Shown: one piece after another, positions 1 to 64,000 of the stretch
Layout: the number at the start of each line of letters is the position of its first letter
How positions within the stretch are numbered: position 1 is the first letter of the stretch
Assembly: GCA_041303415.1 (NCBI GenBank)
Contig: JBFYPG010000100.1
Coordinates: 3,825 to 67,824 of the forward strand
Length of the DNA stretch: 64,000 nucleotides
Direction of reading: 5' to 3'
From: Bacteroidales bacterium
Lineage (GTDB): Bacteria > Bacteroidota > Bacteroidia > Bacteroidales > VadinHA17
Position numbers and translations under genes: made by a program
Notes under the pieces: model-generated
Seen by the model: only the letters and a program-made list of their open reading frames with translations
Database searches by the model: none
What the model was told of the DNA's origin: nothing

Positions 1-280
1 CCGCAAGCGCCACAGCCTGGATGACGGTAAATCCCTTGGCGCGGCGGTTTTCGAGATACCGGTCAGTTTCTTCCTTGCTGAGGCGGTGGAAGAGTTCCCA
101 TCCTGTATCACCAAGCCAGAAGAACGGCGTTCCATCGGCAAAGACCAGGAAACGGTTGTTGTCCGATACTTTAAGTCTTCCGTGTGAGAGGTCGGCGGAT
201 ACCCCGCTCCATGATATTTCCTGTGACCAGGAGAAGAGGCAGCCTGCAAGCAACAGGCTTAATAATATAATTTTCTTCAT
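1..280 (-). CDS. Secreted glycoside hydrolase, DUF4038/GH140-like; only the N-terminal 93 codons, gene continues past the left edge
   Basis: Own reverse-strand translation from ATG (rc of 278-280): [14 protein letters not shown] (lipobox-like) ... [42 protein letters not shown], an N-terminal signature I associate with DUF4038/GH140. Absent from the ORF track because it is truncated. The listed + ORF 21..305 is an R/S-rich shadow. Confidence 0.55.
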
Positions 281-290
281 GTTTAACCAG

Positions 291-1292
291 TTATGCAAAA
301 CGTGAGTATACTATCAGTGCAAGTCCCGCAAGGTAGAATATAAACATGAGTGTGAGCAGGAGGTTTGTGCCTTTTGGCGCTTCCCTGAATTCCTTCCAGA
401 CGAAGATGCCCCAGAGTGCAGCCACCACCGGCGCCGCATTGCTCAATCCGTAAGAGATTGCCGGGCTTGCTGCCCCCACCGACATGAAGCTCACTGAATT
501 GCCAAGGCACCAGATTGCGCCGCCAAGCATGCCCAGAAGATGCGCTTTCGATGATCCTCTGAGCCACTGGCTGATCTTCACCGGCTCTCCCTGTACAGGT
601 TTTGCCATGAAGAAAGGATTAATGATGATCGTGCTGATAAGGGCGCCGGCCGAAAAGAGGACAACAGCAGTGTAGGAGCTTATTTTTCCTGCATCGGCAG
701 GAGAAAAATCGGTTGCCAGCGATGACGCTACAAACCTGTAGAAGAAAGCTATGCAAAGCCCTGCAAGCAATGCAAGTATGATTCCTTTTAAGGAAGGCTT
801 CTTCTGATGTGCGGCAAGCTTTCTGTATGATTGCATGCTGAAGAGTATTGCAAGGATAATTATCGCAGTGCCGCCAAAAAGAAACCACGGATTCCCTTCA
901 GGTTTGCCAAGATAATTGATCAGGATGCCCAGTGTCCAGCCTATTCCTCCGCCTATAGGGAATGCAACCGACATGCCTGCTATCGATATTGAAGCGACAA
1001 GGAGAAGTGTCCCTATGTTCCAGATAAAGCCGCCAAGGGCTGCGGAAAGCAGGTTGCGGGCATCAGCCTGCGCGAGGTCGGGCAGGAAGCTCCTTCCCTG
1101 GTTGCCGGAACTGCCGAATGTAAATGCCATAATCAGGGCAAACAACAGGATCCCGATCGAATAATCCCAGTAAAAGAGTTCAAACCTCCATTCTTTTCCG
1201 ATAAGGTTCTGTGTGTTCTGCCATGAGCCCCAGCATATCATGGCCAGGAAGCACAGCAAAACAGCAAGAGTGTAATTTTCAACAAGTACCAT
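291..1292 (-). CDS. DMT-superfamily sugar permease (GRP/RhaT-like), about 10 TM helices
   Basis: 333 aa of nearly continuous hydrophobic helices. Motif [19 protein letters not shown] near the N-terminus. Clear paralogue of 13327..14325. Stop lies 10 nt upstream of the GH140-like ATG. Confidence 0.6.
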
Positions 1293-1331
1293 AATTCAGG
1301 AAATTAAATTATAATATAAAAAATATAACCT

Positions 1332-3281
1332 TCAATGTCTGAGCCATCCTTCAATGAAATTAACTGAGTATGGTTCAAGTTCAAAAGTTGTTTGGGAATG
1401 AACGATCTTTTCCTTTTCAGTACCTGTCCACCTGCTGTCTGAAACCGCATCAGCAAAGCTTGAAATATCGAGTGTCCTGTTCCTGAACAACCCTGAGCAG
1501 CAGTCTAAGGTCACCGGCTGGATTAAATCAGTAAAGTTCACCATTATCAGCTTTCCCTGCTTCCCGTCAGTAAGCGCCAGACACTCCACCTTCAGGGGAT
1601 GAGAGCTGACACTCTTAACGGCATTCCATGACTTGCTGCCAAGTACAGACCGGAATATGTAATAGAGAGGGAAGATCATGCCCCTGGCGGAGGGGAATGA
1701 TGACGGCCACATTGAGTCCGTTTCACCCTGAATGATGCCCCTCTCCCCTGCCGTCTCATAATAGGTAATACTTTCGGCTCCGGCTTCGGAAAGGTTTTTA
1801 ATGCTTCCAAGTGTCCAACAGGCGCCGAACAGCGACATTATTCTGCTGTCGATCTGCGGGGGCAATTCCGGTCCTGTCCGTGGTAATTCATGCAGCGAGG
1901 AATTCGCATTGAATCGTCTCTGTATTGTTACAGGAGAGACCAATACCCCCTTTTCTCCTGCAAATACCCGGGCGCTCTGCACTGTGTAAGCCTGTGCTGC
2001 CAGGTTTTCCGCAAGTGTCAGATTATCTGAAGCATGCTCCTGGGGGTGAACAGAATAACATATATTATCGTTACCTGTTTCCCCGGGCCTGTTCCTGTTT
2101 ATCTGAGCAAAGTTTGCATTTGTGCCTGTTGCGATCCTGATGCCTGGAATTGATTCCTTCAGCATGGGTATAACCTCCAGTGCCAGGGGATCGGGTGTTA
2201 CAGGTAAAGATTTATGGTAGAGCAGCAATGATGAAACTGATGGTCTTTTTTCTTCATACCATCTTATAAACTCTTTAATCTGTCCTGGTGCACCATCGTC
2301 TGTAAAGAGAGCCAGTTCCATCTGGTATCCGAGGTCTGACGACTCCACTGATGCCTGGGTTGCTTTTACCTGCCATTCAGGTCTGTACAAATGAAGGTCG
2401 GCCCTGTAATGGTCAAACTTTATTGACCTGAGCAGTTTAATCTCCTTTTTGCCGAGGGGAGCCGGGCGGCTTGACTGACAGATTCCAATAGACGGAAGCC
2501 TGTATGTAACATCAGGGAAAAGCTTTACCTGTGTTATACCGTCTTGTTCGTCATCTCCGTCAAAATTCCCTTCAGCCCGGAAAGTAATTTTCTGGAAAAT
2601 AACAGTTCCTTTTTCCAGGGTCACAGGGTAGGGGAGAGAGAGGGGCGTCGAATAGGTTTTAAATGAAGCATCACTCCAGTTCCTCTGGTCCTCGGTTTCA
2701 AAAACATCTCCTTCAAAGTCAAGCCTGCAGCTTGCTGAGCCTGATATCCAGCTCATTGACTTAATGTTCCTGAACACCTGGTTAGGGCTTACCTCTGAGG
2801 GAAAGCCGGTTTGTTCACGGGAGCCGTCGGAGTGTTCAATGACACAGCTTTTGCCTCCTTCAACAGGGTGGAGTACACATAATCCGATACGGTTTCTGAC
2901 AGATTTTTCAAGGACATTACCCTTCATCTCAAATGAAATGGTGTTATCAGCGCCTCCTGTAATAAGGTAATCTGAGCAGAAATTTATTTCATCAGACTGG
3001 TAGATGCAATTAATGACAACAGAGAAACTATTTTCAGTCCTGTCAATGTTTTTTACCGTAATTACAGGTTTTACAGTAAGCCAGTTCCTATCCCTTACTG
3101 CCGCAAATATCATCCTTATGATCTCCATATTTCCACAGGAGATATACCTCAACGAGCCTTCCGAATAGAGCATGGTAAGTTTACCTGCCCGCATTTTCGT
3201 CGAGCCTGGATGATTGGAAGAGCTTCCATATTGCATTTTCTCTGCCGGAAGAGTTCCGGCAAATTCCCTGATACTATTCAT
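1332..3281 (-). CDS. Uncharacterised 649-aa protein, no signal peptide; first gene of the permease/GH140-like operon
   Basis: Long uninterrupted ORF with ATG start and protein-like composition. I recognise no family motif. Same strand as the permease, 39 nt upstream of it. Confidence 0.6.
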   Translation of the reverse strand: MNSIREFAGTLPAEKMQYGSSSNHPGSTKMRAGKLTMLYSEGSLRYISCGNMEIIRMIFAAVRDRNWLTVKPVITVKNIDRTENSFSVVINCIYQSDEINFCSDYLITGGADNTISFEMKGNVLEKSVRNRIGLCVLHPVEGGKSCVIEHSDGSREQTGFPSEVSPNQVFRNIKSMSWISGSASCRLDFEGDVFETEDQRNWSDASFKTYSTPLSLPYPVTLEKGTVIFQKITFRAEGNFDGDDEQDGITQVKLFPDVTYRLPSIGICQSSRPAPLGKKEIKLLRSIKFDHYRADLHLYRPEWQVKATQASVESSDLGYQMELALFTDDGAPGQIKEFIRWYEEKRPSVSSLLLYHKSLPVTPDPLALEVIPMLKESIPGIRIATGTNANFAQINRNRPGETGNDNICYSVHPQEHASDNLTLAENLAAQAYTVQSARVFAGEKGVLVSPVTIQRRFNANSSLHELPRTGPELPPQIDSRIMSLFGACWTLGSIKNLSEAGAESITYYETAGERGIIQGETDSMWPSSFPSARGMIFPLYYIFRSVLGSKSWNAVKSVSSHPLKVECLALTDGKQGKLIMVNFTDLIQPVTLDCCSGLFRNRTLDISSFADAVSDSRWTGTEKEKIVHSQTTFELEPYSVNFIEGWLRH

Positions 3282-3432
3282 TCTGTCATCTGCAATTAAA
3301 GTTAAGACAAATCTTCAGAAATTCTGCAGGATATTTCTTAATTTCTGATTCCGGTTAAATTAAAAGTTATTTTTTTGATGTTTTTTGCAATAAAATCATT
3401 AGTTTAACCCTTCTAAAACAGGGAGCGGTAAG

Positions 3433-6315
3433 ATGAAGAAAAAACCTGTCAGGCCGGAGGATTATGGGAATAAAACGTCTGAAAGCCAAAAGCTTATACA
3501 GATGAACGCGGCTCTTGTGGAAAGTGAGCTCAGCTACAGAAGCATATTCGAACATGCGACAGATGGCATTTATATACAGGACAGGAATGGCGTTTTTCTG
3601 GATGTGAATCCGGCAGCGATAAGGATGTACGGCTATAAGAGGGAGGAGATAGTAGGATTCACGCCTGAAAAGCTTGGAGCTCCCGGGAGGAATGATCTTG
3701 ACAAAACCCTTGAGCATGTAAAGAAGGCATTTGCCGGAGAACCTCAGAGATTTGAGTGGTGGGGGCGACGCAAAAACGGAGAGATATTTCCCAAGGAGAT
3801 CGTGTTGAACAGGGGTATGTACTTTGGGCAGGAGGTGGTATTTGCCATGTCAAGGGATATTACTGAACGGTTTCAGGTGCTCGCCGCCCTTAAGGAAAGT
3901 GAAGATAAATACAGATCCCTTGCTGACCAGATACCTGTGGGAGTATACAGAACTGCTACTGACGGACAGCTTTTATATTCCAATCCCGCTCTTGTTAAAA
4001 TGCTGAATTACAGTTCGGCAGAAGAGCTCATCAGGCTTAACGTTCATCAGCTCTATGCCGATCCTGCTGACCGCGGTAATCAGATCGATAAATCGAAAAC
4101 AGTGACGGCAGTGATAACAAGCGAATTTCAGCTGAAAAAGAAGTCCGGAGAGCTGATATGGGTCAGGGACAACAGCCGCCTGATTTTCGATAAAAACGGC
4201 AATCCGCTCTATTTCGATGGAATACTTGAGGATATAACAGAACGCAAACACACTGCAAATGCTATAAAGGAGAGCGAAGCCAACCTGAAAGCGATAATTG
4301 AAAACACACTGGAAAGTATCTGGTCGGTGGACAGAAACTATGAGATTCAGTATATAAATGAAGTATTTGCTAAAGCGTTCAATGCAACATTCGGTGTGCA
4401 GCTTAAAAAAGGTGTTAATATTGTTGAATCTCTCCCTGCCAGCATAAGACAGATATGGAAGGAGAGGTATGAAAGAACCTTCAATAATGAACATTTTGTT
4501 TTTGAAGACCGGATTGACATTAATGACACATCAGTATACATTGAGGTATCGATGAACCCTATTGTTATTGATGGAAACGTTGTGGGAGCTTCATTATACG
4601 GAAAGGATATCACTGAGAAGAAAACAGCGCAGCTGCGCCTTGAGTATCTGTCCGACATGAGAAAGCTTCTTATCGACCTCTCTATCGGCTTTATAAATTT
4701 GCCTCTGGATCGGATAGAGGAAGAGGTCAGCAGGTCGCTGGTAAAAATTGGGGAGTTTGTTAGCGCCGACAGGGCATATGTCTTTGAATATGACTTTAAA
4801 AATAATACCGGCACGAACACTTTTGAATGGTGCAGGGAAGAAATAGAGCCACAGATAAATAAATTACGGTTAATACCGCTTGAAGGATTTTCCGAGTGGA
4901 TTGCAATACATAATAGGGGTGATACCATAAAGGTGGAGGATGCTGATTTATTGACTGATGAAAATCTGCGAAACTTCATTAAAGATCAGAGTACAATATC
5001 CGTCCTTACTATTCCTCTGCTTGAGGATGGCGAATGTACGGGTTTTGTTGGATTCGACTCGGTAAGACAAAGGCATGTCTATACAGAATTTGAAGAACAG
5101 CTGCTGAAAGTATATGCCCAGTCACTTGTCAATGTCCGGGAAAGACTCAGAAAAGAACAGCGGCTGATCGTAGCCAAGGAAAAAGCCGAAGAGAGCGATC
5201 GTCTGAAATCTTCATTCCTTGCCAATATGAGCCACGAGATACGCACCCCGATGAACGGGATCATAGGTTTCCTGGATCTGCTTAAGGAACCTGATCTCTC
5301 AGAGGAGAACAAGATCGCCTATATCGATATAGTGACACAGAGCAGCCACCGGCTGCTCGATACGATAAATGACATTATCGAGATTTCGAAAATAGAAACG
5401 GGTGAACTAAAGCTCCATATGTCTCCGATTAATATCCCTGATATGATGTCATATTATTACGGTTTCTTCAAACAGCAGGCCGGTCAGAAAGGATTGAAAT
5501 ACTTCATTTCGAACAACCTCCCGCCTGAAATCAGGGCAGTGCAGACCGACAGGAACAAACTGGAAAGCATAATCTCAAATCTCATCAAAAATGCCGTAAA
5601 ATTCACTGACTCAGGCTCAGTGGAATTCGGATGTTATGGTGAAGCGGATAACCTCGTGTTCTTTGTCAGGGATACAGGGATCGGCATTCCCGAAGAAAGA
5701 CTTAATTCCGTCTTTGATCGTTTTGTACAGGGCGATATGTCGTTCTCAAGGCCCCAGGAGGGTTCAGGGCTTGGCCTTTCGATAGTAAAGGCGTATGTCG
5801 ACCTGCTGAAGGGAAAGATATGGGTTCAGTCAGAGCCGGGTAAAGGAAGCACATTCACTTTTTCCATTCCTTATTCCGCTGCAGATGAGGATAATGCTGA
5901 TGCCGCACCTCATGACCCTGTACATAGTATCTCCGGGAAAACCCTTGCCATCCTCATAGCAGAGGATGACTATGCAAGCTATCTTTACCTTGAGAGTCTT
6001 TTGGCCGGACCCGGGATCTCTTTCCTTCATACCTCCAACGGCAATGATGCGGTGAGATCTGTACGCGAACATCCCGAATTGTCCTTTGTCCTTATGGATA
6101 TCAGGATGCCAGGTATGAACGGGCTGGAGGCGACAAGGCAGATACGCCGGTTCAACAAAAAGATTCCTATCATAGCACAGACAGCTTATGCCCTTTCCGG
6201 CGACAGGGAATCTGCAATTTCGGCAGGATGCAGCGATTATATTTCCAAACCTATCAACCGGAATGAACTGAACAAGATAATTTCACAATACGTTGAACAT
6301 AGAAAAACAATTTAA
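3433..6315 (+). CDS. Hybrid sensor histidine kinase/response regulator with multiple PAS domains and a GAF-like domain
   Basis: Repeated PAS-type segments (..DITERK.. endings). H-box [11 protein letters not shown]. ATPase boxes [27 protein letters not shown]-terminal receiver [19 protein letters not shown]. Confidence 0.9.
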
Positions 6316-7918
6316 AGTGAAGACTACATTAAAGCCATCAATACAGTTTCCTGACAGGTTATTCAAATGGTCAGTTACTGTAATCAGAATTGCTGCAGGC
6401 TGGCATCTTCTCTATGAAGGACTCTCAAAGCTTATAGCCGGAGGCTGGAGCTCGGCTCCATTCCTTGCCGGCTCAAGATGGATCTTCGCTCCGGTATTTA
6501 CCTGGATGTCAGAATCATCCGCCATTACTTCAATAATTGACTTTCTTAATATCTGGGGATTGATCCTGATCGGACTGGCTTTGGTACTTGGCCTTTTTAC
6601 CCGGGCCGCGGCAGGTGCAGGAGCCCTGTTGCTGCTGTTCTATTTTGTCGCTTATCCTCCCATCCCGGGATATATGATCAGTGTCCCGGCCGAAGGTAGT
6701 TACCTCTGGATAAATAAGACACTTATTGAATTATTTGTACTTGCTGCATTTATTTTCATTCCGTCAGGGACCCATTTCGGAATTGACAGGCTTGTCCGAA
6801 GGTGGAAGGATGAGAAAGCAAGGAAGCCTGTTCCGGGTACACCAGTTGAAAAAGGCGAGGCAAAAGGCAGAAGGGAGATCATAAAGGACCTGATCTCGGT
6901 ACCGGCACTCGGGGCATTCGCCTATGCTCTCTACCGGAAGAGTAAATGGGACAGCTTTGAAGAGAAGTTCCTGAAAGTCCAGGGAATGGATGCTAACTCC
7001 GGGGCAACCCTTCTGAAATTCACGTACTCGTCTCTTAAGGAACTTAAGGGAGAAGTTCCGAAAACATCAATCAATTATAAGGATGAAAAGGGCAATCCGG
7101 CAAAATTTGAACTGAGCAGGCTAATAATGGGTGGAAATCTTATCGGGGGCTGGGCGCATGCGCGGGATCTTATTTATGTTTCAAAGCTGGTCAAAACTTA
7201 TCACACTGATGAAAAGGTGATGCAGACCATGGCCCTTGCTGAAAAATGCGGAATCAACGCTATTATAACAAATCCGCAGCTGGGCAGGATATGGCAGAAA
7301 TACAGACATGAATTCAGGGGGAAGATGAAATTTATATCCGATTGCGGGATAGCTCTCGATTTTCAGAAAGGTATTGCCATGTCACTTGCAGTTGAAGCCG
7401 ATGCGCTTTATTGCCAGGGAGAGATCACTGACCGCTGGGCTGATGAAAACTGGAATGATCCTGTCGCGGGAAGAACTTTGGAACAGCGTATGGAACTGAT
7501 CCGCAGCGGAATAGAAGAGATTCGCAGTCATGGTAAACCGGCAGGCATAGGAGCACATAAAATAGAAGCGGTTAAGAAATGTGTTGAATACGGCATAAAA
7601 CCCGATTACTGGGTGAAGACCTGCCACAGCCATAACTACTGGTCGGCCCAACCGGGTTCTCCCTGGAAGGATAATATGTTTGACTACGATCCTGAGGAGA
7701 CAATCAGGTTTATGGGAACGCTTAATGAACCATGGATAGCCTTCAAGGTACTTGCCGCCGGAGCTATTTCACCGGAGGAGGGACTGAAATACGCTTTCAG
7801 TAACGGAGCTGATTTTGTCTGCCTCGGGATGTACGACTTCCAGATTGTTGAGGATGTGAACATCGCCCTTGAAGCACTTGAAAAAGCAAAGGAGAGACAG
7901 AGGCCCTGGATAGTTTAA
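6293..7918 (+). CDS. DoxX-like membrane domain fused to an uncharacterised soluble domain of about 330 aa
   Basis: N-terminal four hydrophobic helices with a DoxX-like [14 protein letters not shown] start; I cannot assign the C-terminal domain. Start is ambiguous: TTG 6293 overlaps the kinase stop (6313-6315), and in-frame GTG 6317 follows it by one base. Confidence 0.6.
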
Positions 7919-8000
7919 GCTTCTAATTTTTTTTTCTGCAGTCATGATCAGGTCTCAATATTTCTTGCATTTTACCGGGAATTTTACTATCTTTAATAGA

Positions 8001-8008
8001 TACTTTTG
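8001..8008 (+). promoter_or_regulatory. Candidate -7 box (TACTTTTG) for the TA pair
   Basis: Matches TAnnTTTG and ends 6 nt before ATG 8015, implying a near-leaderless transcript. No good -33 TTTG. Confidence 0.4.
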
Positions 8009-8014
8009 CACAAA

Positions 8015-8284
8015 ATGAACACTCCGGAAGTTAAGAAATTCATAAGGAAGCACAGTAATCTTTTCTGGTATATCCCTGAAGATAAGAAGGAAGATCTGAG
8101 TCCAGATGTAGTTGTGGAATTTATCTTAAATTATGGATCAATGGATGACATTATGACTTTGATCGGCATAATGGGAATTAAAGATACAGCAAGGATTTTC
8201 TTTGCAGCCGAGGGAAGAAAAAAATTAAACTATTACCCTGAGATATATAATTTCTTTTCTCTCTATTTTAATAAATATGCATAA
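8015..8284 (+). CDS. Small putative antitoxin partner of the AbiEii-like toxin
   Basis: 89 aa from the first ATG (the track start 8006 is TTG). Its stop overlaps the downstream ATG in ATGCATAA (8277-8284). The position is typical of a TA antitoxin; no domain recognised with certainty. Confidence 0.5.
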   Translation: MNTPEVKKFIRKHSNLFWYIPEDKKEDLSPDVVVEFILNYGSMDDIMTLIGIMGIKDTARIFFAAEGRKKLNYYPEIYNFFSLYFNKYA

Positions 8285-8894
8285 AGAGATCTTTTCGGAT
8301 AATCAGCTTAAACTTTTACCACTTGTTAAGGAGTTTAAACGTGAATTCTATCTTGTCGGAGGAACGGCAATAGCTCTATACCTTGGACACAGGAGATCAA
8401 TTGATTTCGATTTATTTAAAAGCTCTTCCATTCATCCAAAAAAGATTATTGAAAAAATATCGGCCTTTCATTTTAAATATCAGGTAACCCGCAGGGTTTC
8501 CGAACAACTGAACCTGACTGTGAATGACGTTTCATTTACTTTCTTTGAATACCCTTACATAATTGAGGCTGAAAACAATTTTGAAGACATATTACGTCTA
8601 CCCTCCTTGATTGACCTTGCCGCTATGAAGGCATACGCCCTTGGACGAAGATCGAAATGGAAAGACTATGTCGACTTTTATTATCTTTTAAAAAATCATT
8701 TCACCATAAACCAGATTTCTGACCGTGCTGTTGAAATTTACGACCAGATGTTTTCACAGAAGTTATTCAGGGCACAGATATGTTACTTTAAGGATATTTA
8801 CCATAAGGAACCTGTTGAATATCTGGCTGATCAACCTTCCGAAGAAGAAATAAAGTCGTTTCTGATTAATAAGGCAATCAATCTTGAACTTTAG
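8277..8894 (+). CDS. Nucleotidyltransferase AbiEii/AbiGii-family toxin (type IV TA)
   Basis: 205 aa with FYLVGGTAIALYLGHRRSIDFDLF, a minimal nucleotidyltransferase G-x-x...D-x-D motif characteristic of the AbiEii/DUF1814 family. 8-nt overlap with the upstream small gene. Confidence 0.75.
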   Translation: MHKEIFSDNQLKLLPLVKEFKREFYLVGGTAIALYLGHRRSIDFDLFKSSSIHPKKIIEKISAFHFKYQVTRRVSEQLNLTVNDVSFTFFEYPYIIEAENNFEDILRLPSLIDLAAMKAYALGRRSKWKDYVDFYYLLKNHFTINQISDRAVEIYDQMFSQKLFRAQICYFKDIYHKEPVEYLADQPSEEEIKSFLINKAINLEL

Positions 8895-10736
8895 TCAATT
8901 CCGCCTGATCAGGCAAACCCAGTCTCTGCTGTCGTCCCCGGGTGGATTTCCGGTTGATCTGTAACCTCCTCCTGTGATTGATGTAATGTTTCCCTTCAGC
9001 AATTCACCTCCGTTGCGCGGATTGTACCAGGCAATATTGTAATTGCCTTCAGAAAGCAGGATATCAGCAGCTTTTGCTGTCGGAAGATAGAGAGCGTATA
9101 TGGATCCTTTCTTCGCGAAGCAGTAATCATCCTGATCACGTGTCAGATCATCAGCACTTTCCATCTCTGTGAAAGGCAGATTATTGTGAAAGAAATCAAG
9201 GGCAATTTTTGTCTGTTCCCACAGATTGTTACGGCTTCGCCAATCTTCACAGCTCAGGTCGGAGTGGGGGTAGTTATACCCGAAATACCATTCCACCCCT
9301 CCGCCTCCGGCCATGAGATTTCCCCAGAGCACTTTGTGCCTTATGGTGTCATGGGCAGGATCCATGGCATCAGGCATTGCTCCCTGCCAGTGCGGACCAA
9401 TTTCATCGATGCAGACAACCCACTTATGACCAGATTCTGCTGATCTGCTTATCCAGTGTTTTGCATCCTCATGAATTTCATTAATGTTACCGCACTGGAT
9501 TGACGGTCCCTCAACATTCCTGAATCCGAGGTATTGTGTCATATCTTTCAGTCGCTGCTGAGGGGCAGAATGAGTGTGAATAATGATGAAATTATCATAT
9601 GGATCAATTGCCCTCAGGTAATCGGCCATGAGCTTTGTGTCCCTGTAAGTCTGGCCGTATGGCGACCAGTCAGTTGGGTGGTGTTCCTCTCCAAGGTTCC
9701 ATGTTACTGCCAGGTGATGTGAAAAACGAGCGACCAGTTCCCTCAGATACAATTTGCGCTGCACATCGAGGTAACCGCAATCAAGAAGACATTCATTCTC
9801 GGTTTCCTGAAGAACAAAATGGAGCATAATACTAAGCTTCTCTGCATGAGAAAAAACAATTTCCCACTGGTCGAGCTTGCTGCAATCGAACCTGTATCTT
9901 TCGTTACGGTCAGTATAAGGCCACACGTCCTCTCCGTCGCCCAGGATGTTCATTGTGAGCATGTATACACTATTCATACCCTTGGACGACAGATAGTTGA
10001 GTGCTCCTACTATTCCTTTTCCCAGTCCGTTTTTCCATTGAGGATCGCCTTCTTTCCAGTCACTGATGTGAGGTTCATAAAGATGAAGTCCGCTGTTAGG
10101 AGCGGCCTCTCCGCTTCGCGCCTTATTGTTCCCCCCGTAATATGTTCCGTCAAAATCCCTGTATCCCAGGAAATTCTCAGGAGAGTCAGCCCCGCCTTTC
10201 AGAAACCCCTCACCGGTTCCTGCATATTTAAGATAATGTGTACCATCATATTTGAGCCGCCCTTTTATATGGAAATCAGGAGCCTGTTTATCGCTCTTTT
10301 TTATCCTCATTTCGCCGGCAGTTCCATTAAAATAACATTCTTGTCCCATGCCCGCATCATCTGCAATGGCAATGTTCCTTCCTTTGAGGAAGCTTACCTT
10401 ATAATTCCATATTCCATCAGACGGAGGACAAAAGTGAACCCGCCATTTGTTTCCTGATCTTGATGATGTTTCAGCAGCATTACCGTCTGCTGCAAAAAAC
10501 CCAGGCACCTCGAATTCCATATCTCCGCTGGAAAAGGATACGTTTAAAAGATAATCCAGAAAGGGATTTATTGTATCGTATTCAGCAGCATAAGGTCCTG
10601 TGAATGTCAGTGTTATTGTATGCCAGGTTTTCATCTCTCCGCTGATTTCTGTTGTTGAAGAGGATGAACAGGAGCCAAGAAATAAGAATAAAGCAAGCTC
10701 AAGGATAATGAGCCGAAGAATATTTGCTTTTTTCAT
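8895..10736 (-). CDS. Lipoprotein glycoside hydrolase of the DUF5060 + cellulase-like (DUF4038-related) type
   Basis: Signal and lipobox LFLGSC. N-terminal WHTITLTFTGP beta-sandwich signature I associate with DUF5060, followed by a TIM-barrel-like core (NSVYMLTMNILGDGEDVWPY, VTWNLGEE). Confidence 0.6.
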   Translation of the reverse strand: MKKANILRLIILELALFLFLGSCSSSSTTEISGEMKTWHTITLTFTGPYAAEYDTINPFLDYLLNVSFSSGDMEFEVPGFFAADGNAAETSSRSGNKWRVHFCPPSDGIWNYKVSFLKGRNIAIADDAGMGQECYFNGTAGEMRIKKSDKQAPDFHIKGRLKYDGTHYLKYAGTGEGFLKGGADSPENFLGYRDFDGTYYGGNNKARSGEAAPNSGLHLYEPHISDWKEGDPQWKNGLGKGIVGALNYLSSKGMNSVYMLTMNILGDGEDVWPYTDRNERYRFDCSKLDQWEIVFSHAEKLSIMLHFVLQETENECLLDCGYLDVQRKLYLRELVARFSHHLAVTWNLGEEHHPTDWSPYGQTYRDTKLMADYLRAIDPYDNFIIIHTHSAPQQRLKDMTQYLGFRNVEGPSIQCGNINEIHEDAKHWISRSAESGHKWVVCIDEIGPHWQGAMPDAMDPAHDTIRHKVLWGNLMAGGGGVEWYFGYNYPHSDLSCEDWRSRNNLWEQTKIALDFFHNNLPFTEMESADDLTRDQDDYCFAKKGSIYALYLPTAKAADILLSEGNYNIAWYNPRNGGELLKGNITSITGGGYRSTGNPPGDDSRDWVCLIRRN

Positions 10737-10757
10737 AGAAGAGTGTAATGAATATGA

Positions 10758-12209
10758 TCAGCTCCACAACCGGTCGTGCGAACGCCTGTCGTCCCACTCG
10801 GGTGTAGGTTCGAAATAACCTTTGGCCCTGGGATGCAGGTGCTTCCTTACTTCTTCTTCGTTCAGTTCGATGCCCAGACCAGGAGAATCGAGCGGCACAT
10901 TGGCGAACCCATTTGTTACCATTGGCTGGCTTCCTGTCATCCTTACAAGGTTTTCCCACCATGGGGTGTCAACACTGTGGTGTTCGAGAGCCAGAAAATT
11001 CTGTGTTGCTGCAGAACAATGTACATTGGCCATAAAGCATACGGGTGTCCCTGCCATGTGCATTGCCATTGCAACTCCGCACTCCTCGGCATAGTCGCCA
11101 ATCCTCTTTGTTTCAAGCAATCCTCCTGATGTTGCCAGGTCGGGGTGGATTATATCAACTGCACGGGCATCAAGAAGAGGCTTGAATCCGTCTTTAAGCA
11201 TGTAAATATCCTCCCCCGTACAGGTAGGCGTTTCGATCGCATCCGATACTGTTTTCCACTGATCGGTATAAAACCAGGGAACCATATCTTCCAGCCATGC
11301 AAGCCTGTACTTTTCCATCGCTCTTCCAAATCGTATGGAATTGTTAATATCAAAATGACCGAAGTGGTCAGCGGCGAGGGGCATCTCATATCCCACAGCA
11401 TTACGAACCTGTTCCACATATTCGGCCATTCCCTCGAGCCCCTTATCGGTGATCTGCACCTGGGTAAAAGGATGAAGGGTGTTTCCGTAGCCCATGTATG
11501 TCCTCAGGTCGTACTGGCCGGTCGCCCCATCCCAGAATTTTGAATTTACTATTGTATCCGGCTGATTTGCAACTACATGAATACCGAGATCCATCTTGAG
11601 CCATGTAAATCCCTGTTCCTCAACGCGCCGCTTCATGGTTTGCGCAAATGTGACAGGGTCCTTTGCCCCGGGGGTATCGGCATACAGGCGGATCTTATCC
11701 CTGTACCTGCCGCCCAGGAGCTGCCAGGCCGGAACACCATAGGCTTTTCCGCAAAGATCCCAGAGGGCCATCTCAACTGCGCATACTCCTCCTCCTTGCC
11801 TTCCGTGGTAACCCCACTGCCTGATTATCTTGAATATCATTTCAACATTGCAGGGATTCAGTCCCAGAATCCTGCTTTTAAGCATGAGCGCGTACCTCTC
11901 GTCTGCGCCGTCCCTCACTTCACCAAGCCCGGAGATTCCCTGATTAGTATCTATCCTTATAATTGCCGTTCGTCCAACATTCCCGACCACGGCGACACGC
12001 ATGTCGGTGATCTTGAGGTCGGAGGGGCTTGAAGCCCTGCTCACTCCGGAAGTTGTCTGAGCGATCATGTCCTCAAACGAAAGTGCCATGAGCCCTCCAA
12101 GAGCCACTCCTCCCATAGCCGTTTTTTTCAGGAAGCTGCGCCTATTGCTATTCTTACCCTGTTCCGACTGACTTTCCTGCTTCCTTATTTCTTCAATGAT
12201 TTTTTTCAT
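10758..12209 (-). CDS. Enolase-superfamily (mandelate racemase/acid-sugar dehydratase-like) enzyme with twin-arginine signal
   Basis: Trimmed to ATG at 12209 (MKKIIEE..). TAT motif SNRRSFLKK plus an h-region. MR/MLE-like core (AVEMALWDLCGKAYGVPAWQLLGG, KMDLG, LEDM). The track N-terminus (GVRRQAS x5) reads through a heptamer DNA repeat. Confidence 0.8.
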   Translation of the reverse strand: MKKIIEEIRKQESQSEQGKNSNRRSFLKKTAMGGVALGGLMALSFEDMIAQTTSGVSRASSPSDLKITDMRVAVVGNVGRTAIIRIDTNQGISGLGEVRDGADERYALMLKSRILGLNPCNVEMIFKIIRQWGYHGRQGGGVCAVEMALWDLCGKAYGVPAWQLLGGRYRDKIRLYADTPGAKDPVTFAQTMKRRVEEQGFTWLKMDLGIHVVANQPDTIVNSKFWDGATGQYDLRTYMGYGNTLHPFTQVQITDKGLEGMAEYVEQVRNAVGYEMPLAADHFGHFDINNSIRFGRAMEKYRLAWLEDMVPWFYTDQWKTVSDAIETPTCTGEDIYMLKDGFKPLLDARAVDIIHPDLATSGGLLETKRIGDYAEECGVAMAMHMAGTPVCFMANVHCSAATQNFLALEHHSVDTPWWENLVRMTGSQPMVTNGFANVPLDSPGLGIELNEEEVRKHLHPRAKGYFEPTPEWDDRRSHDRLWS

Positions 12210-12251
12210 ATGATTAAGTTTTAAATTTCCTTTCGGTTCAGATTTACAGGT

Positions 12252-12353
12252 CGCCTGACGCCTGACGCCTGACGCCTGACGCCTGACGCCTGACGCCTGA
12301 CGCCTGACGCCTGACGCCTGACGCCTGACGCCTGACGCCTGACGCCTGACGCC
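12252..12353. repeat. Tandem heptamer array (CGCCTGA) about 14.5 units
   Basis: Perfect 7-nt periodicity read directly. Lies between the RraA-like stop (12359) and the enolase-family ATG (12209). Confidence 0.95.
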
Positions 12354-12358
12354 GTTCA

Positions 12359-13291
12359 TTACCAATTTCTTTCCTTAAAATAGTTATCCAGCTCCTGCTT
12401 TGACATTGGAAGCTTACCCGGGTAATTGCTGAGCCAGTTCATGAAATCCTTCCTGATCTCATCGCTCCACTGGCTGTCGATCTGGCCGGGCTTGTATGTT
12501 CCTTCACGAAGCCTCTGGTGCCCGAACTGGTCACGCAGTGCAGTTACCTCGGAAGTTATCACAAGCTCTTCAACAAGGTGAGAGGGTATGAATATCACGC
12601 CGTATTTTTTTGCCAGCACTACATCGCCGGGCAGAACTGTTGCGCGGCCTATGCGTACCGGAGCATTTATTGAAACGAGCGACATCTGCATGATGTACGA
12701 TGGATCAGAGCCCTTGATCCATCCGTTGAAGCCTTCTATCTCACTCAATCCCTCAACATCCCTTACTGAGCCGTAGAAAATTACTCCCCGTTTCGACTTC
12801 GAATAGATTGAATTGCCAAGATTGTCACCTATGAGAGTTCCGTCTATTATCTTGCCATAGCTGTCGGCAACATAAACATCGCCTTCCACAAGCACATCTA
12901 TGGGCCAGGAGTTTGTGCCTCCCTGCTGTGCCCGGTTTTCAGCTTTCCCCTTTTCTTTTATATACTTCTCAAAGTCAGGTCTGAGAGGCATATACTGTGC
13001 GGTTACCACTCTTCCTGTCATTACTTCATCAGGATGAATGATGGTCCAGTCACCTTCGAACTGATTCATATAGCCTTTGTTGCGAAGTACTCCCCAGGCC
13101 TCCTCTATAGAGATGTTTTTTAATCGTTCCAGGATCGAATCCGGAACTTTTGGCCTGCCATCATCAAACCTTTCACCTTTCCATTCAGAAGTCAGCGCCC
13201 TGATACATTCAGGCGGAGATCCTACATTCTGTGCTCCTGCTGCATAAACAGCAGACAATAAAATCGTTATTAAAAGTGACTTTTTAATCAT
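12359..13291 (-). CDS. RraA-family protein (RraA / HMG-aldolase-like fold) with Sec signal peptide
   Basis: Signal MIKKSLLITILLSAVYAAGA-QN. Core motifs GDVYVAD.., GDNLGNS, RGVIFYGSVRDVEGL, VLPGDVVLAKKYGVIFIP match the RraA/dimethylmenaquinone-methyltransferase-like family. Confidence 0.7.
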   Translation of the reverse strand: MIKKSLLITILLSAVYAAGAQNVGSPPECIRALTSEWKGERFDDGRPKVPDSILERLKNISIEEAWGVLRNKGYMNQFEGDWTIIHPDEVMTGRVVTAQYMPLRPDFEKYIKEKGKAENRAQQGGTNSWPIDVLVEGDVYVADSYGKIIDGTLIGDNLGNSIYSKSKRGVIFYGSVRDVEGLSEIEGFNGWIKGSDPSYIMQMSLVSINAPVRIGRATVLPGDVVLAKKYGVIFIPSHLVEELVITSEVTALRDQFGHQRLREGTYKPGQIDSQWSDEIRKDFMNWLSNYPGKLPMSKQELDNYFKERNW

Positions 13292-13326
13292 AATATAGTT
13301 TTAAAATCCGCAATCCGCAATAACAA

Positions 13327-14325
13327 TTACGTTCCTGCGTATACCAGCAGTGCAAGTCCCGCGAGATAGGCAAGGAACATGGCTACTATCAATAAGTTAA
13401 CCTGTTTTGTTGCTCCTTTGAATTCTTTCCATATAAATACTCCCCACAGAGCGGCAATTAGAGTGGCACCCTGTCCAAGACCATAGGAGATAGCAAAGCC
13501 TGCTTTTTCCGAAGCGAGTATGCTCATTGCCATTCCGATATTCCAGATTATGCCCCCCAGTATTCCTGTCAGATGTACTTTTACACTTCCGTTTGTATAG
13601 TCTTTGAACGAGAGAGGCGCACCTTCAAAAGGCTTCTTCATAATGATATAGTTGAAGATCAGGTTGCTTAGCAGCACACCGATGGCAAAAAAGAAAACTG
13701 CGGAGTAGGGGGTAAGCTTGCCTGCTTCGGGTGACACAAAATCGGTTGCCATGGAGCTGGCCACGAACCGGTAGAAAAGAGCCATCAGGACTCCCGCCGA
13801 GACTGACAGCATTATTCCTTTCCCGGATACCTTCTGCTGTGATGAACTGTGCTTCTTGTAGGCTATAGCGTCAATGATTATCGCGACAACGATGAGTGCG
13901 AGGCCGGTGAACAGGATAGTGGGATTGCCTTTGGGCACGGCGATATAGTTAATAATCACACCGAGGGCCAGGGCAATGCCGACACCAACCGGAAAGGCAA
14001 CAGCCATGCCGGCTATGGACATGGCCGCCACAAGCAGGATATTTGAAGCATTGAAGATTACGCCCCCGAGCATTGAATTGAGAATGTTGCCGGTATCTGC
14101 CTGTGAAATATCTTCAATGAAGCTCCGTCCGCTCTCCCCTGTGCTGCCCATTGTGAAGCCGAGGGTCACTGCAAAAAGCAGGATGCCGATTACATAGTCC
14201 CAGTAGAAGAGCTCAAACCTCCATGATTTTCCTGCGAGCTTCTGGGTGTTGCCCCATGATCCCCAGCAGAGCATGGTGATTATGCAGAGAATGACGGCGA
14301 GTGAGTAGGTTTGCGGTATGAACAT
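13327..14325 (-). CDS. DMT-superfamily sugar permease (GRP/RhaT-like), paralogue of 291..1292
   Basis: 332 aa, colinear with 291..1292 ([41 protein letters not shown]); roughly half the positions are identical by eye. Confidence 0.6.
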   Translation of the reverse strand: MFIPQTYSLAVILCIITMLCWGSWGNTQKLAGKSWRFELFYWDYVIGILLFAVTLGFTMGSTGESGRSFIEDISQADTGNILNSMLGGVIFNASNILLVAAMSIAGMAVAFPVGVGIALALGVIINYIAVPKGNPTILFTGLALIVVAIIIDAIAYKKHSSSQQKVSGKGIMLSVSAGVLMALFYRFVASSMATDFVSPEAGKLTPYSAVFFFAIGVLLSNLIFNYIIMKKPFEGAPLSFKDYTNGSVKVHLTGILGGIIWNIGMAMSILASEKAGFAISYGLGQGATLIAALWGVFIWKEFKGATKQVNLLIVAMFLAYLAGLALLVYAGT

Positions 14326-14335
14326 AGTTTTTAAG

Positions 14336-14460
14336 TTTGGAGTACTTAGAGTTTGGAGTACTTAAAATTAAGAAGAAGTACTTAAAGTGACTAAAGTTTG
14401 AAGTACTTAAAGTTAAGAACAGACTATTTAACTCTAAGTACTTTAGGCACTCCAGGCACT
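14336..14460. repeat. Word repeats built around the AGTACT palindrome (5 copies)
   Basis: AGTACT occurs at 14341, 14357, 14377, 14402 and 14437, within TTTGGAGTACTTAGAG / GAAGTACTTAAAG words. The last copy is inverted (CTCTAAGTACTTT). Confidence 0.85.
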
Positions 14461-14465
14461 TTTAA

Positions 14466-16076
14466 TTATTCATAAGAAAACTTGAAATTATCACTTTTTT
14501 TCGGAGACGTTTTAAAAATTGTCGCTCCGGTTAAATAAACCTTTGTTCCTTCCGATTCGGGACGCTTTTCTCCCCGCACGACAACCCTGATCTTATGCTC
14601 TCCCTGCTGCAGTCCGGTAACATGCCATAGAGTCTCAACGTGCTGCTGGTTTGCAAAGTAATAGTAGGTGTCAATGGTGCGATGAAATTTGCCATCCACA
14701 AACAGATCGGCCTTTCCGCCATCCCTGAACCAGTTTCCGGTAAGTGCTATCCCGGTTCCGCTGAAAGCTATCTCGAGCTCATCACCTTTATTCTGTGCAA
14801 ACATGGATTGCTTTACAGGCTGACCACTGCGGTCGCTTGCCTCCTGAATTTTCCATTCCCCCCTGAAGGTCCATGAACCATCATCGAAAATAGAAACTCT
14901 TTTGTCAAAGACCAAGTCGGGGAATGAAACCTCAATCGGGGGTGCGACCGGGTCCTGCACTTTTACACTGATTGTTCTGCCGGCAGTTGTCCCGCCGTTT
15001 TCTGCTATCAGGTCAAGTGCATATTTATATGTGCTTTCAACAGCAGAATTGAAAGAGTAAGAAGTGTGGATGAAGACCGAGTCGCCTATATTCTTTATTC
15101 CTTCCTGCATTCCGGCAGGCAGACTGCTGAATCCGCTTATTACACCGAGCACAGCAAGGGCGTTCGACGGATTACAATCCGAATCCTGACCGCAGCGGGT
15201 TGATACTTCCAGGGTCTTCATTGGATCGCCTTCACCATAAAGCAGTCCCATTGCTATATAGGCTCCGTTAAGCTTTGCGTCAATGTTAAAAGGATCGCCG
15301 GCCCCGCAGATATCAACATCACCCCATTTGTTTTCAAGCTCCTTCCATGCAGCCCTCCAGTCATCAGGATAATGCCCGTGCAGCTTTATGACATCCTTTA
15401 TTATCCGGCAATAATCGCTTTCTGAGGGTATCGATTTCAATGCCTTTTCCAGAATAAGCGCTATATCTGATTCAAAGTAAGCCCCGGCATAAAGAGCTGC
15501 TACAAATACTCCTCCATAGACTCCGTCACCGTAATTCATTATATGCCCGATTCTGTCAGCAATCTTAAGCGCTGTTTGCGGCATCCCGGGGCACATGAAG
15601 CCGATATAGTCAGCTTCTATCTGGAAATCAATATCATCCGCATGGATATTGTACTCAGGACTCCCTGAAAGAGGCGCAAAAACAGAGTCGTAGTAATTCT
15701 TTCGGGCCTGCATATTTGCATGCCACAAAGGGTAACCGGCTTTAGCGAACAGCTCTTGGTATTTTTTCACAGGCGCATCAATTCCGTATTTGTCCATAGC
15801 CATCAGGAATGTAAGCTGGACATACAGGTCATCCTGCCATATACTTCCTTTAATGTCTTCCGGCTTCCATTTTATTGAATCCTCGTAAGTAGCTGCCCTG
15901 GCCCTGAATTCAGTGGGTCCCCCGTATGTGACGCCGATCATCTTGCCGGCCCATCCCCCGGCGATCTTGTCTTTAAGGACTTCGGGATCAATGGTTTTGA
16001 ATTCAGCCTCTTTGTTACTGCATGAGGTTAGGAGCAGTAATAAGATAAAGTTAACAAGTGAAGTAATAGTTTTCAT
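14466..16076 (-). CDS. Lipoprotein ADP-ribosylglycohydrolase-family protein with C-terminal beta-sandwich (CBM-like) domain
   Basis: Trimmed to ATG 16076 (MKTITSLVNFILLLLLTSC lipobox). ARH-family motifs GGWAGKMIGVTYGGPTEF and CGQDSDCNPSNALAVLG. The last ~190 aa are beta-rich (WTFRGEWK.., HKIRVVVRGEK). Confidence 0.75.
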   Translation of the reverse strand: MKTITSLVNFILLLLLTSCSNKEAEFKTIDPEVLKDKIAGGWAGKMIGVTYGGPTEFRARAATYEDSIKWKPEDIKGSIWQDDLYVQLTFLMAMDKYGIDAPVKKYQELFAKAGYPLWHANMQARKNYYDSVFAPLSGSPEYNIHADDIDFQIEADYIGFMCPGMPQTALKIADRIGHIMNYGDGVYGGVFVAALYAGAYFESDIALILEKALKSIPSESDYCRIIKDVIKLHGHYPDDWRAAWKELENKWGDVDICGAGDPFNIDAKLNGAYIAMGLLYGEGDPMKTLEVSTRCGQDSDCNPSNALAVLGVISGFSSLPAGMQEGIKNIGDSVFIHTSYSFNSAVESTYKYALDLIAENGGTTAGRTISVKVQDPVAPPIEVSFPDLVFDKRVSIFDDGSWTFRGEWKIQEASDRSGQPVKQSMFAQNKGDELEIAFSGTGIALTGNWFRDGGKADLFVDGKFHRTIDTYYYFANQQHVETLWHVTGLQQGEHKIRVVVRGEKRPESEGTKVYLTGATIFKTSPKKSDNFKFSYE

Positions 16077-16104
16077 AAAATTGTTTTTAATACTAAGAAC
16101 TTTA

Positions 16105-16217
16105 GTTACACAGAGTTTCACAGAGAAAGCACAGAGTTCCACAGAGCGTTAGATGGCTGTAACCCTCCGTGGATCTCTGTGTATCCTCCGTCCCGAGTAC
16201 TCGGGACTCTGTGTAAC
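16105..16217. repeat. Long imperfect palindromic element of the CAC-N-GAG word family
   Basis: Perfect 11-bp termini GTTACACAGAG / CTCTGTGTAAC. Internal CACAGAG x4 words and the hairpin GTCCCGAGTACTCGGGAC. Fills the gap between the nucleoside hydrolase stop and the ARH start. Confidence 0.9.
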
Positions 16218-17206
16218 TATTTTTTATTCATAGGTATATGCATCATTCTGTCTTCAATGAATTTTGCCATTTCAGGTACGGGCATTTTCTGAATTACATA
16301 GGTATGGTTTCCTTCAGGATCATCCACCCAGGTGTTGCTGCCATCCTCGTTGACTATTATCCTGCCTCTTTTCGTATCAAAGAATCCTTCAGCCCCATAT
16401 ACTCCGATAAGCACTGCAGTTTCATCCCAGCTCATGCGGCCATATTTGTCTTCTTCCGACATGGGAATACTCATACTGAATACATCTTTTACGGGGCTGT
16501 TGCTGACAGGAGATTCTATCAGCCTCAGTCCGGTCCTTATTTCCCATCCGATCTCAAATCCAGTGAATATTATTTCGCCCGGCCAGTTCTCGAATACAAA
16601 TTTTGAAGAAACAGAATCTATATAAATGTTGAACTCCTTTCCTTCCGGGAATTTGCCTGCCATTGATACAAGCAGCCTGACCTTTTCAGAAACCAGGTCT
16701 ATCCCATTTAGAGGGCTGTGATCGTCGGGTCCAGATTTAAGAAGGCCTGCCAGGTTTGTCAGAAATCCGACTGTGACAATTGTCACGCTTTTATCCGGCT
16801 GCGACATCAGGATCTCACGGTAAACATCAACAGCATCCCTGACCTCAGATGTGGAATTTACGTGGTGGGGGTACTTTGCCACCAGGGAATCGGGCCATTT
16901 CTGCCATGCACCCATATCAGCCCCGTAACCTATTGGTGCTCCAAGAGGAAGATCAGGTCGGCCAAAATATGTGTTTATGACATCTATAGAAGGTGCAACG
17001 AGCTTGTGCCTGTTTGACGAAACCGTAGTCAGTATTTCTGCCAGGCCGCTGTCGGCTGTTGCATGAAGAAAAGCAAGGGCTCCGACATCGTCATAATCAG
17101 GGCCGAGGTCAGTATCGAAAATGATATTCACCTTTTCATCGGCAGGGCCGGAGCAGCCTGTAAAAGAAAGTAGTGCCCCCATGCAGGCAATTATGACATA
17201 TTTCAT
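16217..17206 (-). CDS. Lipoprotein nucleoside hydrolase (inosine/uridine-preferring family)
   Basis: Signal and lipobox LLSFTGC. N-terminal IIFDTDLGPDYDDVGALAFL aspartate cluster typical of the IUNH family. Confidence 0.8.
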   Translation of the reverse strand: MKYVIIACMGALLSFTGCSGPADEKVNIIFDTDLGPDYDDVGALAFLHATADSGLAEILTTVSSNRHKLVAPSIDVINTYFGRPDLPLGAPIGYGADMGAWQKWPDSLVAKYPHHVNSTSEVRDAVDVYREILMSQPDKSVTIVTVGFLTNLAGLLKSGPDDHSPLNGIDLVSEKVRLLVSMAGKFPEGKEFNIYIDSVSSKFVFENWPGEIIFTGFEIGWEIRTGLRLIESPVSNSPVKDVFSMSIPMSEEDKYGRMSWDETAVLIGVYGAEGFFDTKRGRIIVNEDGSNTWVDDPEGNHTYVIQKMPVPEMAKFIEDRMMHIPMNKK

Positions 17207-17225
17207 AATATGATGCTTGAGTTGA

Positions 17226-18128
17226 TTATACTATAACCTCTTCCCTGTAAGGTGCGGAGCTCTGTGCTCCCATCCTCGTCACGCAAATGGATGCTGCCTT
17301 GTTTGCGAATATCACAGCTTCCCTTAGCTCTTTTCCTTCAGCGAATGAAACAGCAAGGGCAGCATTGAAAACATCCCCTGCGCCGGTGGTATCAATGGCT
17401 TTGACTTTTACACCCGGGAACATTTCGGTAAATTCCCCGGTTTTTACAAATGCCCCGGCCGCACTCATGGTGATAATCACATTCTTCACTCCTTTCTTCA
17501 GCAGGTAGGTTGCAGCAGCATCAGCTGTAGTTTCGTTGTGCACCTTGATGCCTGTCAGTATACTGGCTTCTGTTTCATCCGGTGTGATCAGCCACAGATG
17601 CTTAAGGAGATAATCGTGAAGCTTCTGCGCGGGAGCAGGATTCAGTATAACTTTAATTTTGTTTTCAGATGCCGTAATTGCGGCATATTCGACTGTCATG
17701 AGCGGGATCTCAAGCTGAAGCAGCATTACTCCATATTTGCCTGGAGTAAAGACCTCATTGTCAATATCCTGAACGAGAAGGTTGCCGTTCGATCCGGGCG
17801 CGACGACAATACTGTTCTCTCCTTCGGAGTCAACCGTAATAAGGGCAACACCTGACGGAAGTTCGGTATCTTTTACGATGTACCGCGTGTCAATACCCTC
17901 TTTCTTGAGTATGCCTGTAGTCTCGCTTCCAAACAAGTCATCGCCTATTTTTGCCACAAAAGTTATCTTCCCTCCGAGGCGTGCGGCTGCAACTGCCTGA
18001 TTTGCACCTTTGCCTCCGGGATTCATAAGGAATGTGCCTCCGAGGATCGTTTCTCCGGGTGAAGGGATTTTGTCAGTTTTAATTACCATATCGGTATTGG
18101 AACTGCCGATAACGAGGATCTTTTTCAT
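17226..18128 (-). CDS. rbsK: Ribokinase
   Basis: 300 aa PfkB fold: VIGSSNTDMV, GGKGANQAVAAARLGG, C-terminal DTTGAGDVFNAALA. First gene of the minus-strand array. Confidence 0.85.
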   Translation of the reverse strand: MKKILVIGSSNTDMVIKTDKIPSPGETILGGTFLMNPGGKGANQAVAAARLGGKITFVAKIGDDLFGSETTGILKKEGIDTRYIVKDTELPSGVALITVDSEGENSIVVAPGSNGNLLVQDIDNEVFTPGKYGVMLLQLEIPLMTVEYAAITASENKIKVILNPAPAQKLHDYLLKHLWLITPDETEASILTGIKVHNETTADAAATYLLKKGVKNVIITMSAAGAFVKTGEFTEMFPGVKVKAIDTTGAGDVFNAALAVSFAEGKELREAVIFANKAASICVTRMGAQSSAPYREEVIV

Positions 18129-18170
18129 AGGTCAGGAAATTATGCTGTTATATTGTACCGAATGTAATAC

Positions 18171-18178
18171 TATTTTTG
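18171..18178 (+). promoter_or_regulatory. Candidate -7 box (TATTTTTG) for the BASS-kdgK-GH88 operon
   Basis: Matches TAnnTTTG about 125 nt upstream of ATG 18303. The -33 element is weak. Confidence 0.35.
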
Positions 18179-18302
18179 CTCAATTAAAAAGATAATGATC
18201 CTGAAAAAAAGCATTTATTTTTAAAATTCCCGGGGTTTATGGGCAATATTGTCCAATTGTTTATCTTTAAAATGTAAAGTGCCGGATATATTTTACAAAA
18301 TA

Positions 18303-19601
18303 ATGCAAACAAAGTATTACAGGTATCTGCTATTTGTTACACTCGCTATTTTTGCCGGTGCCATATCCGCATTTCTTTTCAGGAAAACTGAGCTTGGCGG
18401 TATGATGATGATCGCGGGCTTCATCGCCCTTGCCTGGGGGGTAAGAGGCTATCCTGCGCTTAAAGGATTTTCATATACGCTATGGATATTTACTGCAGTT
18501 ACAGCTTCGATGTTCTTCCCGCAGTATTTCACATCAATAGGCAAATTCCAGCTTAAGAGCATGATAGTTCCCCTGCTTCAGGTAATCATGTTCGGGATGG
18601 GTTCCCAGATGAGCTTTGAGGATTTCAAGGGTGTGATCAAAATGCCAAAAGGTGTTCTGATTGGGATATTTTCACAGTTTACTATCATGCCGCTGGTCGG
18701 CTTAACGATCGCCCGGATGTTCAATTTTCCTCCTGAGATAGCGGCAGGGATCATCCTGATAGGATGCGTACCTAGCGGACTTGCATCCAATGTAATGTCA
18801 TTCCTTGCAAAGGCTAACCTTGCCCTGGCCGTAACCATCAGCGCAGTTACAACACTGCTCTCGCCATTCATAACACCGGTACTTATGAAATGGATCGGAG
18901 GCCAGTTCATAGAGGTAGATTTCTGGAGCATGATGCTTGATATCCTGAATATGATAATCCTTCCGATAATTGCCGGATTCATGTTCAATCTTTTTGCACG
19001 GAAAAGTGCCGGACGATCATCATTCATAATCCAGCTTATTGTTTATCCTGTGATAATCCTGATGACAACCCTTGTGTTTGCCAGGGCACGGAGTGCCGGA
19101 ACAGGCGAATTTTTTATCCAGTTCCTCAAGTCGCTTGCATGGTTCTATTTCCTTCCGATGGCCGGAGGGGTTTTAATGTCGCGAAACCTCAGGGGCAACA
19201 ACAGGATAATGGAAAGAGTGCTTTCATTTGTCTCAATGGCTGGTATTGCAGTGATAGTCACCATCATAACTGCTTCAGGCAGGGAGAGCCTGCTTCAGGT
19301 GGGGGCTCTGCTTATGGTGACCAGCCTGATTCATAACCTTTCCGGATATACACTCGGGTATACCATCTCCTGGCTCTTCGGGATGCCTGAAAGAGACCGG
19401 CGCACAATAGCGTTCGAAGTCGGCATGCAGAACGGTGGTCTCGCTTCCGGCCTTGCCTTGCAGATGGGGAAAATTGCAACCGTGGGTCTTGCTCCTGCGA
19501 TCTTTGGACCTCTCATGAACATTACAGGATCCGTACTCGCAAATTGGTGGAGAGGTCATGAACCAGCAACCAGCAACCAGCAACCAGCAACAAGTAACTG
19601 A
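18303..19601 (+). CDS. Bile acid:sodium symporter (BASS/SBF-like) family transporter
   Basis: Trimmed to the first ATG (18303). Polytopic, with GCVPSGLASNVMSFLAKANLALAVT and FEVGMQNGGLA motifs. The last 13 codons (EPATSNQQPATSN) are encoded by the AACCAGC heptamer array. Confidence 0.75.
   Translation: MQTKYYRYLLFVTLAIFAGAISAFLFRKTELGGMMMIAGFIALAWGVRGYPALKGFSYTLWIFTAVTASMFFPQYFTSIGKFQLKSMIVPLLQVIMFGMGSQMSFEDFKGVIKMPKGVLIGIFSQFTIMPLVGLTIARMFNFPPEIAAGIILIGCVPSGLASNVMSFLAKANLALAVTISAVTTLLSPFITPVLMKWIGGQFIEVDFWSMMLDILNMIILPIIAGFMFNLFARKSAGRSSFIIQLIVYPVIILMTTLVFARARSAGTGEFFIQFLKSLAWFYFLPMAGGVLMSRNLRGNNRIMERVLSFVSMAGIAVIVTIITASGRESLLQVGALLMVTSLIHNLSGYTLGYTISWLFGMPERDRRTIAFEVGMQNGGLASGLALQMGKIATVGLAPAIFGPLMNITGSVLANWWRGHEPATSNQQPATSN
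19561..19598 (+). repeat. Tandem heptamer array (AACCAGC)x4 plus AACAAGTAAC
   Basis: Read directly. It encodes the C-terminal tail of the BASS transporter and ends 11 nt before the kdgK ATG. Confidence 0.95.
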
Positions 19602-19609
19602 AATCAAAT

Positions 19610-20641
19610 ATGAAAGTCATTACATTCGGAGAGATAATGCTTCGCCTGGCAACGCCTGGGCATCAGAGGATATCGCAGGTGACTTCCTACTGCGCTTCAT
19701 TTGGTGGAGGGGAGGCCAACGTGGCTGTTTCACTGGCCAATTTCGGATTGCATGCAGAATTCGTAACCCGCCTTCCACAGAACGACCTGGGTGATTCAGT
19801 GATCATGGAACTAAGGAAGCACAATGTCGGAACAAACCATATACTAAGAGGCGGAGAAAGACTTGGCATATATTTCCTCGAAACAGGCTCAGTGTCGCGG
19901 CCAGGCAAAGTCATTTATGACAGGGCTAATTCTGCAATTGCCGAAATCAAACCCGGAATGATCAGCTGGGAAGAGATATTCAGGGAAACCCAATGGTTCC
20001 ACTGGACCGGTATTACTCCGGCTATCTCAGAAGGAGCGGCCGCAGTATGTCTTGAGGCTGTGAAGGCAGCGAGAAAGAGCGGGATAATCATCTCATGTGA
20101 CCTTAATTTCAGAAAGAATCTTTGGAAATGGGGCAAAACGGCATCAGAAGTGATGCCAGAACTGGTGAAGGAGTGCGATATTATCCTTGGCAACGAAGAG
20201 GATGCAGATAAGGTGTTCGGGATCAAACCCGAAGGAGCCGATGTGTTCAGGGGCGAAGTCAGGGGAACAAGCTACGAATCTGTATGCAAAAAGCTGAAAG
20301 CCAGATTTCCGCAGGCAAAAAAAATAATAATAACCCTCAGGGGATCGGTTAGCGCCGACCACAATTCATGGTCAGGCGTGCTCTATGACGGCAGGAAGCT
20401 TTACGAGGCCCCGGTATACCAGATAACGCATATTATTGACAGGGTGGGAGGGGGCGACTCTTTCATGGCAGGCATCATTTACGGCATGCTCGCATTCCCT
20501 GATAATGACCAGAAGACCCTCGATTTTGCGGTTGCCGCTTCATGCCTGAAACACACAATACACGGTGATTTCAATCTCGTAACTGTCGGTGAGGTCGAAC
20601 AACTGATGAAAGGTGATAAATCGGGCCGGGTAATGCGCTGA
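19610..20641 (+). CDS. kdgK: 2-dehydro-3-deoxygluconokinase
   Basis: 343 aa PfkB kinase: MKVITFGEIMLRL, GGGEANVAVSLANFG, DRVGGGDSFMAGIIYG, the KdgK-type pattern. Confidence 0.8.
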   Translation: MKVITFGEIMLRLATPGHQRISQVTSYCASFGGGEANVAVSLANFGLHAEFVTRLPQNDLGDSVIMELRKHNVGTNHILRGGERLGIYFLETGSVSRPGKVIYDRANSAIAEIKPGMISWEEIFRETQWFHWTGITPAISEGAAAVCLEAVKAARKSGIIISCDLNFRKNLWKWGKTASEVMPELVKECDIILGNEEDADKVFGIKPEGADVFRGEVRGTSYESVCKKLKARFPQAKKIIITLRGSVSADHNSWSGVLYDGRKLYEAPVYQITHIIDRVGGGDSFMAGIIYGMLAFPDNDQKTLDFAVAASCLKHTIHGDFNLVTVGEVEQLMKGDKSGRVMR

Positions 20642-20668
20642 TTTTATTTATCAAAAACCTGATATTCA

Positions 20669-21856
20669 ATGAAAAAGACAATTATTATTACAATATGCCT
20701 GTCGATGATCATCTTATCATCATGCAGGAAAGAAAAAGACATGAAAGAGATCATCGACGAATCATTCCTTGCGGGACTAAGGCAATACAGCCTGCTGGCT
20801 GAGGTTATGAAAGAGAAGCCTGATCTTCTGCCCAGGACGATCGATGAGAATGGCAACCTGGTAACCGCCGGCTCCGGATGGTGGACATCAGGGTTCTTCC
20901 CGGGAAGCCTCTGGCTTATATATGAATATTCAGGTGATGAAAAGATAAAGGAGTTAGCCATACAGATGACTTCCCGGGTGGAAAAGGAGAAGAACAACAC
21001 CGGAACACATGATCTCGGGTTCATGATGTATAACAGCTTCGGCAACGGATTGAGGCTGACCGGCGAAGAGAGTTATGAGGAGGTTCTGCTGACATCGGCA
21101 AGGTCGCTCTCAACCCGGTTCAGACCTAATATCGGATGTATCCAGTCATGGGGAAGCAACTCAAAGTGGCAGTGCCCCGTGATAATTGATAATATGATGA
21201 ACCTCGAACTGCTCATGTATGCTTTCAGCGTAACAGGCGACTCCTCGTTTTACAATATATGCATCAGCCATTCCGATACGACCATTAAAAATCATTACAG
21301 GCCTGATTACAGCTCCTGGCATGTTGTTTCATATGATACGATTACCGGTGGGATACAGGTGAAGCAGACCCACCAGGGTGCTGCTGACGGGTCAGCATGG
21401 TCGCGCGGCCAGGTGTGGGGGCTTTACGGGTATGTAACGATGTACAGGGAGACAAAGCTTCAGAGATATCTCGACCATGCGATTCATATAGCTGATTTCC
21501 TGATAAGCCATCCGAATATGCCGGATGACGGGATACCATACTGGGATTTCGATGCTCCCGGCATACCTGACGCCAGGCGCGATGCATCGGCAGGAGCGAT
21601 AATGGCATCAGCACTTATCGATCTGTGCCGGTTCACGGATGAGGAAACAGCGAAGAAATATCTTGATTTCGCAGAGAAGCAGCTAAGAAGCCTTGCTTCT
21701 GATGAGTACCTGGCTAAAGAGGGAGAGAACGGATTTTTTATTCTGAAGCACGGCGTTGGACATCTTCCCGGTAACAGTGAAGTTGATGTACCGCTTACAT
21801 ATGCAGATTATTATTTTCTTGAAGGTCTGCTCAGATACCGGTATTTTACCGATTAA
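20669..21856 (+). CDS. Lipoprotein glycoside hydrolase family 88 (unsaturated glucuronyl hydrolase-like)
   Basis: Lipobox ILSSC. GWWTSGFFPGSLWLIYEYSGD and WSRGQVWGLYG motifs typical of GH88. 27 nt after kdgK. Confidence 0.8.
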   Translation: MKKTIIITICLSMIILSSCRKEKDMKEIIDESFLAGLRQYSLLAEVMKEKPDLLPRTIDENGNLVTAGSGWWTSGFFPGSLWLIYEYSGDEKIKELAIQMTSRVEKEKNNTGTHDLGFMMYNSFGNGLRLTGEESYEEVLLTSARSLSTRFRPNIGCIQSWGSNSKWQCPVIIDNMMNLELLMYAFSVTGDSSFYNICISHSDTTIKNHYRPDYSSWHVVSYDTITGGIQVKQTHQGAADGSAWSRGQVWGLYGYVTMYRETKLQRYLDHAIHIADFLISHPNMPDDGIPYWDFDAPGIPDARRDASAGAIMASALIDLCRFTDEETAKKYLDFAEKQLRSLASDEYLAKEGENGFFILKHGVGHLPGNSEVDVPLTYADYYFLEGLLRYRYFTD

Positions 21857-22887
21857 AGATCTATCATCGCTTTCATGACACCGTCACGGTAGGCGGCAAC
21901 AAGATCGAAAGCCTCCCTGGTTTTATTAAAAGGAAAACGGTGGGTTATCATGTTGTCACTATTGATCTTCCCTGACTGCATCAGATCAAGGGCTTTTTCC
22001 ACGCAGTCAACTTCGCGCCTTACAAAGAAGACAGATATCTCTTTTCTCCGGGTATCATCAACACTCAATGTCCATTTCTCCGTTTCGGGGATGCCCACAA
22101 TTATGAGCCTGCCGCCCGGCTTCAGCATCTGCACTGCCTGGTCAAGAGCCTCCTGCTGGCCGCAGCACTCGAAAACTATATCCAGCCCCGGAGGCACTTT
22201 ACTTCTGATCTGTTCCGTGATTTTATCCCTCAGGGGATTGCCGGTATACGCTGCACCCTCCCTGTCCGCTATCTTAAGACGGTCATCTATCTTGTCTGTA
22301 ACAAAAATGTTGTGAGCACCAGCTGCCATGGCTGCCAGGTAAACGCTCAAACCAATCGGACCAAATCCCAGTATGGCGATCCGTGAATTTTTAAGATCAC
22401 CGGCATGTGTTAATGAATATATTCCGATAGAGAGGGGTTCAGAAAGAGAACCATGATCAGCATTAAGGCCTGCAGGTAAGGGGTAGCAGCACTCTTCAGG
22501 CATAACAATAAACTCTGAAAGACACCCTTCAGCCTGTCCGGGGCACCCCAGGAACCTTAACCTGCGGCAGGTATGTTGCCTTCCGGCAAGACACTGATCG
22601 CATTCATGGCAGGAGATTGCCGGCTCTATCGCAACGACATCGCCCGGCTTCACCCTCTTTACCGAAGAGCCTGTCTCAACCACAACGCCCGCGCCCTCAT
22701 GCCCGACCGTAAAAGGATAATTTACAACCTGTGAACCTATTTTCCCCTTTGTGTAATAGTGTATATCCGATCCGCAGACACCTATAACTGTCATCCTTAT
22801 CTTAACATCCTTCGAATCCTTAATCACCGGGTCAGGTACCTCCATCATCTCCATCTGTCTGATCCCGGTCAGCATCATTGCCTTCAT
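21853..22887 (-). CDS. Zn-dependent alcohol/polyol dehydrogenase (MDR family, sorbitol/threonine dehydrogenase-like)
   Basis: Trimmed to ATG 22887 (the track start is TTG). GVCGSDIHYY, GHEGAGVV, structural-Zn cysteines CHECDQCLAGRQHTC, Rossmann ILGFGPIG. Confidence 0.8.
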   Translation of the reverse strand: MKAMMLTGIRQMEMMEVPDPVIKDSKDVKIRMTVIGVCGSDIHYYTKGKIGSQVVNYPFTVGHEGAGVVVETGSSVKRVKPGDVVAIEPAISCHECDQCLAGRQHTCRRLRFLGCPGQAEGCLSEFIVMPEECCYPLPAGLNADHGSLSEPLSIGIYSLTHAGDLKNSRIAILGFGPIGLSVYLAAMAAGAHNIFVTDKIDDRLKIADREGAAYTGNPLRDKITEQIRSKVPPGLDIVFECCGQQEALDQAVQMLKPGGRLIIVGIPETEKWTLSVDDTRRKEISVFFVRREVDCVEKALDLMQSGKINSDNMITHRFPFNKTREAFDLVAAYRDGVMKAMIDL

Positions 22888-22955
22888 TTCCTGTATTATT
22901 TTTAACAAATATAATGATATCTTTATGTTTATACTTTTTGTAAACTTTACCTGAC

Positions 22956-23879
22956 ATGAGAAAAATCTACGGTATCGGAGAGACTCTTCTTGATATAATC
23001 TTCAAGAATGATCAGCCGCAGGCGGCTAAGCCCGGCGGAGCAATGCTTAACAGCACAGTCTCCCTGGGGCGGATCGGCTTGCCCGTGAGTCTTATCAGCG
23101 AGTATGCCGATGATGATATCGGCAGGATGATCGACAGGTTTCTTCATGAGAACGGTGTGGGGACAGATCATGTTGACCACTACAGCGACGGCAGGACAGC
23201 GCTAGCCATTGCTCTCCTTAATGAGAAGAATGATGCCAGCTATACATTCTATAAGGATTATCCTTCCGAAAGGCTCAGGATGAGATTCCCGGATATAAGA
23301 AAGGATGACATTATACTCTGCGGTTCAATTTATGCCATTACGCCGGAGCTGAGAAATAAATTCACGGAATTTGTCAGTAGTTCAAAGGCAATGGGGGCCC
23401 TGGTAATCTATGACCCTAATTTCAGGATGGCCCATGCTTCGGAACTTGATCGGCTCAGACCCCTTATAATCGAAAACATGCAGATGGCCTCTCTTATCAG
23501 GGGGTCGGATGAAGATTTCAGGAATATCTTCGGAGCTGCTACCCCCGATGAGGCATGGAAGGTTGTAAGCAAATACAGCAATTGTGTGGTCTATACCGCC
23601 AATGCTGAAGGCGTATATGTGAGGACAACAGGTTTTTCCGGCAGATTCCCCGTAAAGTCGATTAAACCAATCAGCACGATAGGGGCCGGAGATAATTTCA
23701 ATGCAGGAATGATAGCAGCGATCTATAAAAACAATATTTCAACAGAAGACCTGGCCGCAATGGGAGAGGAGAAATGGTCAGAGGTTATCGGTACCGGTGT
23801 CGATTTCGCATCAGATGTATGCATGAGCTATGAGAATTATATTTCTCATGAATTCGCAAAGAAGATGATCCCCAAGTGA
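22956..23879 (+). CDS. PfkB-family sugar kinase (fructokinase-like)
   Basis: 307 aa. GGAMLNSTVSLGRIG and STIGAGDNFNAGMIAAI (PfkB signature). Confidence 0.75.
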   Translation: MRKIYGIGETLLDIIFKNDQPQAAKPGGAMLNSTVSLGRIGLPVSLISEYADDDIGRMIDRFLHENGVGTDHVDHYSDGRTALAIALLNEKNDASYTFYKDYPSERLRMRFPDIRKDDIILCGSIYAITPELRNKFTEFVSSSKAMGALVIYDPNFRMAHASELDRLRPLIIENMQMASLIRGSDEDFRNIFGAATPDEAWKVVSKYSNCVVYTANAEGVYVRTTGFSGRFPVKSIKPISTIGAGDNFNAGMIAAIYKNNISTEDLAAMGEEKWSEVIGTGVDFASDVCMSYENYISHEFAKKMIPK

Positions 23880-23915
23880 TTTCTGTGATATTGGTTTATT
23901 TAGTTTATGATCAAA

Positions 23916-23992
23916 AACCCCCTTTCTGATTTCCCCCAAGGGGGAAAAGTTCCACCGCTCCTTCCCCCTTGGGGGAAGGATGGGATAGGGGT
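23916..23992 (+). repeat. G5/C5 double-hairpin element, copy A (77 nt)
   Basis: AACCCCCTTTC..TTTCCCCCAAGGGGGAAA..CCTTCCCCCTTGGGGGAAGGATGGGATAGGGGT. Lies between convergent stops (23879 and 24024). Confidence 0.9.
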
Positions 23993-24023
23993 CATACGGA
24001 TAAAAAGAATAGAAAAGGAGAGA

Positions 24024-25286
24024 TCAAATAGGCTTTGCGTTCGCAAGCAGGCATTTTTCGGCCTCTACCGACCATATATAGTCGTTTTTTGAAACAATTT
24101 CGTGCAGTTTTTCGTATAATATATTATGGGCCCCCATTTCCCGCAGCTTATAAAGCGAAACCAGCGGCATTGAAATATTCGTATAGATAAGCTTTTTCCC
24201 TCCCGGTATCTGAGGAAGGTTCAGCAATGTGTCGACAACTGCATCCAGCCCCCCGATATGGGTAATCATCATTGCCGGGTTTATTCTCCTCTGGCTCATC
24301 AGTTTCAGCGATTCACGCATGTCATCTGTGTTTCCGCCTGAGGTGCCTGTTATATGCGTAAATGCATAATGCACGTTATAGAAATTGAATTCGGCTTTGA
24401 ATTCCGGGTTTGTGGGACCTGCGAAGAAGTTAAGGCATCCGTCAAATCCAAGGATAGCATCTGCCTGTTCAACAACCTGCTTTACCGGGGCAAAAACAAA
24501 AACGTCGTCATAACCGGTGCCTCCTGTCAGCTCCCGCAGGTGCTTAACAGGATCAGGTGTTTTTGAAGTGTTTACATATATCAGTCTGATCCCTTCCTTT
24601 GCGGCACTTTCCGGTGTGAAGAGGCAGGCAGCCCTTGAAAGGCGGCTGTCGTCAATATCCGTGACAACGATCATAGAAGGTTTTCTGTCGTGGTGAATGG
24701 CATAATCTATTGCCCCGAGACCCATTGGTCCGACACCTGCCAGGATCGCCATTTTGCCGCCCTGCCTTATGCCCATCTCATGCCTGTATGTCCCCGGAGG
24801 AACATGATAACTGGCATGAAATGCACCGACAATGCACGACATAGGTTCGGAAAGCGAAGCAGGGAAGAAACCTTCTCCGTCATAGGTGAGAAGGCAGTCG
24901 GCTTCCATTACTATGTCAGGTATAATAATATGCGTGGCATCTCCGCCAATATATCGGTACGAATATCCAGGGGCGTCCAGTGTTCCTGTATGAGCCATTG
25001 CCGGCTGGACAGTGAATTTCTGTTCCTCATGGAACTTGTGCTTCCATTTGCTGCCAACTTTAAGTATCACCCCGGCAAATTCGTGACCCAGAATAGTCGG
25101 ATTGATATGTACGTCATCCGGAACACGCTTATGATCGGCGCCCTGCAGGGCTGCTTTGTGCGACGACATGCAGATGCTGTCGGAGACAACCTTTGCAAGT
25201 ATCTCATTATCTTTCATCTCCGGAAGATCAAATTCCTCCAGCCTCAGATCTTTCTTTCCGTATATTCTTATAGCCTTGGTTTTCAT
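24024..25286 (-). CDS. Zn-dependent alcohol/sugar(-phosphate) dehydrogenase (MDR family)
   Basis: Trimmed to ATG 25286 (MKTKAIRIYGKKDLRLEEF). SDSICMSSHK, GHEFAGVI, Rossmann LAGVGPMGLG. The 37 upstream track codons read through intergenic repeat elements. Confidence 0.7.
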   Translation of the reverse strand: MKTKAIRIYGKKDLRLEEFDLPEMKDNEILAKVVSDSICMSSHKAALQGADHKRVPDDVHINPTILGHEFAGVILKVGSKWKHKFHEEQKFTVQPAMAHTGTLDAPGYSYRYIGGDATHIIIPDIVMEADCLLTYDGEGFFPASLSEPMSCIVGAFHASYHVPPGTYRHEMGIRQGGKMAILAGVGPMGLGAIDYAIHHDRKPSMIVVTDIDDSRLSRAACLFTPESAAKEGIRLIYVNTSKTPDPVKHLRELTGGTGYDDVFVFAPVKQVVEQADAILGFDGCLNFFAGPTNPEFKAEFNFYNVHYAFTHITGTSGGNTDDMRESLKLMSQRRINPAMMITHIGGLDAVVDTLLNLPQIPGGKKLIYTNISMPLVSLYKLREMGAHNILYEKLHEIVSKNDYIWSVEAEKCLLANAKPI

Positions 25287-25307
25287 TAAAGATATTTCTA
25301 ATATTTC

Positions 25308-25350
25308 TACAGTCACTGCGAGTCCCGAGTACTCGGGACGAAGCAATCTT
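25308..25350 (-). promoter_or_regulatory. Conserved-flank hairpin element, copy 1 (upstream of the Zn-ADH gene)
   Basis: The minus strand reads AAGATTGCTTC-GTCCCGAGTACTCGGGAC-TCGCAGTGACTGTA, 22 nt upstream of ATG 25286. Confidence 0.6.
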
Positions 25351-25384
25351 AAACCCACCCCAAGCCCCTCCCAGGAGGGGATTT

Positions 25385-25408
25385 GCCTGACGCCCAACGC
25401 CTGACGCC
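25385..25408. repeat. Short copy of the GCCTGAC word array
   Basis: GCCTGACGCCCAACGCCTGACGCC uses the same heptamer word as 12252-12353 and abuts the aldolase/SDR stop codon. Confidence 0.8.
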
Positions 25409-27381
25409 TAGCTAAGCATTACCTGTCCTCCTGTAACCGGAACTGCCTGGCCTGTTTCATATTCCTGGTCGATTATATAAAGCAGTGCCTTCATTACATC
25501 CTCAAGCCTGCATCCCCTCTTCATCGGCACCTGCTCCTCGTAATGCTTCCTGACGTCTTCTATTGTTTTTGCGCCCGGCACCTTGCCTGTATTCAGGTAC
25601 TGCACAAACAGCCCGTTCTGCGGATCGGACCAGAGAGGACCTTCATAGAAGTTGCCCGGGCAGATTGCATTGACCTTAATCCTGAATGGAGCCAGCTCCA
25701 TGGCAAAAGACTGGGTAAGCCCTATGCCTCCAAACTTGGCGCCCGCATATGCAAAATTGCGGTTGCTGCCCCGGAGACCCGACTTGGAGTTGATCTGGAT
25801 GATGTCGGTATAATACTCCGGCTTCTCTGCATTCTGCAGCTTCATCACCTCGGAAGCATATTTCACACAGTAATAATAACCGTTGTAATTAATGCCGGTT
25901 ACCATTGAAAACATATCCGGTTCCATTTCTTCAAGCGAACCGGCCTTAAGTATTCCGGCATTGCTGATCATGATGTCGAGTCCGCCGAACTCACTGACGC
26001 TCTTAACAATAAGCTCCTTGACCGAAGCCGGGTCCGATACATCGGTTCTGACGAAAAGAGCCTTTGCTGCAGGCTTGCCCTTCATCAGTGCGGCTGCAAG
26101 CTTATTTCCTGATTCTTCATTTACATCGGCAATGACCACATTCATATTCAGCCTGAACAGCGCTTCGGCAATGCCTGCACCGAAACCCTGTGAGCCTCCT
26201 GTAACAATTGCGATCTTTCCGGACAGTTTGCTTTCCCCGCTTCCCTGTTTTGCTACCTTCCTCCGGTAATTTTCCACTTCCCAGTTATCTATGAAAGCAA
26301 CCTGCTCCGGAGTAAGGAATTTTATTCCTCCGCACTGAAGGGCATAATGGCATATCCTGATATTATCTTCAAACACATCCAGCACTGTATCTGCTGCCGA
26401 ACAGGTATCATCCACTGCAAATACTCCCATATCCCTGATCACAATCACCTTCGGAGGATAACCGTATTCATTCAGAAAGCGCGGAAGCTGATTTCTGAAT
26501 GAATCGATGATCTTCTCCGCTGATGAGGAGTGTTCAATATAAAGAAACCGGGACTTGCAGTAAACAATGATATCAGGAATGAGGGGCAGGGATATCTTGT
26601 GAAACTCCTGCTGGTTTGAATAGTATTTTGAGATCAGGGTGTTATTACGGTGCCTGATCACTTTTGTCTTGTCATCTGAAAGCAAAATGCGGATAACCGG
26701 CAGAATCTTATGGAGCGTGGGATTATACTGAAGGTTTTCAGGATCTGAAACAGGCTTGATGTGCTTCTCGATTGCAGCCATCAGATCATCATAGATATTT
26801 CTGACCTCCGCCGTAGAATCTGCTCCCGCGAAAACCCCATGGTTCTCAAGAAGGATCACCTGAGGATCTTTAGAGTGTATGCTGCGGTATGCTATTATCT
26901 CTTTTTCCAGTTTTTTGAACAGAGTATATCCGGGATCGGTATATGTCACAAAAAGAACTTCGTCACCAAGGTACTGGCTTATGAGGTTCTTTGCACTTCT
27001 TGAGCAGAGCACTCCGTTTACCAGTGAAGGATGCAGGTGCACCACGAATTTCCATCTGATCATTTCATGCAGGGAGGTCTCTACCGACGGACGGTTTTTC
27101 TGAGCCGGATCGATAATACTACCGAAGAGGTCGTTCCTGACCTGCTCCTCCCTCCCGATGGGATCTTCGGAGTAGATCTTCGAGGCTATCACATGCAGCT
27201 TTTCCCGGCTCATTGCTACAAGCCCTTCTTCCGTAAGGGTGGCCAGCGGATATCCGCTTGCCTTCACCCAGATGGTGTTTTCATCCTTGAAAGAGGTATT
27301 GCCTCCTCCTGCGATCACATAATTTCTGTCAGCTCCATAGAACCGAGATATCTCTATCAGATCCTTAATCTCCTGGCTCAT
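25408..27381 (-). CDS. Bifunctional class II aldolase / short-chain dehydrogenase (RhaEW-type architecture)
   Basis: 657 aa. N-terminal half is aldolase-II-like (GGGNTS, HLHP, LLENHGVF). C-terminal half is an SDR (IVTGGSQGFGAGIA, YAGAKFGG). Confidence 0.8.
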   Translation of the reverse strand: MSQEIKDLIEISRFYGADRNYVIAGGGNTSFKDENTIWVKASGYPLATLTEEGLVAMSREKLHVIASKIYSEDPIGREEQVRNDLFGSIIDPAQKNRPSVETSLHEMIRWKFVVHLHPSLVNGVLCSRSAKNLISQYLGDEVLFVTYTDPGYTLFKKLEKEIIAYRSIHSKDPQVILLENHGVFAGADSTAEVRNIYDDLMAAIEKHIKPVSDPENLQYNPTLHKILPVIRILLSDDKTKVIRHRNNTLISKYYSNQQEFHKISLPLIPDIIVYCKSRFLYIEHSSSAEKIIDSFRNQLPRFLNEYGYPPKVIVIRDMGVFAVDDTCSAADTVLDVFEDNIRICHYALQCGGIKFLTPEQVAFIDNWEVENYRRKVAKQGSGESKLSGKIAIVTGGSQGFGAGIAEALFRLNMNVVIADVNEESGNKLAAALMKGKPAAKALFVRTDVSDPASVKELIVKSVSEFGGLDIMISNAGILKAGSLEEMEPDMFSMVTGINYNGYYYCVKYASEVMKLQNAEKPEYYTDIIQINSKSGLRGSNRNFAYAGAKFGGIGLTQSFAMELAPFRIKVNAICPGNFYEGPLWSDPQNGLFVQYLNTGKVPGAKTIEDVRKHYEEQVPMKRGCRLEDVMKALLYIIDQEYETGQAVPVTGGQVMLS

Positions 27382-28621
27382 AAATTTTTCTGTTTAAATA
27401 GTACTCAATTACAATTCTCCCGAGTATTGACAGGCTCTCCTTCTGCCTGATGCTCACTTTTCCGTCGTCAAGCACAAACCCCTGTCTTCTTTGAGACCGG
27501 AGGTACTGATGGGCCGCAATTACACAGGCGCCTTCCCAGGCAATTTTTTTCAATGTGTCGTCGAGCGGCACACCTCCCCTGGCTGAGACTGTAAGCGGTA
27601 TCAACTCCGGCGTATTGTGTTCTGTTCCGAAAATAATTACAAATCCTTTTTCATTAAAAAATTCCACAAAGTCCTTTAAGATAACAGGATCGTTGCGTCC
27701 GGGGATGAGTTCTATGCATCCTATTCCCAGTGAAGAGAGTGCTGAATATAACTTCTCACGATCGCTTTCAAACTCCGTGAATCTGCTGGCAGGATCATCA
27801 AGAAGTACCGGATAGCATGGGATGCCGCCGGCTTTTATTATTATTTTAATAATCTTTTCCAGTTCCATGAAGGAGCTCTCATCCTCCGGTACGAATGCAG
27901 TCCCGCCCGCTTTTAAGAGGTTTGAACGGATCTCATTCTCAAGGGCTGCAGGTATGGATATACCGGGTTTTGATTTCTTTCCTCCGTAAAGTTTCTCAAT
28001 GAATTCAAGCTGCTCATCAGGAGCGGAATAATTTTCCATGGCAAGCATCCGGACTGCTTTTGCGAGGTGCCTTTCGCGGACCAGCTCGCGGGCATACCTG
28101 TTCTTAACGCCTTCGTAAGTGATTTTAAGAGAGGGATTTACTTCTGTTATAAGATCATTGAGCCTGTCAACCATCATCCTTACCTGATTCTGGCTCTCTT
28201 TTCTTACTCTGGCAAGTTGCAGCTTATCCATCCATCCTGCCGAGAAAGGGTAATCGAGGCCTTTCCCGCAGAAATATATCCTGCCGGGGTTATTGGGATC
28301 GTTTATCCTGATGCCGGACTTCTGTTCGTTCTTCATCAGGCCGATGAATTCAATATTGAACAGCGGAAAGATATTGTTCCGGAGACATTCGGAATAGAAG
28401 ACGTCATAACCGTCGGTAACGTAGAAATCATTGATTCCCAGTACTGCTATCTCCTCATCTCTTGCCATTGAGAAAATGGTTCTGAGGCTTTCAAATGCAC
28501 TGAAGGAATAAGGTGTGTGAATATGTCCGTTGGCTTCCCTGAAGGCAGGTGCGGGGATGCCTTTCATTTTGCTTGCAAGCGCTTCAATGGAAGGGAAGCT
28601 GGAAAGAAGGTTTTTTGTCAT
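27365..28621 (-). CDS. Uncharacterised protein, possibly a PHP-like metal-dependent phosphoesterase
   Basis: Trimmed to ATG 28621. N-terminal GHIHTPYSFSAF resembles the PHP HxH motif; the rest is unassigned. Its 3' end overlaps the next gene by 17 nt. Confidence 0.4.
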   Translation of the reverse strand: MTKNLLSSFPSIEALASKMKGIPAPAFREANGHIHTPYSFSAFESLRTIFSMARDEEIAVLGINDFYVTDGYDVFYSECLRNNIFPLFNIEFIGLMKNEQKSGIRINDPNNPGRIYFCGKGLDYPFSAGWMDKLQLARVRKESQNQVRMMVDRLNDLITEVNPSLKITYEGVKNRYARELVRERHLAKAVRMLAMENYSAPDEQLEFIEKLYGGKKSKPGISIPAALENEIRSNLLKAGGTAFVPEDESSFMELEKIIKIIIKAGGIPCYPVLLDDPASRFTEFESDREKLYSALSSLGIGCIELIPGRNDPVILKDFVEFFNEKGFVIIFGTEHNTPELIPLTVSARGGVPLDDTLKKIAWEGACVIAAHQYLRSQRRQGFVLDDGKVSIRQKESLSILGRIVIEYYLNRKIYEPGD

Positions 28622-28658
28622 TAAATACGGTTTATTACTTTTCAAACCGGGTTTACTG

Positions 28659-29297
28659 TTACCTGAAAAGCCGGTCGATTTCCTTTATTCTTTCCGGTGT
28701 AAGCATGCTTTTCTTCCCTTTCATCTCAACAATCAGGGTCATCCTAGCTGCATTCTCGAGGACTTCCATCTTATCGAAAGCCCTGAGCAGGTCTCTCCCG
28801 GTTGTAAGTATCCCATGGTTCTCAAGCAGGAGGATATCAGAATCTGCAGCATTTTCCGAAACTATTTCCGCGAGTTCAGCGGATCCCATAAGGGCATATG
28901 GCACAAACTTCGGTTTCCCGCAGATTGCACGTGCTTCGGCTGTCAGGCTGGTGTTTATTTCGCATTTCATTGCAGTGAATGATGAGGCAAACACAGGGTG
29001 GGCATGAACAATGGCCGTGACATCTTTACTTTTTTTATAGATGTTGAGGTGAAGGGCATATTCGATCGATGGTTTAAGGTGCGGTGTGAGATTTTCACCG
29101 GGTATCGTCATAATGCCTACCTCTTTCCATCTCATCCGGCCTTTGTCGGTGGATGACGGCGTGATAAGGACTATATCATCAGAAACGCGAAGACTGATAT
29201 TGCCCCCTGAGGTTGTCGTAAGCCCGAGACGGTAGAGCCGCCTCATGAACAGGGCAACCTCTTTACGCTCTTTCTTGAATTTCTGAACCTTCTCCAT
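28659..29297 (-). CDS. Class II aldolase/adducin-family protein (fuculose-1-P aldolase / ribulose-5-P epimerase-like)
   Basis: 212 aa. GGNISLR, VHAHPVFASSF and LLLENHGILTTG are metal-binding and active-site motifs of the family. Confidence 0.8.
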   Translation of the reverse strand: MEKVQKFKKERKEVALFMRRLYRLGLTTTSGGNISLRVSDDIVLITPSSTDKGRMRWKEVGIMTIPGENLTPHLKPSIEYALHLNIYKKSKDVTAIVHAHPVFASSFTAMKCEINTSLTAEARAICGKPKFVPYALMGSAELAEIVSENAADSDILLLENHGILTTGRDLLRAFDKMEVLENAARMTLIVEMKGKKSMLTPERIKEIDRLFR

Positions 29298-29347
29298 TTA
29301 ATTCAATTTGAAATAAAAGTAATCATAAGACGGGAATCTAAAATATC

Positions 29348-29446
29348 AACCCCCTTTCCTGTTTCCCCCCGAGGCTTCGCTCGGGACAGGCTCAGGGGGG
29401 AAAGGCTGCTACTCCTGCCCACCTGGGGGAAGGTCGGGTAGGGGGT
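29348..29446 (+). repeat. G5/C5 double-hairpin element, copy B (99 nt, first hairpin extended)
   Basis: AACCCCCTTTCC..TTTCCCCCCGAGGCTTCGCTCGGGACAGGCTCAGGGGGGAAAGG..CTCCTGCCCACCTGGGGGAAGGTCGGGTAGGGGGT. Lies between the E1 stop and the aldolase start. Confidence 0.85.
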
Positions 29447-29477
29447 ATTTCTATTATAATGACACATCCCTTTATTA

Positions 29478-31946
29478 TCAGACGCCCTCCCTGTTTAGTT
29501 GTATCATTTTATCGCCGGAGAAGTCTTTAGCAGGTTTATGGCCTTTCAGTGGAATGATCTTCTCGTGTATAGCATCAATTATCCAGTCAGGCTGGGGGAA
29601 GAAGTATTCCTCCATTTCGTAGGCCGGCGTGATCCAGTTGCGGGAACCAACCACCACGGGAGGAGCATCAAGATAGTCGAAAGCCAGCTCTGTAACCGTC
29701 TGGGCCATCTCCTTGAGGAACGAGCCTCTTGATGAGGCATCGCTGGCAAGAAGTATCCTGCCGGTCTTCCTGATTGAATCCACAACCGGCTGGTAATTGA
29801 ACGGTACCAGCGACCTTGCGTCTATTACCTCTGCTTCCAGTCCGTAGTTTGCTTTAAGCGTATCAGCAGCCTTTATTGCCGGATAAAGAGTTGCCCCGAT
29901 AGTCAGTATTGTTATGTCCTTACCCGTTCTCTTTATATCAGGTTCACCCATTGGGATCTCGTAGTAATCTTCCGGAACACCTCCGGCATGGAACATCTCG
30001 CCTGTATCATATATTCGCTGGCTCTCGAAGAATATTACAGGATCTGTTCCCTGCAATGCGCTGTTCATCAATCCCTTGGCATCATACGGAGTTGCCGGAA
30101 AAACAACTTTCAGACCGGGGATGTGAGCTGTGAGCGACGACCAGTCCTGGGAGTGCTGGGCTCCGTATTTTGAACCGACAGATACTCTTATGACGACCGG
30201 CATCTTTATTATGTTGCCGCTCATTGCCTGCCATTTCGGGAGCTGGTTGAATACTTCGTCCCCTGATCTTCCCAGGAAATCGCAGTACATGATCTCAGCG
30301 ATCACTCTTCCGCCGCACATGCCGTAACCGATGGCTGTACCCACAATGGCACCCTCGGATATGGGTGAGTTGAAAAGGCGGTGATAAGGGAGAGCCTCGG
30401 TTAGTCCGCGGTATACTGCAAAGGCTCCTCCCCAGTCGCGGTTCTCTTCACCCCATGCCGCCAGTGTTGGATCCTTATAAAAACGGTCGATTATTGCTTC
30501 AAAAATGCCGTCGCGCAGCTGGTAAAGCTTTGCCTTTGAGACCGGCTTTCCGTCTCTATCGAGATAAAACCTCTCTTTATTTCTTAGCGACTTCACCCTT
30601 GGATTATCATTGAGCGGAATCAGGACCTCGGGTGTGCCCTCTTCCATCCTGTCGGCAGATCCGTTTGAGAACATCATTTTCCCGATTGCATCCGGATCAT
30701 TGCTGAGGCTGAGCAGCGGAGAAATATTGTCATCAACCGTCAGCCTGAGGATATGAGTCATCAGTTCGCCGGCATCAAGCCTGATCTGATCAAGAGTATC
30801 CTGTTTTGTAACACCTGCCTCAACGAGCGAACTGCCGTACGAGAGTATTGAGTCCTCCTTCTGCCATGCCTCAATCTCTTCCTTTGACCTGTATGAGGAA
30901 GCGTCGGAAGGTGAGTGCCCGCTTATCCTGTAAGTGAGGGTATCAAGGAGAACAGGTCCTTTCTTTTCCTCAATGATCTTCTTCTTTCGCCTGAAAGCAT
31001 CGATCACTGCCAGCGGATTATAGCCGTCAATACGTTCGGCGTGCATCATCTCCGGATTGATGCCGGCTCCTACGCGTGCAAGGGTACCGTATCCCATGGT
31101 CTCTCCCATGGTCTGCCCTCCCATGCCGTAGAGGTTATTCATGAAGTTGAATATCAGGGGAAGTCCTCCTTTGTGTTCACCTTCCCAGAGAGTTTTGTAC
31201 TGGTCCATCGTGGCGAAGCAGATCCCTTCCCAGACAGGGCCGCATCCCATTGAAGCATCGCCTATGTTGCAGACGACAATGCCCGGTTTCCTGTTTATTT
31301 TCTTATAGAGGGCGGCACCTACTGAGATATCGCCGGATCCGCCGACGATAGCATTATTGGGATATATGCCGAAGGGTGTGAAGAATGCATGCATCGAACC
31401 CCCCAGTCCCCTGTTGAAGCCGTTCTCCCGTGCAAAGATCTCGGCAAGAGCCCCGTATATGAGAAAGTGGACTGACAGATTCTTTATATTTCCCCGGAAA
31501 CCTTTTTCAACCACTTTCAGTGTGTTTCCGCCGAACCATCTGCTCATCATTGAGTAGAGATCATCCTCGCTGAGGCTGTTTACCGCCGATAATCCCTTTG
31601 CCAGGATCTCCCCGTGACTGCGGTGAGAGCCGAATATGAAGTCATCCACTCCCAGGGTATAGGCCATTCCTACTGCCGAAGCTTCCTGACCTATCGACAG
31701 GTGTGCCGGTCCCGGGTGATTATATTTTATACCATTATATTCGTTGGTGGTTTTGATCAGGTTGAGCATGGTCTCAAACTCCCGGATGATGACCATGTCG
31801 CGGTATATTCTTACGAAATCATTGCTGCTGAAATTCTTCTTCTCATCAGTGATTGATTTATTATACTGATTTACAGGTATTTTACCGAACTCAATAAATT
31901 GCGGTTTACGAATTTCTTTCGGGTTAATGTTCTGGCTCTTTGGCAT
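29478..31946 (-). CDS. Fused E1 alpha-beta subunit of a thiamine-diphosphate 2-oxoacid/acetoin-type dehydrogenase
   Basis: 822 aa. Alpha part has HLSIGQEA and the ThDP motif GDASMGCG..(N)..NFMNN. Beta part is a transketolase-like pyrimidine-binding domain plus C-terminal domain (GEENRDWGGAF.., ISEGAIVG). Confidence 0.85.
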   Translation of the reverse strand: MPKSQNINPKEIRKPQFIEFGKIPVNQYNKSITDEKKNFSSNDFVRIYRDMVIIREFETMLNLIKTTNEYNGIKYNHPGPAHLSIGQEASAVGMAYTLGVDDFIFGSHRSHGEILAKGLSAVNSLSEDDLYSMMSRWFGGNTLKVVEKGFRGNIKNLSVHFLIYGALAEIFARENGFNRGLGGSMHAFFTPFGIYPNNAIVGGSGDISVGAALYKKINRKPGIVVCNIGDASMGCGPVWEGICFATMDQYKTLWEGEHKGGLPLIFNFMNNLYGMGGQTMGETMGYGTLARVGAGINPEMMHAERIDGYNPLAVIDAFRRKKKIIEEKKGPVLLDTLTYRISGHSPSDASSYRSKEEIEAWQKEDSILSYGSSLVEAGVTKQDTLDQIRLDAGELMTHILRLTVDDNISPLLSLSNDPDAIGKMMFSNGSADRMEEGTPEVLIPLNDNPRVKSLRNKERFYLDRDGKPVSKAKLYQLRDGIFEAIIDRFYKDPTLAAWGEENRDWGGAFAVYRGLTEALPYHRLFNSPISEGAIVGTAIGYGMCGGRVIAEIMYCDFLGRSGDEVFNQLPKWQAMSGNIIKMPVVIRVSVGSKYGAQHSQDWSSLTAHIPGLKVVFPATPYDAKGLMNSALQGTDPVIFFESQRIYDTGEMFHAGGVPEDYYEIPMGEPDIKRTGKDITILTIGATLYPAIKAADTLKANYGLEAEVIDARSLVPFNYQPVVDSIRKTGRILLASDASSRGSFLKEMAQTVTELAFDYLDAPPVVVGSRNWITPAYEMEEYFFPQPDWIIDAIHEKIIPLKGHKPAKDFSGDKMIQLNREGV

Positions 31947-31967
31947 TCTCTTTGATCTTTTAGTCTT

Positions 31968-31993
31968 GCAGTCATGCAGTCATGCAGTCGTGC
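31968..31993. repeat. Octamer array (GCAGTCAT) x3
   Basis: Read directly, 22-47 nt upstream of the E1 start codon (31946, minus strand). Confidence 0.85.
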
Positions 31994-32005
31994 CATATTT
32001 TATAT

Positions 32006-32047
32006 TACTGTCATTGCGATCCCGCCGCAGGCGGGAGAAGCAATCTT
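32006..32047 (-). promoter_or_regulatory. Conserved-flank hairpin element, copy 2 (E2-E1 intercistronic)
   Basis: The minus strand reads AAGATTGCTTC-TCCCGCCTGCGGCGGGA-TCGCAATGACAGTA. The flanks match copy 1 while the hairpin stem sequence differs but stays paired. Confidence 0.6.
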
Positions 32048-32056
32048 GATAACTAT

Positions 32057-33289
32057 CTATAGATCGTCATAGGTAAAATTCTCAATCTGCTCCTTAATCT
32101 CCCTCAGGAACATCGTGGCCGGTCCTCCGTCAATTGCCCTGTGGTCGTATGTAAGAGAGAGGCCTATGTATGGCACGAAGCCGAAAATATTATTGCCCAG
32201 GTCTGCCGGACGGTGCACTATTGTACAGACTCCGAGAATAGCAACCTGCGGCAGGTTTATTACAGGAGTGAACATCTCAACGCCATAATTACCGAGATTT
32301 GAAACTGTGAATGAAGCGGCAGTGCTCTGTATCAGCTCGGGATTTATGTTTCCTTTCCTGCATGATTCTGCAGCCGATTTCAGTTCCTTCGACAGACGGG
32401 TTAGATCCATGTCCCCTGCATTTTTAATCGCCGGAACCATGAGACCCCTGTGAGTATCAACGGCAATACCAAGGTGAACCTGGCTGAAGGTCCTTATTGA
32501 TTCTCCGAGGAAATGGCTGTTTGCTTCGGGGAATTTATGAAGCGCCCTTATTACGCACCAGCAGATCATGTCATTAAGGGTGATATCCTGTTTTATGCTT
32601 CCAGATGCCACTCCCTCCTTGATTTTTTTTCTTGCTTCAAGGAGACGGCGGACATCCGCGCTCATGTGGTGGGTAAGCTGTGCCGCGTTCTGGAGTGAGG
32701 AGTGCATCGCTTTTGCTATCATCCGCCGCACGTTTGTGATCGGATGGTCGGTGAATTCCTGTCCTGAAGGGATGTAAGCTTGTCTGGACTGAGACGTATC
32801 AGAAGCTTCTTTTTCAATATCGCTTAAAATTATCCTGCCGTTTGGTCCTGATCCCCGGAGGTCTGAATAATCTATCCCTTTTTCTTGTGCCAGAACTCTG
32901 GCACGCGGTGATATCCTGATTTTAGAGTCAACTGATAAAATGGAGCCTGTTGTGACCGCCACTTCTCTTTCAGCAGGCTCTGCAGGTATTTCTGCAGACA
33001 ATGTTTCTTTTACGGCTGATTTACCGGGGAAAAACTCACTTATCTCTTCACCCTGTTTTCCGATCACTGCAACATTAATAAGGACAGGCACTTCCGCTCC
33101 CTCATCAAAAAATGTATCAAGCAGGATGCCGTCGGCCGGAGATTCCATCTCAAAAGCTGCCTTGTCAGTCTCGTATGAGAAGAGAAGGTCGCCGGCAGAG
33201 ATCTTATCTCCTTTGTTTTTGTACCACCGGGTGATGATGCAGGTCTCTACTGACTGACCCTGTTTAGGCATGATTACTGGTGTTGCCAT
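32057..33289 (-). CDS. Dihydrolipoamide acyltransferase (E2)
   Basis: Lipoyl domain with ETDKAAFEMESP, subunit-binding segment (ISPRARVLAQEKGID), catalytic domain with DHRAIDG. Confidence 0.85.
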   Translation of the reverse strand: MATPVIMPKQGQSVETCIITRWYKNKGDKISAGDLLFSYETDKAAFEMESPADGILLDTFFDEGAEVPVLINVAVIGKQGEEISEFFPGKSAVKETLSAEIPAEPAEREVAVTTGSILSVDSKIRISPRARVLAQEKGIDYSDLRGSGPNGRIILSDIEKEASDTSQSRQAYIPSGQEFTDHPITNVRRMIAKAMHSSLQNAAQLTHHMSADVRRLLEARKKIKEGVASGSIKQDITLNDMICWCVIRALHKFPEANSHFLGESIRTFSQVHLGIAVDTHRGLMVPAIKNAGDMDLTRLSKELKSAAESCRKGNINPELIQSTAASFTVSNLGNYGVEMFTPVINLPQVAILGVCTIVHRPADLGNNIFGFVPYIGLSLTYDHRAIDGGPATMFLREIKEQIENFTYDDL

Positions 33290-33290
33290 G

Positions 33291-33380
33291 TTGGTTGCTG
33301 GTTACTGGTTGCTGGTTGCTGGTTACTGGTTGCTGGTTGCTTGTTGCTGGTTGCTTGTTGCTTGTTGTTGGTTACTTGTT
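33291..33380 (-). repeat. Tandem heptamer array, about 13 units of AACCAGC/AACAAGC/AGTAACC as read on the minus strand
   Basis: The plus strand reads GGTTGCT/GGTTACT/GCTTGTT units. The array ends 1 nt from the E2 start codon (33289). Confidence 0.95.
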
Positions 33381-33440
33381 ATTATAAGTGATATATAATG
33401 TTTTTGTTCTATCTTCTATCTTGTTATTAATCAGGGGATA

Positions 33441-33472
33441 CAAAAATAAGTAAAATAACTTGTATTTACAAG
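33441..33472 (-). promoter_or_regulatory. Candidate promoter of the E2/E1/aldolase operon
   Basis: The minus strand reads CTTG (rc of 33469-33472), 20 nt spacer, TATTTTTG (rc of 33441-33448). The predicted leader would include the whole CA-rich heptamer array. Confidence 0.5.
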
Positions 33473-33473
33473 T
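33458..33473. promoter_or_regulatory. 16-bp palindrome ACTTGTA-TT-TACAAGT, candidate GntR/HutC operator
   Basis: Perfect 7-bp arms read directly. It lies in the divergent region between the GntR gene and the E2 operon and overlaps the candidate -33 element. Confidence 0.5.
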
Positions 33474-33509
33474 AAAGATTAATATATTTACAAAGAAATA
33501 TTTACGGTC

Positions 33510-34226
33510 ATGACATCGCCAGGGAAGATACCTCAGCACAGGCGGCTTTATGAGGTACTCAGGAAGCACATAACGGAAGGTGTGTACAGGGAAGGGGATC
33601 TTCTGCCTTCGGAGAATGAGCTGTGCCAGATTTATGGAATGACAAGGCCGACAGTTAGGCAATCGCTGAGCACACTGGCCAGCGATGGCTACATAAGCAG
33701 GCATCAGGGCAAGGGAAGCATTGTCCACCAGCTGCCAAGGGAGATAGGGATATTATCGGTCTCGGGAACAACATCTGCGGTCGGAGACAGGAATCTTAAG
33801 ACAAGGATCATAGTAAAGCCGGTGATAATTCCCTGGGATGAAAAATTCATGTTCCCGCTTTCCCGGCTTGAAAGGGAGTCAGGGTGCGTTTACTTTGAAA
33901 GATTGCGTCTGCTTGATGATGTTCCTATATTTTACGATATCAGCTATATTGCAAATATCAACCTGCCGAGGATAACGTCGCGGCAGTTTGAGAACAGGTC
34001 GCTGTTTAAAATACTGAGGGAGCAATATCACATTGAGATAAAAGGAGGGGAGCAGAGGATAAAGGCTATTCCGGCATCCTCAAAAATCAGTTCATTCCTG
34101 CATCTGAAGAAAAACAAGCCTGTGCTTCACCTTGAGCGGAAAATGATAACGAATGTCACCGGGCTTTTCCTTTATTCATCCATCTACTGCAACACCGAGA
34201 GATATTCAATTTTCGGGAGATTCTGA
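33510..34226 (+). CDS. GntR-family transcriptional regulator, HutC subfamily (wHTH + UTRA)
   Basis: LPSENELCQIYGMTRPTVRQSLSTLASDGYI wHTH followed by a ~150-aa effector domain. Divergent from the E2/E1 operon. Confidence 0.85.
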   Translation: MTSPGKIPQHRRLYEVLRKHITEGVYREGDLLPSENELCQIYGMTRPTVRQSLSTLASDGYISRHQGKGSIVHQLPREIGILSVSGTTSAVGDRNLKTRIIVKPVIIPWDEKFMFPLSRLERESGCVYFERLRLLDDVPIFYDISYIANINLPRITSRQFENRSLFKILREQYHIEIKGGEQRIKAIPASSKISSFLHLKKNKPVLHLERKMITNVTGLFLYSSIYCNTERYSIFGRF

Positions 34227-34341
34227 AAAAAATATCTGATTTTTCCTTTCCGATAGTATATCATATCTGAAAAAATCTTATTTTTATATCTCTTCAGACT
34301 AACCTGATATTATCATTTAACCAACTAAATACCACTAAATT

Positions 34342-35667
34342 ATGAGCAAACAGAAAAAATTATGGTCAAGGCGCCAGTTCCTGACCGCTGCGGCAGCAGG
34401 TGCAGCCGGAGTGGCGCTTATCCCTCACATCACCGGATGCAAGCCGAAGCCTGCAGATGATAAAATCCGGCTTGGATTCATAGGCCTCGGTCAGCAATCC
34501 ATGTTCCTGCTTAACGGGTTCATGCAGATCCCCGGTGTTGAGGCGGTAGCAGGATGCGATGTGTACGGCATCAAGAGAAAACGTTTTGAAAAGAGGGTAG
34601 CTGATTTTAATGCAAAGGCAGGTACAAAAACGGAAGTCGTGACATTTGAAAAGTACCAGGATCTTCTTGCTGTCAGCGATATTGACGCAGTTGTCATTGC
34701 AGTACCCGACCATTCTCACGCCATGATCGCCATCGCAGCACTGAAGGCAGGTAAGGATGTTTATCTCGAAAAACCGATGACCTTAACCATCAGGGAGGGA
34801 CAGGAGCTTAAGAAAGTTGTCCGCGAGACAGGAAGGGTATTTGGACTTGGAAGCCAGCAGCGTTCAAGCAAGGAGTTCCAGCATGGCGTCAAGCTTGTTC
34901 AGGACGGAGCGCTCGGCAAGATAACCCTTGTAAATGCATATGTGGGAGCGCCTCCTACGCCATATAACCTTCCCGAAGAGCCGCTGCCTGCTGATCTCAA
35001 CTGGGATCTCTGGCTCGGATCTCTTCCTGCAACCATACATTACAACAGCCAGCTCAATCCTCCCATTTCGCTCGATCCTCCGCAGGATGAGCAGTTCTGG
35101 GGCGGATGGAGATGGTACAAGGAGATGGGAGGCGGCTTTACAACCGACTGGGGTGCCCACATGTTTGATATTGTACAGTGGGGTCTCGGAATGGACAGGA
35201 GCGGTCCGGTTGAGATATCACCTATCGGCGACGGCACGGAATTCATAATGTGGAAATATGCGAATGGCGTTGTGATGACCTCAGAACCATTCAATGAGGA
35301 GAAGACAAAAGGCGTCAAATTCATCGGCGAGAACGGCTGGATAGAGGTTTCACGCGGCTCATTCATCGCTTCGGATCCCAAATTCAATCCGGCAGAGCCG
35401 ATCGTTGAGGATCCCAATGTTCCTTATGAGACCAGGATCCCGCACCAGGTGAACTTCATAGAGGCTGTCAAATCGCGCCAGGATCCTGTTGTGCCGGTTG
35501 AAGTAGGCCACAGCAGCTGTACGGTTTGCACCCTGGGTAATATAGCCTGTGAACTCAAGCGGACAGTCAAGTGGGACCCGGCAACCGAGACTTTTGTTGA
35601 TGATACGGATGGTGCAGCAACGAAACTCCTTCATTATGAGTATCGCGCACCCTGGAAGCTTATCTAA
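34342..35667 (+). CDS. Gfo/Idh/MocA-family oxidoreductase with twin-arginine signal (possible TAT lipoprotein)
   Basis: WSRRQFLTAAAAGAAGVALIPHITGC (TAT motif plus lipobox-like TGC), Rossmann IRLGFIGLGQQS, EKP motif. Confidence 0.8.
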   Translation: MSKQKKLWSRRQFLTAAAAGAAGVALIPHITGCKPKPADDKIRLGFIGLGQQSMFLLNGFMQIPGVEAVAGCDVYGIKRKRFEKRVADFNAKAGTKTEVVTFEKYQDLLAVSDIDAVVIAVPDHSHAMIAIAALKAGKDVYLEKPMTLTIREGQELKKVVRETGRVFGLGSQQRSSKEFQHGVKLVQDGALGKITLVNAYVGAPPTPYNLPEEPLPADLNWDLWLGSLPATIHYNSQLNPPISLDPPQDEQFWGGWRWYKEMGGGFTTDWGAHMFDIVQWGLGMDRSGPVEISPIGDGTEFIMWKYANGVVMTSEPFNEEKTKGVKFIGENGWIEVSRGSFIASDPKFNPAEPIVEDPNVPYETRIPHQVNFIEAVKSRQDPVVPVEVGHSSCTVCTLGNIACELKRTVKWDPATETFVDDTDGAATKLLHYEYRAPWKLI

Positions 35668-35682
35668 AATAACAGATTGAAT

Positions 35683-35719
35683 AAAAAAGAGGCTGTAATT
35701 TTTTACAGCCTCTTTTTTT
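35683..35719. terminator. Bidirectional rho-independent terminator
   Basis: AAAAAAGAGGCTGTAA-TTTT-TTACAGCCTCTTTTTTT: an 11-bp perfect stem with an A-run on one side and a T-run on the other, between convergent 34342..35667 and csp. Confidence 0.85.
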
Positions 35720-35739
35720 ATTGCTAAAAGGTAATAAGA

Positions 35740-35937
35740 TTATTCAGCTTTTTTTACCTTAATGGCCACAGGCCCTTTTTCTCTCTGTTCAATTTCAAAT
35801 TCAACAGTCTGGCCCGTTTCAAGTTCAGATTGCGGAACTTCAAGACCCGAGCGGTGGACGAAAATGTCCTTGCCATCCTCGGTCTGAAGAAAACCATAAC
35901 CCTTCACCCTGTCGTACCATTTAACAGTGCCTTTCAT
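35740..35937 (-). CDS. Cold-shock protein (CspA family)
   Basis: 65 aa. GTVKWYDRVKGYGFL (RNP1) and IFVHRS (RNP2). Confidence 0.9.
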   Translation of the reverse strand: MKGTVKWYDRVKGYGFLQTEDGKDIFVHRSGLEVPQSELETGQTVEFEIEQREKGPVAIKVKKAE

Positions 35938-35964
35938 AGTTTTAGGAAATTTTTGTTAATGATT

Positions 35965-36279
35965 TTAGTTATCCCTTCTGTCACCGCCATGGCCTCTGCG
36001 GTCGGGATTACCACCTCTGAAATCTCGCTTTCTGTCAGCTCTTTCAATTGATTCGTTAACAATAATTTTTCTACCCTGGACATCGGCCCCGTTAAGTTCT
36101 TCAATGGCCTTCTTAGCTTCAGCATCGTTAGGCATTTCAACGAAACCGAATCCTTTGCTTTTTCCTGAGTATTTGTCGAAAATGATCTTTGCAGATCCAA
36201 CTTCTCCATACTCTTCAAATAGTTCTTTTAATTCTGCTTCATTCATTTTAAAATGAAGACTTCCAACATAAATGTTCAT
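35965..36279 (-). CDS. RRM-type RNA-binding protein with R/G-rich tail
   Basis: MNIYVGSL (RNP2), KGFGFVEM (RNP1), C-terminal RKRDFRGGNPDRRGHGGDRR. 27 nt upstream of csp on the same strand. Confidence 0.85.
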   Translation of the reverse strand: MNIYVGSLHFKMNEAELKELFEEYGEVGSAKIIFDKYSGKSKGFGFVEMPNDAEAKKAIEELNGADVQGRKIIVNESIERADRKRDFRGGNPDRRGHGGDRRDN

Positions 36280-36424
36280 AATTCAATTAATTAATGTGAA
36301 ATAAATAACAAGCAAAGGTCATGTTTTTTTTTCTAAACAAAAAATTTTATGGCATAATATATTGACTCGTAACTACTTTTTAATGCCTTTTGGATGGGGG
36401 AGGGAAGGTGTAATTAAGAGAATA

Positions 36425-36452
36425 TTATTGGTTATTGGTTATTAGTTATTAG
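36425..36452 (-). repeat. Heptamer array (AATAACT/AATAACC family, minus-strand sense), 4 units
   Basis: The plus strand reads (TTATTGG)2(TTATTAG)2 and abuts the four-helix-bundle gene stop. Inverted copy of 38663-38701. Confidence 0.9.
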
Positions 36453-36460
36453 TGGATTTG

Positions 36461-36826
36461 TTACAGGGAGCCGGTTCTGGACTTGATTGAGCTGATGAAA
36501 CTGTTAAGTTTAATGTGCTCTTTTTCAATTAATACCAGCATTCTTTTAATGTTATCTGGATTTGCGAGAGACCTTCTCTTTTGTAAAACTGACCAATGCT
36601 TCAGTTCCAGCAGCGATCCCCTGGAGTTATAGTAGAATTTGACAGAATCTTTGTAATGGTACCTGCCGAAACCTTCGGCAATATTTGCACCGACGGAATC
36701 TGCAGCATCCAGAAACTGACTTCCCTGGCCAAATCTGAACTCTTTTGGCAATTCATTATAGATATCCCATGCCAAATCACTAATCTCCAGGGCAATCCTG
36801 TAAACCTCAAGATCTTCTATAATCAT
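36461..36826 (-). CDS. Four-helix-bundle protein (23S rRNA intervening-sequence protein family)
   Basis: 121 aa. LEVYRIALEISDLAWDIY..QFLDAADSVGANIAEGFGRYHYKD..FYYNSRGSLLEL is the family signature. Confidence 0.75.
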   Translation of the reverse strand: MIIEDLEVYRIALEISDLAWDIYNELPKEFRFGQGSQFLDAADSVGANIAEGFGRYHYKDSVKFYYNSRGSLLELKHWSVLQKRRSLANPDNIKRMLVLIEKEHIKLNSFISSIKSRTGSL

Positions 36827-36961
36827 TTTCAGCGAGACTAGCTACTCCAAATGTAAGCTATTTTCCGAAGTTCTGAAACAATATTTTTATTTAATTTATA
36901 CTAAGTAGGTTATATGATTCGATCAAGAACCTTGACAACCCCCCATAATTTACCGGTGTTA

Positions 36962-37933
36962 TTAGCTTGCGTTCTTAATTTCTTTGTCTTTTATATACTT
37001 TTTTAACTCATCGGGTTTGAGAACTTTTTCATATTGACTTTTTATTTTACCTAGTTTGCAGTCTTCGGTTATATTTTTAAGAAAATCTCTGAAATCAGAA
37101 TTTCCATTTGCCAGTCTGTTTGCGGTATCCCAATCTATCTCTGGATTAATCTTGGATGGGAATAGTATTTCACTTTCATATACATTTTCAGCATCTATTT
37201 TTATTAATCCAATACCAAAAGCATTGTTTAGCCTTCTTATTTCGTCAATAAACGCCGAATCATCATCAAGATTAAGAGTGACAAGATATCCTTCGTTTGC
37301 CCAACTTGAATTTGAGACAGCTTGAAAGAAAGATTGCCTTAGATTATTGAAGTTCAGGTTGATCTTTAACTCAAAAGAAAAGAGTTTGATAGAACTTATT
37401 TTGAGGTGATCCTGTATTTCCAATATTTCTGACGCGTAATCCTTAAATGGGAAGAAAACACCAACCAGGTCTGGATGGAGCCATTCATTTTGACCTTTGG
37501 TTGATTTAGATGAATTCTCATGATATATTGTTTTGACATTTGCTTTAAAATGAGTAGCTACAGACGCAAAAGCTGCAACTAGTTGGTGTAGATCGCGCTC
37601 ACAGAATTTCTTAAATTCAGATTTCTCTTTTTTTGCCTGTTCTGTTTCCTTCAGTTTCTGTATCTTATTTAAGTCAAGCTTTGGAGCAAGTTGACGTAAG
37701 AAAAATTGAGCAGGTCTTTCACTTGTTTGGACTACTGTAGATTCATCGCCGTTAGTGTTAATATCTGTGTAAAAATAAGCTGCAATTGTTGCCCAGGGAG
37801 TTTTACCTTCTGTGGTAAGATCTCCGATAGTACCAAGTTGATTAGCTTTTTCCCATACTTCTTTTGCTGACAAAGGAGTTCCGACTCTCTCGAAAGTCCG
37901 TATGATTACATCCCAAAATGTTGTTTTAGCCAT
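36962..37933 (-). CDS. HARE-HTH domain protein with C-terminal PD-(D/E)xK-like nuclease-fold region (HrgA/COG2958-like)
   Basis: The N-terminal 80 aa fit the HARE-HTH pattern (FWDVIIRTFERVGTPLSAKEVWEKA..GKTPWATIAAYFYTDI..RPAQFFL). The C-terminal part carries ERDLH .. HPDLVGV .. FSFELK .. QAVSNS, arranged like an E/PD/ExK/Q nuclease core. AT-rich codon usage on inspection. Confidence 0.5.
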   Translation of the reverse strand: MAKTTFWDVIIRTFERVGTPLSAKEVWEKANQLGTIGDLTTEGKTPWATIAAYFYTDINTNGDESTVVQTSERPAQFFLRQLAPKLDLNKIQKLKETEQAKKEKSEFKKFCERDLHQLVAAFASVATHFKANVKTIYHENSSKSTKGQNEWLHPDLVGVFFPFKDYASEILEIQDHLKISSIKLFSFELKINLNFNNLRQSFFQAVSNSSWANEGYLVTLNLDDDSAFIDEIRRLNNAFGIGLIKIDAENVYESEILFPSKINPEIDWDTANRLANGNSDFRDFLKNITEDCKLGKIKSQYEKVLKPDELKKYIKDKEIKNAS

Positions 37934-38041
37934 CTTATGATTATTTAATGATTAAAGGTACAACTTGTTTTAAATTTTGACCATAAAAGGAAAAATGTAA
38001 CAAATATTACAGGTGCCACTGAAAATTAGAAGATATGAGTC

Positions 38042-38521
38042 CTATTTATGAGCAAGATTTGAATAAAAAGTAAAATGAAAATAATGCCTTTTATTAGATT
38101 CCCATATCTCTCCGATTAATCCTTGTTCGCATTTATCCACTGGGATTGATTTACTTCCATTCAAATCCTTTAAAGAGCCAAAATATATTGAAAATGACCT
38201 GTTGTCAAATTGTATTGCCATCCAATAGGCACGAGCATCGTATTTCTTCTCAGCGTACAATGCTTTTAAATATGCATCAGATCCGAGATTGTATCTTGAG
38301 TTCAATTTTCCATTATTCTGGTATTTGTTTCTGGCTTTTACACTGATAACATATCTTAGTCCGTCTTTTTCACATTCTATATCAGCAAATGTTTCGTTAA
38401 TCTTATCGTCATTGAGATTTCTAATCCTATCGAATTTTTTATCTACCAATGCCTTTAATGCAAATAATTCTCCTAGTTCTCCAAGAGATTTTTTCCTTGC
38501 TGCTTCTTTTTTATTTTTCAT
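38042..38521 (-). CDS. Small YraN/Holliday-junction-resolvase-like (restriction endonuclease fold) protein
   Basis: 159 aa. GELGELFALKALV..(N)..ADIECEKDGLRYVISVKARN parallels the YraN pattern GxxGExxA...D-I-D...V-E-V-K-x-R, with S replacing E. The ~80-aa C-terminal extension is unassigned. Confidence 0.4.
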   Translation of the reverse strand: MKNKKEAARKKSLGELGELFALKALVDKKFDRIRNLNDDKINETFADIECEKDGLRYVISVKARNKYQNNGKLNSRYNLGSDAYLKALYAEKKYDARAYWMAIQFDNRSFSIYFGSLKDLNGSKSIPVDKCEQGLIGEIWESNKRHYFHFTFYSNLAHK

Positions 38522-38662
38522 ATACTGTATTCACCTTCTTGTGATTTAGTGGTGTTTTAATGTTGGTAATAGGGTGAAGAATTCTGTAGAATGAGGAATA
38601 TTCTAGAAAACTTATTGTATGAGGGCGAATCTGTCTCGCAGTGCCTTTGAACACTAACTCTC

Positions 38663-38701
38663 AATAACTAATAACTAATAACCAATAACCAATAACCAAT
38701 A
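38663..38701 (+). repeat. Heptamer array (AATAACT)2(AATAACC)3
   Basis: Read directly. Lies between the NYN-protein stop (38707) and the small nuclease gene. Confidence 0.9.
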
Positions 38702-38706
38702 GCTTC

Positions 38707-39480
38707 TTATTTCCGGTTCCGGATATAAATATGCTTGATATGGTTCTGCCCTGAGTCACGTTCGTCGATCTCAAAATCGAACGATTTTATCAGCGGAGTC
38801 AGCTTCGCAAACCCGAAGTTCCTGGGATCGAAATCAGGCTGTTTCTTGAGAATCAGGTTGCCAACATCCCCCAGGTATGCCCATCCGTTCTCATCGGCGA
38901 GGTCAGTAATTGATGATGCTATAAGCCTCTTTGCCTTGTTTACCTGAAACTGCTTATCACTCTCCGCACTTTTCTGTTTCACGTGAACAGGCTTACCTCT
39001 CTTTTTCCTGTCAGGAGCCTGATCCTGCCCTGATGCCGGTGAATTTATGATCTCTATATAGATGAATTTATCGCATGCGGTAATGAAAGGCGAAGGGGTT
39101 TTCCTTTCGCCGATTCCAATGACTTTCATGCCTGCTTCCCTGAGCCTTGTCGCCAGCCTGGTGAAGTCGCTGTCACTCGATACAAGGCAGAAACCGTCAA
39201 CTTTTCCCGAATAAAGAATATCCATGGCATCAATTATCATCGCCGAATCCGTTGCATTCTTTCCCCGCGTATAGCTGTACTGCTGAACGGGGGTTATTGC
39301 ATTCTCGAGCAATACCGGTTTCCATCCTGAGACAGTCGGCTTTGTCCAGTCTCCATATATTCGCTTGAAGGTTGGTGTGCCATATTTTGCTATCTCCTCG
39401 AGCATACCCTTGACGTTGCTGAAAGGAATATTGTCAGCATCGATCAGAACGGCAAGTCTCAAATCCTGTAGTGTTTGCAT
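38707..39480 (-). CDS. NYN-domain (PIN-like RNase) protein with C-terminal OST-HTH/LOTUS domain
   Basis: Trimmed to ATG 39480. LAVLIDADNIP..RIYGDW..FCLVSSDSDFTRLATRLREAGMKVIGIG is the NYN/LabA pattern. The C-terminal ~70 aa (GWAYLGDVGNLILKKQPDFDPRNFGFAKL) look OST-HTH-like. Confidence 0.7.
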   Translation of the reverse strand: MQTLQDLRLAVLIDADNIPFSNVKGMLEEIAKYGTPTFKRIYGDWTKPTVSGWKPVLLENAITPVQQYSYTRGKNATDSAMIIDAMDILYSGKVDGFCLVSSDSDFTRLATRLREAGMKVIGIGERKTPSPFITACDKFIYIEIINSPASGQDQAPDRKKRGKPVHVKQKSAESDKQFQVNKAKRLIASSITDLADENGWAYLGDVGNLILKKQPDFDPRNFGFAKLTPLIKSFDFEIDERDSGQNHIKHIYIRNRK

Positions 39481-39518
39481 AAAACTCAATTTTGCCGAAA
39501 GGTACGATAATTAATTAA

Positions 39519-39549
39519 GTTGCTTGTTGCTTGTTGCTAGTTGCTTGTT
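39519..39549 (-). repeat. Heptamer array, AACAAGC-type units as read on the minus strand
   Basis: The plus strand reads GTTGCTTGTTGCTTGTTGCTAGTTGCTTGTT. It sits 38 nt upstream of the NYN-protein ATG (39480). Confidence 0.9.
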
Positions 39550-39563
39550 AATACAAAGACTCA

Positions 39564-39593
39564 AAATCTGAAATCTGAAATCGGAAATCCGAA
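39564..39593. repeat. Heptamer array AAATCTG/AAATCGG/AAATCCG, about 4 units
   Basis: Read directly in the NYN/THX divergent intergenic region. Confidence 0.85.
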
Positions 39594-39661
39594 TTAAAAA
39601 TAACCCACCCCCAGATCAGGTGTAATACTTCAGAATAATAGTAACAATTTTTTAATGTAAC

Positions 39662-39738
39662 AACCCCCTTTCTTATTTCCCCCAAGGGGGAAAGGATTAA
39701 AAGCTCCTGCCCCCTTGGGGGAAGGATGGGAAGGGGGT
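39662..39738 (+). repeat. G5/C5 double-hairpin element, copy C (77 nt)
   Basis: AACCCCCTTTCTTATTTCCCCCAAGGGGGAAAGGATTAAAAGCTCCTGCCCCCTTGGGGGAAGGATGGGAAGGGGGT. Lies in the divergent NYN/THX region. Confidence 0.9.
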
Positions 39739-39831
39739 CATATGAATAGAAAATAAATGAAATCAAAGCTGTTTAAAAAGAATCAATTTGTTACTAAAAT
39801 TATGAAGAAATACACAGGGAGGGGAGACAGT

Positions 39832-39863
39832 AGCAAGCAACCAGCAACCAGGAACCAGCAACC
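39832..39863 (+). repeat. Heptamer array, AACCAGC-type units
   Basis: AGCAAGCAACCAGCAACCAGGAACCAGCAACC is the inverted complement of 39519-39549 and lies upstream of the THX promoter. Confidence 0.9.
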
Positions 39864-39897
39864 TTCTCCACTGATATTTTACTATCCCGGTGCCTGG

Positions 39898-39930
39898 TTT
39901 GATTAATACTAAAGAATTTTTTTAACTTTG
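39898..39930 (+). promoter_or_regulatory. Bacteroidota-type promoter of the THX-fusion gene
   Basis: TTTG (39898-39901), 21 nt spacer, TAACTTTG (39923-39930). About 45 nt upstream of the ATG. Confidence 0.65.
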
Positions 39931-39975
39931 CGGGCGCAAAACAAGGAATTAATAAACCTGATAAAATAAAAGTAT

Positions 39976-40572
39976 ATGGGAAAAGGTGATAAAAAGTCAA
40001 GAAGGGGAAAGATAATTCTTGGAACATATGGCGTGAGACGCCCCAGGAAGAAAAAAAATAAACCTGCTGTCAAGCTTGTGACTCCTGCTCCTGCACTTGA
40101 ACTTAAGGAAAAGAAATTCATTAAGGAGAAGAAGGAGACAAAGCCTGTAAAAGAGGTTAAGGAAGTTGTTGAAGCAGCTGAGGTGAAGGAAGTCGCTGCT
40201 GCTCAGGAACCGAAGCATGCAAAGGAAGTTCATGAAGTGAAGGAGGTTAAAGAGCACAAGCCGGCCAGAGAAGAGAAACATGCAAAAGCTGCCACTTCTG
40301 CAAAGGAACCGAAAGAAGCAAAAGCTGAAAAACCCGCTAAGGAAGCCAAAAAGGAAAAGGTTGTGAAGGAAACCAAAAAAGCCCCGGCAGAAAAGAAAGA
40401 GGCCAGGCTTGCTAAAGCCGAAAAAGCTGAAAAGGAAGCCGTTAAAGAAGCAAAACCATCTGCACCAAAAAAACCAGCTGCATCAAAAAAACCAGCTGTA
40501 CCAAAAAAGCCTGCTGAGAAAAAGCCTGCTGTTAAAAAACCGTCAGCACCTAAGAAAGCCACAAAGAAATAG
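39976..40572 (+). CDS. 30S ribosomal protein THX (bTHX) fused to a ~170-aa K/E/A/P-rich histone-H1-like tail
   Basis: N-terminus MGKGDKKSRRGKIILGTYGVRRPRKKK matches the bTHX peptide. It is followed by KEVKEV-type and KKPA(A/V)(S/P)KK-type repeats up to the stop. A consensus promoter lies upstream (39898-39930). Confidence 0.65.
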   Translation: MGKGDKKSRRGKIILGTYGVRRPRKKKNKPAVKLVTPAPALELKEKKFIKEKKETKPVKEVKEVVEAAEVKEVAAAQEPKHAKEVHEVKEVKEHKPAREEKHAKAATSAKEPKEAKAEKPAKEAKKEKVVKETKKAPAEKKEARLAKAEKAEKEAVKEAKPSAPKKPAASKKPAVPKKPAEKKPAVKKPSAPKKATKK

Positions 40573-40573
40573 G

Positions 40574-40634
40574 CGATTTATGATATGCGATATGCGATTT
40601 CACAAGGATATCGCATATCGGATATCGCATATCG
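40574..40634. terminator. Long imperfect hairpin of GATATGC / GCATATC words between convergent genes
   Basis: ATATGCGAT-TTCACAAGG-ATCGCATAT forms a 9-bp core stem with further repeat-unit pairing. It lies between the THX-fusion stop (40572) and the ThDP-enzyme stop (40643). No clear U-tract. Confidence 0.5.
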
Positions 40635-40642
40635 GACATCTC

Positions 40643-42235
40643 CTATTGCTTCACCACAAGCCACTTATAATCCTCAGGATCGATCCTGGCATTTATTATC
40701 ACCGGCCCGCTCAATGCGATAGCCTGACTGACGGCTTTGCTCATGCTTTCACCGGAATCTGCGTAAAGCACCCTGCATCCCAGGAATCTATCGGCTCCGA
40801 AAAGATCGCCCTGGTATAATGCAGTGCCATATGGATTTATGTCATCCCACTCCTGCTTCAGCTTTATAAGGTTAAGCTCGCTATCCGACAAGACCACAAT
40901 TATGATGTGCAGATCATAGCGCCTGGCTGTAATGATTTCACCGGCATGCATGAGAAATCCGCCGTCACCCGTTATGCATGCAACAGTTGATCGCGGGCAG
41001 TTCATCTTTGCTGCCATTGCCGCAGGGAGGCCGAATCCCATCCCCGACCACCCGTTGGTCATAATGAGGGTGCCATGGTTTCCTGTTTCCCAGATCTGAC
41101 CTGCAAGATGGAGATGCGACCCTACATCAGCAGTGACGATAGAATCGTCAGGAAGTTCATTATGAAGCGTCCTCAGTGCAGTCACCGGTCCGAAATGATT
41201 CGTAAACCCATCGAAAACCGATGTCATTTCGTCCCTGATGCCCCGGATAATACCCTGTTCGAATATCAGGGAACCAGAATTAAGCCCTGAAAGAATCCTG
41301 AACCAGTCGTCGGGCTGCCCGGCAAACTGAAATACATTTTCCCTTTCAGGCAGATCTGTCCTGATTGAATTAAGATGGATCAGCGGCACATCAGGCATCC
41401 ATGATTCGTAATTGTATTCCACAGGGTCATATCCCAGACCTATTACAAGATCGGTCTTTTCATAAATATCTTCAAGATGATCGCTCAGCGCATGAAAAAG
41501 AACCCCTGTGTACGAAGGATGTGTCTCGGGTATTATGCCTTTGGCCATAGGTGTTATTACAACAGGCATCCTGTAAGTGTCGATAAAAGCCAGCAGTTTA
41601 TCTTTCAGTCCAAGACGTTTTGCAGTGAGCCCGACAGCAAGCAGGGGGCGCCGCGAACGGGCAAGCAGTGAAGAAATCTTTTCATCGTTGTTTTTATCCT
41701 GGGTATCTGCCTTCACCAGATCAGGCTCCCTGTTTTCTTCAATTTCCTTTTCGGCAATATCTGAAGGAAGACCGATATGGACCGGACCCGGATATTCTTC
41801 ACGGCATATCCTGAATGCTTTCTCCAGAACCCCGGCTGTATTGCCCGGATCAAGCCTGAATGTAGCTTTGGTCACCGGGGCAAAAAGCTTCTGATGATCG
41901 ATCTTCATCTGGGTCGTCCTTCCTGCCATAGCATCGCTTACCTCGCTCGTGAACACAATTACGGGTGATCTGTCAAGAAGAGCACCGCCCACACCGGTTA
42001 ATATATTAGTTGCACCAGGACCGAATGTCGCATGGCATACTCCGGTAACGCCTGTGAGCCTTGCCGTGACATCAGCCATGATCCCTGCCGAAGCTTCGTT
42101 CGCAGTGAGTATGAACTCAATACCGGCCTTCCTGAAAGCTTCCATATATGGAATGGAAGGACCTCCGGGTATGCCAAAGACAAACCTGACACCTTCTCTA
42201 ACCAGTTGACCTGCAATATATTCAGCAATCTTCAT
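40643..42235 (-). CDS. Thiamine-diphosphate enzyme of the acetolactate-synthase-like family (three-domain)
   Basis: Trimmed to ATG 42235 (MKIAEYIAGQL). GIPGG, GPGATN, ThDP motif GDGGFLMHAGEI..(N)..LSDSELN. Confidence 0.8.
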   Translation of the reverse strand: MKIAEYIAGQLVREGVRFVFGIPGGPSIPYMEAFRKAGIEFILTANEASAGIMADVTARLTGVTGVCHATFGPGATNILTGVGGALLDRSPVIVFTSEVSDAMAGRTTQMKIDHQKLFAPVTKATFRLDPGNTAGVLEKAFRICREEYPGPVHIGLPSDIAEKEIEENREPDLVKADTQDKNNDEKISSLLARSRRPLLAVGLTAKRLGLKDKLLAFIDTYRMPVVITPMAKGIIPETHPSYTGVLFHALSDHLEDIYEKTDLVIGLGYDPVEYNYESWMPDVPLIHLNSIRTDLPERENVFQFAGQPDDWFRILSGLNSGSLIFEQGIIRGIRDEMTSVFDGFTNHFGPVTALRTLHNELPDDSIVTADVGSHLHLAGQIWETGNHGTLIMTNGWSGMGFGLPAAMAAKMNCPRSTVACITGDGGFLMHAGEIITARRYDLHIIIVVLSDSELNLIKLKQEWDDINPYGTALYQGDLFGADRFLGCRVLYADSGESMSKAVSQAIALSGPVIINARIDPEDYKWLVVKQ

Positions 42236-42261
42236 GGAGTTCGGATATAATAACAAATCTA

Positions 42262-43251
42262 TTGAATAAAATTCTCAAACCATCATTTTTCAGGTTGTGC
42301 GGTGACATTTTTTTTCTGATCTTTGCCGCCAAATTTACTCAATTGAACAGGAAGGATGATACAATACTCTGGGCGATAGTCGCCTGTCTTCTCTGGTCAA
42401 CAGTTTATGCCGGAATTAAAATCGGGCTTCAATACGACACTCCCCTTCATTTTGCAAGCTTAAGGTTTATCCTTTCCGGACTGATGATCCTTCCTTTCAC
42501 AGTCAAGCCTTCATCATATTTCAGAATACTGAAGGAGCACCGGAAAATAGTCTTATGGGTGTTGCTGCTTCAGGTGCTTGTCAATTATGTTCTTTTCTAC
42601 ATCGGTATGGATATGGTGCCGGGTGCGCTTGGAGCAGTTATTGTTGGCTCTCAGCCGCTTGTTACGGCGCTGGTTGCCTCAATGATGCACAAGGAGGATC
42701 CGCTGACGATGCGTAAAATGGTAACAATTATACTCGGGATAACAGGTGTCGTACTTATCAGCGCGGGCCGTCAGGCGCTGCGGCTTGGAGGAGCAATTGA
42801 ACTTTTGGGTGTTATAATGATACTTGGAGCCAATATCGCAACTGCTACCAGTAATGTCATGGTTTCCCTGAAGAGCAGGGGAATGAATCCTCTGGTCCTA
42901 AGCTCAGCTTCATTTCTTTCCGGAGGCGTGATTATCTTTCTGGTTTCAATGCCTCTGGAAGGTGTAAAACAGTACAACATGCCTTCACAATACTGGCTTA
43001 CACTTATATGGCTCAGTTTTGTGAGTGCATTTGCGTTCTCACTCTGGTTCAGGCTCCTTCAGCGCCCCCATGTGAAGGTCTCGGAACTGAACCTCTGGAA
43101 ATTCATCATCCCCGTTGTGGGAGCGATCCTCAGCTGGGTGCTTGTCCCGGGAGAAAAGCCCGAGTGGCTTACTATCACGGGGATGATAATAATAACAGCT
43201 TCGCTTATCGGATTTTATAATAATGGCCGGAAACCTGTGGCAGGCAAATGA
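42262..43251 (+). CDS. EamA/DMT-family transporter
   Basis: About 10 TM helices with duplicated EamA-like halves (LWSTVYAGIKIGL.., FAFSLWFRLLQ). The track start is TTG and there is no in-frame ATG before the first helix, so the start is uncertain. Its stop overlaps the next ATG (ATGA). Confidence 0.7.
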   Translation: MNKILKPSFFRLCGDIFFLIFAAKFTQLNRKDDTILWAIVACLLWSTVYAGIKIGLQYDTPLHFASLRFILSGLMILPFTVKPSSYFRILKEHRKIVLWVLLLQVLVNYVLFYIGMDMVPGALGAVIVGSQPLVTALVASMMHKEDPLTMRKMVTIILGITGVVLISAGRQALRLGGAIELLGVIMILGANIATATSNVMVSLKSRGMNPLVLSSASFLSGGVIIFLVSMPLEGVKQYNMPSQYWLTLIWLSFVSAFAFSLWFRLLQRPHVKVSELNLWKFIIPVVGAILSWVLVPGEKPEWLTITGMIIITASLIGFYNNGRKPVAGK

Positions 43252-45083
43252 AAAAAAGACTTATAGCAATACTGGCATATTCACTCTTCTGGCTGGCATT
43301 ATTCATCTTTGCCAGGCTGTTCTTCATCGCCACGCACTACAAGGAGGCTTTTCAGTTTGGTGCAGGCACGCTTGCCGCAACATTCCTTCATGGGATAAAA
43401 CTGGATATTTCAGCGACAAGCTATATACTTATCCTTCCCTTGCTGCTGATGATACCCGGCATATATTTTTCCGGCAGCTGGTTCCGAATCTTTCTTAAAT
43501 GGTATACTTATCCGGTAATAATTATCTCGGCAATAATAACTGTTGCCGATACTCTGTTGTATAAGTACTGGGGCTTCAGGATGGATTACACTGCCCTGCA
43601 GTATTTAAGCACACCTAAAGAAGCTGCCGCGTCAGTTACCTTATTTCAGATGGCTTCAGTAACGATCGCCGTAATACTGATTTCGGTACTGTTTATTATT
43701 ATTTACAACAGGATGATTAACAAGCTTTTTGATGAATTTCAAAGGATCCGGCTATGTCTCCCTGCAGTGATATTTTTCATGCTTCTTTTCGGATCGCTTA
43801 TCATCCCAATAAGAGGAGGAGTAGGCATTGCGCCGATAAATGCAGGCACGGTCTATTTCAGCGATGATATGTTCATCAATCATACTGCAGTTAATGTTAC
43901 ATGGAATGTAGGAAGCTCTGTTTTCAACAAAAAGCCGGCTTCAAACCCTTATTCATACGGAGATCCTGAAGAGGCAGGGAAACTGGTTGATTCGCTTATT
44001 GTAAAAGGAGGGGAAATTGTTAAGGTGCTAAACAATCCGAGACCGAATATACTTTTTATTGTACTTGAAAGCTTTGGCAGTGCGCTTGTTGGTCCTCTCG
44101 GAGGCGACTCTCTTACCACACCAAACCTTAACCGTTATGTGAATGAGGGAGTACTCTTTACCAATTTCTATGCTTCCGGAAACCGCACCGACAAGGCAAT
44201 GCCGGCAATCCTGAACGGATACCCTGCCCAGCCTGCTGTATCCATAATGAAGGAACCGAAGAAAACACAGTCCCTCCCGGGAATTGTAAAAACCATGGCC
44301 GGCCTTGGTTATGAAAGTGCATTCTGGTATGGTGGCGAGATAAACTTTGCGAACTTCAATTCGTTTGTGTTAAATTCAGGCTTCAGGCAGATTATCACCA
44401 TGGATAATTTCGATCCGGAAAACTTCAATTCGAAGTGGGGAGTTCATGACCATATTCTTATGGAAGCTTTCAGGGATTCTATGATAAGCCCCCGGGAACC
44501 ATTTATAAGTGTAGTTCTTACACTTTCAAGCCATGAGCCTTTTGAAGTGCCGATGGAACCGGTCTTTGATGGAAATGATGATCTTACGAAATTCAAAAAC
44601 TCTGTTTACTACACCGACCATACTATCGGAAAATTATTAGACTGGGCCGCGACCACTGACTGGTGGAAGAATACACTTGTGGTGCTTATTGCCGATCATT
44701 GCAGACGGAATTCGGTTGAGGTGCTTGTATACTCCGAAGACATTTTCAGGATACCGATGCTTTGGCTGGGAGGCGCACTTGCAGTTCAGGGCGTAAGGAT
44801 TGATAAATTCGGGAGCCAGGTGGATATTCCCCTTACACTGCTTCACCAGCTCGGCCTGGATGACATTTATCCGTTTGCCAAGGACCTGCTCTCGCCTGAA
44901 TCAGCATCTTTTGCCTTCTATACATTCAATGAGGGATTTGCTTTCATCACCGACAGCTCAAAATACATTTATGATCATAAACTTGGTGAACCGGTCGTTG
45001 AAGAAGGGAGAGATCCGGGATCGGCCGGAATACTCGGCAAAGCATATCTGCAGGTGCTGTATGATGATTTTCTGAAAAGATAG
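43248..45083 (+). CDS. LTA-synthase/sulfatase-family membrane protein (alkaline-phosphatase superfamily phosphotransferase)
   Basis: Five N-terminal TM helices, then NILFIVLESFG, SGNRTDKAMPAILNG, LTLSSHEPF, IADHC motifs. Confidence 0.75.
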   Translation: MKKRLIAILAYSLFWLALFIFARLFFIATHYKEAFQFGAGTLAATFLHGIKLDISATSYILILPLLLMIPGIYFSGSWFRIFLKWYTYPVIIISAIITVADTLLYKYWGFRMDYTALQYLSTPKEAAASVTLFQMASVTIAVILISVLFIIIYNRMINKLFDEFQRIRLCLPAVIFFMLLFGSLIIPIRGGVGIAPINAGTVYFSDDMFINHTAVNVTWNVGSSVFNKKPASNPYSYGDPEEAGKLVDSLIVKGGEIVKVLNNPRPNILFIVLESFGSALVGPLGGDSLTTPNLNRYVNEGVLFTNFYASGNRTDKAMPAILNGYPAQPAVSIMKEPKKTQSLPGIVKTMAGLGYESAFWYGGEINFANFNSFVLNSGFRQIITMDNFDPENFNSKWGVHDHILMEAFRDSMISPREPFISVVLTLSSHEPFEVPMEPVFDGNDDLTKFKNSVYYTDHTIGKLLDWAATTDWWKNTLVVLIADHCRRNSVEVLVYSEDIFRIPMLWLGGALAVQGVRIDKFGSQVDIPLTLLHQLGLDDIYPFAKDLLSPESASFAFYTFNEGFAFITDSSKYIYDHKLGEPVVEEGRDPGSAGILGKAYLQVLYDDFLKR

Positions 45084-45181
45084 ATCTGATCAACCGGAAT
45101 ATCTGAATGGAGCCGGATAAAAAATCCTTAGATTTGTTAAATGGAGCGTGGTGGTAAACACAAGTTAAAGGAATAGCAGGA

Positions 45182-46099
45182 ATGATTGTCCACCTGAGGA
45201 ACAGCGATATAGACACTGCAAAGTGGGATAAATGCGTGAGCGGCACGCCCGGTGTAAAACCTTATGGTTATTCATGGTACCTGAATATAATGTCCCCCGG
45301 ATGGGAGGCGCTTGTTGAGGACGATTACTCCTCGGTATTCCCTCTTCCCGCATACAGGAAATATGGTATAGACTATCTGTCAACTCCGGCTTTCACTCAA
45401 AGGCTGGGACTCTTCTCATCATCAGCAGATTTAAAGACAAAAATCAATGCTTTCCTGGAAAACATCCCTGACCGCTTCAGACTGGCAGATCTCTGCATCA
45501 GTCAGGAGGCTGTCAGCAATGAATTCGTTATTATTCCCAGGGTGAATTATGAGCTGGATATGTCACACGAATATGACCATCTGTATGAAAGTTTCTCGCA
45601 TCACTGCAAGCGCAACATTGATGTGTCAGCCAGGGAGAAACATGACCTGGTTTCAGATATCCGTCCTGAAGAACTTGTTGCACTGTTCAGGAAAAACAGG
45701 GGCCATGAGATAAGGGAGCTCAGCGATGTTCATTACAACCGGCTTATTGAACTCATTGGTCATTGCGTGAGTAACAGCAAGGGAAGGTTAGTCGGGGTAA
45801 GGGATGCCGGTAGAAAGCTGATATCCGGAATATTCCTGGTTGAAAGTGACGGCAACAGGATAATGCTCCTGGTAGTCAATACATCTCAGAGCCGCGAAAA
45901 GAGACTGGGGTATTATGCTGTTAATGAATTGATAAAAGAGTCAGCAGGCACAAAGACCATCCTTGATTTTGAAGGCTCCTCCATTCCTTCTGTCGCCTCA
46001 TTTATGCAGTCGTTCGGAAGCTGTAACGTCCCGTATTACCGGATATACCGCAACAATCTGCCATGGATAATCAAAGGCGTAAAGGCGTTAAGGCATTAA
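45182..46099 (+). CDS. Uncharacterised protein, possibly a FemAB/GNAT-like acyltransferase fold
   Basis: 305 aa, soluble. Only a weak resemblance (WDKCV..YGYSWYLNIMSPGWEALV). The last 9 codons (KGVKALRH) lie inside the octamer repeat array. Confidence 0.35.
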   Translation: MIVHLRNSDIDTAKWDKCVSGTPGVKPYGYSWYLNIMSPGWEALVEDDYSSVFPLPAYRKYGIDYLSTPAFTQRLGLFSSSADLKTKINAFLENIPDRFRLADLCISQEAVSNEFVIIPRVNYELDMSHEYDHLYESFSHHCKRNIDVSAREKHDLVSDIRPEELVALFRKNRGHEIRELSDVHYNRLIELIGHCVSNSKGRLVGVRDAGRKLISGIFLVESDGNRIMLLVVNTSQSREKRLGYYAVNELIKESAGTKTILDFEGSSIPSVASFMQSFGSCNVPYYRIYRNNLPWIIKGVKALRH

Positions 46100-46231
46100 G
46101 GCATTAAGGCATTAAGGCATTAAGGCATTAAGGCATTAAGGCATTAAGGCATTAGGGCAATAAGGCAATAGAGCATTAAGGCTTTAGGGTATTGGGGTCT
46201 TAACGCCTTAACGCCTTATCGCCTTAAAGCC
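46073..46231. repeat. Octamer array followed by its own inverted complement
   Basis: The array is 2x AAAGGCGT, 8x perfect TAAGGCAT and about 6 degenerate units (46073-46200). The inverted part is CTTAACGCCTTAACGCCTTATCGCCTTAAAGCC (46199-46231). It spans the gap between convergent genes and overlaps both stop codons, so it may act as a bidirectional terminator-like hairpin. Confidence 0.9.
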
Positions 46232-46940
46232 TTTCAACATCTATCTCCTGGTCGAGGTTGACCTCGGTCAGCTTTTCGTTTTCGCATTTGACCGTGCGGG
46301 CCGGGAATTTTTTCAGGATGGTATAGTTGTGTGTGGCGACAACAACAGCCCTCCCTGTCTTGCTGATATCAACCAGCAGTTTTATGATGCCTTCGGATGT
46401 TTCAGGATCAAGGTTGCCTGTGGGCTCATCAGCCAGGATAATGTCAGGATCGTTCAGCAAAGCTCTCCCGATGACGACACGCTGCTGCTCACCTCCCGAA
46501 AGCTGATGTGGCATTTTATAGCCTTTCAGTCCCAATCCTACTTTTTCAAGCACCTCGCCGATCCTGGTACTTATCTCGTTCCTGTTTTTCCACCCGGTTG
46601 CCTTCAGTACAAATTCAAGATTGTCATGCACCGACCTGTCGGTAAGAAGCTGGAAATCCTGGAAGACAATTCCCAGTTTTCTCCGGAGCATCGGAATATC
46701 TTTGGTTCTCAGCTTTGACAGGTTGTATCCGGCAACGATACCGGTACCCTCTTTCAGCGGGATCTGCGCGTTCAATGTTTTTATCAGGCTGGTTTTCCCG
46801 CTTCCGACCCTCCCGACGAGGTACATGAATTCACCTTTTCTTACGCTCAGGTTCACACTCGAAAGGACAAGATGATCATGCTGCCAGATAAGGCATTCTT
46901 TCAGTTCAATAATCACGTCAAGAGGAAGGATTTCCTGCAT
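46224..46940 (-). CDS. ftsE: ABC-type ATPase, FtsE-like
   Basis: Walker [10 protein letters not shown], signature LSGGEQQR, Walker [13 protein letters not shown], size 238 aa. No FtsX-like permease is adjacent, so the FtsE assignment is tentative. Confidence 0.65.
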
Positions 46941-47168
46941 TTCCCGGCCATTTTGCGTGCAAAATACTGAAAGAATTGATAACTAACATTTGGATGTTGA
47001 TAAAATCAATAATAAAGCCCGGCCGCCGGCGTTTAATAATTGTAATTTTACAACTGATTTTTAAAAGTGAAGTGTGTTATATATGGCTATAAATTAATCT
47101 GTTACGGGGGATCTGAACTTTCAGCCGGCAAAACGGATAAAAAAGGGAAAAGCCAAAAGGGACAAGTT

Positions 47169-50100
47169 ATGAACAGAAACAGGTACTTTACTACTCTCAG
47201 CCTCCTTGTTATATTCTCATTAAATGCCGTATCCCAGGTTGTTTTTACAGGGAATGAACTGGCATCTGATCTTACCCGCGGAATGGAACTCTTCAATAAG
47301 GAAAAGTATGCTGCAGCCATCAGGCTTCTTGACTCTTTTATCAGGGATAACGAAGACCAGAACAATATCATGGTTTCCGAAGCGGAGTATTACAGGTCGG
47401 CTGCTTCTATTGCGCTTTTCAATCCCGATGCCGAATACAGGATGGTATCATACATACGCACACATCCCGGGAGCCCGAGGATAAATGAAGCATACCTGGC
47501 TCTGGGCGATTACTTCTACCAGAACAAGAATTACAGGAAGGCCGTGACCTATTTTGAAGAGGTCAACCGGCAGGAGTTGTCGCAGGAGAAGCTTCCGGAG
47601 TATTATTTCCGACTCGGCTATTCTCATTTTATAAGGGGCGAAAAGCCGAGAGCCCTCCTGATGTTCTCAGAAATAAAGGATATCGACACTGAATATACTG
47701 CGCCGGCTTTATATTATTTCTCCCATATTGCCTACGAACAGGAGATGTACCAGGCAGCAATGGATGGTTTTTCAAGGCTCAGGGAGGATGAGACTTTCGG
47801 AAGCGTTGTTCCATTCTACATTGTTCAGATACTCTATCTTCAGAAAGACTACGATCAGATCCTTGAGATAGCTCCCTCCCTTATTAATTCTGCCGGGAAG
47901 GAGAGGGCTGTTGAGCTCTACAGGTTCATTGGCGATGCATATTACAACAAGGGCAATTTCAGTGAAGCGCTGCCCTATCTCGAAAAATTTTCCACGGGCA
48001 CGAAAATAAGCGGCAGGGAGGATCAGTATCAGCTGGCTTATTGCTATTATAAAACGGGTGACCTGGACAAGGCAATAAAAATGCTCAGGGAGATCGATTC
48101 CCGGAATGATCTGTTAAGCCAGAACATCTGGTATATACTTGGCGATTGCTATCTGCAGAAAGGTGACAGGAAGCGTGCGCAGTTCGGTTTCTCGGAAGCC
48201 TCAAAGCTTGATTTTGACAAGAAGATAAAGGAGGATGCTCTGTTTAATTATGCCAAGATCACCTACGAGACTTCATACTCCCCGTTCGGTGAGGCCACCG
48301 CCTCATTCCAGAAATACATTGAGCTTTATCCGGGCTCCGAAAGGATCCAGGAGGTGTATAATTACCTGGTATCTACATATTTGCAGGCAAAGAACTATAA
48401 GGCGGCCCTTGCCTCACTCGACAGGATAAGGAACAAGGAGAGCCAGCTCGAGGAGGCATACCAGAGAGTGGCTTTCTTCAGGGGGTTGGAGCTTTTTAAA
48501 AATATGGAGCTTCAGGCTGCTGCGGACATGTTCGATAAGTCGCTGAAATACGGGAGGTACGACCGCCAGCTGAAATCCAGGGCAGTTTACTGGAGAGGCG
48601 AAGCCAATTACAGGCTTGGCAACCTGGAAAATGCAAAAGCCGACTTTACCGAATTTATGGCCCTGCCCGGATCGATGCAGCCTGGCGAATCAAACCTGGT
48701 CAGGTACAACCTGGGATACACACTCTATAATCTTCAGGATTACTCAAATGCCCTGACACACCTGAAGGCATTTGAATCGAATGTCGCGAATGTGCGTCCT
48801 GAAGTGATGGCTGATGCACGCAACAGGATAGGCGACTGTTATTACATCACAATGAGTTATCCAGAGGCGATAAGCTATTACGACAAGGTGATCGACTTCG
48901 GCAAGATCGATGCAGATTATGCAATGTTCCAGAAGGGATTCTCCCTGGGACTCATGAATGATGAACGCGGCAAGGCTGATGTACTTACACTCCTTACGAC
49001 CAGATACCCCTCATCGGCATATGTCCCAAATGCTATATTCGAAAGGGGCAGGGCATACCTGCTGCTTAATGAGTTCACCAGGGGCGAAGCAGATTTCAAT
49101 ACTATCATAAATTCATACCCGGCAACTCCTTTTGTACCGCGGGCCATGGTTCAGCTGGGGCTGCTTTACTACAACACAGGACAGAACGGGAAGGCTGTTG
49201 AACAGTATAAGAAGGTGATTGAAAACTACAAGTCGACGCCTGAAGCGCGTTATGCACTGACAGGGCTCAGGAATGCCTATGTTGAGATGAATGATGTGGA
49301 AGGATATTTTACATATATCAAGACGCTCCAGGGTTACGGCGATGTCAACCTTGCAGAGAAGGATTCCCTTCTGTATACTTCCGGAGAGAACCTATATATC
49401 ACAGGAAATTATGGAAGAGCTGCAGAGGTGTTCAGGAATTACCTGACTGAATTCCCTAATGGAAGCTTTCTGCAGAATGCACAGTTTTACCTGGCAGAGA
49501 GCCTGAATGCATCAGGGGGAAGCAGGGAGGAGTCCCTGAAATATTATACTGCCGTGGCAGGTGCGCCGAATAACCAGTTTACAGAACAGTCGCTTATCGC
49601 CGCCTCAGGCATTTTTTATGGTCTTGAGGATTTCGCCAGCTCACTGAAATATTATGAAATGCTTGAACAGTCGGCAAGTAATTCAGAAAATAAGATCATT
49701 GCCCTCAGGGGCGGACTCCGTTCTGCTTACCAGCTGGGCGATGCCCAGAAGTCAATTACTACAGCTGATAAAGTAATCAATACCGTTAATGTTCCCGAGG
49801 AGCTTTTCAGGGAGGCAGTCTTCATGAAGGCCAAGGCAAATTACAGCCTTAATAATTTCAGTGAAGCCCTGGCCGATTTCAGAAGAACCTCATATGAGGT
49901 CGCAAGCGTTGAGGGCGCAGAATCAAAATACAGGGTTGCTGAACTGCTGTTCAAAGACAACCAGGTAACTGAATCTGAGAAAGTCATTAATGAATTCATC
50001 GACCAGAATACTCCTCATCAGTACTGGATGGCAAGAATGTTCATCCTGCTGTCGGACATAAGCGTCAGCAAGGGCGATAAACTGCAGGCACGGGCAACAC

Positions 50101-50192
50101 TGCAGAGCCTGAAGGACTATTATACGATCGACAACGACGGAATTCTTGATGAGGTCAAGGCAAAACTTGATGCGCTGGGCCAGAGCAACTGA
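47169..50192 (+). CDS. Large secreted tetratricopeptide-repeat protein
   Basis: Trimmed to ATG 47169 (MNRNRYFTTLSLLVIFSLNAVSQ signal). More than 15 TPR-like units (A..Y..G.yy...Y..A). Followed 26 nt later by the beta-barrel gene. Confidence 0.8.
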   Translation: MNRNRYFTTLSLLVIFSLNAVSQVVFTGNELASDLTRGMELFNKEKYAAAIRLLDSFIRDNEDQNNIMVSEAEYYRSAASIALFNPDAEYRMVSYIRTHPGSPRINEAYLALGDYFYQNKNYRKAVTYFEEVNRQELSQEKLPEYYFRLGYSHFIRGEKPRALLMFSEIKDIDTEYTAPALYYFSHIAYEQEMYQAAMDGFSRLREDETFGSVVPFYIVQILYLQKDYDQILEIAPSLINSAGKERAVELYRFIGDAYYNKGNFSEALPYLEKFSTGTKISGREDQYQLAYCYYKTGDLDKAIKMLREIDSRNDLLSQNIWYILGDCYLQKGDRKRAQFGFSEASKLDFDKKIKEDALFNYAKITYETSYSPFGEATASFQKYIELYPGSERIQEVYNYLVSTYLQAKNYKAALASLDRIRNKESQLEEAYQRVAFFRGLELFKNMELQAAADMFDKSLKYGRYDRQLKSRAVYWRGEANYRLGNLENAKADFTEFMALPGSMQPGESNLVRYNLGYTLYNLQDYSNALTHLKAFESNVANVRPEVMADARNRIGDCYYITMSYPEAISYYDKVIDFGKIDADYAMFQKGFSLGLMNDERGKADVLTLLTTRYPSSAYVPNAIFERGRAYLLLNEFTRGEADFNTIINSYPATPFVPRAMVQLGLLYYNTGQNGKAVEQYKKVIENYKSTPEARYALTGLRNAYVEMNDVEGYFTYIKTLQGYGDVNLAEKDSLLYTSGENLYITGNYGRAAEVFRNYLTEFPNGSFLQNAQFYLAESLNASGGSREESLKYYTAVAGAPNNQFTEQSLIAASGIFYGLEDFASSLKYYEMLEQSASNSENKIIALRGGLRSAYQLGDAQKSITTADKVINTVNVPEELFREAVFMKAKANYSLNNFSEALADFRRTSYEVASVEGAESKYRVAELLFKDNQVTESEKVINEFIDQNTPHQYWMARMFILLSDISVSKGDKLQARATLQSLKDYYTIDNDGILDEVKAKLDALGQSN

Positions 50193-50218
50193 TAAAGAGA
50201 AATAAAAACTATCTCCTG

Positions 50219-51928
50219 ATGAAACGAATACTCATCATAAAACTCCTGATAATCCTGGTAATCATACCTGTTTCTGCCCAGACCGGACAGCAGGACCTTA
50301 AGAGGGAAGTTACCCTGTACAATCCATACAAACCGTCGCTTGCGCCTGCAAAAAAGAGAAGCTTCCTTCCCGACATGAACGACACATCACGGATCAAACC
50401 TCAGTTCAGCTATGATATCGCCATTAAGCCATTTATGCCGGAATACACCATCAGCCCGATAAAAGCTGCATCTCTTCTTCCTGATCCCCTGCCCAGGCTT
50501 TATAAAAGCTATGTTAACCTGGGGATCGGCAATTATATTACTCCTTTTGCGGAGCTGAGCATCACAAATGAACGTTCCAAAAAAGGGGCTGTGGGTTTAT
50601 ATGCAAGGCATTTCTCATCCAACGGAAAGGTTAAGCTTCTGAACGAAGAGAAGGCTTTTGCAGGATATATGGATAACGATGCCTCACTCTTCGGAAGAAA
50701 ATTCTTCAGGTATAGTTACCTTGAAGGATCGGTGGATTACAAACAGAAAACCAGGTATGCCTATGGTTATGATACAATCCTGACAGGTTATGAACCTGAA
50801 AAGAAGGATATAAGGCTTGGATACAATAATCTGTCTGCTGATATTTCCTATGCATCCCTTACGCTCGATTCTGCAAAGTTCTCCTATGACTTTGATGCAA
50901 ACTATGATTTCTTCTTCAGCACCGGAGATATGTTCCAGCATAATGCAGGGCTTAGAGGTACGATGGCTACACTATTTAAAGGATTTTATGCAGGATCGGA
51001 TCTGAAGCTTGATTTTTTCATTCCCTCAAAAACCATTTACGATAAGCTGAAATACATTGTTTCATTTTCTCCTTTCGTAAAAAAGAGCACATCACAGTGG
51101 AATTTCAAGGCAGGATTTGAGCTGCTGCTCGATCAGAATATGAATGACAAGCCTGCTTTTCATCTGTATCCTGATGTGAGGTTCGGATTCAGCGTTGTGC
51201 CTGAATATGTCAGCTTTTTTGCGGCACTGAACGGGAAGCTTGAGGTGAATCAGCCAAAGGACATCATTGATTATAATCCTTTCCTGATGAATGACGGCAG
51301 CCTCTATACTCTTACCAATACTGATCATTCGCTCATAGTCTCGGCAGGGTTGAAAGGGAATACAGGAATAGACGGTAATTATCTTTTTTCTGCTTCTTAT
51401 TCCATGATTGACAGCATGCTGTTCTTCTCCAATTTCCTTTATAGCGGACTTGTATTTATACCTGAAAACGGAAATCATTTCATACCCCTATATGACGATG
51501 GCGAACTGCTGAATATTCATGGCGAAATAACTGGGGAAATAACTGATAAGATAACATACCTGGGAGTTGCAAACTTCTACAATTACACCCTTTCAAATTA
51601 CGACTATGCCTGGAATAAACCGGAATGGGACGGCAAAATTGGAATAAAGTACAATCTGAGGGAAAAAATTATAGCAGGTTTGGATATAAATGTACTGGGC
51701 AAACGGAACCTGATGACAACAAGAACGAATGTTCTCTTTGGAACTACAGTTATAACTATGGAAGAGCCGGTCCATTTTAACTTCAATTTTAGCGCTGAAT
51801 ACCGCTACACCAAAATACTCTCTTTCTGGCTTAAGCTTAACAATATTGCCATCAGGCCCTACAATGAGTGGGCATATTACCCCGGACAGAGGTTTATTGG
51901 TATGATAGGGTTTACGTATAGTCTGTAA
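50219..51928 (+). CDS. Outer-membrane beta-barrel protein (putative porin-like family)
   Basis: Signal MKRILIIKLLIILVIIPVSAQ. Y/F/N/G-rich alternating beta-strand pattern throughout, C-terminal strand IGMIGFTYSL. Confidence 0.5.
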   Translation: MKRILIIKLLIILVIIPVSAQTGQQDLKREVTLYNPYKPSLAPAKKRSFLPDMNDTSRIKPQFSYDIAIKPFMPEYTISPIKAASLLPDPLPRLYKSYVNLGIGNYITPFAELSITNERSKKGAVGLYARHFSSNGKVKLLNEEKAFAGYMDNDASLFGRKFFRYSYLEGSVDYKQKTRYAYGYDTILTGYEPEKKDIRLGYNNLSADISYASLTLDSAKFSYDFDANYDFFFSTGDMFQHNAGLRGTMATLFKGFYAGSDLKLDFFIPSKTIYDKLKYIVSFSPFVKKSTSQWNFKAGFELLLDQNMNDKPAFHLYPDVRFGFSVVPEYVSFFAALNGKLEVNQPKDIIDYNPFLMNDGSLYTLTNTDHSLIVSAGLKGNTGIDGNYLFSASYSMIDSMLFFSNFLYSGLVFIPENGNHFIPLYDDGELLNIHGEITGEITDKITYLGVANFYNYTLSNYDYAWNKPEWDGKIGIKYNLREKIIAGLDINVLGKRNLMTTRTNVLFGTTVITMEEPVHFNFNFSAEYRYTKILSFWLKLNNIAIRPYNEWAYYPGQRFIGMIGFTYSL

Positions 51929-51964
51929 AGAATACAAGTACTCAACCCTAAACCTCCTCTTTTT

Positions 51965-52238
51965 CACACGTACCCACCCCCTTGATCCCCTCTTTTTTTC
52001 ACACGTACCCACCCCCTTGATCCCCCTCCCTGCTGGCGCAAGGAGGGGGAAACTAATTCATTCACAGTCTGTTGGAGCCCCCTCCTTACGAAGTAGGGAG
52101 AGCCTGCACTGAGCGAAGCGAAGTGGGGTTGGGGCGTGGGTACATGCCTCCCATGGAGGGATAACTACATAATATCCAGGACATTAAAGCCCCCTGCCTT
52201 GCGTCAGCAGGGAAGGGGGTTTGGGGGAAGGGTACGTG
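51965..52238. repeat. Nested inverted-repeat (MITE-like) block of G/C5-rich words
   Basis: The left arm is CACACGTACCCACCCCCTTGATCCCCCTCCCTGCTGGCGCAAGGAGGGGG (52000-52049), with a partial direct duplicate at 51965-51990. The right arm (52189-52238) is its approximate reverse complement, GCCCCCTGCCTTGCGTCAGCAGGGAAGGGGGTTTGGGGGAAGGGTACGTG. A third arm-end copy sits at 52125-52146. Confidence 0.8.
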
Positions 52239-52521
52239 GCGAAAAGGAATCTGATTTTCACTGTTAATTTCTACATCAGATTGTGCATAAATATTATTGA
52301 TATTTAACATTAAAAACGGTTAAAAATCCGTATATTTGTAGTATTAATTAAGATGCATGATTTCAGTTATTTACAATATGTGAAGAGTGGCTTTTTCTGA
52401 GTGCTGGCTAATATTGAAAACCAATCCCCCGGAAAATCATTTTTAATGTCAGTTATAAAGGAGAAAAGGAAGGTTCTCTTCATGGGTTGTTGATAATTAA
52501 ATTGATGAAGAAAAAGGATAA

Positions 52522-54489
<1,968 letters not shown>

Positions 54490-54490
54490 T

Positions 54491-55603
54491 TCAGGTCCCG
54501 AAAAGTTTCCTGCGGATATTAACCGCGTGATACTGACAGACTTCTGAACAGCAGAAACACCTGATGCATTTACTGTCGGTAAGCACAACCCGGTTCTTCT
54601 TTTCACTGTGCATGGTGATGGCATTTACCGGGCATATCTTTATGCACTCCCCGCAGCCTGTGCAGTTTTTGTGAATGAATACCGGCCTTCGCTCTAACTT
54701 CCTGAGGAACCTGAGCCTGTTTGAAACGAACTTAAGTGAAATATTTTTACCGGCAGTGACCGGGATCCTTTTAAAGTCCTCTTTTATCAGTGATTTCAGT
54801 CCGGGTCCGTTATATATTATATCACTTGCATGACTTAACCATTTTCCTCTTGCAATCGCATCAGAATTGGTCGGTATATCCATCGGGTCATAACCTGCAA
54901 TTGTAGTTGCAACAATATCCAGGGCAAGAGGGTTTGAGGATCCGATGAGCACTCCCGTATCAACAGGTGTTCCCTGACCCGGCCCCTGTCCTTCCATGCC
55001 TGTGATGCCGTCCATAATGAAAAAATGCGGAAGAACAGCTTCATTAAGATCAACAAGAAATTGAGCAAAACTTTTCCTGTTCTGGTGAAGTGCATGCTGC
55101 TTCGCTTTGGTGAAACCAGGGACAAGACCCAGTGTGTTTTTTATTGCTCCTGTAAAATATACAAGCTCATGATTCTTGAATTTTGGGAGAGAAATTATGA
55201 GATCGGCCTCATCAGCTATTGAGGCGATCTTAATCCTTCCCTTTGGAAGAGGCCTCTCTGACGGATTCTTAGTAAAATCGATCCAGGGGATGCCGGTCTT
55301 TTCGCAAACCTGGAAAATCCCTGATTTCACTGGTTTCATTCCCCTCAGGTGTATTGACGGGGAATCACCTGCAAGTACCTCTGCACCTTTTGACTGAAGA
55401 AACCTGATGACTGCTTCAAATACAACAGGATGTGTGGTTACACATTTCTCAGGCTCCCTGTCGGCAAGGATGTTGGGTTTGACAAGAACCTTTTTCCCGC
55501 TTACTTCAGGACCTTCACAAAAATCGTATATCTCTGAAACAAGATTATATACCTTATTATAATCATATTCCCTGCAAACCCTGACTGCAACCTTTCTGTT
55601 CAT
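54491..55603 (-). CDS. DUF362-domain protein with C-terminal 2x[4Fe-4S] ferredoxin domain
   Basis: 370 aa. N-terminal KVLVKPNIL.. DUF362-like core, then CTGCGECIKICP and CIRCFCCSEVCQ cysteine clusters. Confidence 0.75.
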   Translation of the reverse strand: MNRKVAVRVCREYDYNKVYNLVSEIYDFCEGPEVSGKKVLVKPNILADREPEKCVTTHPVVFEAVIRFLQSKGAEVLAGDSPSIHLRGMKPVKSGIFQVCEKTGIPWIDFTKNPSERPLPKGRIKIASIADEADLIISLPKFKNHELVYFTGAIKNTLGLVPGFTKAKQHALHQNRKSFAQFLVDLNEAVLPHFFIMDGITGMEGQGPGQGTPVDTGVLIGSSNPLALDIVATTIAGYDPMDIPTNSDAIARGKWLSHASDIIYNGPGLKSLIKEDFKRIPVTAGKNISLKFVSNRLRFLRKLERRPVFIHKNCTGCGECIKICPVNAITMHSEKKNRVVLTDSKCIRCFCCSEVCQYHAVNIRRKLFGT

Positions 55604-55686
55604 CTTTAATACTTTTCATAATATTTGTTCATTCCTGTACCTTGTTGTAGTTGAATTATTTAGGGCTGCTCGTCTTAGAGGAAATT

Positions 55687-55764
55687 ACCCCCTTCCTAGC
55701 CTTCCCCCAAGGGGGCAGGAAAGGAAAAATCATTTCCCCCCTGGGGGAGATAAGAAAGGGGGTT
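55687..55764 (-). repeat. G5/C5 double-hairpin element, copy D (reverse orientation)
   Basis: The reverse complement reads AACCCCCTTTCTTATCTCCCCCAGGGGGGAAATGA..CCTGCCCCCTTGGGGGAAGGCTAGGAAGGGGGT. Lies between the PBP4 stop and the DUF362 start. Confidence 0.9.
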
Positions 55765-55823
55765 TTATCAGAGAAAAAAGAGTATAATATTTTATGTTAA
55801 ACATAGGAGGTAGTATTATTTTG

Positions 55824-57260
55824 CTATTGGTTAAGGATAGTTTCTTTAAGGATGTTCTCAATGTGAGTCACAATGTTCCTGGAGGGACCTGTGAAATTAT
55901 TAACAATAATGCAGAATATCAGCTCTTTACCTGATACGGCTTCCAGATAACCTGCGTATGCCCTGACCCGCGTCATGGATCCGCTTTTTGCCGCCAGCCT
56001 GTTTTTAAATACAGGATCCTTGAAATAGTTTTTAAGAGTCCCTTCCCTGCCGGCCTCAGGCAGAGAACTGATAAATACCTCAGGATGTTTGCTCTTTGTC
56101 TTCATGAAGAGCAGCAAACCGGTCAATCCCTCTGCGCTGACTGAATTGAGAGGCGAGAGCCCGCTTCCGTCCGCTATGAAGATGCCTTCGGAATTAATTC
56201 CGGCATCCTTCATAAACTCATCAATAACAACCAGTCCCGAATCAGCTGAGTCATTGTCTTTAAATCTTTTACCAAGCTCTTTGACAAGATGTTCAGCATA
56301 TAAATTTACACTTTCATGATTCAGAACACTTAGAATCTCTTTGAGTGGGGGAGAGGAGATCTTGCTGATTTCAACAAAACTATCTGCACTGCCCTGCTCA
56401 ATTCTGACTGTGGAAGGCTTATCAGTAATTTTTATTCCGGAATTCCTCAACTTTTTATCCAATATCCTTGCTATCAGCAAAGGAGGATCTGTTATTGAAG
56501 CCCTGAGTACAAAATCATTCTCTCCTGCAGGAATTGTTCCTGCCATCCACCCTGTGGTGCTGTAGGGAGCCGCATACACATACCCATGATCCTCCGTTCC
56601 TGATACTTTCAGCATGTCAGTTATCTCAGTCCTGCACTCCTCCGGATTGATCCCTGTGGCCTCATGAGTGAGCCCGTCGGATGATGTTCTGAAGTGTATT
56701 TCGTAAGTATTGTCGTAGACACTTAATCCGTAAACTCCTGCACCATAATAATTGCCTGTATCCTCCCAGAGCCACTTGCCGGGAACAGGCTGGTAATCAA
56801 AGTATGAGTCATCGGTAACGACCTTACCCTTTATATTCCGGATGCCAGCCTTTTTGATTTTTTCTACCCATTCCTGTTCGAAATCCGGGTAGTGTGAATT
56901 GAATGCTTTTGAACCCAGGGCAGGATCTCCTCCTCCCTTAATGATAATGTTGCCTTTAAGCACTCCTGTCCGGTTGTTCAGTATTCCGTTATATCCTGTT
57001 GCAGTTGTGAAAGTGTGATCAGGTCCCAGTAATTCGAGGGCGGCCGATGTTGTTACAAGCTTCATTACCGAAGCAGGAATCAGGCTTTTGCCGGAATTGT
57101 GATCATATATGGTTAACCCGCTCTCTGCATCGATCAGGTGAAATGAGACACTTCCGGATCTCATTGATGAGTCTGCAAGAAAAGCCTCAAATGCACTCTG
57201 CTGCGAGAAAAGCGACTGGCTGATCAGTGCAAACAGCAAAAGAGTAATGTTTCTCATCAT
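55824..57260 (-). CDS. dacB: D-alanyl-D-alanine carboxypeptidase/endopeptidase (PBP4, peptidase S13)
   Basis: Signal peptide. SVMKLVTT (SxxK) and AKSGSM (KxG) motifs. Size and layout match the PBP4 family. Confidence 0.8.
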   Translation of the reverse strand: MMRNITLLLFALISQSLFSQQSAFEAFLADSSMRSGSVSFHLIDAESGLTIYDHNSGKSLIPASVMKLVTTSAALELLGPDHTFTTATGYNGILNNRTGVLKGNIIIKGGGDPALGSKAFNSHYPDFEQEWVEKIKKAGIRNIKGKVVTDDSYFDYQPVPGKWLWEDTGNYYGAGVYGLSVYDNTYEIHFRTSSDGLTHEATGINPEECRTEITDMLKVSGTEDHGYVYAAPYSTTGWMAGTIPAGENDFVLRASITDPPLLIARILDKKLRNSGIKITDKPSTVRIEQGSADSFVEISKISSPPLKEILSVLNHESVNLYAEHLVKELGKRFKDNDSADSGLVVIDEFMKDAGINSEGIFIADGSGLSPLNSVSAEGLTGLLLFMKTKSKHPEVFISSLPEAGREGTLKNYFKDPVFKNRLAAKSGSMTRVRAYAGYLEAVSGKELIFCIIVNNFTGPSRNIVTHIENILKETILNQ

Positions 57261-58288
57261 TTGACAGCTTTATTCTGTTCAAGAGTTGAAAGCAGTCCGC
57301 ATGCGGCATTGATATCCTCGCCTCTTGAGCTTCTGATAGTTGTGAGTATCCCCTTTGCGTTCAGAGCCTCCTTGAAACGGATAGTCTCTTTTGTGTCCGG
57401 ACTCTCAAATTCAGATCCCGGAATATGGTGGAACCTTATGATGTTGATCCTGCATTTTATACCGTTAAGAATCCTTGCAAGTTCTTTTATATGAGAAGAA
57501 GTGTCATTTATACACTTAAAAAGAATATACTCAAATGAGACTCTTCTCTGGCTGTTGAAGTCAAAGTCCCTGATGATATCGAGGACCTCTTTGATCGTAT
57601 TTGTTCTCTGGATCGGCATCAGTTTCCTCCGCTCCTCATCAAACGGCGAGTGCAGGCTTACAGCCAGATGGCAGCGGCTGCTCTCAAGGAATTTCTTTAT
57701 TGAAGGAACAATTCCCACTGTGCTCACGGTAATACGGGTGGGGCTCCAGCCGTAGCCCCATTCACTTGTCAGTATCTCAAGGCTCTTAAGCACTTCGGAA
57801 ATATTATCAAGAGGCTCTCCCATGCCCATGTAGACCATATTGGTAAGGCGGCTGAATTCAGGAAGGCTCCTGAACTGGTTGAGTATCTCATTTGAGGAGA
57901 GGTTTCCCTGGAAGCCCTGTTTCCCTGTCATGCAGAAGATGCAGCCCATTTTGCATCCCGCCTGGGAGGAGACACATATGGTGGCCCTGTCGTCTTCGGG
58001 GATGTATGCTGTTTCTATGTATTTGTCATTCAGAACTTTATAGAGATACTTTTTTGTGCCGTCGATGCTCTCCAGGATGTTTACCGGTGCGGAGAGTCCC
58101 AGTTCATAATCAGCCGAAAGAACATCCCTCATCTTTTTTGAGAGGTTGGTCATTTCTTCGATCGAGGATATCTCTTTTTTATAGAGCCAGTCGGCGATCT
58201 GTTTTGCAGCAAACCCCGGCATCCTGAGCCGCTTCGCAACAGATATCAGCTCATTCAGTGTTTTCCCGTATAGCTTATCTTTTGTCAT
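57257..58288 (-). CDS. rlmN: 23S rRNA/tRNA adenine-C2 methyltransferase, radical SAM
   Basis: CVSSQAGCKMGCIFCMTG radical-SAM cluster, MGMGEPLDN, C-terminal GEDINAACGLL. 4-nt overlap with dacB. Confidence 0.9.
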   Translation of the reverse strand: MTKDKLYGKTLNELISVAKRLRMPGFAAKQIADWLYKKEISSIEEMTNLSKKMRDVLSADYELGLSAPVNILESIDGTKKYLYKVLNDKYIETAYIPEDDRATICVSSQAGCKMGCIFCMTGKQGFQGNLSSNEILNQFRSLPEFSRLTNMVYMGMGEPLDNISEVLKSLEILTSEWGYGWSPTRITVSTVGIVPSIKKFLESSRCHLAVSLHSPFDEERRKLMPIQRTNTIKEVLDIIRDFDFNSQRRVSFEYILFKCINDTSSHIKELARILNGIKCRINIIRFHHIPGSEFESPDTKETIRFKEALNAKGILTTIRSSRGEDINAACGLLSTLEQNKAVK

Positions 58289-58307
58289 ATTCAGAAAAAC
58301 CTTTCTA

Positions 58308-58419
58308 AACCACGGAGTTACACTGGTCTTCGCTTCGCTCAGACATACACGGAGTTACACTGTCTTTATTCATTTTAAACCGTGTAACTCGTTTTTAAAC
58401 TCCGTGTAACACCGTGGTT
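58308..58419. repeat. Long imperfect palindromic element of the CAC-N-GAG word family
   Basis: Termini AACCACGG / CCGTGGTT. Internal words GAGTTACACTG (x2) and CTCCGTGTAAC. Lies between the S9 peptidase stop and the rlmN start. Confidence 0.9.
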
Positions 58420-58434
58420 AAGAGTTCAGATAAA

Positions 58435-59523
58435 TTAATTAAATCCATAACCAGCTTTTTGGAGATCTTTGACCGACTTGAAAGGTTTGGGCGGCGTCAG
58501 GTATTTGTTCAGGTGGTTGTATATCTTCATCCTTATCTCCTTGGCTTCCATGTAATCCATCCTGTCGAATGAGTGTCCTCCCGGCATATTCTGGAAAATC
58601 TCGTATGTGAAGTTCTGCTTCCCTTCAGTCTTGAGCGATTTGATCAGATGCTCCACTTCAAGGACATTCACATCTTCATCATTTGTGTTTGTGTGAATCA
58701 GAAGAGGCGTGTTCTGATATTTATTCACCTGCCATGCAGGGGATCTTTTACGGTATTCCGCAACATTCTGATCGGCCGGTTTGCCTATTGCAGCCTGTTC
58801 TGAAAAGAGATCACGATATTCCTGATCCTTGTATCCCATGCGTGCTATCAGGTCGCTGACAGGTACTCCGGTGAATGCCACTTTATAATTCTGAGGGTAT
58901 TCAAAAATATTGAATAGTGCAATATAGCCTCCATGGCTCCATCCGATGATTCCAACCCTATCTTTATCGACTATCGCATAATTGTCTATCATATACTGGC
59001 GGCTGGCATCAACATCCTGCACCTCAAGCCCTCCGTAGTCGATCCTGTTATACATGGCTGCTCCATAACCTGTTGATCCGCGGTATTCGGCCGCAGTGAC
59101 TATATAGCCCTGTGATACCATCTCCCTGATAATGTGCGTGTAGTAGGTGTCAAAATTGGCATGCACCCCGCCATGAGGAAATACCAGCAGGGGATATTTC
59201 TTTGAGGGATCAGCATCTTTCGGGATAAAGATATAGGACCAGTATTTCAAAGGGTTCCCTGCTCCCTGTCCCGTCGGATTTCTCTCAACTGCCGGTGGAG
59301 GACCGGTCATGTATACCTTATCAATATATGCGATATCGCCAACCTTGTTGTACCACTGAACATCATCGATCTTCTTCTCAAGCACATCAAACCTGTGGCC
59401 AAGGTTGTCAATATCTGCATTTACCCTTTTTACAGCTTCCATCAGTTCGGTCGTCCCCGGCTGACTGTAAGAAGCCAGAAACAACCCGGAGATAAATAAT
59501 GACAAGAAAACCAGCTTTTTCAT
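58435..59523 (-). CDS. Secreted alpha/beta-hydrolase, prolyl-oligopeptidase (S9)-like
   Basis: Signal peptide. Nucleophile elbow GWSHGGY, later D and H (GGHSF) candidates. Confidence 0.7.
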   Translation of the reverse strand: MKKLVFLSLFISGLFLASYSQPGTTELMEAVKRVNADIDNLGHRFDVLEKKIDDVQWYNKVGDIAYIDKVYMTGPPPAVERNPTGQGAGNPLKYWSYIFIPKDADPSKKYPLLVFPHGGVHANFDTYYTHIIREMVSQGYIVTAAEYRGSTGYGAAMYNRIDYGGLEVQDVDASRQYMIDNYAIVDKDRVGIIGWSHGGYIALFNIFEYPQNYKVAFTGVPVSDLIARMGYKDQEYRDLFSEQAAIGKPADQNVAEYRKRSPAWQVNKYQNTPLLIHTNTNDEDVNVLEVEHLIKSLKTEGKQNFTYEIFQNMPGGHSFDRMDYMEAKEIRMKIYNHLNKYLTPPKPFKSVKDLQKAGYGFN

Positions 59524-59555
59524 ATCATATTAATTATTAATGTATCACCAACCAC

Positions 59556-59626
59556 AATTAACTAATAACTAATAACTAATAACTAATAACTAATAACTAA
59601 TAACCAATAACCAATTACTAATAACC
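59556..59626 (+). repeat. Heptamer array of about 10 units: (AATAACT)5(AATAACC)2 AATTACT AATAACC
   Basis: Same family and same ACT-then-ACC unit order as 38663-38701. Upstream of the S9 peptidase start and merges into the palindromic element at 59623. Confidence 0.9.
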
Positions 59627-59715
59627 ACTGAGTTACACTGAGTTTAACGGAGTTGCACGGTTTTGTTGCTTTTAAGCTGTGAAACTCGTATTTAACTCCG
59701 TGTCACTCAGTGGTT
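59623..59715. repeat. Long imperfect palindromic element of the CAC-N-GAG word family
   Basis: Termini AACCACTGAG / CTCAGTGGTT (10 bp perfect). Internal GAGTTACACTGAG, CGGAGTTGCACGG, CTCCGTGTCAC. Overlaps the dapF stop by 2 nt. Confidence 0.9.
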
Positions 59716-60490
59716 AGATATCTATTTCCCCCTCGAAAACAAAGGTTGCCGGTCCGGTGAGCCAGACATTGGTGACTTTCCCGTCCTTTACCTTAAAATC
59801 AACTTCCAGGTCACCACCTCGTGCCTTCACTCTGACAGGTGCAGTGTCAAAATGTCCTTTCAGGACTGAAGCAATGGCAGATGCTGTGACCCCCGTTCCG
59901 CATGCAAGTGTCTCCTCTTCAACCCCGCGTTCAAATGTGCGGAGATACAATCCTTCCTTACTGAGCTCCACAAAATTCACGTTTGTGCCTCCCGGTTGAA
60001 AGAGCGGAGACCATCTCAGTTTCCTGCCTTCAGCATTTACGTCCATATCATCAATTCCGTTCGTAAACACTACATAATGAGGCGATCCGGTATTTATAAA
60101 GTAGTTTCCTTCAATGATTTTAAATTCATTTATGTCAGCCATCTGCAGACGAACAATATCATCACTTACCTCGGCTTCATGAATGCCGTCAAATGCCATG
60201 AACCGCTGCTTTTTACCTGCAATTTCATGTTTGAGTGTGAAATGAGCGGTGCATCTTCCTCCGTTGCCGCACATCGATCCGATCTTCCCGTCGGAATTGA
60301 AGTATTTCATCTCGAAATCCGCGCCCGGGTGATCTGAAATCAGGATGAGTCCGTCAGCCCCTATGCCAAATCGGCGGTCGCATAATCTGTTAATGAGAGC
60401 TTGACCGGAGGGATTAATTAGACCCTTGCGATTGTCTATGATAATGAAATCATTACCTGCGCCCTGGTATTTGTTAAACGTTATTATCAT
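59714..60490 (-). CDS. dapF: Diaminopimelate epimerase
   Basis: Trimmed to ATG 60490 (MIITFNKYQGAGNDFIIID). Catalytic cysteines in SMCGNGGRC and LACGTG. Confidence 0.9.
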   Translation of the reverse strand: MIITFNKYQGAGNDFIIIDNRKGLINPSGQALINRLCDRRFGIGADGLILISDHPGADFEMKYFNSDGKIGSMCGNGGRCTAHFTLKHEIAGKKQRFMAFDGIHEAEVSDDIVRLQMADINEFKIIEGNYFINTGSPHYVVFTNGIDDMDVNAEGRKLRWSPLFQPGGTNVNFVELSKEGLYLRTFERGVEEETLACGTGVTASAIASVLKGHFDTAPVRVKARGGDLEVDFKVKDGKVTNVWLTGPATFVFEGEIDI

Positions 60491-60664
60491 CCGTGTTAAA
60501 GTGTTGTTAAATACGTCTAAAATATTGAAGATCATTGAAAAAATGCATGATCTTTGCAAAACAAAATTGTCCGGAAACGGTTGTAAATATATGAATCTTT
60601 TACCAAGGCATAATAATTGCTGACCGGTGAAGGGAAAAACGGAAGAATTTAAAAATATATTAAT

Positions 60665-62116
60665 ATGAAAGGTAAATATTTGGCAGGGGCAGTATTTATG
60701 GCGCTCATCGGAGCTGCAATAGCATTGTTCGCCTATACTGCCATGGATAAAAAACAGGAATCAGTAAATGTAAAAGACAGTTCACTTATTGAAGCGCCTG
60801 ATGCTCAAGCAATACTGACTGCCTTCCAGATGCAGGAAGGGCAGGTCGATTTTACATATGCGGCTGAGCAGACCGTTCATGCCGTTGTGCATGTTCGTAC
60901 TAAAACGATGGTCTCACAGCCTCAAAACCCCATACTTGAATGGTTCTATGGCGAACAGTACGGCAGCAGGCAGCGGGAAGTGGCCGGATTTGGTTCAGGC
61001 GTAATAATCTCGGCTGATGGTTATATAATTACCAATAACCATGTTATTGAGGATGCCGGGAACATTGAGGTAAAGCTTAATGACAACAGGGTTTTCAATG
61101 CCGAGCTTATCGGCCGTGATCCGAGTACCGACATTGCCCTGCTTAAGGTTAAGGCAACAGATCTTTCATTTCTTAAATATGGCGACTCCGAAAACCTGAA
61201 AGTAGGTGAGTGGGTACTTGCTGTCGGCAATCCTTTCAACCTCACATCAACGGTTACGGCAGGGATTGTCAGTGCAAAGGGCAGAAGCCTTGGCCTTCTC
61301 AACAGCGATTACCGCATTGAATCATTTATTCAGACCGATGCCGCCCTTAATGTGGGCAACAGCGGGGGAGCCCTTGTCAACACCAGGGGACTGCTTGTCG
61401 GTATCACATCGGCAATATATTCACCCAGCGGCGCATACGCCGGCAATTCATTCGCCATACCGGTAAGCATTGTGAAGAAGGTTATTGATGACCTGCGCGA
61501 GTTCGGCGAGGTGCAGAGAGCTATAATTGGTGTCAACATAGCCGATGTCACCTCCGAAGATGCCGAGAAATACAGCCTGAAAGAGATCAGGGGCGCGCTC
61601 ATTACAAATGTCGTTGACGGCGGATCGGCTGCAGATGCAAATATCAAGGCAAATGATGTGATCATTAAACTTGATGGAGTAAATATCAATTCCGTATCAG
61701 AGCTTCAGGAACAGATCGGGAAACATCGTCCGGGCGACAGGGTAAGCGTTACCTATGTCAGGAACGGCAGGGAAACAACGGTTCCTGTAACACTTAAGAA
61801 TGTTGCAGGAAATACAAATGTTGTTCCCGTCGGAATGGGTACAGGTTTGATCTTTGGTGCCAGAATTGAACTGCTGAGCCAGACAGATAAAAGAACTTAC
61901 AACACAGATCACGGAGTTAAAGTTATCGAAGTGAATGAGGGTTTGTTCAGGGATCTTGGACTCAGAAGAGGAACCATAATTCTCAGGGTGAACGATAAAA
62001 AGATCAATAATACCGAAGATATCCGCAGCGCAACAAATAACAACGAAAAATCGCTGAAATCGATCCAGGGCATTGCTCCCGACGGAAGAATGTTCAACTA
62101 CCAGTTCGATTATTGA
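60665..62116 (+). CDS. htrA: Periplasmic serine protease Do/HtrA with two PDZ domains
   Basis: Catalytic triad context TNNHV / DIALLKV / GNSGGAL, followed by two PDZ-like segments. Confidence 0.9.
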   Translation: MKGKYLAGAVFMALIGAAIALFAYTAMDKKQESVNVKDSSLIEAPDAQAILTAFQMQEGQVDFTYAAEQTVHAVVHVRTKTMVSQPQNPILEWFYGEQYGSRQREVAGFGSGVIISADGYIITNNHVIEDAGNIEVKLNDNRVFNAELIGRDPSTDIALLKVKATDLSFLKYGDSENLKVGEWVLAVGNPFNLTSTVTAGIVSAKGRSLGLLNSDYRIESFIQTDAALNVGNSGGALVNTRGLLVGITSAIYSPSGAYAGNSFAIPVSIVKKVIDDLREFGEVQRAIIGVNIADVTSEDAEKYSLKEIRGALITNVVDGGSAADANIKANDVIIKLDGVNINSVSELQEQIGKHRPGDRVSVTYVRNGRETTVPVTLKNVAGNTNVVPVGMGTGLIFGARIELLSQTDKRTYNTDHGVKVIEVNEGLFRDLGLRRGTIILRVNDKKINNTEDIRSATNNNEKSLKSIQGIAPDGRMFNYQFDY

Positions 62117-62195
62117 TAGCCTTATTTTCGTAAATCTTTGATATACAGCAAGTTCGTAAAATTAAGCCTTCTGTTTATAACAATGTTCCTCTTTC

Positions 62196-62226
62196 TTTGT
62201 TATTCCATTAATAAGTAGTATCTTTG
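62196..62226 (+). promoter_or_regulatory. Bacteroidota-type promoter of rpoD (-33 TTTG, -7 TATCTTTG)
   Basis: TTTG (62196-62199), 19 nt spacer, TATCTTTG (62219-62226). About 21 nt upstream of the ATG. Confidence 0.7.
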
Positions 62227-62246
62227 CGACAATTTTTAAAAGGCCA

Positions 62247-63107
62247 ATGAGACAACTAAAGATAACCAAATCCATAACAAACAGGGAGAGTGCTTCACTC
62301 GACAAGTATTTGCAGGAAATTGGTAAAGAAGAGTTGATATCGGTAGAGGAAGAGGTTGAACTGGCTCAGCGAATTAAAAAGGGAGACAGAACTGCTCTCG
62401 AAAAACTCACAAAAGCAAACCTTCGTTTCGTAGTATCTGTTGCAAAACAGTATCAAAACCAGGGACTCAGTCTTCCGGATCTGATCAATGAAGGGAACCT
62501 CGGGCTTATCAAAGCCGCTGAAAAGTTTGATGAGACGCGCGGTTTCAAATTCATCTCATATGCCGTCTGGTGGATAAGGCAGTCAATCCTTCAGGCTCTG
62601 GCTGAGCAGTCAAGGATCGTACGCCTGCCTCTTAACCAGGTTGGATCACTAAATAAAATAAACAAGGCATTCTCAAAGTTTGAACAGGAGAACGAACGCA
62701 CTCCCTCGCCTGAGGAGCTCGCCGACGTGCTGGAACTGCCCAAGGAAAAAGTGACCGATACACTCAAGGTGTCAGGCAGGCACGTCTCGGTTGACGCTCC
62801 CTTCATTGAAGGCGAAGACAACAGCCTTCTGGATGTACTTACAAACAATGATTCACCGGTTGCCGACAAGCTCCTTATGGATGAATCACTTTCAAGGGAG
62901 ATATACAGGGCTCTTGCAACACTTACCGAAAGGGAAAGAGATATAATAAGATACTTCTTCGGCATCGGATGCCAGGAGATGACTCTGGAGGAGATCGGAG
63001 AGAAATTCGGACTTACCCGTGAAAGGGTCCGCCAGATAAAGGAAAAAGCAATCAGACGGCTGCGCCATACCTCAAGAAGCAGGCTGCTTAAAGGATATTT
63101 GGGTTAA
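62247..63107 (+). CDS. rpoD: Primary RNA polymerase sigma factor (Bacteroidota-type short RpoD/SigA)
   Basis: 286 aa. Region 2 [13 protein letters not shown], region 4 [19 protein letters not shown] consensus -33/-7 promoter lies upstream. Confidence 0.9.
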
Positions 63108-63131
63108 CAACCTGATACTATTAATGTAAAA

Positions 63132-63161
63132 ATGAGCCCCGGGGAGAGGCTCATTTTTTTT
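63132..63161 (+). terminator. Rho-independent terminator after rpoD
   Basis: ATGAGCC-CCGGGGAGA-GGCTCAT followed by TTTTTTTT, 25 nt after the rpoD stop. Confidence 0.75.
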
Positions 63162-63254
63162 ATGCCTGCAAAAGGTCAGTGCGGGCCGGGGGAAAATAAT
63201 CCTGAAAGATGTCGGGTTCTTGTAGAATCATGCAATATAATATGGTTTGTACAC

Positions 63255-63341
63255 AGCCAAATTAACAAATTTATTGTATATTTGGCTTAGAATAAAACAT
63301 ATAATCAGCCAAAACGTGAAATATTTTATATATCTGGCTGA
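63255..63341. promoter_or_regulatory. Two tandem inverted AGCCAAA/TTTGGCT box pairs upstream of the AAA ATPase gene
   Basis: AGCCAAAT (63255-63262) pairs with ATTTGGCT (63280-63287). TCAGCCA (63305-63311) pairs with TGGCTGA (63335-63341). A third half-site AGCCAAAA sits at 63360-63367 just before the ATG. Confidence 0.4.
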
Positions 63342-63375
63342 GAGTACAATTGATTAAAAAGCCAAAATCATCTCT

Positions 63376-64000
63376 ATGACAAAAGCGAAAATCTCCGGAA
63401 GATTAATAGAAAAAGGAATACTGGAAAAAGCTTTTTGTTCAACAGTTCCTGAGTTTATCGCTATTTATGGCCGGCGGAGAATCGGAAAGACATTTCTCAT
63501 AAGGGAATTCTTCGGAGATGCTATCTGTTTTGAAATTGTGGGAGTCCATAATGCTTCATTGGAGGTCCAGCTTAAAAATTTTTCATATGCACTTAAAGAC
63601 GCCTCAGGGATTGATATATTACCTCAAATCCCCGGATCATGGTATGAGGCATTTTCTATCTTGCAGCAATTCATTGAATTGTTGCGCAGGAATCAAAAAA
63701 GAGGTAAGCGTATTATATTTTTTGATGAGATTCCCTGGTTGAACACGCCAAAATCAAATTTTTTGGGGGCACTGGAGTATTTCTGGAACAGTTTTGGTTC
63801 GAAACATAGTGACCTTATTCTTATTATATGCGGGTCAGCGGCCTCATGGATGATTCAGAAGATTGTGAATTCAAAAGGAGGACTTCATAACCGTCTTACA
63901 CGTCAGATAAGATTATTACCATTTTCGCTTGCAGAAACTGAAGATTTTTTAGTTTCAAGAGGAATTCATCTTTCCAGGTTTCAGATCATTTCACTTTTCA
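63376..64000 (+). CDS. AAA-type ATPase (archaeal-ATPase/DUF234-like), N-terminal 208 codons, runs off the right edge
   Basis: Own translation from ATG 63376 has no stop up to 64000. Walker A YGRRRIGKT, Walker B RIIFFDEIPW. The listed ORF 63518..63742 is in another frame. Confidence 0.7.
   Translation, partial: MTKAKISGRLIEKGILEKAFCSTVPEFIAIYGRRRIGKTFLIREFFGDAICFEIVGVHNASLEVQLKNFSYALKDASGIDILPQIPGSWYEAFSILQQFIELLRRNQKRGKRIIFFDEIPWLNTPKSNFLGALEYFWNSFGSKHSDLILIICGSAASWMIQKIVNSKGGLHNRLTRQIRLLPFSLAETEDFLVSRGIHLSRFQIISLF

Follow-up and report, generated by a model that had tools for sequence, protein, structure and literature searches.

A seven-gene array in a Bacteroidales bacterium as a probable join of a rus-type ribose cassette, an exported RraA-like/enolase-family module and an optional DUF5060 glycosidase

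Do seven closely spaced genes in a bacterium represented by metagenome-assembled genomes only form one ribose-scavenging pathway, or several units lying side by side? The window (the whole stretch of DNA analysed, 64 kb) carries the run on its minus strand at 8895-18128, and open reading frames and profile matches confirmed the gene families named in a preliminary description: a ribokinase, a nucleoside hydrolase, an ADP-ribosylglycohydrolase (ARH)-like protein, a DMT permease, an RraA-like protein, an enolase-family enzyme and a DUF5060 hydrolase. In this order the intergenic gaps are 19, 140, 140, 35, 146 and 21 bp. The identical seven-gene order was recovered in independent metagenome contigs (e.g. 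L080 and L082), and the array is therefore not an assembly accident; of the 67 species-level genome loci, not one had the full colinear order. Synteny was compared across two sets of loci, 67 from genomes anchored on ARH and 80 from metagenomes anchored on RraA. Calls of signal peptides and lipoboxes were made by eye and by conservation, and the signal types assigned previously look right by inspection. The reported absence of a SusC/D pair was upheld for the entire window, where only a TPR protein exceeds 1000 aa. The array has no rusR-like or LacI-like regulator beside it.

The ribokinase (17226..18128, minus strand) scored 351.5 bits with the TIGR02152 equivalog model (cutoff 299.65) and matched PfkB with an E-value of 1e-71; it is predicted to be cytoplasmic and would convert imported ribose to ribose-5-phosphate. 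Of 61 loci, 42 have a ribokinase gene on the same strand no more than 2.5 kb 5' of ARH. The nucleoside hydrolase (16217..17206, minus strand) matched PF01156 at 56.3 against a cutoff of 34.2, and its N-terminus (...SFTGC/SG) contains an FTGC lipobox as judged by eye, making it a predicted lipoprotein. Its Asp cluster, DTDLGPDYDD, was aligned with DCDPGLDD in 1mas, the IU-NH structure from Crithidia, which suggests a divergent IU-type enzyme. Half of 56 loci (28) have it next to the ARH gene; one protein (P0028) is a fusion of the two, and in the closest relative (L003) the two genes overlap. The permease (13327..14325, minus strand) matched PF06800, PF07168 and TIGR00776 and in 39 of 60 loci comes immediately 3' of ARH, with 78-97% identity. 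It is a GlcU/RbsU/RhaT-like member of the DMT superfamily and the presumed ribose importer.

The ARH-like protein (14466..16076, minus strand) starts at MKTITS...LLTSC, with LLTSC as the lipobox, in its recorded form of 536 aa; the frame called by the ORF tool runs on to 16142. It matched PF03747 with 97.7 bits (cutoff 26.2), and an AlphaFold2 model (mean pLDDT 82) consists of a catalytic domain at residues ~24-360 and an all-beta C-terminal beta-sandwich at ~365-536. Foldseek matched the catalytic fold to ARH3, MJ1187 and DraG (target TM-score 0.63-0.72, ~13% identity), and the tail to the C-terminus of BT_2959 and to CE2 N-terminal domains. The preliminary description had made its reading depend on the ARH metal-binding residues; these are not lost, as the acidic ligands are retained in the alignment and E56, D82, D83, D298 and D300 align with metal-site motifs of Tri1, MJ1187 and DraG. 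The surface location given to the protein in the preliminary description is no more than a possibility: positions +2 to +6 after the lipid-anchored Cys hold 0-1 D/E in 43 of 51 ARH homologues and are only weakly acidic. The subfamily comprises 2893 representatives at E <= 1e-3 and is elsewhere fused to GH43, GH92, a GH84-like module, a CBM48-esterase, PKD domains or a type IX secretion tail. Because of the fusions to glycoside hydrolase modules, ribosidase activity is likelier for this protein than removal of ADP-ribose from proteins. Canonical ARH chemistry frees ADP-ribose, not free ribose, and no exported pyrophosphatase or phosphatase was found at the locus; ADP-ribose conjugates, proposed before as a substrate, are thus not favoured.

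Around the ARH gene, the smallest form observed is a three-gene cassette without any glycosidase (L002), and the ARH/ribokinase/permease trio also occurs inside multi-glycosidase loci, with or without SusC/D (L001; L052). Judged by synteny, the core cassette would consist of a ribokinase, an optional nucleoside hydrolase, an ARH-like lipoprotein and a DMT permease. The earlier reading as a rus-like, SusC/D-less ribose salvage system accordingly holds for the first four genes of the array.

Two gaps within this cassette carry repeats. The palindromic element at 16103-16219 is made of CACAGAG/CTCTGTG repeats of ~10 nt and folds as RNA at -70.9 kcal/mol (z = -11.5), with no U-tract after it. It was not present in the closest relative, and another locus (L064) has the same type of element in both the ribokinase/nucleoside hydrolase and nucleoside hydrolase/ARH gaps. 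The region between the ARH and permease genes (14326..14465) contains four to five copies of the motif TAAGTACTYC / ACTCCAAACT, four of them exact against 0.11 expected by chance, and many other loci have related short tandem arrays immediately 5' of the permease's start codon. A third repeat, (GGCGTCA)n at 12252..12353, lies between the RraA-like and enolase-family genes (14.6 copies, 100% match). In further assemblies of this organism the copy numbers are 10 and 5, and the flanking sequences are 99.8-100% identical.

The RraA-like protein (12359..13291, minus strand) matched PF03737, with a class II pyruvate aldolase / oxaloacetate decarboxylase fold, and a Sec-type signal peptide was kept in all 27 homologues inspected (27/27). 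Its best solved structures were 5x15 and the HMG/CHA aldolase 3noj, with the Arg-Asp pair aligned. The enolase-family enzyme (10758..12212, minus strand) starts at MKKIIEE, the listed 535-aa ORF reading through a repeat, and matched MR_MLE_N and MR_MLE_C. Its scores with the galactonate (174 bits) and mannonate (155 bits) dehydratase models were both below cutoff, its best PDB match was 2qq6 (E 1.7e-60), and the TAT model TIGR01409 was exceeded (21.1 against a cutoff of 16.7), with the SRRxFLKK motif kept in homologues. It is thus a putative acid-sugar dehydratase-like enzyme, predicted to be TAT-exported.

The enolase-family gene was located immediately 3' of RraA in all 43 loci (43/43), and the pair adjoins the permease in only 4/58 genome and 7/57 metagenome loci. 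Of the 28 RraA-anchored loci whose flanks were long enough, 26 had a KDG-kinase-like and/or BASS gene; in one locus (L012) the pair is followed by an MFS transporter, and in another a ribokinase stands directly 5' of it without nucleoside hydrolase, ARH or permease (L131). Two copies of the pair are also placed behind SusC/D with RidA, a SelA-like enzyme and an amidohydrolase (L140). From these contexts the pair appears to be an independent two-gene module, usually located elsewhere with KDG-kinase-like and BASS/MFS genes. Such partners flank the array on the plus strand: a divergent BASS-family organic-acid transporter (18249-19601; PF01758, with PanS/BASS models below cutoff), a KDG-kinase-like PfkB protein (19610-20641; NF041633, kinase half, 498.7 bits) and a GH88-like lipoprotein (20669..21856; PF07470, 29.5 against a cutoff of 26.6), whose counterpart lies divergently 5' of RraA in 17/57 metagenome loci and many genome loci. 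In 13 of the 18 RraA-anchored loci of the clade, the ribose cassette and the sugar-acid module are at most 10 kb apart, in at least three arrangements, and this proximity could stem from a common substrate and not just from inherited gene order.

The last gene of the array encodes a lipoprotein (8895..10736, minus strand; N-terminus ...FLGSC/SS, by eye) matching PF16586 (DUF5060) and PF12904 (Collagen_bind_2). Its AlphaFold2 model (pLDDT 79) has an N-terminal Ig-like domain, a (beta/alpha)8 barrel and a C-terminal beta-sandwich, the last corresponding to Collagen_bind_2, and Foldseek matched it to the GH5 mannanase 9gmj (E 1e-22), BVU_0362 (4n0r) and the GH140 apiosidases 8t9w and 5msy. The model points to a clan GH-A, GH5/GH140-like glycosidase, whose catalytic residues may be among the invariant positions N347, E350/E351 and E445. 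The gene was found 3' of the cassette in only 7/55 loci and more distant homologues have unrelated gene contexts, as would suit a variable accessory gene.

Taken together, the seven genes do not behave as the one system proposed in the preliminary description, given how rarely the RraA-like/enolase-family pair and the DUF5060 gene accompany the cassette. The array is probably a lineage-specific join of a rus-type ribose cassette, an exported RraA-like/enolase-family module and an optional DUF5060 glycosidase, and the three units are probably co-expressed, because they are arranged head to tail with short gaps. For this scheme we infer substrates, topology, transport specificity and co-transcription from the families, folds, motifs, export signals and modular synteny observed. 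Two lipid-anchored metal-dependent hydrolases, the nucleoside hydrolase and the ARH-like protein, would work outside the cytoplasm, in the periplasm or at the cell surface. The former would cut beta-N-ribosides, and the latter may hold a terminal ribose in its retained two-metal site and cut a ribosyl bond beyond the reach of the nucleoside hydrolase, with alpha-linked or O-linked ribofuranosides as candidate substrates. Small substrates or free ribose would pass the outer membrane with no need of a SusC/D complex, and the DMT permease would carry free ribose over the inner membrane for phosphorylation to ribose-5-phosphate by the ribokinase. The RraA-like/enolase-family pair would work in the periplasm as a separate sugar-acid module that needs metal only and no cofactor. 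Its product, probably a 2-keto-3-deoxy acid, would be taken up by the neighbouring BASS/MFS transporter and phosphorylated by the KDG-kinase-like protein. The DUF5060 protein would be an optional GH5/GH140-like glycosidase.

That all seven genes form a single extracytoplasmic pathway, in which ribose is released from ribosylated substrates (ADP-ribose conjugates, for example) and processed, is unlikely. The common strand and gaps of 19-146 bp (only 35 bp between permease and RraA), the recurrence of the order in L080 and L082, the adjoining of the two modules in most clade genomes in several arrangements and the requirement of the rus locus for B. thetaiotaomicron growth on ADP-ribose would all fit it. 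It is opposed by the scarcity of permease/RraA adjacency, by the lack of the colinear order among the species-level genome loci, by the pair's own transporter and kinase partners and its occurrence in an unrelated SusC/D locus, and by the unrelated contexts of DUF5060 homologues; moreover, ARH action on ADP-ribosyl conjugates would stop at ADP-ribose, with no exported pyrophosphatase or phosphatase to reach free ribose.

Quite unlikely is a reading that takes the ARH-like protein for a glycan-active glycosidase from an unclassified family and the whole neighbourhood for one regulon serving a polymer with ribofuranose as well as an acidic sugar in it. The neighbourhood concerned holds the GH88-like, RraA-like, enolase-family, KDG kinase, BASS, ribokinase, nucleoside hydrolase, ARH, DMT and DUF5060 genes. 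The domain fusions, the CBM-like tail, the occurrence within multi-glycosidase loci and the persistent linkage of the ribose and sugar-acid modules are in line with such a regulon, as is the otherwise syntenic L082, whose ARH slot is taken by a paralogue of like architecture at 38% identity, a pattern that diversifying specificity would be expected to give. However, the window has no SusC/D pair for polymer import, minimal three-gene forms do without any glycosidase, no paper characterising such an activity was found within the searchable library, and the module linkage may reflect shared ancestry in one clade. A protective de-ADP-ribosylase (immunity or repair, like Tri1 or DraG) placed beside ribose genes by chance is extremely improbable: the best profile match among solved structures is a Tri1-type immunity hydrolase (6dre, E 8.6e-07) and an AbiE toxin-antitoxin pair adjoins the array, but the operon with ribokinase and permease is kept in dozens of species, the nucleoside hydrolase fusion, lipoprotein signal and CBM-like tail do not fit, there was no PADLOC match, and identity to any characterised ARH is ~13%.

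Read as a join of three units, the array can be set against known systems part by part. With ARH1, ARH3, DraG, Tri1 and MJ1187 (PF03747), the ARH-like protein shares the all-helical fold and the acidic motifs (Glu of GxPxE, vicinal Asp-Asp and D-x-D). At ~13% identity it falls outside all characterised subfamilies, with Gln and Cys in place of the Thr/Ser flanking the metal ligands; it also differs in its predicted export and lipid anchor, its C-terminal CBM-like beta-sandwich, the glycoside hydrolase fusions of its subfamily and genomic partners that would imply release of free ribose, not ADP-ribose. The DUF5060 protein has the architecture of GH5 and GH140 enzymes (ManDH5 9gmj, BT_1012 apiosidase 5msy and BVU_0362 4n0r; Foldseek E 1e-22 to 1e-14) at ~14% identity, with no match to Pfam Cellulase or DUF4038. 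The RraA-like/enolase-family pair matches the domain families of enolase-superfamily dehydratases (2qq6) and HMG/CHA-type RraA-like aldolases (3noj, 5x15), including the Arg-Asp pair of the latter, and a logic of dehydratase plus aldolase or dehydratase plus kinase fits the adjacent KDG-kinase-like gene. Both proteins fall below every specific equivalog cutoff and are predicted to be exported (TAT and Sec), whereas characterised acid-sugar dehydratases and RraA-like aldolases are, to our knowledge, cytoplasmic.

The survey of rus loci by Glowacki and colleagues reportedly appeared later in Cell Host & Microbe (2020). It describes 70 rus configurations, lists ADP-ribosylglycohydrolases among the rus enzymes and includes minimal loci without SusC/D, among them a two-gene kinase and permease form (Glowacki et al., bioRxiv 10.1101/574913). 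The array is therefore of a known Bacteroidota ribose-salvage type, and the combination is not new in kind. Likened by gene families, it shares a ribokinase, a nucleoside hydrolase, an unclassified glycosidase and a sugar permease with the B. thetaiotaomicron rus locus (BT2802-BT2809). It differs from that locus in lacking SusC/D and a rusR or LacI regulator, in having one ribokinase instead of two, in a nucleoside hydrolase that is a predicted lipoprotein, whereas RusNH is soluble in the periplasm, and in additionally carrying the exported RraA-like/enolase-family pair.

Family scans matched all seven family labels that the preliminary description had given to the array, and the seven open reading frames were found head to tail on the minus strand (8895-18128), as claimed there. 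The ribokinase scored 351.5 bits against the TIGR02152 ribokinase equivalog (cutoff 299.65). The nucleoside hydrolase (NH) matched PF01156 (56.3 bits against 34.2) and its Asp cluster DTDLGPDYDD aligned with DCDPGLDD of 1mas; scores of 16–38 bits against the RihA, RihB, RihC and UriH equivalogs, with cutoffs of 382–459, placed it in none of these. The DMT sugar permease matched PF06800, PF07168 and TIGR00776. The lipoprotein signals proposed for the NH, the ADP-ribosylglycohydrolase (ARH)-like protein and the DUF5060 protein were recognised by inspection as the lipoboxes FTGC, LTSC and LGSC, respectively. Export of the RraA-like protein and TAT export of the enolase-family protein were likewise borne out by inspection, with a Sec signal and an RR motif kept in all inspected homologues. 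The start of the ARH-like gene was corrected to 16076 (MKTITS...LLTSC), which gives a 536-aa protein, as on record, and that of the enolase-family gene to 12212 (MKKIIEE...SNRRSFLKK), the longer listed ORF spanning a heptamer repeat.

No TonB-dependent receptor or SusD-like protein was detected within the 64 kb window, in agreement with the reported lack of a SusC/D pair, and the adjacent SusC/SusD pair by which a PUL is defined was found nowhere in it. The gene pair at 47067-51928 (1041 aa and 569 aa) was considered as SusC/D and rejected, as it encodes a TPR protein and a protein without assignment. The divergent gene upstream of the array encodes a BASS transporter, at the place where a rusR or LacI-type regulator would be expected in the ribose utilisation (rus) locus of Bacteroides thetaiotaomicron. 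No such regulator was found upstream of the array, and the nearest regulator-like gene, a hybrid PAS sensor kinase (3433-6315), has no detected DNA-binding domain. This hybrid sensor kinase/response regulator is followed, within 3433-7918, by a 541-aa protein that has a DoxX membrane domain at its N-terminus, and the two also adjoin the array in the closest relatives (comparison loci L003, L082, L085, L091 and L097). An AbiEi/AbiEii-type toxin-antitoxin pair (8006-8894) abuts the array end, and an AbiE pair was again seen beside the ribose genes in L001, L007, L014, L029, L059, L070, L080 and L082.

The window proteins were mapped onto 70 ARH-anchored loci from the genomes of different species and 80 RraA-anchored metagenome loci. 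In 42/61 loci the ribokinase gene lay directly upstream of the ARH gene. Directly downstream of it, the DMT permease gene was found in 39/60, and the NH gene adjoined it in half of the loci (28/56). A three-gene form of kinase, ARH and permease, with no other sugar genes close by, was found in L002. The NH and ARH genes overlap in the closest relative, L003, and the metagenome protein P0028 (L001 10001-12538) is a natural fusion that combines both in one chain of 845 aa. The gene for this fusion lies within a SusC/D locus with GH16, GH127-like and LAM55 genes, and in a Chitinophagaceae locus (L052) the trio is found amid GH27, GH127-like, GH5, GH31, GH3 and esterase genes. In L082 (3074-4636) the ARH slot of an otherwise syntenic operon holds a 38%-identical paralogue with the same lipoprotein/ARH/beta-sandwich architecture and the same metal-site motifs, as if the hydrolase were swapped in cassette fashion.

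The RraA-like and enolase-family genes form a second unit, the enolase-family gene being directly downstream of the RraA-like gene in 43/43 loci. The pair followed the permease in only 4/58 genome loci and 7/57 metagenome loci. In the usual layout, a divergent GH88-like gene is followed by RraA and enolase, sometimes with an MFS transporter after them, then by divergent KDG-kinase-like and BASS genes, and then by the ribose cassette (ribokinase, NH, ARH-like protein and DMT permease); a KDG kinase or BASS gene was found in 26 of the 28 RraA-anchored loci having enough flank. Ribose genes are absent from L140 (2380-16731). Two tandem RraA/enolase pairs come after SusC and SusD there, with RidA, a SelA-like PLP enzyme, an amidohydrolase and finally a BASS transporter behind them, and the exported pair thus stands in a different, possibly amino-sugar-acid, context. 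In L131 (8036-14323) the order is glycerophosphodiester phosphodiesterase, ribokinase, RraA-like protein, a small ORF, enolase-family protein and AGE-family epimerase, which places a ribokinase beside the exported pair, with none of NH, ARH and permease.

Of the two exported proteins, the RraA-like one (PF03737, 59.5 bits against 24.5) aligned with the yeast-type RraA protein 5x15 and with the HMG/CHA aldolase 3noj, and as a predicted aldolase it keeps the catalytic Arg-Asp pair ('svRDveg' against 'gvRDtqt' of 3noj). The enolase-family protein matched the MR_MLE_C and MR_MLE_N domains (PF13378, E 2.6e-45; PF02746, E 7.2e-10) and the TAT signal model above its cutoff, with the uncharacterised structure 2qq6 as best PDB match (E 1.7e-60). 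Its closest curated models were galactonate and mannonate dehydratase, both under cutoff, and no specific dehydratase (galactonate, mannonate, gluconate or rhamnonate) could be assigned, the best score being 174 bits with a cutoff of 311 and the rest falling further below. The KDG-kinase-like neighbour scored 498.7 bits against the kinase portion of a model for KDPG-aldolase/kinase fusions, and the adjoining BASS transporter is similar to a keto-acid carrier. A divalent metal is all that dehydratase and aldolase/decarboxylase reactions require, which makes them feasible in the periplasm. The exported pair would then yield a 2-keto-3-deoxy acid, which would be imported through the BASS transporter and phosphorylated by the KDG-kinase-like protein. 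No exported RraA/enolase pair has been characterised in the published work that was searched; the constant pairing of these enzymes suggests a periplasmic sugar-acid lyase chemistry that was not found described in that literature.

The DUF5060 gene came after the cassette in only 7/55 loci, and its more distant homologues lie in unrelated neighbourhoods. DUF5060 and Collagen_bind_2 domains were identified by family scan; a single-sequence PDB search returned nothing, and no match to a GH5 or GH140 family was obtained at sequence level. The structural model (pLDDT 79, with disordered loops and residues 191-240 and 261-280 below 50) matched the folds of the GH5 mannanase ManDH5, the putative glycosidase BVU_0362 and GH140 apiosidases, and the invariant N347, E350/E351 and E445 are candidate catalytic residues. 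On these fold matches and residues, the protein is a predicted clan GH-A type glycosidase without an assigned family. Nothing relevant on DUF5060 glycosidases was found in the publications searched.

Two further groups of sugar genes lie in the window. A second DMT permease, 53% identical to that of the array, is encoded beside a D-apionate-lactonase-like gene (291-3281; NF049900, 256 bits, under the cutoff of 750), and the two may form a unit for uptake and catabolism of the branched pentose apiose. A reading of the DUF5060 protein as a GH140-like apiosidase tied to this lactonase-like gene was rejected, since the GH5 mannanase and BVU_0362 are closer in fold and no synteny between the two genes is seen in other loci. 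The cluster at 21853-31946, with Zn-dependent dehydrogenases, a PfkB kinase, a class II aldolase-SDR fusion, a class II aldolase, a 426-aa protein without assignment and an E1/transketolase-like fusion, looks like another sugar catabolic pathway.

The complete seven-gene colinear order was found in none of the 67 species-level genome loci and was seen in a small clade of metagenome contigs (L080, L082). The array is thus real, but it joins three units in a lineage-specific way: the ribose cassette, the exported RraA/enolase pair and an optional DUF5060 glycosidase. Treating the seven genes as a single pathway, as in the preliminary description, was an over-reach, as both the pair and the DUF5060 gene are separable from the cassette by synteny.

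Within this organism, which is known solely from metagenome-assembled genomes, three of the gaps in the array are long (NH-ARH, ARH-DMT and RraA-enolase) and each contains a repetitive element. The remaining gaps measure only 19, 35 and 21 bp, and these sizes make co-expression of the seven genes plausible. A sigma-70/terminator scan did no better than on shuffled sequence, the sigma-70 model being ill-suited to Bacteroidota promoters, and the Bacteroidota -7 motif TAnnTTTG was absent from the coding strand of the array.

The palindromic element noted previously in the NH-ARH gap was located at 16103-16219 (117 nt, with CACAGAG/CTCTGTG repeats of about 10 nt). It folds with -70.9 kcal/mol (z = -11.5), is not followed by a U-tract, and is missing in the closest relative, L003. 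As an Rfam scan of 8700-18400 gave sub-threshold chance matches only, the element fits no described RNA family. It resembles a dispersed intergenic repeat that has entered an operon, and not a dedicated terminator. The ARH-DMT gap (14326-14465) contains four to five TAAGTACTYC motifs, with 0.11 expected by chance. Short tandem arrays were also seen directly upstream of the permease start codon in the ARH-DMT gaps of about 40 loci, with TAAGTACTYC/ACTCCAAACT in the window and, in other loci, (CTTTTAT)n or (AACTTTAC)n, often preceded by a GC-rich hairpin; they may serve the permease gene as a conserved regulatory or leader element. The RraA-enolase gap carries a perfect heptamer repeat, (GGCGTCA)n, in 14 copies (12252-12353), which begins 5 nt past the RraA-like stop, and about 40 nt separate its end from the enolase-family start. 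In two further assemblies of this organism there are 10 (L076) and 5 (L077) copies between flanks that are 99.8-100% identical. The heptamer may represent a contingency-type repeat or else a collapse in assembly.

Very stable CACAGAG-type palindromes, which fit no Rfam family, were observed as a family placed at different intergenic positions of the same operon across species, and in L064 the type occupies two gaps of this operon (8620-8725 and 9868-9950). Further tandem repeats of 7-8 nt in 4-14 copies occur at 33292-33373, 46074-46186, 59559-59625 and 19561-19591, and the organism seems rich in short intergenic repeats.

The ARH-like lipoprotein (14466-16076) matched PF03747 over model positions 1-286 of 287 (97.7 bits, gathering threshold 26.2), and its tail gave a weak CE2_N-like match in the family scan. 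The AlphaFold2 model (mean pLDDT 82, pTM 0.82) consists of a helical domain that gives way to an all-beta region from about residue 365. Compared with the PDB using Foldseek, the helical domain matched ARH3, MJ1187, DraG and an ARH-related protein of T. thermophilus (target TM-score 0.63-0.72, probability 1.00, identity just ~13%), and the beta tail matched BT_2959 (3nqh) in its C-terminal domain and CE2 esterases in their N-terminal domain. A PDB search with the single sequence found nothing, and a narrow profile (58-89% identity) found no ARH, its sole match being a beta-sandwich. A broader profile, built from a representative search, was therefore needed. In an exhaustive search of 1.84 billion cluster representatives (50% clustering), 2893 relatives were recovered at E <= 1e-3, and the stricter limit of E <= 1e-30 left 390. 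A profile made from 39 diverse members aligned with Tri1, MJ1187, DraG and ARH3; against the PDB, the broad profile reached ARH3 and DraG only at E 1e-3 and missed ARH1. With this result and an identity of ~13%, the protein was not assigned to the ARH1, ARH3 or DraG subfamily.

The metal site could be followed in these alignments. E56, the Glu of 'GxPTEF', sits on a conserved metal-site position, and the vicinal pair D82/D83 and D298/D300 of 'GQDSDC' align to the metal-site motifs of Tri1, MJ1187 and DraG; all are invariant among close homologues, with Q81 and C301 standing in for the usual Thr/Ser neighbours of the metal ligands. The acidic ligands of the two metals are retained, so the loss of metal-binding residues that the preliminary description had named as a refuting observation is not seen. 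In solved ARH3 complexes (e.g. 6d36), the terminal ribose is bound through its hydroxyls by a pair of metal ions, and the retained site therefore fits ribose recognition in general. Elsewhere in the subfamily the domain is fused to GH43, GH92, a GH84-like module, CBM48 with an esterase, PKD domains or a type IX secretion tail, which is how a secreted carbohydrate-active module behaves.

A canonical ARH yields ADP-ribose, no exported pyrophosphatase or phosphatase is encoded near the ARH-like gene, and its conserved partners are a ribokinase and a ribose-type permease. From this genomic context we infer that the enzyme releases free ribose from non-phosphorylated ribosides. A more far-reaching reading, which we regard as unlikely, takes the exported ARH-fold lipoproteins as founding members of an unrecognised glycoside hydrolase family, namely metal-dependent ribofuranosidases that act on ribose-containing glycans or conjugates and not on ADP-ribosylated proteins, and takes their persistent linkage to the exported dehydratase/RraA-like pair, a keto-acid transporter and a KDG-type kinase as a sign of periplasmic breakdown of a substrate in which ribofuranose and an acidic sugar occur together. 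One such substrate would be a ribose-ulosonic acid capsular polysaccharide. For surface lipoproteins of Bacteroidota an acidic export signal has been described; at most one acidic residue was present among the first five residues past the lipid-anchored Cys in 43/51 ARH homologues, an acidity weaker than that signal, and surface exposure of the ARH-like protein is thus not supported by these residues. A defence role of the ARH, NH or RraA proteins found no support in PADLOC.

In the literature searched, no exported ARH-fold enzyme or ribofuranosidase has been characterised, and only the preprint of Glowacki et al. (bioRxiv 10.1101/574913) was relevant. There, rus loci were defined by adjacent kinase, permease and regulator homologues, requiring at least two adjacent rus homologues at a BLAST E <= 1e-50; the nucleoside hydrolase and an ADP-ribosylglycohydrolase of B. 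xylanisolvens served as additional queries (bioRxiv 10.1101/574913). Seventy configurations were described, from a two-gene kinase-plus-permease unit up to 36-gene PULs, with ADP-ribosylglycohydrolases among the variable enzymes; a SusC/SusD pair was present in almost all loci, and minimal kinase-plus-permease forms without it were accepted (bioRxiv 10.1101/574913).

Ribose is a ubiquitous yet little-studied carbon source for Bacteroidota. The present findings leave the basic published picture of rus loci unchanged. They bring forward a large ARH-fold clade (2893 representatives at 50% clustering) that retains its catalytic metal site and behaves genomically like a carbohydrate-active enzyme, and whose substrate, if determined, would assign a function to thousands of 'ADP-ribosylglycohydrolase family protein' entries. 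The core cassette is a known kind of system, and the observation of it is sound. Compared by gene family, it fits the description of Glowacki et al., with a ribokinase of the rusK type scoring above the equivalog cutoff. A DMT sugar permease (PF06800, TIGR00776), a candidate counterpart of the rusT permease, is conserved next to the ARH and ribokinase genes. The DUF5060 protein may play a role analogous to that of the unassigned RusGH of B. thetaiotaomicron. The cassette differs from rus in having a single kinase, and neither SusC/D nor a regulator of the rusR or LacI type. The array and dozens of related loci represent the rus idea in a form free of SusC/D, and such loci are common among Bacteroidales from sediment, wetlands and digesters.

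Follow-up and report, generated by a model that had tools for sequence, protein, structure and literature searches.

The enolase-superfamily proteins most comparable to the one considered here are DgoD/GalD, the ManD subgroup and the uncharacterised protein 2qq6 from Rubrobacter xylanophilus, which share with it a two-domain enolase fold, a 26/26 spacing of the metal ligands and an Asp-His dyad on strands 6 and 7. To our knowledge, all characterised GalD/ManD-type members are cytoplasmic, and more generally we know of enolase-superfamily sugar-acid dehydratases and of RraA/aldolase-fold proteins only from the cytoplasm. Among the RraA-fold enzymes, the HMG/CHA aldolase 3noj (238 aa) belongs to a cytoplasmic pathway of aromatic degradation and uses 4-hydroxy-2-oxo acids, a class of compounds that includes the products of enolase-type dehydratases. 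Sugar oxidation outside the cytoplasm is represented by the PQQ glucose dehydrogenase/gluconate route of pseudomonads and by the Tat-exported Gfo/Idh/MocA oxidoreductases of Bacteroidota, but the periplasmic routes that we know of stop at oxidation, while dehydration of the acid and C-C cleavage follow import. Of the long-form RraA-family enzymes, FlDet from Flavobacterium sp. UMI-01, a 2-keto-3-deoxy-D-glucarate dehydratase/decarboxylase, is the only one characterised from a sugar-acid pathway; its closest characterised relative is RraAS2 (PMC8563752). FlDet is cytoplasmic, because its native N-terminus begins with Met-Thr-Thr.

The window analysed here, a stretch of 64,000 nucleotides from a Bacteroidales bacterium of the VadinHA17 lineage, contains neighbouring genes for an enolase-superfamily protein and a long-form RraA-like protein, both with predicted export signals. 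The pair lies in an operon together with exported ribosyl-hydrolase-fold lipoproteins, a sugar permease and a ribokinase, and a second group of genes diverges from this operon:

8895-10736, minus strand: glycoside-hydrolase-like lipoprotein (DUF5060 / Collagen_bind_2), last gene of the operon
10758-12209, minus strand: enolase-superfamily gene (MR subgroup, GalD/ManD-like), 483 aa, predicted N-terminal Tat signal
12060-12209, minus strand: predicted Tat signal region, enolase residues 1-50 (from TIGR01409 and conservation)
12252-12353: heptamer tandem array of 14.6 copies, unit GGCGTCA on the coding strand, all matches perfect (100%)
13291-12359, minus strand: long-form RraA-like protein, 310 aa (Pfam RraA-like), predicted Sec-type signal at residues 1-20
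13327-14325, minus strand: GRP/RhaT-GlcU family sugar permease, same operon as the pair
14466-16076, minus strand: ADP-ribosylglycohydrolase-fold protein (Pfam ADP_ribosyl_GH 1.2e-27) with a C-terminal beta-sandwich-like part
16217-17206, minus strand: inosine-uridine nucleoside hydrolase-fold protein (Pfam IU_nuc_hydro 5.2e-15)
17226-18128, minus strand: cytoplasmic ribokinase, first gene of the operon (TIGR02152, 351.5 bits against a cut-off of 299.65)
18303-19601, plus strand: BASS (SBF) family transporter, divergent from the operon, start ATG 18303 (Pfam SBF 1.5e-39)
19610-20641, plus strand: KdgK-like kinase of 2-dehydro-3-deoxy sugar acids, 8 nt downstream of BASS
20669-21856, plus strand: GH88-like lipoprotein

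The ADP-ribosylglycohydrolase-fold protein is probably a lipoprotein (MKTITSLVNFILLLLLTSC), and the same is probable for the nucleoside hydrolase-fold protein judging from its N-terminus. Within NCBIfam, the BASS transporter scored 215.5 bits with the PanS-like model and 209.4 bits with the bass model. This PanS-like best match and a homologue of ApnL-like lactonases at 1332-3281 provide a lead towards D-apionate that is limited to this window.

The first-pass annotation had proposed that the enolase-family reading frame, once trimmed of a repeat-derived extension, opens with a twin-arginine motif, and the analysis of the start codon bears this out. The mechanically called frame (12365-10758, TTG start, 535 aa) owes its false N-terminal extension to the heptamer array in the spacer, as its first 52 residues are the translated tandem repeat; it was rejected as repeat read-through that also overlaps the stop codon of the upstream RraA-like gene. 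The spacer between the two genes comprises 149 nt including the array, and that of the close relative L007 has 78 nt and lacks it. We place the start of the enolase gene at ATG 12209, upstream of the twin arginines, which yields the N-terminus MKKIIEEIRKQESQSEQGKNSNRRSFLKKTAMGGVALGGLMALSFEDMIAQTT and a protein of the same 483-aa length as in the gene calls for close relatives. A start 3' of the twin arginines, which in the earlier annotation would have removed the signal, was likewise rejected because the region shows conservation at the protein level and the starting Met-Lys aligns in homologues: M1, K2, R23, R24, F26, L27 and K28 are invariant among 16 homologues with 63-79% identity over the N-terminal stretch.

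The enolase-superfamily protein thus carries a conserved, predicted Tat export signal, which consists of a charged n-region of 22 residues, R23-R24 (nt 12143-12138) within the motif SNRRSFLKK, and the h-region TAMGGVALGGLMAL. It fits the S/T-R-R-x-F-L-K pattern followed by a moderately hydrophobic stretch, and TIGR01409 recognises residues 22-40 with 21.2 bits (curated cut-off 16.7). Cleavage possibly occurs after MIA. RR-x-FLKK and the hydrophobic stretch are kept in 103 of 106 enolase copies from 80 other species, and the organism encodes a TatC of its own (233.7 bits, contig C98). In the predicted models the domains of both proteins are confident, whereas fold confidence is low or absent in the signal regions, with an AlphaFold pLDDT below 50 at residues 15-60 of the enolase and a predicted catalytic domain that begins near residue 62.

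Both halves of the enolase fold, the N-terminal capping domain and the modified TIM barrel, were recognised by Pfam (MR_MLE_N, PF02746, 5.7e-10; MR_MLE_C, PF13378, 2e-45), and the best solved relative is 2qq6, by sequence (1.7e-60) as well as by fold (TM 0.87 for the AF2 model). In contrast to GalD and ManD, the protein lies far below every equivalog cut-off, the best NCBIfam scores being 174.8 bits for galactonate dehydratase (cut-off 311) and 155.8 bits for ManD (cut-off 550), and its clade is set apart by the Tat signal and by a conserved N-terminal extension of about 15 residues with the consensus V-x-R-x-S-S-P-S-D-L. A cytoplasmic sister group retains this extension, as V-N-T-x-S-x-P-S-x-L, but has no signal. 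The earlier annotation had considered a non-enzymatic paralogue with missing catalytic residues. Invariance of the metal ligands and of the His-Asp base argues that the protein is not a degenerate paralogue: K205, D281, H282, H285, E307, E333, D357, H384 and E409 do not vary among homologues of 46-85% identity. D281, E307 and E333, at the ends of strands 3, 4 and 5, are the three carboxylate metal ligands and align with D/E/E of 2qq6; H384 (strand 7) and D357 (strand 6) form the general-base dyad, and the spacing of the catalytic residues presumably matches that of GalD in the E. coli numbering. The general acid, however, departs from the expected D-x-H: where 2qq6 has D-M-H and 2gl5 has E-I-H, the protein reads D281-H282-F283-G284-H285, so that the D+2 His is replaced by Phe, and D-H-x-G-H is invariant in the clade. 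Given this replacement, the enzyme could be an epimerase or a cycloisomerase, or could carry out an elimination on another class of substrates.

The RraA-like protein was matched by Pfam RraA-like (PF03737, 5.7e-16) and by the long-form model PRK08245 (8.4e-27). Its best solved relative by sequence is RraAS2 (5x15, 3e-15), with 3noj at 5e-9, and Foldseek comparisons of the predicted model (pLDDT 85.5) with 5x15, 3noj and 3k4i gave E values of 1e-13 to 1e-14. The top structural match, 5ir2, deposited as 'novel cellulase', was given no weight because we found no paper for it. Compared with the HMG/CHA aldolase 3noj, with which it shares the RraA fold (Foldseek E 7e-14), the protein is longer (310 aa), only about 19% identical, and has a signal peptide and additional N- and C-terminal helices. 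The G-D and V-R-D motifs align with D102 and R123-D124 of the aldolase, the latter two being its catalytic Arg and metal-binding Asp. R177-D178, the counterpart of R123-D124, is invariant in the family, as are many of the surrounding Gly and Asp positions, while D156, the equivalent of D102, is the majority residue but is conserved in less than 90% of the family.

A cleavable Sec signal had already been noted for this protein, and the same architecture was found in its homologues. The N-terminus MIKKSLLITILLSAVYAAGA, followed by QN, has a positive n-region, a hydrophobic core of 14 residues and an A-x-A site; the layout is MIKK-SLLITILLSAVYA-AGA before QN, without a lipobox Cys, and a hydrophobic N-terminus followed by A-Q is present in all full-length homologues from 80 other species loci. 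The RraA-like protein hence also carries a conserved, predicted export signal, of the Sec type, and the signals of both proteins appear conserved across several hundred or more species of Bacteroidota.

The pairing itself extends across the phylum. In 61 of 80 species loci the distance from the enolase gene to an RraA-like gene is at most 312 bp (15 of the 80 show no such gene), and in the phylum sample an RraA-like gene adjoins an enolase copy in 10 of the 12 other enolase-positive genomes. Among 401 sampled genomes, 22 carry the RraA-like gene, and the 13 that carry the enolase all belong to these 22. The neighbourhood of the two genes is not due to chance. BASS transporter genes neighbour the pair in 39-42 of the 80 loci and SusC genes in 31-33, which makes enolase, RraA-like protein and BASS transporter the conserved triad, with SusC/SusD as frequent neighbours. 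KdgK occurs in 11 of the 80 loci, with Eda in some of the same clusters, and no aldehyde dehydrogenase, including alpha-KGSA dehydrogenase, recurs among the neighbours of the pair in the 80 loci. Tat-exported Gfo/Idh/MocA enzymes, lactonases and PQQ quinohaemoprotein dehydrogenases are found beside the pair in related loci. One strand-consistent cluster (L016) combines SusC, SusD, a PQQ quinohaemoprotein dehydrogenase, a gluconolactonase, four dehydratases, the RraA-like protein, BASS, KdgK and Eda. Since enolase copies often outnumber RraA-like copies in gene arrays, up to 6:1 in L046, an obligate 1:1 heterocomplex of the two proteins looks unlikely.

The RraA-like and BASS genes are also found with other exported enzymes. 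They are accompanied by a second type of Tat-exported enolase in L107, L110 and L111, by Tat-exported UxuA-type dehydratases in L016 and L021 (7 of 80 loci), and in L102-L105 and L108 by a Tat-exported PLP-dependent ammonia lyase of the DgaE family, a Tat-exported RidA and an exported deacetylase-type amidohydrolase. All these families of eliminating enzymes have characterised members that make 2-oxo-3-deoxy sugar acids. Because genomes with the RraA-like and BASS genes but without the enolase under study carry other Tat-exported eliminating enzymes, we read the RraA-like protein and the BASS transporter as a common lower module that would handle 2-oxo-3-deoxy acids, a reading that is new here. 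The first-pass annotation had recognised the enolase/RraA-like pair but missed both the BASS transporter and the alternative eliminating partners.

Taking these observations together, we think it reasonably probable that the products of the two genes are periplasmic enzymes that work as a pair and together make up one unit of a route for sugar-acid uptake. The conserved export signals point to a so far undescribed periplasmic step of sugar-acid breakdown and, unlike in the known periplasmic routes, an elimination and one further reaction seem to take place in the periplasm here. The enolase-type enzyme would fold with its metal in the cytoplasm, probably as an oligomer, before export by Tat, whereas the RraA-like protein would leave unfolded via Sec. 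In the periplasm, the enolase-type enzyme would use its invariant catalytic residues to remove the proton alpha to the carboxyl group of an acid sugar and to eliminate the beta-hydroxyl, with a 2-oxo-3-deoxy acid as the product. The acid sugar probably originates from a complex glycoside or glycan of plant origin. From its context, the RraA-like enzyme may act on this 4-hydroxy-2-oxo acid through its metal/Arg-Asp site, most likely by a class-II-type retro-aldol cleavage to pyruvate and an aldehyde, or alternatively by a dehydration as in FlDet. The resulting 2-oxo acid would be imported by the BASS transporter and its breakdown finished by cytoplasmic kinases and aldolases.

A two-step periplasmic conversion had already been suggested from the sequence of the window. 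Conservation of both export signals supports the periplasmic location, but the second step may be a reaction other than aldol cleavage to pyruvate and an aldehyde, given that FlDet is a dehydratase/decarboxylase and that KdgK and Eda are present in some operons. The position of KdgK 8 nt downstream of BASS in the window, and the occurrence of KdgK and Eda in some clusters, suggests import of an intact 2-oxo-3-deoxy hexonate and thereby argues against complete periplasmic aldol cleavage. It is only as a tentative and rather doubtful generalisation that we propose a non-phosphorylative, Entner-Doudoroff-like lower pathway located in the periplasm of Bacteroidota, in which several unrelated Tat-exported eliminating enzymes (two enolase-superfamily clades, the UxuA type, and the DgaE type with RidA) would deliver a 2-oxo-3-deoxy sugar acid, a dedicated secreted RraA-fold aldolase would cleave it, and BASS would import the pyruvate.

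Of the other explanations, the one that survives best keeps the localisation and the first step but has the RraA-like enzyme dehydrate a 2-oxo-3-deoxy aldarate or pentonate (with decarboxylation in the case of aldarates) to 2,5-dioxopentanoate, i.e. alpha-ketoglutarate semialdehyde, for import by BASS, so that the pair would catalyse the initial two reactions of an oxidative uronate/aldarate or Weimberg-type route that has been relocated to the periplasm. FlDet (237 aa) performs such a conversion of 2-keto-3-deoxy-D-glucarate to alpha-KGSA (PMC8563752) and resembles the window protein as a long-form RraA-family enzyme of a Bacteroidota sugar-acid pathway with a 2-oxo-3-deoxy acid as substrate; the two are linked through RraAS2, the nearest characterised relative of FlDet and the best solved relative of the window protein. 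The match to long-form PRK08245, the classical role of enolase-superfamily aldarate dehydratases in the preceding step, and a CE15 glucuronoyl esterase beside the pair in L011 together with the GH88-like gene in the window are also compatible with such a route. However, besides being cytoplasmic, FlDet accepted only the aldarate derivative and not KDG, and the context with a DgaE-type lyase would yield KDG-type products rather than aldarates. Moreover, the FlDet gene adjoins an alpha-KGSA dehydrogenase gene, and the lack of a recurring aldehyde dehydrogenase near the pair argues against this route, which we consider unlikely.

Still less probable is that the enolase-type enzyme attacks an imported oligosaccharide or glycoside at a residue that carries a carboxylate, for example by proton abstraction at uronate C5 with 4,5-elimination or by epimerisation, after which the RraA-like protein would process the released or modified keto-acid. 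A periplasmic site would be easier to rationalise for a reaction at the level of the glycan: many loci follow SusC/SusD, importers of oligomers, the operon in the window is full of exported glycosidase-fold lipoproteins, a GH88-like enzyme, of a kind acting on 4,5-unsaturated uronates, is encoded nearby, and D-H-x-G-H and the V-x-R-x-S-S-P-S-D-L extension separate the clade from known monosaccharide dehydratases. Yet we know of no enolase-superfamily enzyme that acts on a glycoside, GH88 occurs in only 6 of the 80 loci, and the lactonases, PQQ dehydrogenases, gluconokinase-like and KdgK genes elsewhere fit free sugar acids better. Finally, a role without catalysis for one or both proteins in the periplasm, for instance of the RraA-like protein as a ligand-binding or regulatory partner of BASS by analogy to E. 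coli RraA, which works by binding proteins (the fold comparison also matched the structures 2yjv and 1q5x), would agree with the adjacency to BASS as the most persistent one, which survives replacement of the enolase, but is very improbable in view of the invariant catalytic Arg-Asp pair and its surroundings, of closest relatives that are long enzyme-like forms instead of 160-aa regulators, and of BASS transporters not being known to us to use binding proteins.

In the literature that we searched (Tat with enolase superfamily, RraA with signal peptide or polysaccharide utilisation, and old annotation names), the exported pair is not described, and the single co-occurrence match does not discuss the family (PMC5507952). 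Cultured and tractable strains carry the family, among them Adhaeribacter aquaticus DSM 16391, Mongoliibacter ruber DSM 27929, Dyadobacter sp. 3J3 and Saonia flava DSM 29762, so that the question is directly testable. If the periplasmic enzyme pair proves true, part of sugar-acid catabolism would move to the periplasm, in association with importers of the SusC/SusD type and a BASS carrier, and enolase-fold enzymes would join the list of Tat cargo. The large uncharacterised family of long-form RraA proteins would gain a physiological role, and SusCD loci without glycoside hydrolases would be explained. Should the Entner-Doudoroff-like reading hold as well, the cell would import a central metabolite rather than many different sugars.

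The enolase-superfamily gene and the RraA-like gene are members of a tightly packed minus-strand operon running from 18128 to 8895, as delimited by ORFs and Pfam/NCBIfam profile matches. A 174-nt divergent region (18129-18302), which is likely a regulatory region shared by both operons, separates this ribokinase-headed operon from a BASS-KdgK-GH88 operon.

Gene content of the two divergent operons
Operon gene 1, minus strand: ribokinase (TIGR02152, 351.5 bits, above cut-off)
Operon gene 2, minus strand: nucleoside-hydrolase-fold lipoprotein
Operon gene 3, minus strand: ADP-ribosylglycohydrolase-fold lipoprotein
Operon gene 4, minus strand: GRP/RhaT-type permease
Operon gene 5, 13291-12359, minus strand: RraA-like protein
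Operon gene 6, 12209-10758, minus strand: enolase-superfamily protein
Operon gene 7 (last), minus strand: DUF5060/Collagen_bind_2 lipoprotein, hydrolase-like
Start ATG 18303, divergent from the operon: BASS (SBF) transporter
8 nt after the BASS gene: KdgK-like kinase
Downstream of the KdgK-like kinase gene: GH88-like lipoprotein

All soluble products of the minus-strand operon except the kinase carry export signals. The same set of pair, two ribosyl-hydrolase-fold lipoproteins, DUF5060 lipoprotein, permease and ribokinase was found in about ten Bacteroidales MAGs. At 1332-3281 on the minus strand, a 649-aa protein without Pfam match, which reaches 255.8 bits against the NCBIfam model of D-apionate lactonase ApnL (below the cut-off of 750), heads an operon that holds a second GRP permease and has a possible link to the catabolism of the branched-chain sugar apiose. 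Together with this nearby lactonase homologue and the BASS-KdgK-GH88 unit, the operon content suggests as substrate a plant-derived glycoside or glycan of complex structure that contains a pentofuranose and an acid sugar.

The first-pass annotation had assigned a twin-arginine signal to the enolase and a Sec signal to the RraA-like protein, and both assignments held up. Alignment with 16 homologues places the true enolase start at ATG 12209, upstream of the arginine pair and not downstream of it. The initial Met-Lys, R23-R24, F26, L27 and K28 are shared by all of these homologues, which differ in the length and sequence of the charged n-region between Met-Lys and RR. Residues 22-40 match the Tat signal model TIGR01409 with 21.2 bits (curated cut-off 16.7), TatC is encoded in the same genome, and in the AlphaFold model residues 15-60 lack confident structure and the enolase fold that follows them is confident. 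In the 80 best loci, 103 of 106 enolase copies have the RR motif, the three exceptions being truncated or mis-started calls. The n-region (12144-12209) is unusually long, with 22 residues in the window protein and about 35 in most of the aligned homologues; it is charged and probably helical with a conserved M-K-x-I/L start, and a Tat proofreading chaperone could dock there. An enolase sister group without signal peptide (P0252, P0265, P0267, P0270 and P0360, some of which may be truncated gene calls) keeps the N-terminal extension V-N-T-x-S-x-P-S-x-L-x-I-T-D, which makes the Tat signal an addition to an enzyme clade that already existed. The N-terminus of the RraA-like protein, MIKKSLLITILLSAVYAAGA followed by QN, has the standard form of a Sec signal, including an A-x-A site, and all full-length homologues in 80 other species share this architecture.

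A 535-aa enolase ORF from a TTG codon was rejected, as it starts inside the RraA-like stop codon and continues across a perfect (GGCGTCA) x 14.6 array (12252-12353) in the intergenic spacer upstream of the enolase gene; in a close relative, this spacer comprises 78 nt and lacks the array. Short tandem arrays of 7-8-nt units, perfect or nearly so and with up to 14.6 copies, occur all over the window (12252-12353, 33292-33373, 46074-46186, 59559-59625 and nine more) and may be fast-expanding microsatellites that alter the spacing of co-transcribed genes.

Within the mandelate racemase subgroup, the GalD/ManD part comes closest to the enolase, which according to NCBIfam is the equivalog of no named enzyme; the PDB title of the nearest structure, 2qq6, states no function. 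The catalytic residues that a non-enzymatic paralogue might have lost are present: the metal ligands D281, E307 and E333, the D357-H384 dyad, K205 and E409 are all invariant among homologues of 46-85% identity. In contrast to 2qq6 (D-M-H) and 2gl5 (E-I-H), which carry a general-acid His two residues past the first ligand, the window enolase has Phe, and an invariant D-H-x-G-H motif of its clade holds this Phe at D+2. From these residues, the enzyme appears able to abstract the alpha-proton and probably also to carry out beta-elimination with a relocated acid.

Both families are very large and strongly conserved (at least 8000 candidates each; 78-92% identity among the best 120 of at least 8000 matches per family), and the pair has been conserved as a unit. 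Among 401 genomes sampled evenly across the phylum, 13 have the enolase (counted at E <= 1e-60) and 22 have the RraA-like protein, all 13 being among these 22; an RraA-like gene adjoins an enolase copy in 10 of the 12 other enolase-positive genomes, from eight families. Scanning one genome per species retrieved relatives in at least 595 genomes. The best 80 loci of these, from Bacteroidales, Cytophagales, Sphingobacteriales, Chitinophagales and Flavobacteriales including cultured strains, contain an RraA-like gene in 65 cases (in 61 of them no more than 312 bp away from an enolase gene), a BASS gene in 39-42, SusC in 31-33 and SusD in 30. Recurrent neighbours in these 80 loci are Zn-dependent dehydrogenases, class II aldolases, ribokinase-, KdgK- and gluconokinase-like kinases, and Gfo/Idh/MocA oxidoreductases and UxuA-type dehydratases with Tat signals. 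Tandem amplification of enolase genes is frequent, with arrays of 2-4 copies in several genomes and a maximum of six Tat paralogues followed by one RraA-like gene in Adhaeribacter aquaticus DSM 16391 (L046, 8289-18328).

Nine sampled genomes with the RraA-like protein and without the window-type enolase were inspected. In three, a second, shorter Tat enolase type adjoins RraA-like and BASS genes; one has only SusCD, lactonase, BASS and RraA-like protein. In the other five (L102, 6131-11216; L103, L104, L105 and L108), a Tat-signal DgaE-family PLP ammonia lyase (TIGR01437, 196.7 bits) adjoins the RraA-like gene, with BASS adjacent in four. These five also encode one or two Tat-signal RidA proteins and exported deacetylase-type amidohydrolases, and some a glucose/sorbosone dehydrogenase-cytochrome c fusion and a lactonase; they are candidates for a periplasmic amino-sugar-acid deamination route. 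Including the Tat UxuA-type dehydratases, four unrelated eliminating-enzyme families, most members found carrying a Tat signal, thus occur beside one RraA-like and BASS pair. In all four families, characterised members eliminate water or ammonia to give a 2-oxo-3-deoxy sugar acid. The simplest reading is that an acid of this kind is the common intermediate. The cluster L016, with SusC, SusD, PQQ quinohaemoprotein dehydrogenase, gluconolactonase, two enolase-type and two UxuA-type dehydratases, RraA-like protein, BASS, KdgK and Eda, shows what would be the whole route in one place.

We lean slightly towards a model in which the exported enzyme would carry out a periplasmic elimination to a 2-oxo-3-deoxy sugar acid, the RraA-like enzyme would convert this acid in a further step, and the product would enter the cell through BASS. 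As a long form, the RraA-like protein matches PRK08245, with RraAS2 (5x15) and the HMG/CHA aldolase (3noj) as best solved relatives. Its invariant R177-D178 aligns with the catalytic R123-D124 of the aldolase; the window protein has the G-D motif, which is not invariant family-wide. The best structural match of the predicted RraA-like structure, 5ir2, was deposited under the title 'novel cellulases from microbes associated with the gut ecosystem', and a literature search found no paper behind it.

The reaction established for the fold (3noj) is a retro-aldol cleavage, in which a 4-hydroxy-2-oxo acid gives pyruvate and an aldehyde. For the RraA-like enzyme it would require nothing further and would suit BASS as carrier of a small 2-oxo acid; however, KdgK and Eda genes lie within some of the same clusters, and the window KdgK follows BASS at 8 nt, suggestive of import of the keto-deoxy hexonate in intact form. 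Within the model, we still regard the aldolase as roughly twice as likely as the reaction of FlDet from Flavobacterium sp. UMI-01, a dehydration/decarboxylation giving alpha-ketoglutarate semialdehyde (PMC8563752). Family proximity favours the latter, but FlDet did not accept KDG (PMC8563752) and no aldehyde dehydrogenase recurs among the neighbours in the best 80 loci. Less probably, the enolase may act on glycoside-bound acids, or one or both proteins may have a non-catalytic role.

In the open papers and preprints searched, we found no description of an exported enolase-superfamily or RraA-family enzyme. Judged from the sequences, the folds and chemistries are familiar, and what appears to be new is the compartment, the pairing and the link to a transporter.

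Follow-up and report, generated by a model that had tools for sequence, protein, structure and literature searches.

Intervening sequences (IVS) of the S23p type are known from Leptospira, Coxiella burnetii, and Xanthomonas, where an ORF of family PF05635 lies inside terminal inverted repeats of ~28-29 bp in helix 25 or 45 of 23S rRNA. They occur sporadically, are missing from close relatives, and are considered selfish, their mobility being obscure (PMC4990558). The Coxiella IVS, itself called selfish, carries the S23p ORF within a 28-bp terminal stem, is subject to RNase III cleavage, and has a low GC content of ~36% versus ~42.5% for the genome (PMC4990558). PF05635 proteins resemble Avd of diversity-generating retroelements, and both belong to one superfamily of pentameric four-helix bundles, PF05635/cd16375 (PMC10053308). 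Tandem 7-nt repeats have been described as STRR, TAACTGA repeats, and LSSR (Mrazek et al.); these arrays are intergenic, lie near start or stop codons, and vary in copy number. TAACTGA repeats occur in Beggiatoaceae, cyanobacteria, and Bacteroidetes, and the published heptamers are direct repeats near start codons for which translational regulation was proposed (PMC4679880). An inverted pair of arrays around a four-helix-bundle (4HB) gene is not described in that paper, the text of which gave no hits for "four helix" or "23S" (PMC4679880). Literature searches linking 4HB/S23p genes with heptamer repeats returned nothing relevant, which is no proof of novelty.

The locus described here lies in the window, i.e. 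the whole 64-kb stretch of Bacteroidales DNA that was analyzed. Three minus-strand genes, encoding the 4HB protein, a 323-aa protein of the HrgA family, and a 159-aa protein (p159), form an islet with a GC content of 0.344 compared with a mean of 0.454 ± 0.028 for all 2277-nt segments of the window (rank 5 of 1235). As evident from blastn with the closest relative (L044) and from empty-site sequences, the spacer between NYN and RRM was the point of insertion (Table 1). The islet was missing between these genes in all 20 relatives in which both were found. In 17 of them (NYN 72-92% identity) the NYN-RRM spacer was gene-free and 99-345 nt long, and in the other three it contained a different 238-aa gene. 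Islet-free relatives retained the gene order NYN, RRM, CSD. Because the segment is missing from relatives in which NYN is followed directly by RRM-CSD, it was deduced to be an acquired insertion. The 2.3-kb segment is a genuine, recent insertion that was horizontally acquired, as the initial annotation had proposed, and its composition is foreign. Several descriptive points of that annotation were also borne out. The two arrays are inverted with the same internal order; the nuclease-like genes are AT-rich, with GC3 values of 0.275 (HrgA) and 0.263 (p159) versus 0.42-0.56 in neighboring genes; the intergenic gaps, given as 100-190 nt, measured 108-185 nt; and the gene table lists no methyltransferase, integrase, or recombinase within ±10 kb of the islet. 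No transposase or integrase gene lies between the inverted repeats, unlike in an IS element or transposon with such termini. Comparison of the islet junctions with the empty site revealed no convincing target-site duplication. No tRNA was found, and neither rRNA nor any other Rfam family was detected in the window. IMG/VR scans for relatives of p159, HrgA, and the 4HB protein were essentially empty, implying that these are not phage genes.

Table 1. Coordinates of the islet, its genes and arrays, and related arrays in the window
Feature	Position	Strand	Basis or remark
Whole inserted segment	36383..38701	.	blastn of closest relative L044 vs window; no counterpart in L044
3' (downstream) array, (TTATTGG)2(TTATTAG)2 + T	36425..36453	-	inverted copy of 5' array
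4HB gene (23S rRNA IVS protein / S23p / Avd-like)	36461..36826	-	PF05635, TIGR02436
4HB leader/promoter region	36827..36884	-	carries TACATTTGG and conserved GTCTCGCTGA just 5' of ATG
323-aa "HrgA protein" family gene	36962..37933	-	N-terminal HARE-HTH + C-terminal domain with invariant PD...ExK
p159, 159-aa AT-rich solitary gene	38042..38521	-	no family match
5' (upstream) array, AATAACT x2 + AATAACC x3 + AATA	38663..38701	-	repeat search
Second inverted array pair, GTTGCTT 39519-39549 + AGCAACC 39834-39863	39519..39863	.	brackets hairpin-rich non-coding segment
Third, solitary array (AATAACT)6(AATAACC)2 of islet's unit family	59557..59625	+	no 4HB gene nearby

The 4HB protein matched PF05635 (2.6e-22, 79.5 bits, cut-off 33.8) and TIGR02436 (1.8e-20, 73.1 bits, cut-off 24), which upheld the identity first assigned to it. 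Unlike Avd, it is a stand-alone protein: none of the genes called in the surrounding ±10 kb encodes a reverse transcriptase. The gene is the single copy in the window, where neither further 4HB genes nor remnants were present. The GTCTCGCTGA element of its leader was kept upstream of 4HB genes in L130, L131, and L134, and homology with the variant contig L135 begins at this leader; the 4HB of L135 is 98% identical, but the contig diverges upstream of window position ~36884. The downstream array begins 8 nt past the 4HB stop codon. The upstream array, which reads (TTATTGG)3(TTATTAG)2TTATT on the gene strand, begins 5 nt past the NYN stop codon, ~1.8 kb from the 4HB gene. A repeat search showed that 36425-36453 and 38667-38695 form an inverted repeat of 29 nt with 100% complementarity, and the two variants of the unit are arranged alike within both arrays. 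The RNA duplex between the downstream array and the 5' array region was predicted at -43.5 kcal/mol. With ≤2 mismatches, the pattern TTATTRGTTATTRG gave 19 matches versus 2.1 expected. Units of the islet type, TAACTAA and TAACCAA, are one base from TAACTGA (PMC4679880).

Inverted arrays of short units bracketed PF05635 4HB genes at 10 of 12 other loci from Bacteroidota and cyanobacteria. At L130, L131-133, and L134 (4HB 71-76% identical), (TTATTGG)8-13 was located 60-130 nt upstream, and inverted arrays followed downstream. TTATTGG was found together with members of this 4HB subfamily at three distinct chromosomal positions in separate Bacteroidota genomes. L152, L154, and L155-164 (4HB 53-65% identical) had inverted arrays of other units, and Nostoc, Calothrix, and Geminocystis plasmid 4HB genes were bracketed by inverted AGGAGTC, TAGGGTG, GGGAACA, and GGGAAAA heptamers. 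Ungapped flank-complementarity scores were 13.5-59.5 at the 10 loci, compared with a median of 8.75 and a 95th percentile of 11.4 for control genes of the window (n = 46), only one of which showed a bracket, due to a different palindromic repeat. At the remaining two 4HB loci, the bracket fell short of significance, being marginal at L169 and absent at L171. The islet scored 29.0 as a unit and its 4HB gene alone 9.0. Array copy number differed between samples L131, L132, and L133 and among L155, L156, L157, and L159. Between L130 and L131, which share orthologous PFL flanks (79.6% identity), the 4HB segment was inverted. A jackhmmer search of the HrgA and NYN loci (~0.9 Mb) detected no 4HB genes. 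Judging from these loci, inverted arrays are the usual flanks of a 4HB gene and not, as the initial annotation had assumed, the termini of a nuclease cassette.

The islet shares with the S23p IVS a sporadic distribution and a PF05635 ORF inside terminal inverted repeats that can form a stem of ~28-29 bp, here enclosing three genes. As a whole it is low in GC like the Coxiella IVS, but its 4HB gene is host-like in composition (GC 0.407, GC3 0.459). It differs from the S23p elements in residing in a spacer between protein genes, in having stems that consist of tandem heptamer arrays of variable copy number, in the promoter-like leader of its 4HB gene, and in the two additional genes enclosed by the stem. 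RNase III cleavage is a feature of the Coxiella element, whereas the counterpart here is a predicted RNA duplex. Since it is the 4HB gene to which the arrays belong, and the islet thereby closely parallels the S23p intervening sequence with its terminal inverted repeats (PMC4990558), the earlier denial of a fit to any known mobile element was too strong.

The reading that we regard as probable is that of a composite islet, in which a 4HB module with array termini and two nested nuclease-like genes occupy a hot spot between NYN and RRM. Three independently mobile genes of a selfish type would have landed in this variable intergenic region. The inverted heptamer arrays would be the terminal inverted repeats of the 4HB (PF05635, S23p/Avd-like) module, and p159 and HrgA would be nested between the 5' array of the module and the 4HB promoter. 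Because cargo between array and gene was absent from the other 12 4HB modules and the 5' array of the islet is so far from its 4HB gene, the nested insertion is a presumed step, which counts against this reading. In a read-through transcript, the arrays could pair as a duplex of ~29-40 bp, a substrate that RNase III could cut. Such a cut would excise the insert and insulate the expression of NYN and RRM, in the manner of rRNA intervening sequences. In DNA, the same arrays may promote inversion and slippage.

Two old puzzles meet at this locus: the role of S23p/4HB proteins together with the movement of IVS, and the tandem heptamers with which certain bacteria, above all cyanobacteria and a number of Bacteroidota, fill their intergenic DNA. 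In our sample from two phyla, 4HB genes outside rRNA were usually surrounded by hypervariable arrays of inverted heptamers, and the DNA between the arrays can be inverted and, as the islet suggests, can hold extra selfish genes. If this were true genome-wide, heptamer repeats would gain a protein partner, and the design of the intervening sequence would become a general, testable type of element, for which the Nostoc punctiforme plasmids pNPUN01 and pNPUN02, with loci L169 and L174, are a culturable test bed. A bolder and decidedly unlikely extension would be that the stand-alone 4HB gene and its inverted arrays constitute one self-propagating unit across phyla, the pentamer of which recognizes its own heptamers, either as DNA or as the stem formed in RNA, and helps them to expand, invert, or spread. 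On this view, many of the orphan heptamer arrays would be left by such modules as footprints or would serve them as satellite sites, candidates being the cyanobacterial STRR, repeats of the TAACTGA type, and, in this window, the remaining arrays and the hairpins built from them. The 4HB modules could likewise be landing pads in which other selfish genes, for example the two nucleases of the islet, are captured.

Alternatively, terminator-like hairpins formed by the arrays might serve as insertion targets or represent scars, such that any foreign DNA entering the loop would end up bracketed by the two arms. Short-loop hairpins of inverted arrays exist in the window (40582-40634 and 46074-46233), arrays directly adjoin stop codons, at which terminators are located, and NYN has an insertion hot spot on either side. 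A non-coding insertion at 39481-39898, also missing from L044, is bracketed by the inverted GTTGCTT/AGCAACC pair and contains no 4HB gene, an observation that counts against the 4HB-module reading as well. However, the presence of the TTATTGG unit with one 4HB subfamily at three sites argues that the module carries its own arrays, rather than having them supplied by each host site. Moreover, the empty sites of L044 and L046 contained no hairpin, and no heptamer array was found within 1.5 kb of HrgA in 37 of 40 other HrgA loci, the arrays at the other three (L014, L033, and L039) being short and unrelated. Entry into preexisting array hairpins is consequently considered unlikely as the origin of the bracket. 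In islet-free relatives, the NYN stop codon is often followed immediately by other short arrays; the 5' array of the islet may therefore be a host feature of its position, which also counts against the 4HB-module reading.

It is quite improbable that the heptamers are mere slippage-prone filler of the LSSR/STRR type that flanks the islet by coincidence. This idea, which the initial annotation had set against its own proposal, held insofar as such arrays were common. The window carries tandem 7-nt intergenic repeats of the STRR/LSSR/TAACTGA type, and a strict detector found 13 period-7 arrays in 64 kb versus 0-3 for any other period from 4 to 12; TRF listed more. They were placed between ORFs or 1-40 nt from a gene end, except for 6079-6093 and possibly 19561-19591. 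Intergenic heptamers have been described from Bacteroidetes, cyanobacteria, and Beggiatoaceae (PMC4679880), and arrays after the NYN stop codon in relatives, as mentioned above, fit the same picture. A third TTATTRG array is located at 59557, and 16 IMG/VR contigs with (TTATTGG)≥4, mostly as single arrays, contained no 4HB gene. These arrays speak against the 4HB-module reading, and a TTATTGG array alone is not diagnostic of 4HB because of the IMG/VR contigs. The filler idea fared poorly with respect to the brackets, which in this small sample recurred at 10/12 independent 4HB loci in two phyla compared with 1/46 control genes. Coincidence would also have to account for a perfect 29-nt inverted repeat with the unit variants in the same internal order and for the position of both arrays within the segment missing from L044.

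The remaining proposal sees in the arrays the ends of a mobile cassette for defense or of nucleases, the HARE-HTH and 159-aa nucleases acting together and the 4HB protein being an accessory. It agrees with the array positions at the borders of the inserted AT-rich segment, with the identical p159-HrgA(-4HB) arrangement in three assemblies (L001-L003), and with an analogous layout in L124, where a p159 homologue lies upstream of an Mrr-type wHTH+PD-ExK gene at a distance of 112 nt. Nevertheless, it is highly improbable and was largely refuted by lack of co-occurrence: p159, 4HB genes, and TTATTGG-type arrays were found at 0/40 other HrgA loci, and three of the four other contexts of p159, which were unrelated, had no comparable nuclease partner. 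In addition, L001-L003, with proteins that are 100% identical, represent one population, 4HB genes without a nuclease are surrounded by arrays as well, and the three islet proteins matched 0 families of PADLOC-DB 2.0. Two checks named in the initial annotation, the joint occurrence of the 323- and 159-aa genes elsewhere and a defense-system scan, thus came out negative. The inner spacers of the islet contained no conserved non-coding DNA in common with other HrgA or p159 loci. HrgA and p159 appear to be unrelated solitary passengers and not a paired system, and no annotation as a two-gene defense system is warranted from the islet locus. Members of both families occur very widely as solitary genes, are conserved to an extreme degree, and are nuclease-like by prediction.

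For p159, 849 homologues were found at about 80% identity, with E15/E18, D47, and S60-V-K62 as invariant residues. It is similar in size to the small PD-(D/E)xK nucleases Hjc and YraN, with which it also has in common a GExGE helix and the motif D...(S)VK. The designation as YraN-like in the initial annotation did not hold at the level of HMMs, since no match to YraN/UPF0102 was obtained; scans against Pfam and NCBIfam (even at E ≤ 10) and against PADLOC gave no match to any family, and a profile search against PDB sequences gave nothing meaningful. The best Foldseek matches, albeit weak, were Hjc structures 2wiw and 2wcw (E 0.11-0.13, probability 0.96, TM 0.43/0.54), obtained with a model of pLDDT 59.8. 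The protein is probably a small nuclease of the PD-(D/E)xK type, predicted to be Hjc-like or Hjc/YraN-like.

The 323-aa protein matched HARE-HTH (PF05066) over residues 5-71 (6e-10, 39.8 bits, cut-off 25.9), in accordance with the first assignment. HARE-HTH has been proposed to be a reader of modified DNA (PMC11037411). Homologues numbered 6031, and the C-domain family comprised 1154 clusters at 50% identity. NCBI gives the name "HrgA protein" to some close homologues, and the likeness to Helicobacter pylori HrgA is one by name. H. pylori hrgA is a gene of unknown function that replaces a restriction gene (PMC2588503); a methyltransferase is adjacent at the hpyIII locus there, in contrast to the islet. 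In the C-domain, P154-D155 and E188-L-K190 were invariant in 22 sequences. The AF2 model was unusable (pLDDT 36), so the putative PD-(D/E)xK assignment is based on the invariant motif. The HrgA ORF had a GC content of 0.30-0.37 in 38 of 40 other loci, with flanking GC of 0.27-0.54, and no methyltransferase was found next to it in the 15 long loci examined, where the neighbors were heterogeneous. A candidate co-varying inverted repeat of 10 nt surrounds HrgA ORFs, its 3' arm reaching into the stop codon. The islet differs from a classical Type II restriction-modification system by the lack of an adjacent cognate methyltransferase. Type IV enzymes (Mrr, DpnI-like) also combine an HTH of the modification-reader type with PD-ExK and have no cognate methyltransferase (PMC11037411); they differ in that the C-domain of the islet HrgA matches no Pfam family (lenient scan) and no PDB sequence meaningfully (profile search). 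The architecture is consistent with a Type IV restriction enzyme, and HrgA may be a solitary, modification-sensing endonuclease of this kind. One homologue of the C-domain was fused to the SeqA C-terminal domain (SeqA_C).

Three minus-strand genes, coding for a four-helix-bundle protein (4HB; S23p/Avd-like), a HARE-HTH protein (HrgA) and a smaller protein (p159), lie between two heptamer arrays (see table). As the initial annotation had it, the arrays are inverse to each other, and a repeat search of the window returned them as a 29-nt inverted repeat with 100% complementarity. The sequence TTATTRGTTATTRG had 19 matches in the window versus 2.1 expected, an approximately ninefold excess. The GC content of the islet was 0.344 compared with 0.454 ± 0.028 over all windows of 2277 nt (rank 5 of 1235), and GC3 was 0.275 for the HrgA gene and 0.263 for the p159 gene versus 0.42-0.56 for neighbor genes, so that the AT-richness first judged by eye was verified by computation. 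The 4HB gene is host-like in composition (GC 0.407, GC3 0.459). Among the genes called within ±10 kb there was no methyltransferase, integrase, or recombinase, in agreement with the first reading; no tRNA was found. The defense-system scan recommended for the islet proteins, performed with PADLOC, gave no match.

Features of the islet and its surroundings, and array arrangement at 4HB loci elsewhere
Locus	Feature	Position	Strand	Remarks
Window	Left array	36425-36452/3		(TTATTGG)2(TTATTAG)2
Window	4HB gene	36461-36826	minus	PF05635 2.6e-22, TIGR02436 1.8e-20
Window	HrgA gene (323 aa)	36962-37933	minus	HARE-HTH, PF05066 6e-10
Window	p159 gene (159 aa)	38042-38521	minus	no family match
Window	Right array	38663-38701		(AATAACT)2(AATAACC)3AATA
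Window	Second window-only segment	39481-39898		non-coding, hairpin-rich (CCCCCAAGGGGG / CCCCCTTGGGGG)
Window	Inverted arrays flanking it	39519-39549, 39834-39863		GTTGCTT/AGCAACC heptamers
Window	Array hairpin, 7-mers	40582-40634		GATATGC/GCATATC
Window	Array hairpin, 8-mers	46074-46233		AAGGCATT x14 / CTTAACGC x4
L061	237-238-aa gene in NYN-RRM spacer	6569-7285		
L067	237-238-aa gene in NYN-RRM spacer	3954-4667		
L069	237-238-aa gene in NYN-RRM spacer	6815-7531		
L130	4HB, 76% identical			(TTATTGG)13 upstream, (AATAACT)n downstream
L131-133	4HB, 71%			(TTATTGG)8-11 from stop codon of upstream PFL gene; (CCAATCA)n downstream
L134	4HB, 71%, different chromosomal site			(TTATTGG)8 upstream; inverted array ~335 nt downstream
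L152/153, L154, L155-164	4HB, 53-65% identical			inverted arrays built from other short units
Nostoc punctiforme pNPUN01/02	4HB			inverted AGGAGTC heptamers close around ORF
Calothrix plasmid	4HB			inverted TAGGGTG heptamers close around ORF
Nostoc edaphicum plasmid	4HB			inverted GGGAACA heptamers close around ORF
Geminocystis plasmid	4HB			inverted GGGAAAA heptamers close around ORF

A metagenome scan with the neighboring NYN protein as query yielded 80 loci. In 17 relatives (NYN 72-92% identical), the RRM and cold-shock genes came immediately after NYN, across a spacer of only 99-345 nt. In blastn, the closest relative (L044) was collinear with the window apart from 36383-38701 and the segment at 39481, both of which only the window has. 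The short spacer and the gap in L044 therefore support the horizontal acquisition postulated initially, and the islet segment is an acquisition. The right array begins 5 nt past the NYN stop codon, and the conserved RRM promoter/leader picks up again ~30-40 nt past the left array; no convincing target-site duplication was seen at the islet junctions. Because three further relatives carry a different gene in this spacer, the NYN-RRM site is a recurrent insertion hot spot. Neither a 4HB remnant nor an Rfam match was found in the second window-only segment. The divergent spacer between NYN and a K-rich gene varies across relatives, between 83 nt and 2.8 kb. In the window, this gene (39976-40572) encodes a 198-aa lysine/alanine/glutamate-rich low-complexity protein; its DNA is internally repetitive (18- to 39-nt repeats), and the protein N-terminus is conserved in relatives.

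Homologues of the 4HB gene placeable on contigs gave 12 other scored loci, a small sample of 13 in total. The ungapped flank-complementarity score was 13.5-59.5 at 10 of these 12, as against a median of 8.75 and a 95th percentile of 11.4 among 46 window genes used as controls, whose sole outlier was due to a different palindromic repeat. The window 4HB gene scored 9.0 alone, and the three-gene islet scored 29.0 as a unit. All seven compact 4HB modules tested (the gene plus its inverted array pair) had predicted RNA duplex energies of the flanks far lower than those of shuffled controls, and the predicted value for the window pair was -43.5 kcal/mol. Array copy numbers differed across the three samples of L131-133 and varied again from sample to sample in the group 53-65% identical. 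The cyanobacterial plasmid homologues are 26-36% identical; no inverted heptamers were seen at the Pseudanabaena 4HB locus. The flanks of L130 and L131 are orthologous (PFL 79.6% DNA identity), but the 4HB segment between their arrays is oppositely oriented, suggesting an inversion in situ or possibly re-insertion. In IMG/VR, arrays of at least four TTATTGG units were not accompanied by a 4HB gene, and an inverted partner was usually lacking too. What is diagnostic is the inverted bracket rather than the heptamer array per se. The window holds one 4HB gene only, and it is to this gene that the islet arrays appear to belong.

An important qualifier is that tandem arrays of period 7 characterize this genome as a whole. 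A strict detector found 13 in 64 kb, compared with 0-3 for each other period from 4 to 12; TRF listed further ones. They split into several unit families, and the TTATTRG family has a third array at 59557-59625. The arrays might accordingly represent a general insertion target or scar, a reading favored by the two short-loop array hairpins, by the second insert with inverted GTTGCTT arrays on both sides and no 4HB gene, and by the other arrays that relatives without the islet often have immediately past the NYN stop codon. We consider it less likely than the module reading, though a live rival; against it, the TTATTGG unit accompanies this subfamily of 4HB genes at three different places in the chromosome. 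That two arrays of generic filler, as the initial annotation had allowed, flank the islet by pure coincidence is contradicted by their perfect 29-nt symmetry, by the fact that the inserted segment contains both, and by the inverted bracket recurring at 4HB loci.

The idea that the arrays are cassette termini of a nuclease pair is contradicted because HrgA and p159 do not co-occur elsewhere: neither p159 nor a 4HB homologue was near HrgA at any of 40 other genomic loci, and the co-occurring system envisaged at first was not recovered. The two nuclease-like genes thus do not appear to be a system. HrgA belongs to a very large family (6031 matches, some with the NCBI name "HrgA protein"), with homologues 66-93% identical in Bacteroidales, Chitinophagales, Cytophagales, Flavobacteriia, Ignavibacteria, Deferribacterales, and Kapabacteria. 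At 37 of the 40 loci no heptamer array lay within 1.5 kb; those near the other three (L014, L033, L039) were short and unrelated. The GC content of the ORF was 0.30-0.37 at 38 of 40 loci regardless of flanking GC (0.27-0.54). Neighbors in 15 long loci were mixed, mostly housekeeping genes with an IS200, HNH, RhuM or AbiEi-like gene now and then and never a methyltransferase. C-terminal to the HARE-HTH domain, a proposed reader of modified DNA (PMC11037411), P154-D155 and E188-x-K190 are invariant. This C-domain family comprises 1154 clusters at 50% identity, mostly preceded by one or two HARE-HTH domains, with one fusion to a SeqA C-terminal domain. The predicted structure reached a pLDDT of only 36 and did not confirm the fold. 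A perfect 10-nt inverted repeat brackets the HrgA ORF in 7 of 33 loci (L004-L006, L009, L020, L021, L039), its 5' arm 42-54 nt ahead of the ATG and its 3' arm overlapping the stop codon. It occurs in two co-varying versions (GTTATAGGGC/GCCCTATAAC and GTTAGCTTGC/GCAAGCTAAC). The repeat suggests that HrgA is a stem-bracketed cassette in its own right. About six further loci have 7-8-nt versions, and the window has kept the 3' arm alone (36962-36970).

Like HrgA, p159 is a solitary gene of high conservation; its 849 matches, at about 80% identity, include a Margulisbacteria MAG. The HMMs lent no support to its designation as YraN-like. Residues E15/E18, D47, and S60-V-K62 are invariant, and a pLDDT-60 model gave weak structural similarity to Hjc resolvases (E 0.11). 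Neither protein has sequence relatives in the PDB, and IMG/VR holds almost no members of either family; "nuclease-like" seems a reasonable term for both. The contexts of p159 elsewhere are unrelated. In L124 alone (4001-5503), a homologue (86% identical) precedes a restriction-type gene (Mrr_N + Mrr_cat) by 112 nt, an order mirroring p159-HrgA and the sole hint that p159 may be functionally linked to wHTH-nuclease genes.

The best-supported reading takes the two arrays together as the terminal inverted repeat of the 4HB module. p159 and HrgA would be nested as AT-rich solitary passengers between its 5' array and the 4HB promoter/leader, which bears a conserved GTCTCGCTGA motif. Contig L135, from the same population, parts from the window sequence ~58 nt before the ATG of the 4HB gene. 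We infer this nesting step; none of the other 12 modules holds cargo. By analogy with the 23S-rRNA element discussed next, the arrays would pair in read-through RNA, and the putative RNase III substrate duplex might insulate flanking genes; in DNA they may drive slippage and inversion. HrgA could act as a solitary modification-sensing nuclease. The nearest described entity to the module is the 23S-rRNA intervening sequence. That of Coxiella is a "selfish" 428-nt element of low GC and sporadic distribution, with an S23p (PF05635) ORF and a terminal stem of 28 bp that RNase III cleaves (PMC4990558). Avd of diversity-generating retroelements has a fold like that of PF05635 (PMC10053308).

Intergenic heptamer repeats are known in these phyla (PMC4679880). 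Also known are S23p-carrying intervening-sequence elements and the HARE-HTH and HrgA families. The searchable literature held no description of non-rRNA 4HB genes typically within inverted hypervariable heptamer arrays in Bacteroidota and Cyanobacteria, of an array-enclosed 4HB segment inverting, or of a 4HB module enclosing other selfish genes, and we know of no account of array-embedded stand-alone 4HB genes, their inversion, or their cargo. In the sequence comparison of 13 loci, stand-alone 4HB genes were typically in inverted arrays in two phyla, as segments that seem invertible and may hold selfish genes.

Further repeats were observed in the window. Long heptamer arrays adjoin start codons (12250-12353, 33289-33373, 19561-19591), similar to the start-codon-proximal TAACTGA repeats (MacGregor 2015); (CGCCTGA)14.6 lies near the start of a minus-strand gene and (TGGTTGC)11.7 immediately ahead of the ATG (33289) of an E2 acyltransferase gene. 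Four members of the TGGTTGC family were seen, with both orientations represented. The two short-loop hairpins lie between convergent genes and look terminator-like; the position of the first is kept in L044. A REP-like dispersed palindromic family (CACGGAGTTACACTG / CACTGAGTTACACTGAG type) at 58300-58420 and 59622-59716 flanks the gene 58435-59523 and is also present in the NYN-RRM spacer of L058. GC-rich hairpin motifs that terminate in ...GAAGCAATC, for example GCGAGTCCCGAGTACTCGGGACGAAGCAATC, stand beside tandem arrays at 25320-25384 and 31994-32040, and similar motifs occur in spacers of the relatives L056 and L057.

Follow-up and report, generated by a model that had tools for sequence, protein, structure and literature searches.

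Sequence comparison identifies the gene at 39976-40572 as the single bTHX gene of this genome. It encodes a protein of the small ribosomal subunit whose short THX core runs in frame into a 171-residue tail. Coordinates refer to the window, which is the whole stretch of 64,000 nucleotides that was analyzed. The product has 198 aa (21.8 kDa, pI 10.1, net charge +35), and its tail is more than six times the size of its core (171 vs 27 residues). The substitution pattern of the tail DNA argues that the tail is translated and under purifying selection. We put at roughly 75% the probability that it is a ribosome-anchored, disordered polyelectrolyte tail on bTHX. The annotation that follows is simple: the gene is bTHX, a housekeeping gene of the rpsU class, and should be so named.

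Identity of the bTHX gene and its locus

The THX peptide forms the extreme N-terminus of the ORF (MGKGD...) and carries the conserved G/K/R residues of the family. The ORF starts with MGKGDKKSRRGKIILGTYGVRRPRKKK at 39976, the same start as that quoted in the earlier note made from the letters of this DNA, and the continuation past the THX part without a stop that was described there is confirmed by an intact frame of 198 codons. The gene and its conserved core are as follows.

39976..40572, + strand: bTHX gene, 198 codons plus stop; ATG at 39976 and TAG at 40570-40572
39976..40056, + strand: THX core, residues 1-27; placed by Pfam and NCBIfam matches, Thermus alignment, and homologue conservation

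Residues 1-27 match the Pfam Thx model (PF17070) over all of its 27 positions with 35.4 bits (gathering score 29.7), and the NCBIfam model TIGR04560 (ribo_THX) is matched over positions 1-26 of 26 with 49.3 bits (cut-off 26). Thermus THX chains in the PDB align to the same residues with 20 of 27 identical (E 3e-5). Among 13 homologues, 18 core columns are invariant (M1, G2, K3, G4, D5, K7, R10, G11, K12, I13, L15, G16, G19, V20, R21, R22, R24, and K25). Because both curated models are matched and the Thermus chains align, the N-terminal similarity is not coincidental low complexity, one of the outcomes that would have refuted the reading in the earlier note. The length of 198 aa departs from the very small size of the type members (26-27 aa in Thermus, and 26-60 aa for most forms in a 2012 alignment), a size trait that is not part of the curated models. 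No solved THX chain from Bacteroidota was found in the PDB.

The source genome is a metagenome-assembled genome of 213 contigs that is 98.5% complete. Run against the whole genome (E <= 10), the THX model matched only the locus at 39976-40572, and no separate short THX copy was found. Twenty-three of the 24 congeners drawn have a THX match, with one match apiece. Since there is a single THX locus and its core is intact, the bTHX of this ribosome, if present at all, is the product of 39976-40572. A Pfam search with the whole protein (E <= 1) returned nothing except Thx, with no linker-histone or other DNA-binding domain. Beyond THX, NCBIfam gave a single sub-threshold match to ChePep (14 bits vs a 650-bit cut-off), which is compositional and reflects low complexity.

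The bTHX gene is monocistronic, divergent from an NYN/OST-HTH gene, and convergent with a gene for a TPP-dependent enzyme. Both neighbors recur: of about 90 related loci, 41 have the NYN/OST-HTH gene and 59 have the TPP-enzyme gene. Three noncoding features flank the gene.

39898..39930, + strand: Bacteroidetes-type promoter motif, predicted by pattern search; -33 TTTG at 39898-39901, 21-nt spacer, and -7 TAACTTTG at 39923-39930
39931..39975, + strand: A-rich leader without a Shine-Dalgarno sequence, read from the sequence; putative 5' UTR of about 39 nt, as placed from the -7 box
40581..40627, no strand assigned: strong hairpin where the convergent bTHX and TPP-enzyme genes meet; recognized by folding energy against shuffles and by tandem repeats

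The predicted promoter motif (TTTG-N21-TAACTTTG) ends 45 nt upstream of the ATG. The -33/-7 promoter described in the earlier note is present as a motif. Motifs of this type occur in the window at chance level (3 found, 2.1 expected), but in eight relatives the TAACTTT box is invariant and its spacing to the ATG is unchanged. A search of Rfam over 39450-40700 gave only chance-level miRNA-like matches, and no leader or regulatory RNA. Downstream of the gene, the 101-nt stretch 40560-40660, which holds the hairpin, has a minimum free energy of -34.2 kcal/mol (z -6.4 vs shuffles). The hairpin at 40581-40627 is a probable bidirectional terminator; no clear T-run lies 3' of it.

Some further details of the locus can be recorded. 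The hairpin arms are built of the 7-nt tandem repeats GATATGC and ATATCGC (40582-40640). The NYN and OST-HTH/LOTUS gene at 38707-39489 (- strand) is 80-88% identical in relatives, and it is far better conserved than the THX tail; its product is an RNA-binding or RNase-like protein. The 486-bp gap between this gene and bTHX contains a G/C-rich hairpin (39661-39740) with chance-level miRNA-like Rfam matches and a short run of AGCAACC/AGGAACC repeats (39835-39870).

Composition and coding signature of the tail

The tail consists of 30% K, 20% A, 17% E, 11% P, and 9% V, with a net charge of +24 and a single Phe as its only aromatic residue. It can be divided into four zones.

40057..40146, + strand: linker, residues 28-57, net +5; NKP..K and the basic motif KEKKFIKEKK, with conservation extending to E60
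40147..40296, + strand: charge-neutral K/E/V/A polyampholyte block, residues 58-107, net -1; defined by composition, with pLDDT <50 and no secondary structure
40297..40470, + strand: mildly basic K/E/A block, residues 108-165, net +8; defined by composition and the AlphaFold2 model
40471..40569, + strand: basic KKPA-type repeats, residues 166-198, net +12; defined by composition and 15/18-nt tandem DNA repeats

The last three zones agree with the charge-mixed K/E block and the subsequent basic KKPA block reported in the earlier note. Dominance of basic K/A/P sequence is confined to residues 166-198, and residues 58-165 contain 24 Glu and are near charge balance. Tandem Repeats Finder placed the 15/18-nt repeats at 40452-40516 and 40503-40539.

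The linker shows conservation at fixed positions. A comparison of 17 close homologues shows no variation at K47, K53, and E60 and almost none at K29, P30, and K33. Of 91 distinct homologues, 39 have a KEKKxxKEKK-type basic motif whose first residue falls at 39-45, compared with an expectation of 0.65 for shuffled tails. An AlphaFold2 model (17 sequences) has a mean pLDDT of 52 and a single helix (residues 9-14), and most positions between residue 60 and about residue 155 score below 50. This model is consistent with an intrinsically disordered tail. A search of the ESM Atlas with the tail alone returned only other THX-tail clusters, with scores of 0.82-0.84 that serve as leads only.

Nucleotide comparison indicates that the tail is read in the frame of the core. 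In alignments of 13 related pairs, all relatives being metagenome-assembled genomes, mismatches in the tail DNA at codon positions 1, 2, and 3 number 166, 204, and 433. Against the closest relative, a lake-sediment genome (L015), there are nine gaps, each of a length divisible by three. By the Nei-Gojobori method, the aligned codons of the tail give dN/dS values of 0.06-0.47, most of them 0.1-0.2. A single substitution would turn 84 of the 171 tail codons into a stop. Under neutral simulation, a median of 23-28 tail residues survives 0.25-0.5 substitutions per site, yet the 25 complete congeneric genes all have tails, 70-213 aa long. Composition of the congeneric tails is nearly constant (K 24-36%, E 14-23%), with net positive charge and a basic C-terminal end. 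The third-position excess, low dN/dS, in-frame gaps, and persistence of the tail despite near-stop codons lead us to conclude from these alignments that the tail is translated and under purifying selection. The three-fold variation in tail length within the genus indicates weak constraint on length. In the reading that we favor, tail length drifts by gain and loss of repeats, and selection keeps frame and composition.

Distribution of tailed bTHX and of similar tails on other translation proteins

Tailed THX proteins are the norm in the order Bacteroidales. THX open frames in the genus have a median of 131.5 aa and a maximum of 247 aa. For the order, 251 genomes with a completeness of 90% or more were sampled; here the THX frames have a median of 106 aa, 65 of 117 exceed 100 aa, and the longest reaches 275 aa; tail length varies from about 15 to 250 aa. 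In the remaining phylum the median is 47.5 aa, and only 2 of 58 frames exceed 100 aa. Nearly closed genomes are among those with THX frames above 100 aa. The earlier note suggested a search for orthologues with and without the tail, and many lineages proved to have short tails or no detectable THX. Shorter K/A/P/T tails are present in Flavobacteriaceae, Lentimicrobiaceae, and other groups. An exhaustive HMMER search with residues 1-60 yielded 311 representatives of 50%-identity clusters. The relatives are uncultured Bacteroidales metagenome-assembled genomes that, by their record titles, come from fens, peat, soils, lake sediment, and digesters.

The architecture had been described as unfamiliar in the earlier note, but tailed homologues are already named THX or S31 by NCBI and JGI, and the alignment of Yutin et al. 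(2012; PMC3353972 File S2) includes a Flavobacteriaceae THX of 97 aa on which no remark is made. The 198-aa bTHX lies near the long end of a common, already annotated architecture, and this instance is not exceptional. The THX tail as a phenomenon is unstudied in the literature: we came across no publication that treats the THX tails of bacteria, and THX is not mentioned in the paper on the F. johnsoniae 70S ribosome. A 2026 preprint states that the C-terminal extension of chloroplast bTHXc is "absent from bacteria" (bioRxiv 10.64898/2026.07.03.736309). Tailed bacterial bTHX genes contradict the claim that bacterial bTHX has no C-terminal extension.

In 135 of the 251 genomes of the order, TIGR04560 found no THX at E <= 0.001. 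Bacteroides thetaiotaomicron, which was included as a control, likewise had no TIGR04560 match at E <= 0.001. The missing matches reflect either loss of the gene or divergence beyond the model. The proportion of genomes without a match conflicts with a published statement that nearly all Bacteroidetes have Thx.

The bTHX tail is accompanied by similar sequences elsewhere in the translation apparatus. The whole source genome was screened for ORFs with K/E/A/P-rich 50-residue windows, and the seven most biased ORFs were bTHX, bL21, bL25, bL17, bS1, IF2, and one DUF5606/DUF6852 protein. The six ORFs other than bTHX, on other contigs of the genome, are listed here.

C98:7439-7960: bL21 (L110), K/E/A/P-rich low-complexity extension
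C12:6456-7166: bL25 (L111), K/E/A/P-rich low-complexity extension
C113:3637-4044: bL17 (L113), K/E/A/P-rich low-complexity extension
C116:18739-20853: bS1 (L114), K/E/A/P-rich low-complexity extension
C122:5659-8526: IF2 (L115), K/E/A/P-rich low-complexity extension
C53:19099-19623: DUF5606 and DUF6852 protein of 174 aa (L112), K/P/E-rich C-terminal tail

In bL21 (172 aa) the domain spans residues 2-102, in bL25 (235 aa) the domains end at residue 178, and in bS1 (704 aa) the K/E/A/P bias is in the N-terminal region. THX and bL21 open-frame lengths are correlated across the order (Spearman rho 0.44, n = 73, uncorrected for phylogeny, with bL21 lengths taken among the 150 of 247 matches listed). 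Among these same listed matches, bL21 has a median length of 136 aa in genomes with a THX frame above 100 aa, compared with 109 aa in genomes in which no THX was found. Even with these limits, the bTHX tail looks like one case of a lineage-wide trend on the translation apparatus and not like a special fusion.

A bolder interpretation is that the tails on bTHX, bL21, bL17, bL25, bS1, and IF2 form a co-evolving, selected polyelectrolyte corona. In this view the bTHX tail would extend outward at the top of the 30S head, and its length would be a tunable functional trait and not the product of drift. We regard this as speculative and rather unlikely. If it were true, such a corona could aid capture of A-rich mRNAs that lack Shine-Dalgarno sequences, or could control ribosome packing and hibernation. 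The DUF5606/DUF6852 protein is the only screened protein outside the known translation set; it could be an unrecognized ribosome-associated protein.

Lineage-specific low-complexity extensions of ribosomal proteins are familiar to specialists, and the wider point made here is modest but real. Selected tails are typical of a large uncultured order, and Bacteroidales ribosomes may therefore suit the study of disordered charged extensions.

Proposed role of the tail and alternative readings

The THX core binds 16S rRNA at h41/h42 in the 30S head (PMC5737520, PMC5694952). In Thermus thermophilus THX (e.g., PDB 1FJG chain V), the whole protein corresponds to residues 1-27 of the present product, which likewise span the whole family model and are 20/27 identical, and its binding site, the rRNA cavity at h41/h42 of the 30S head, would be shared by the present product. 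The Thermus protein ends at residue 26-27, whereas the product of 39976-40572 runs 171 residues further. Chloroplast bTHXc/PSRP4 (46-47 aa when mature) also combines a THX core with a C-terminal extension. From the rRNA pocket, that extension runs out to uS13c near bridge B1b (PMC5737520, PMC5694952), and contact with uS7c has been described in the 2026 preprint (bioRxiv 10.64898/2026.07.03.736309). It comprises about 20 residues that make hydrophobic contacts, whereas the tail here has 171 charged residues with almost no hydrophobic ones. Chloroplast bTHXc chains gave no PDB match at E <= 1, so that no homology to the plant type of extension was detected, and plant mitochondrial S31 matches in the core alone (residues 2-33, E 0.32).

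By homology with Thermus and chloroplast ribosomes, residues 1-27 would plug a cavity of the 16S rRNA (h41/h42) in the uppermost part of the 30S head. The clade-conserved basic linker (residues 28-60) would probably lie on the head surface. The tail may leave the head near uS13, as suggested by the course of the chloroplast extension towards uS13 near bridge B1b. Residues 61-198 would form a solvent-exposed disordered tail, in which a neutral polyampholyte grades into a polycationic KKPA end. The most likely action of such a tail would be generic electrostatics at the ribosome surface. Its basic end could bind rRNA or mRNA weakly and non-specifically, or the tail could serve as a charged brush that affects the solubility, spacing, or packing of ribosomes. 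A ribosome-tethered polyelectrolyte tail was the first of two alternatives offered in the earlier note, and it is the better supported, by a gene that is the only THX gene, an in-frame tail under selection, and predicted disorder.

Close counterparts of this design are found in other Bacteroidota. Tailed THX proteins at NCBI (100-240 aa) and in ESM Atlas clusters (137-180 aa) have the same core followed by a K-rich, low-complexity C-terminal tail, and those of Bacteroidales also have the linker motif, flanking genes, and promoter box in common with the present gene. They differ in their ends: KKPA repeats terminate the tail here, and KPKKEKK is the commoner terminus. Mycoplasma pneumoniae uL23 (PDB 7OOD chain s, 237 aa) similarly joins a conserved core to a long, charged, low-complexity C-terminal extension, and the tail aligns weakly to residues 101-233 of that extension (E 0.032). 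It is a different protein in the other subunit, and the likeness is compositional and not homologous.

Selection on the tail bears on the alternative that the tail is translated but functionless, a runaway low-complexity repeat expansion that is tolerated while only the THX core matters. Tail length varies from 70 to 213 aa in one genus and more widely across the order, the distal part is made of tandem DNA repeats, no fold is predicted, and many lineages have short tails or no detectable THX, all of which would be expected of such an expansion. Yet dN/dS is about 0.1-0.2 with an excess of third-position substitutions, and at least 70 aa of tail remain in 25 of 25 complete congeneric genes even though half of the codons are one step from a stop. 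Conservation of composition, of the basic C-terminal end, and of the position-fixed linker motif, together with the co-variation of THX and bL21 frame lengths, also argues against tolerance alone, and we consider a functionless tail unlikely.

The second alternative in the earlier note was a nucleoid protein that had borrowed the THX N-terminus. In a broader form, this would be a histone-H1/AlgP-like nucleoid or nucleic-acid-binding moonlighter, with THX reused as a basic N-terminus or as a link between ribosome and DNA. The KKPA-type repeats of the last 33 residues (166-198, net +12) do resemble the Lys-Ala-Pro repeats of the histone H1 C-terminal domain and of Pseudomonas AlgP, and the whole protein has a pI of 10.1. 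However, neither Pfam nor NCBIfam found a linker-histone domain (thus no H1 globular domain) or other DNA-binding domain, and four-fifths of the tail is E-rich and near charge balance, not polycationic. The invariant residues of the THX family are kept, and no other THX gene, short or otherwise, is available to the ribosome. The context is ribosomal in other respects as well, in that the nearest look-alikes of the tail are other THX tails and similar tails occur on five other translation proteins (bL21, bL25, bL17, bS1, and IF2). The borrowed N-terminus found no support, and we judge any nucleoid role of this kind very improbable.

The core/tail junction contains a homopolymer that could in principle alter the product.

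40051..40058, + strand: A8 homopolymer at the core/tail junction, read from the sequence; a TAA in the -1 frame comes after it

If this run (site AAGAAAAAAAATAAA) were longer by one A, a 28-aa product, the size of Thermus THX, would result. The coincidence of the site with the core/tail junction raises the idea of two products, in which slippage at A8, by RNA polymerase or as a -1 ribosomal shift, makes a 28-aa THX beside the long form. The same arrangement of A8 and hidden stop is found in the two closest relatives (L014 and L015), and 33 of 91 homologues combine an A-run of at least six with a short shifted product. A null model that varies synonymous codons and keeps the amino acids already yields 25.8 +/- 3.9, and the excess is marginal (P about 0.04, with relatedness ignored). 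The -1-frame stop by itself is not enriched in the 91 homologues (65 observed vs 68 expected), A-runs of 6-7 occur inside the tail as well, and many homologues have no A-run at the junction. A dual product is likewise very improbable. Least probable of all is an artefact, in which an assembly or homopolymer-length error at A8, exactly where a single base fuses or splits the frames, in a 213-contig metagenome-assembled genome hides a true gene that stops after about 28-40 codons; about 90 independent assemblies, whose junction sequences differ and in many cases lack A-runs, preserve one reading frame through core and tail, which argues against a homopolymer artefact, and the coding signature of the tail lies in the same frame as the core.

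In some homologues (L020, L085, L017, and protein P0012) the tail turns R/Q/N/L-rich near its end, e.g., ...KKLQRKRRALNRKKQLRRRRP. These ends resemble the K/E tail read in another frame and probably represent homopolymer errors or real frameshifts in A-runs.
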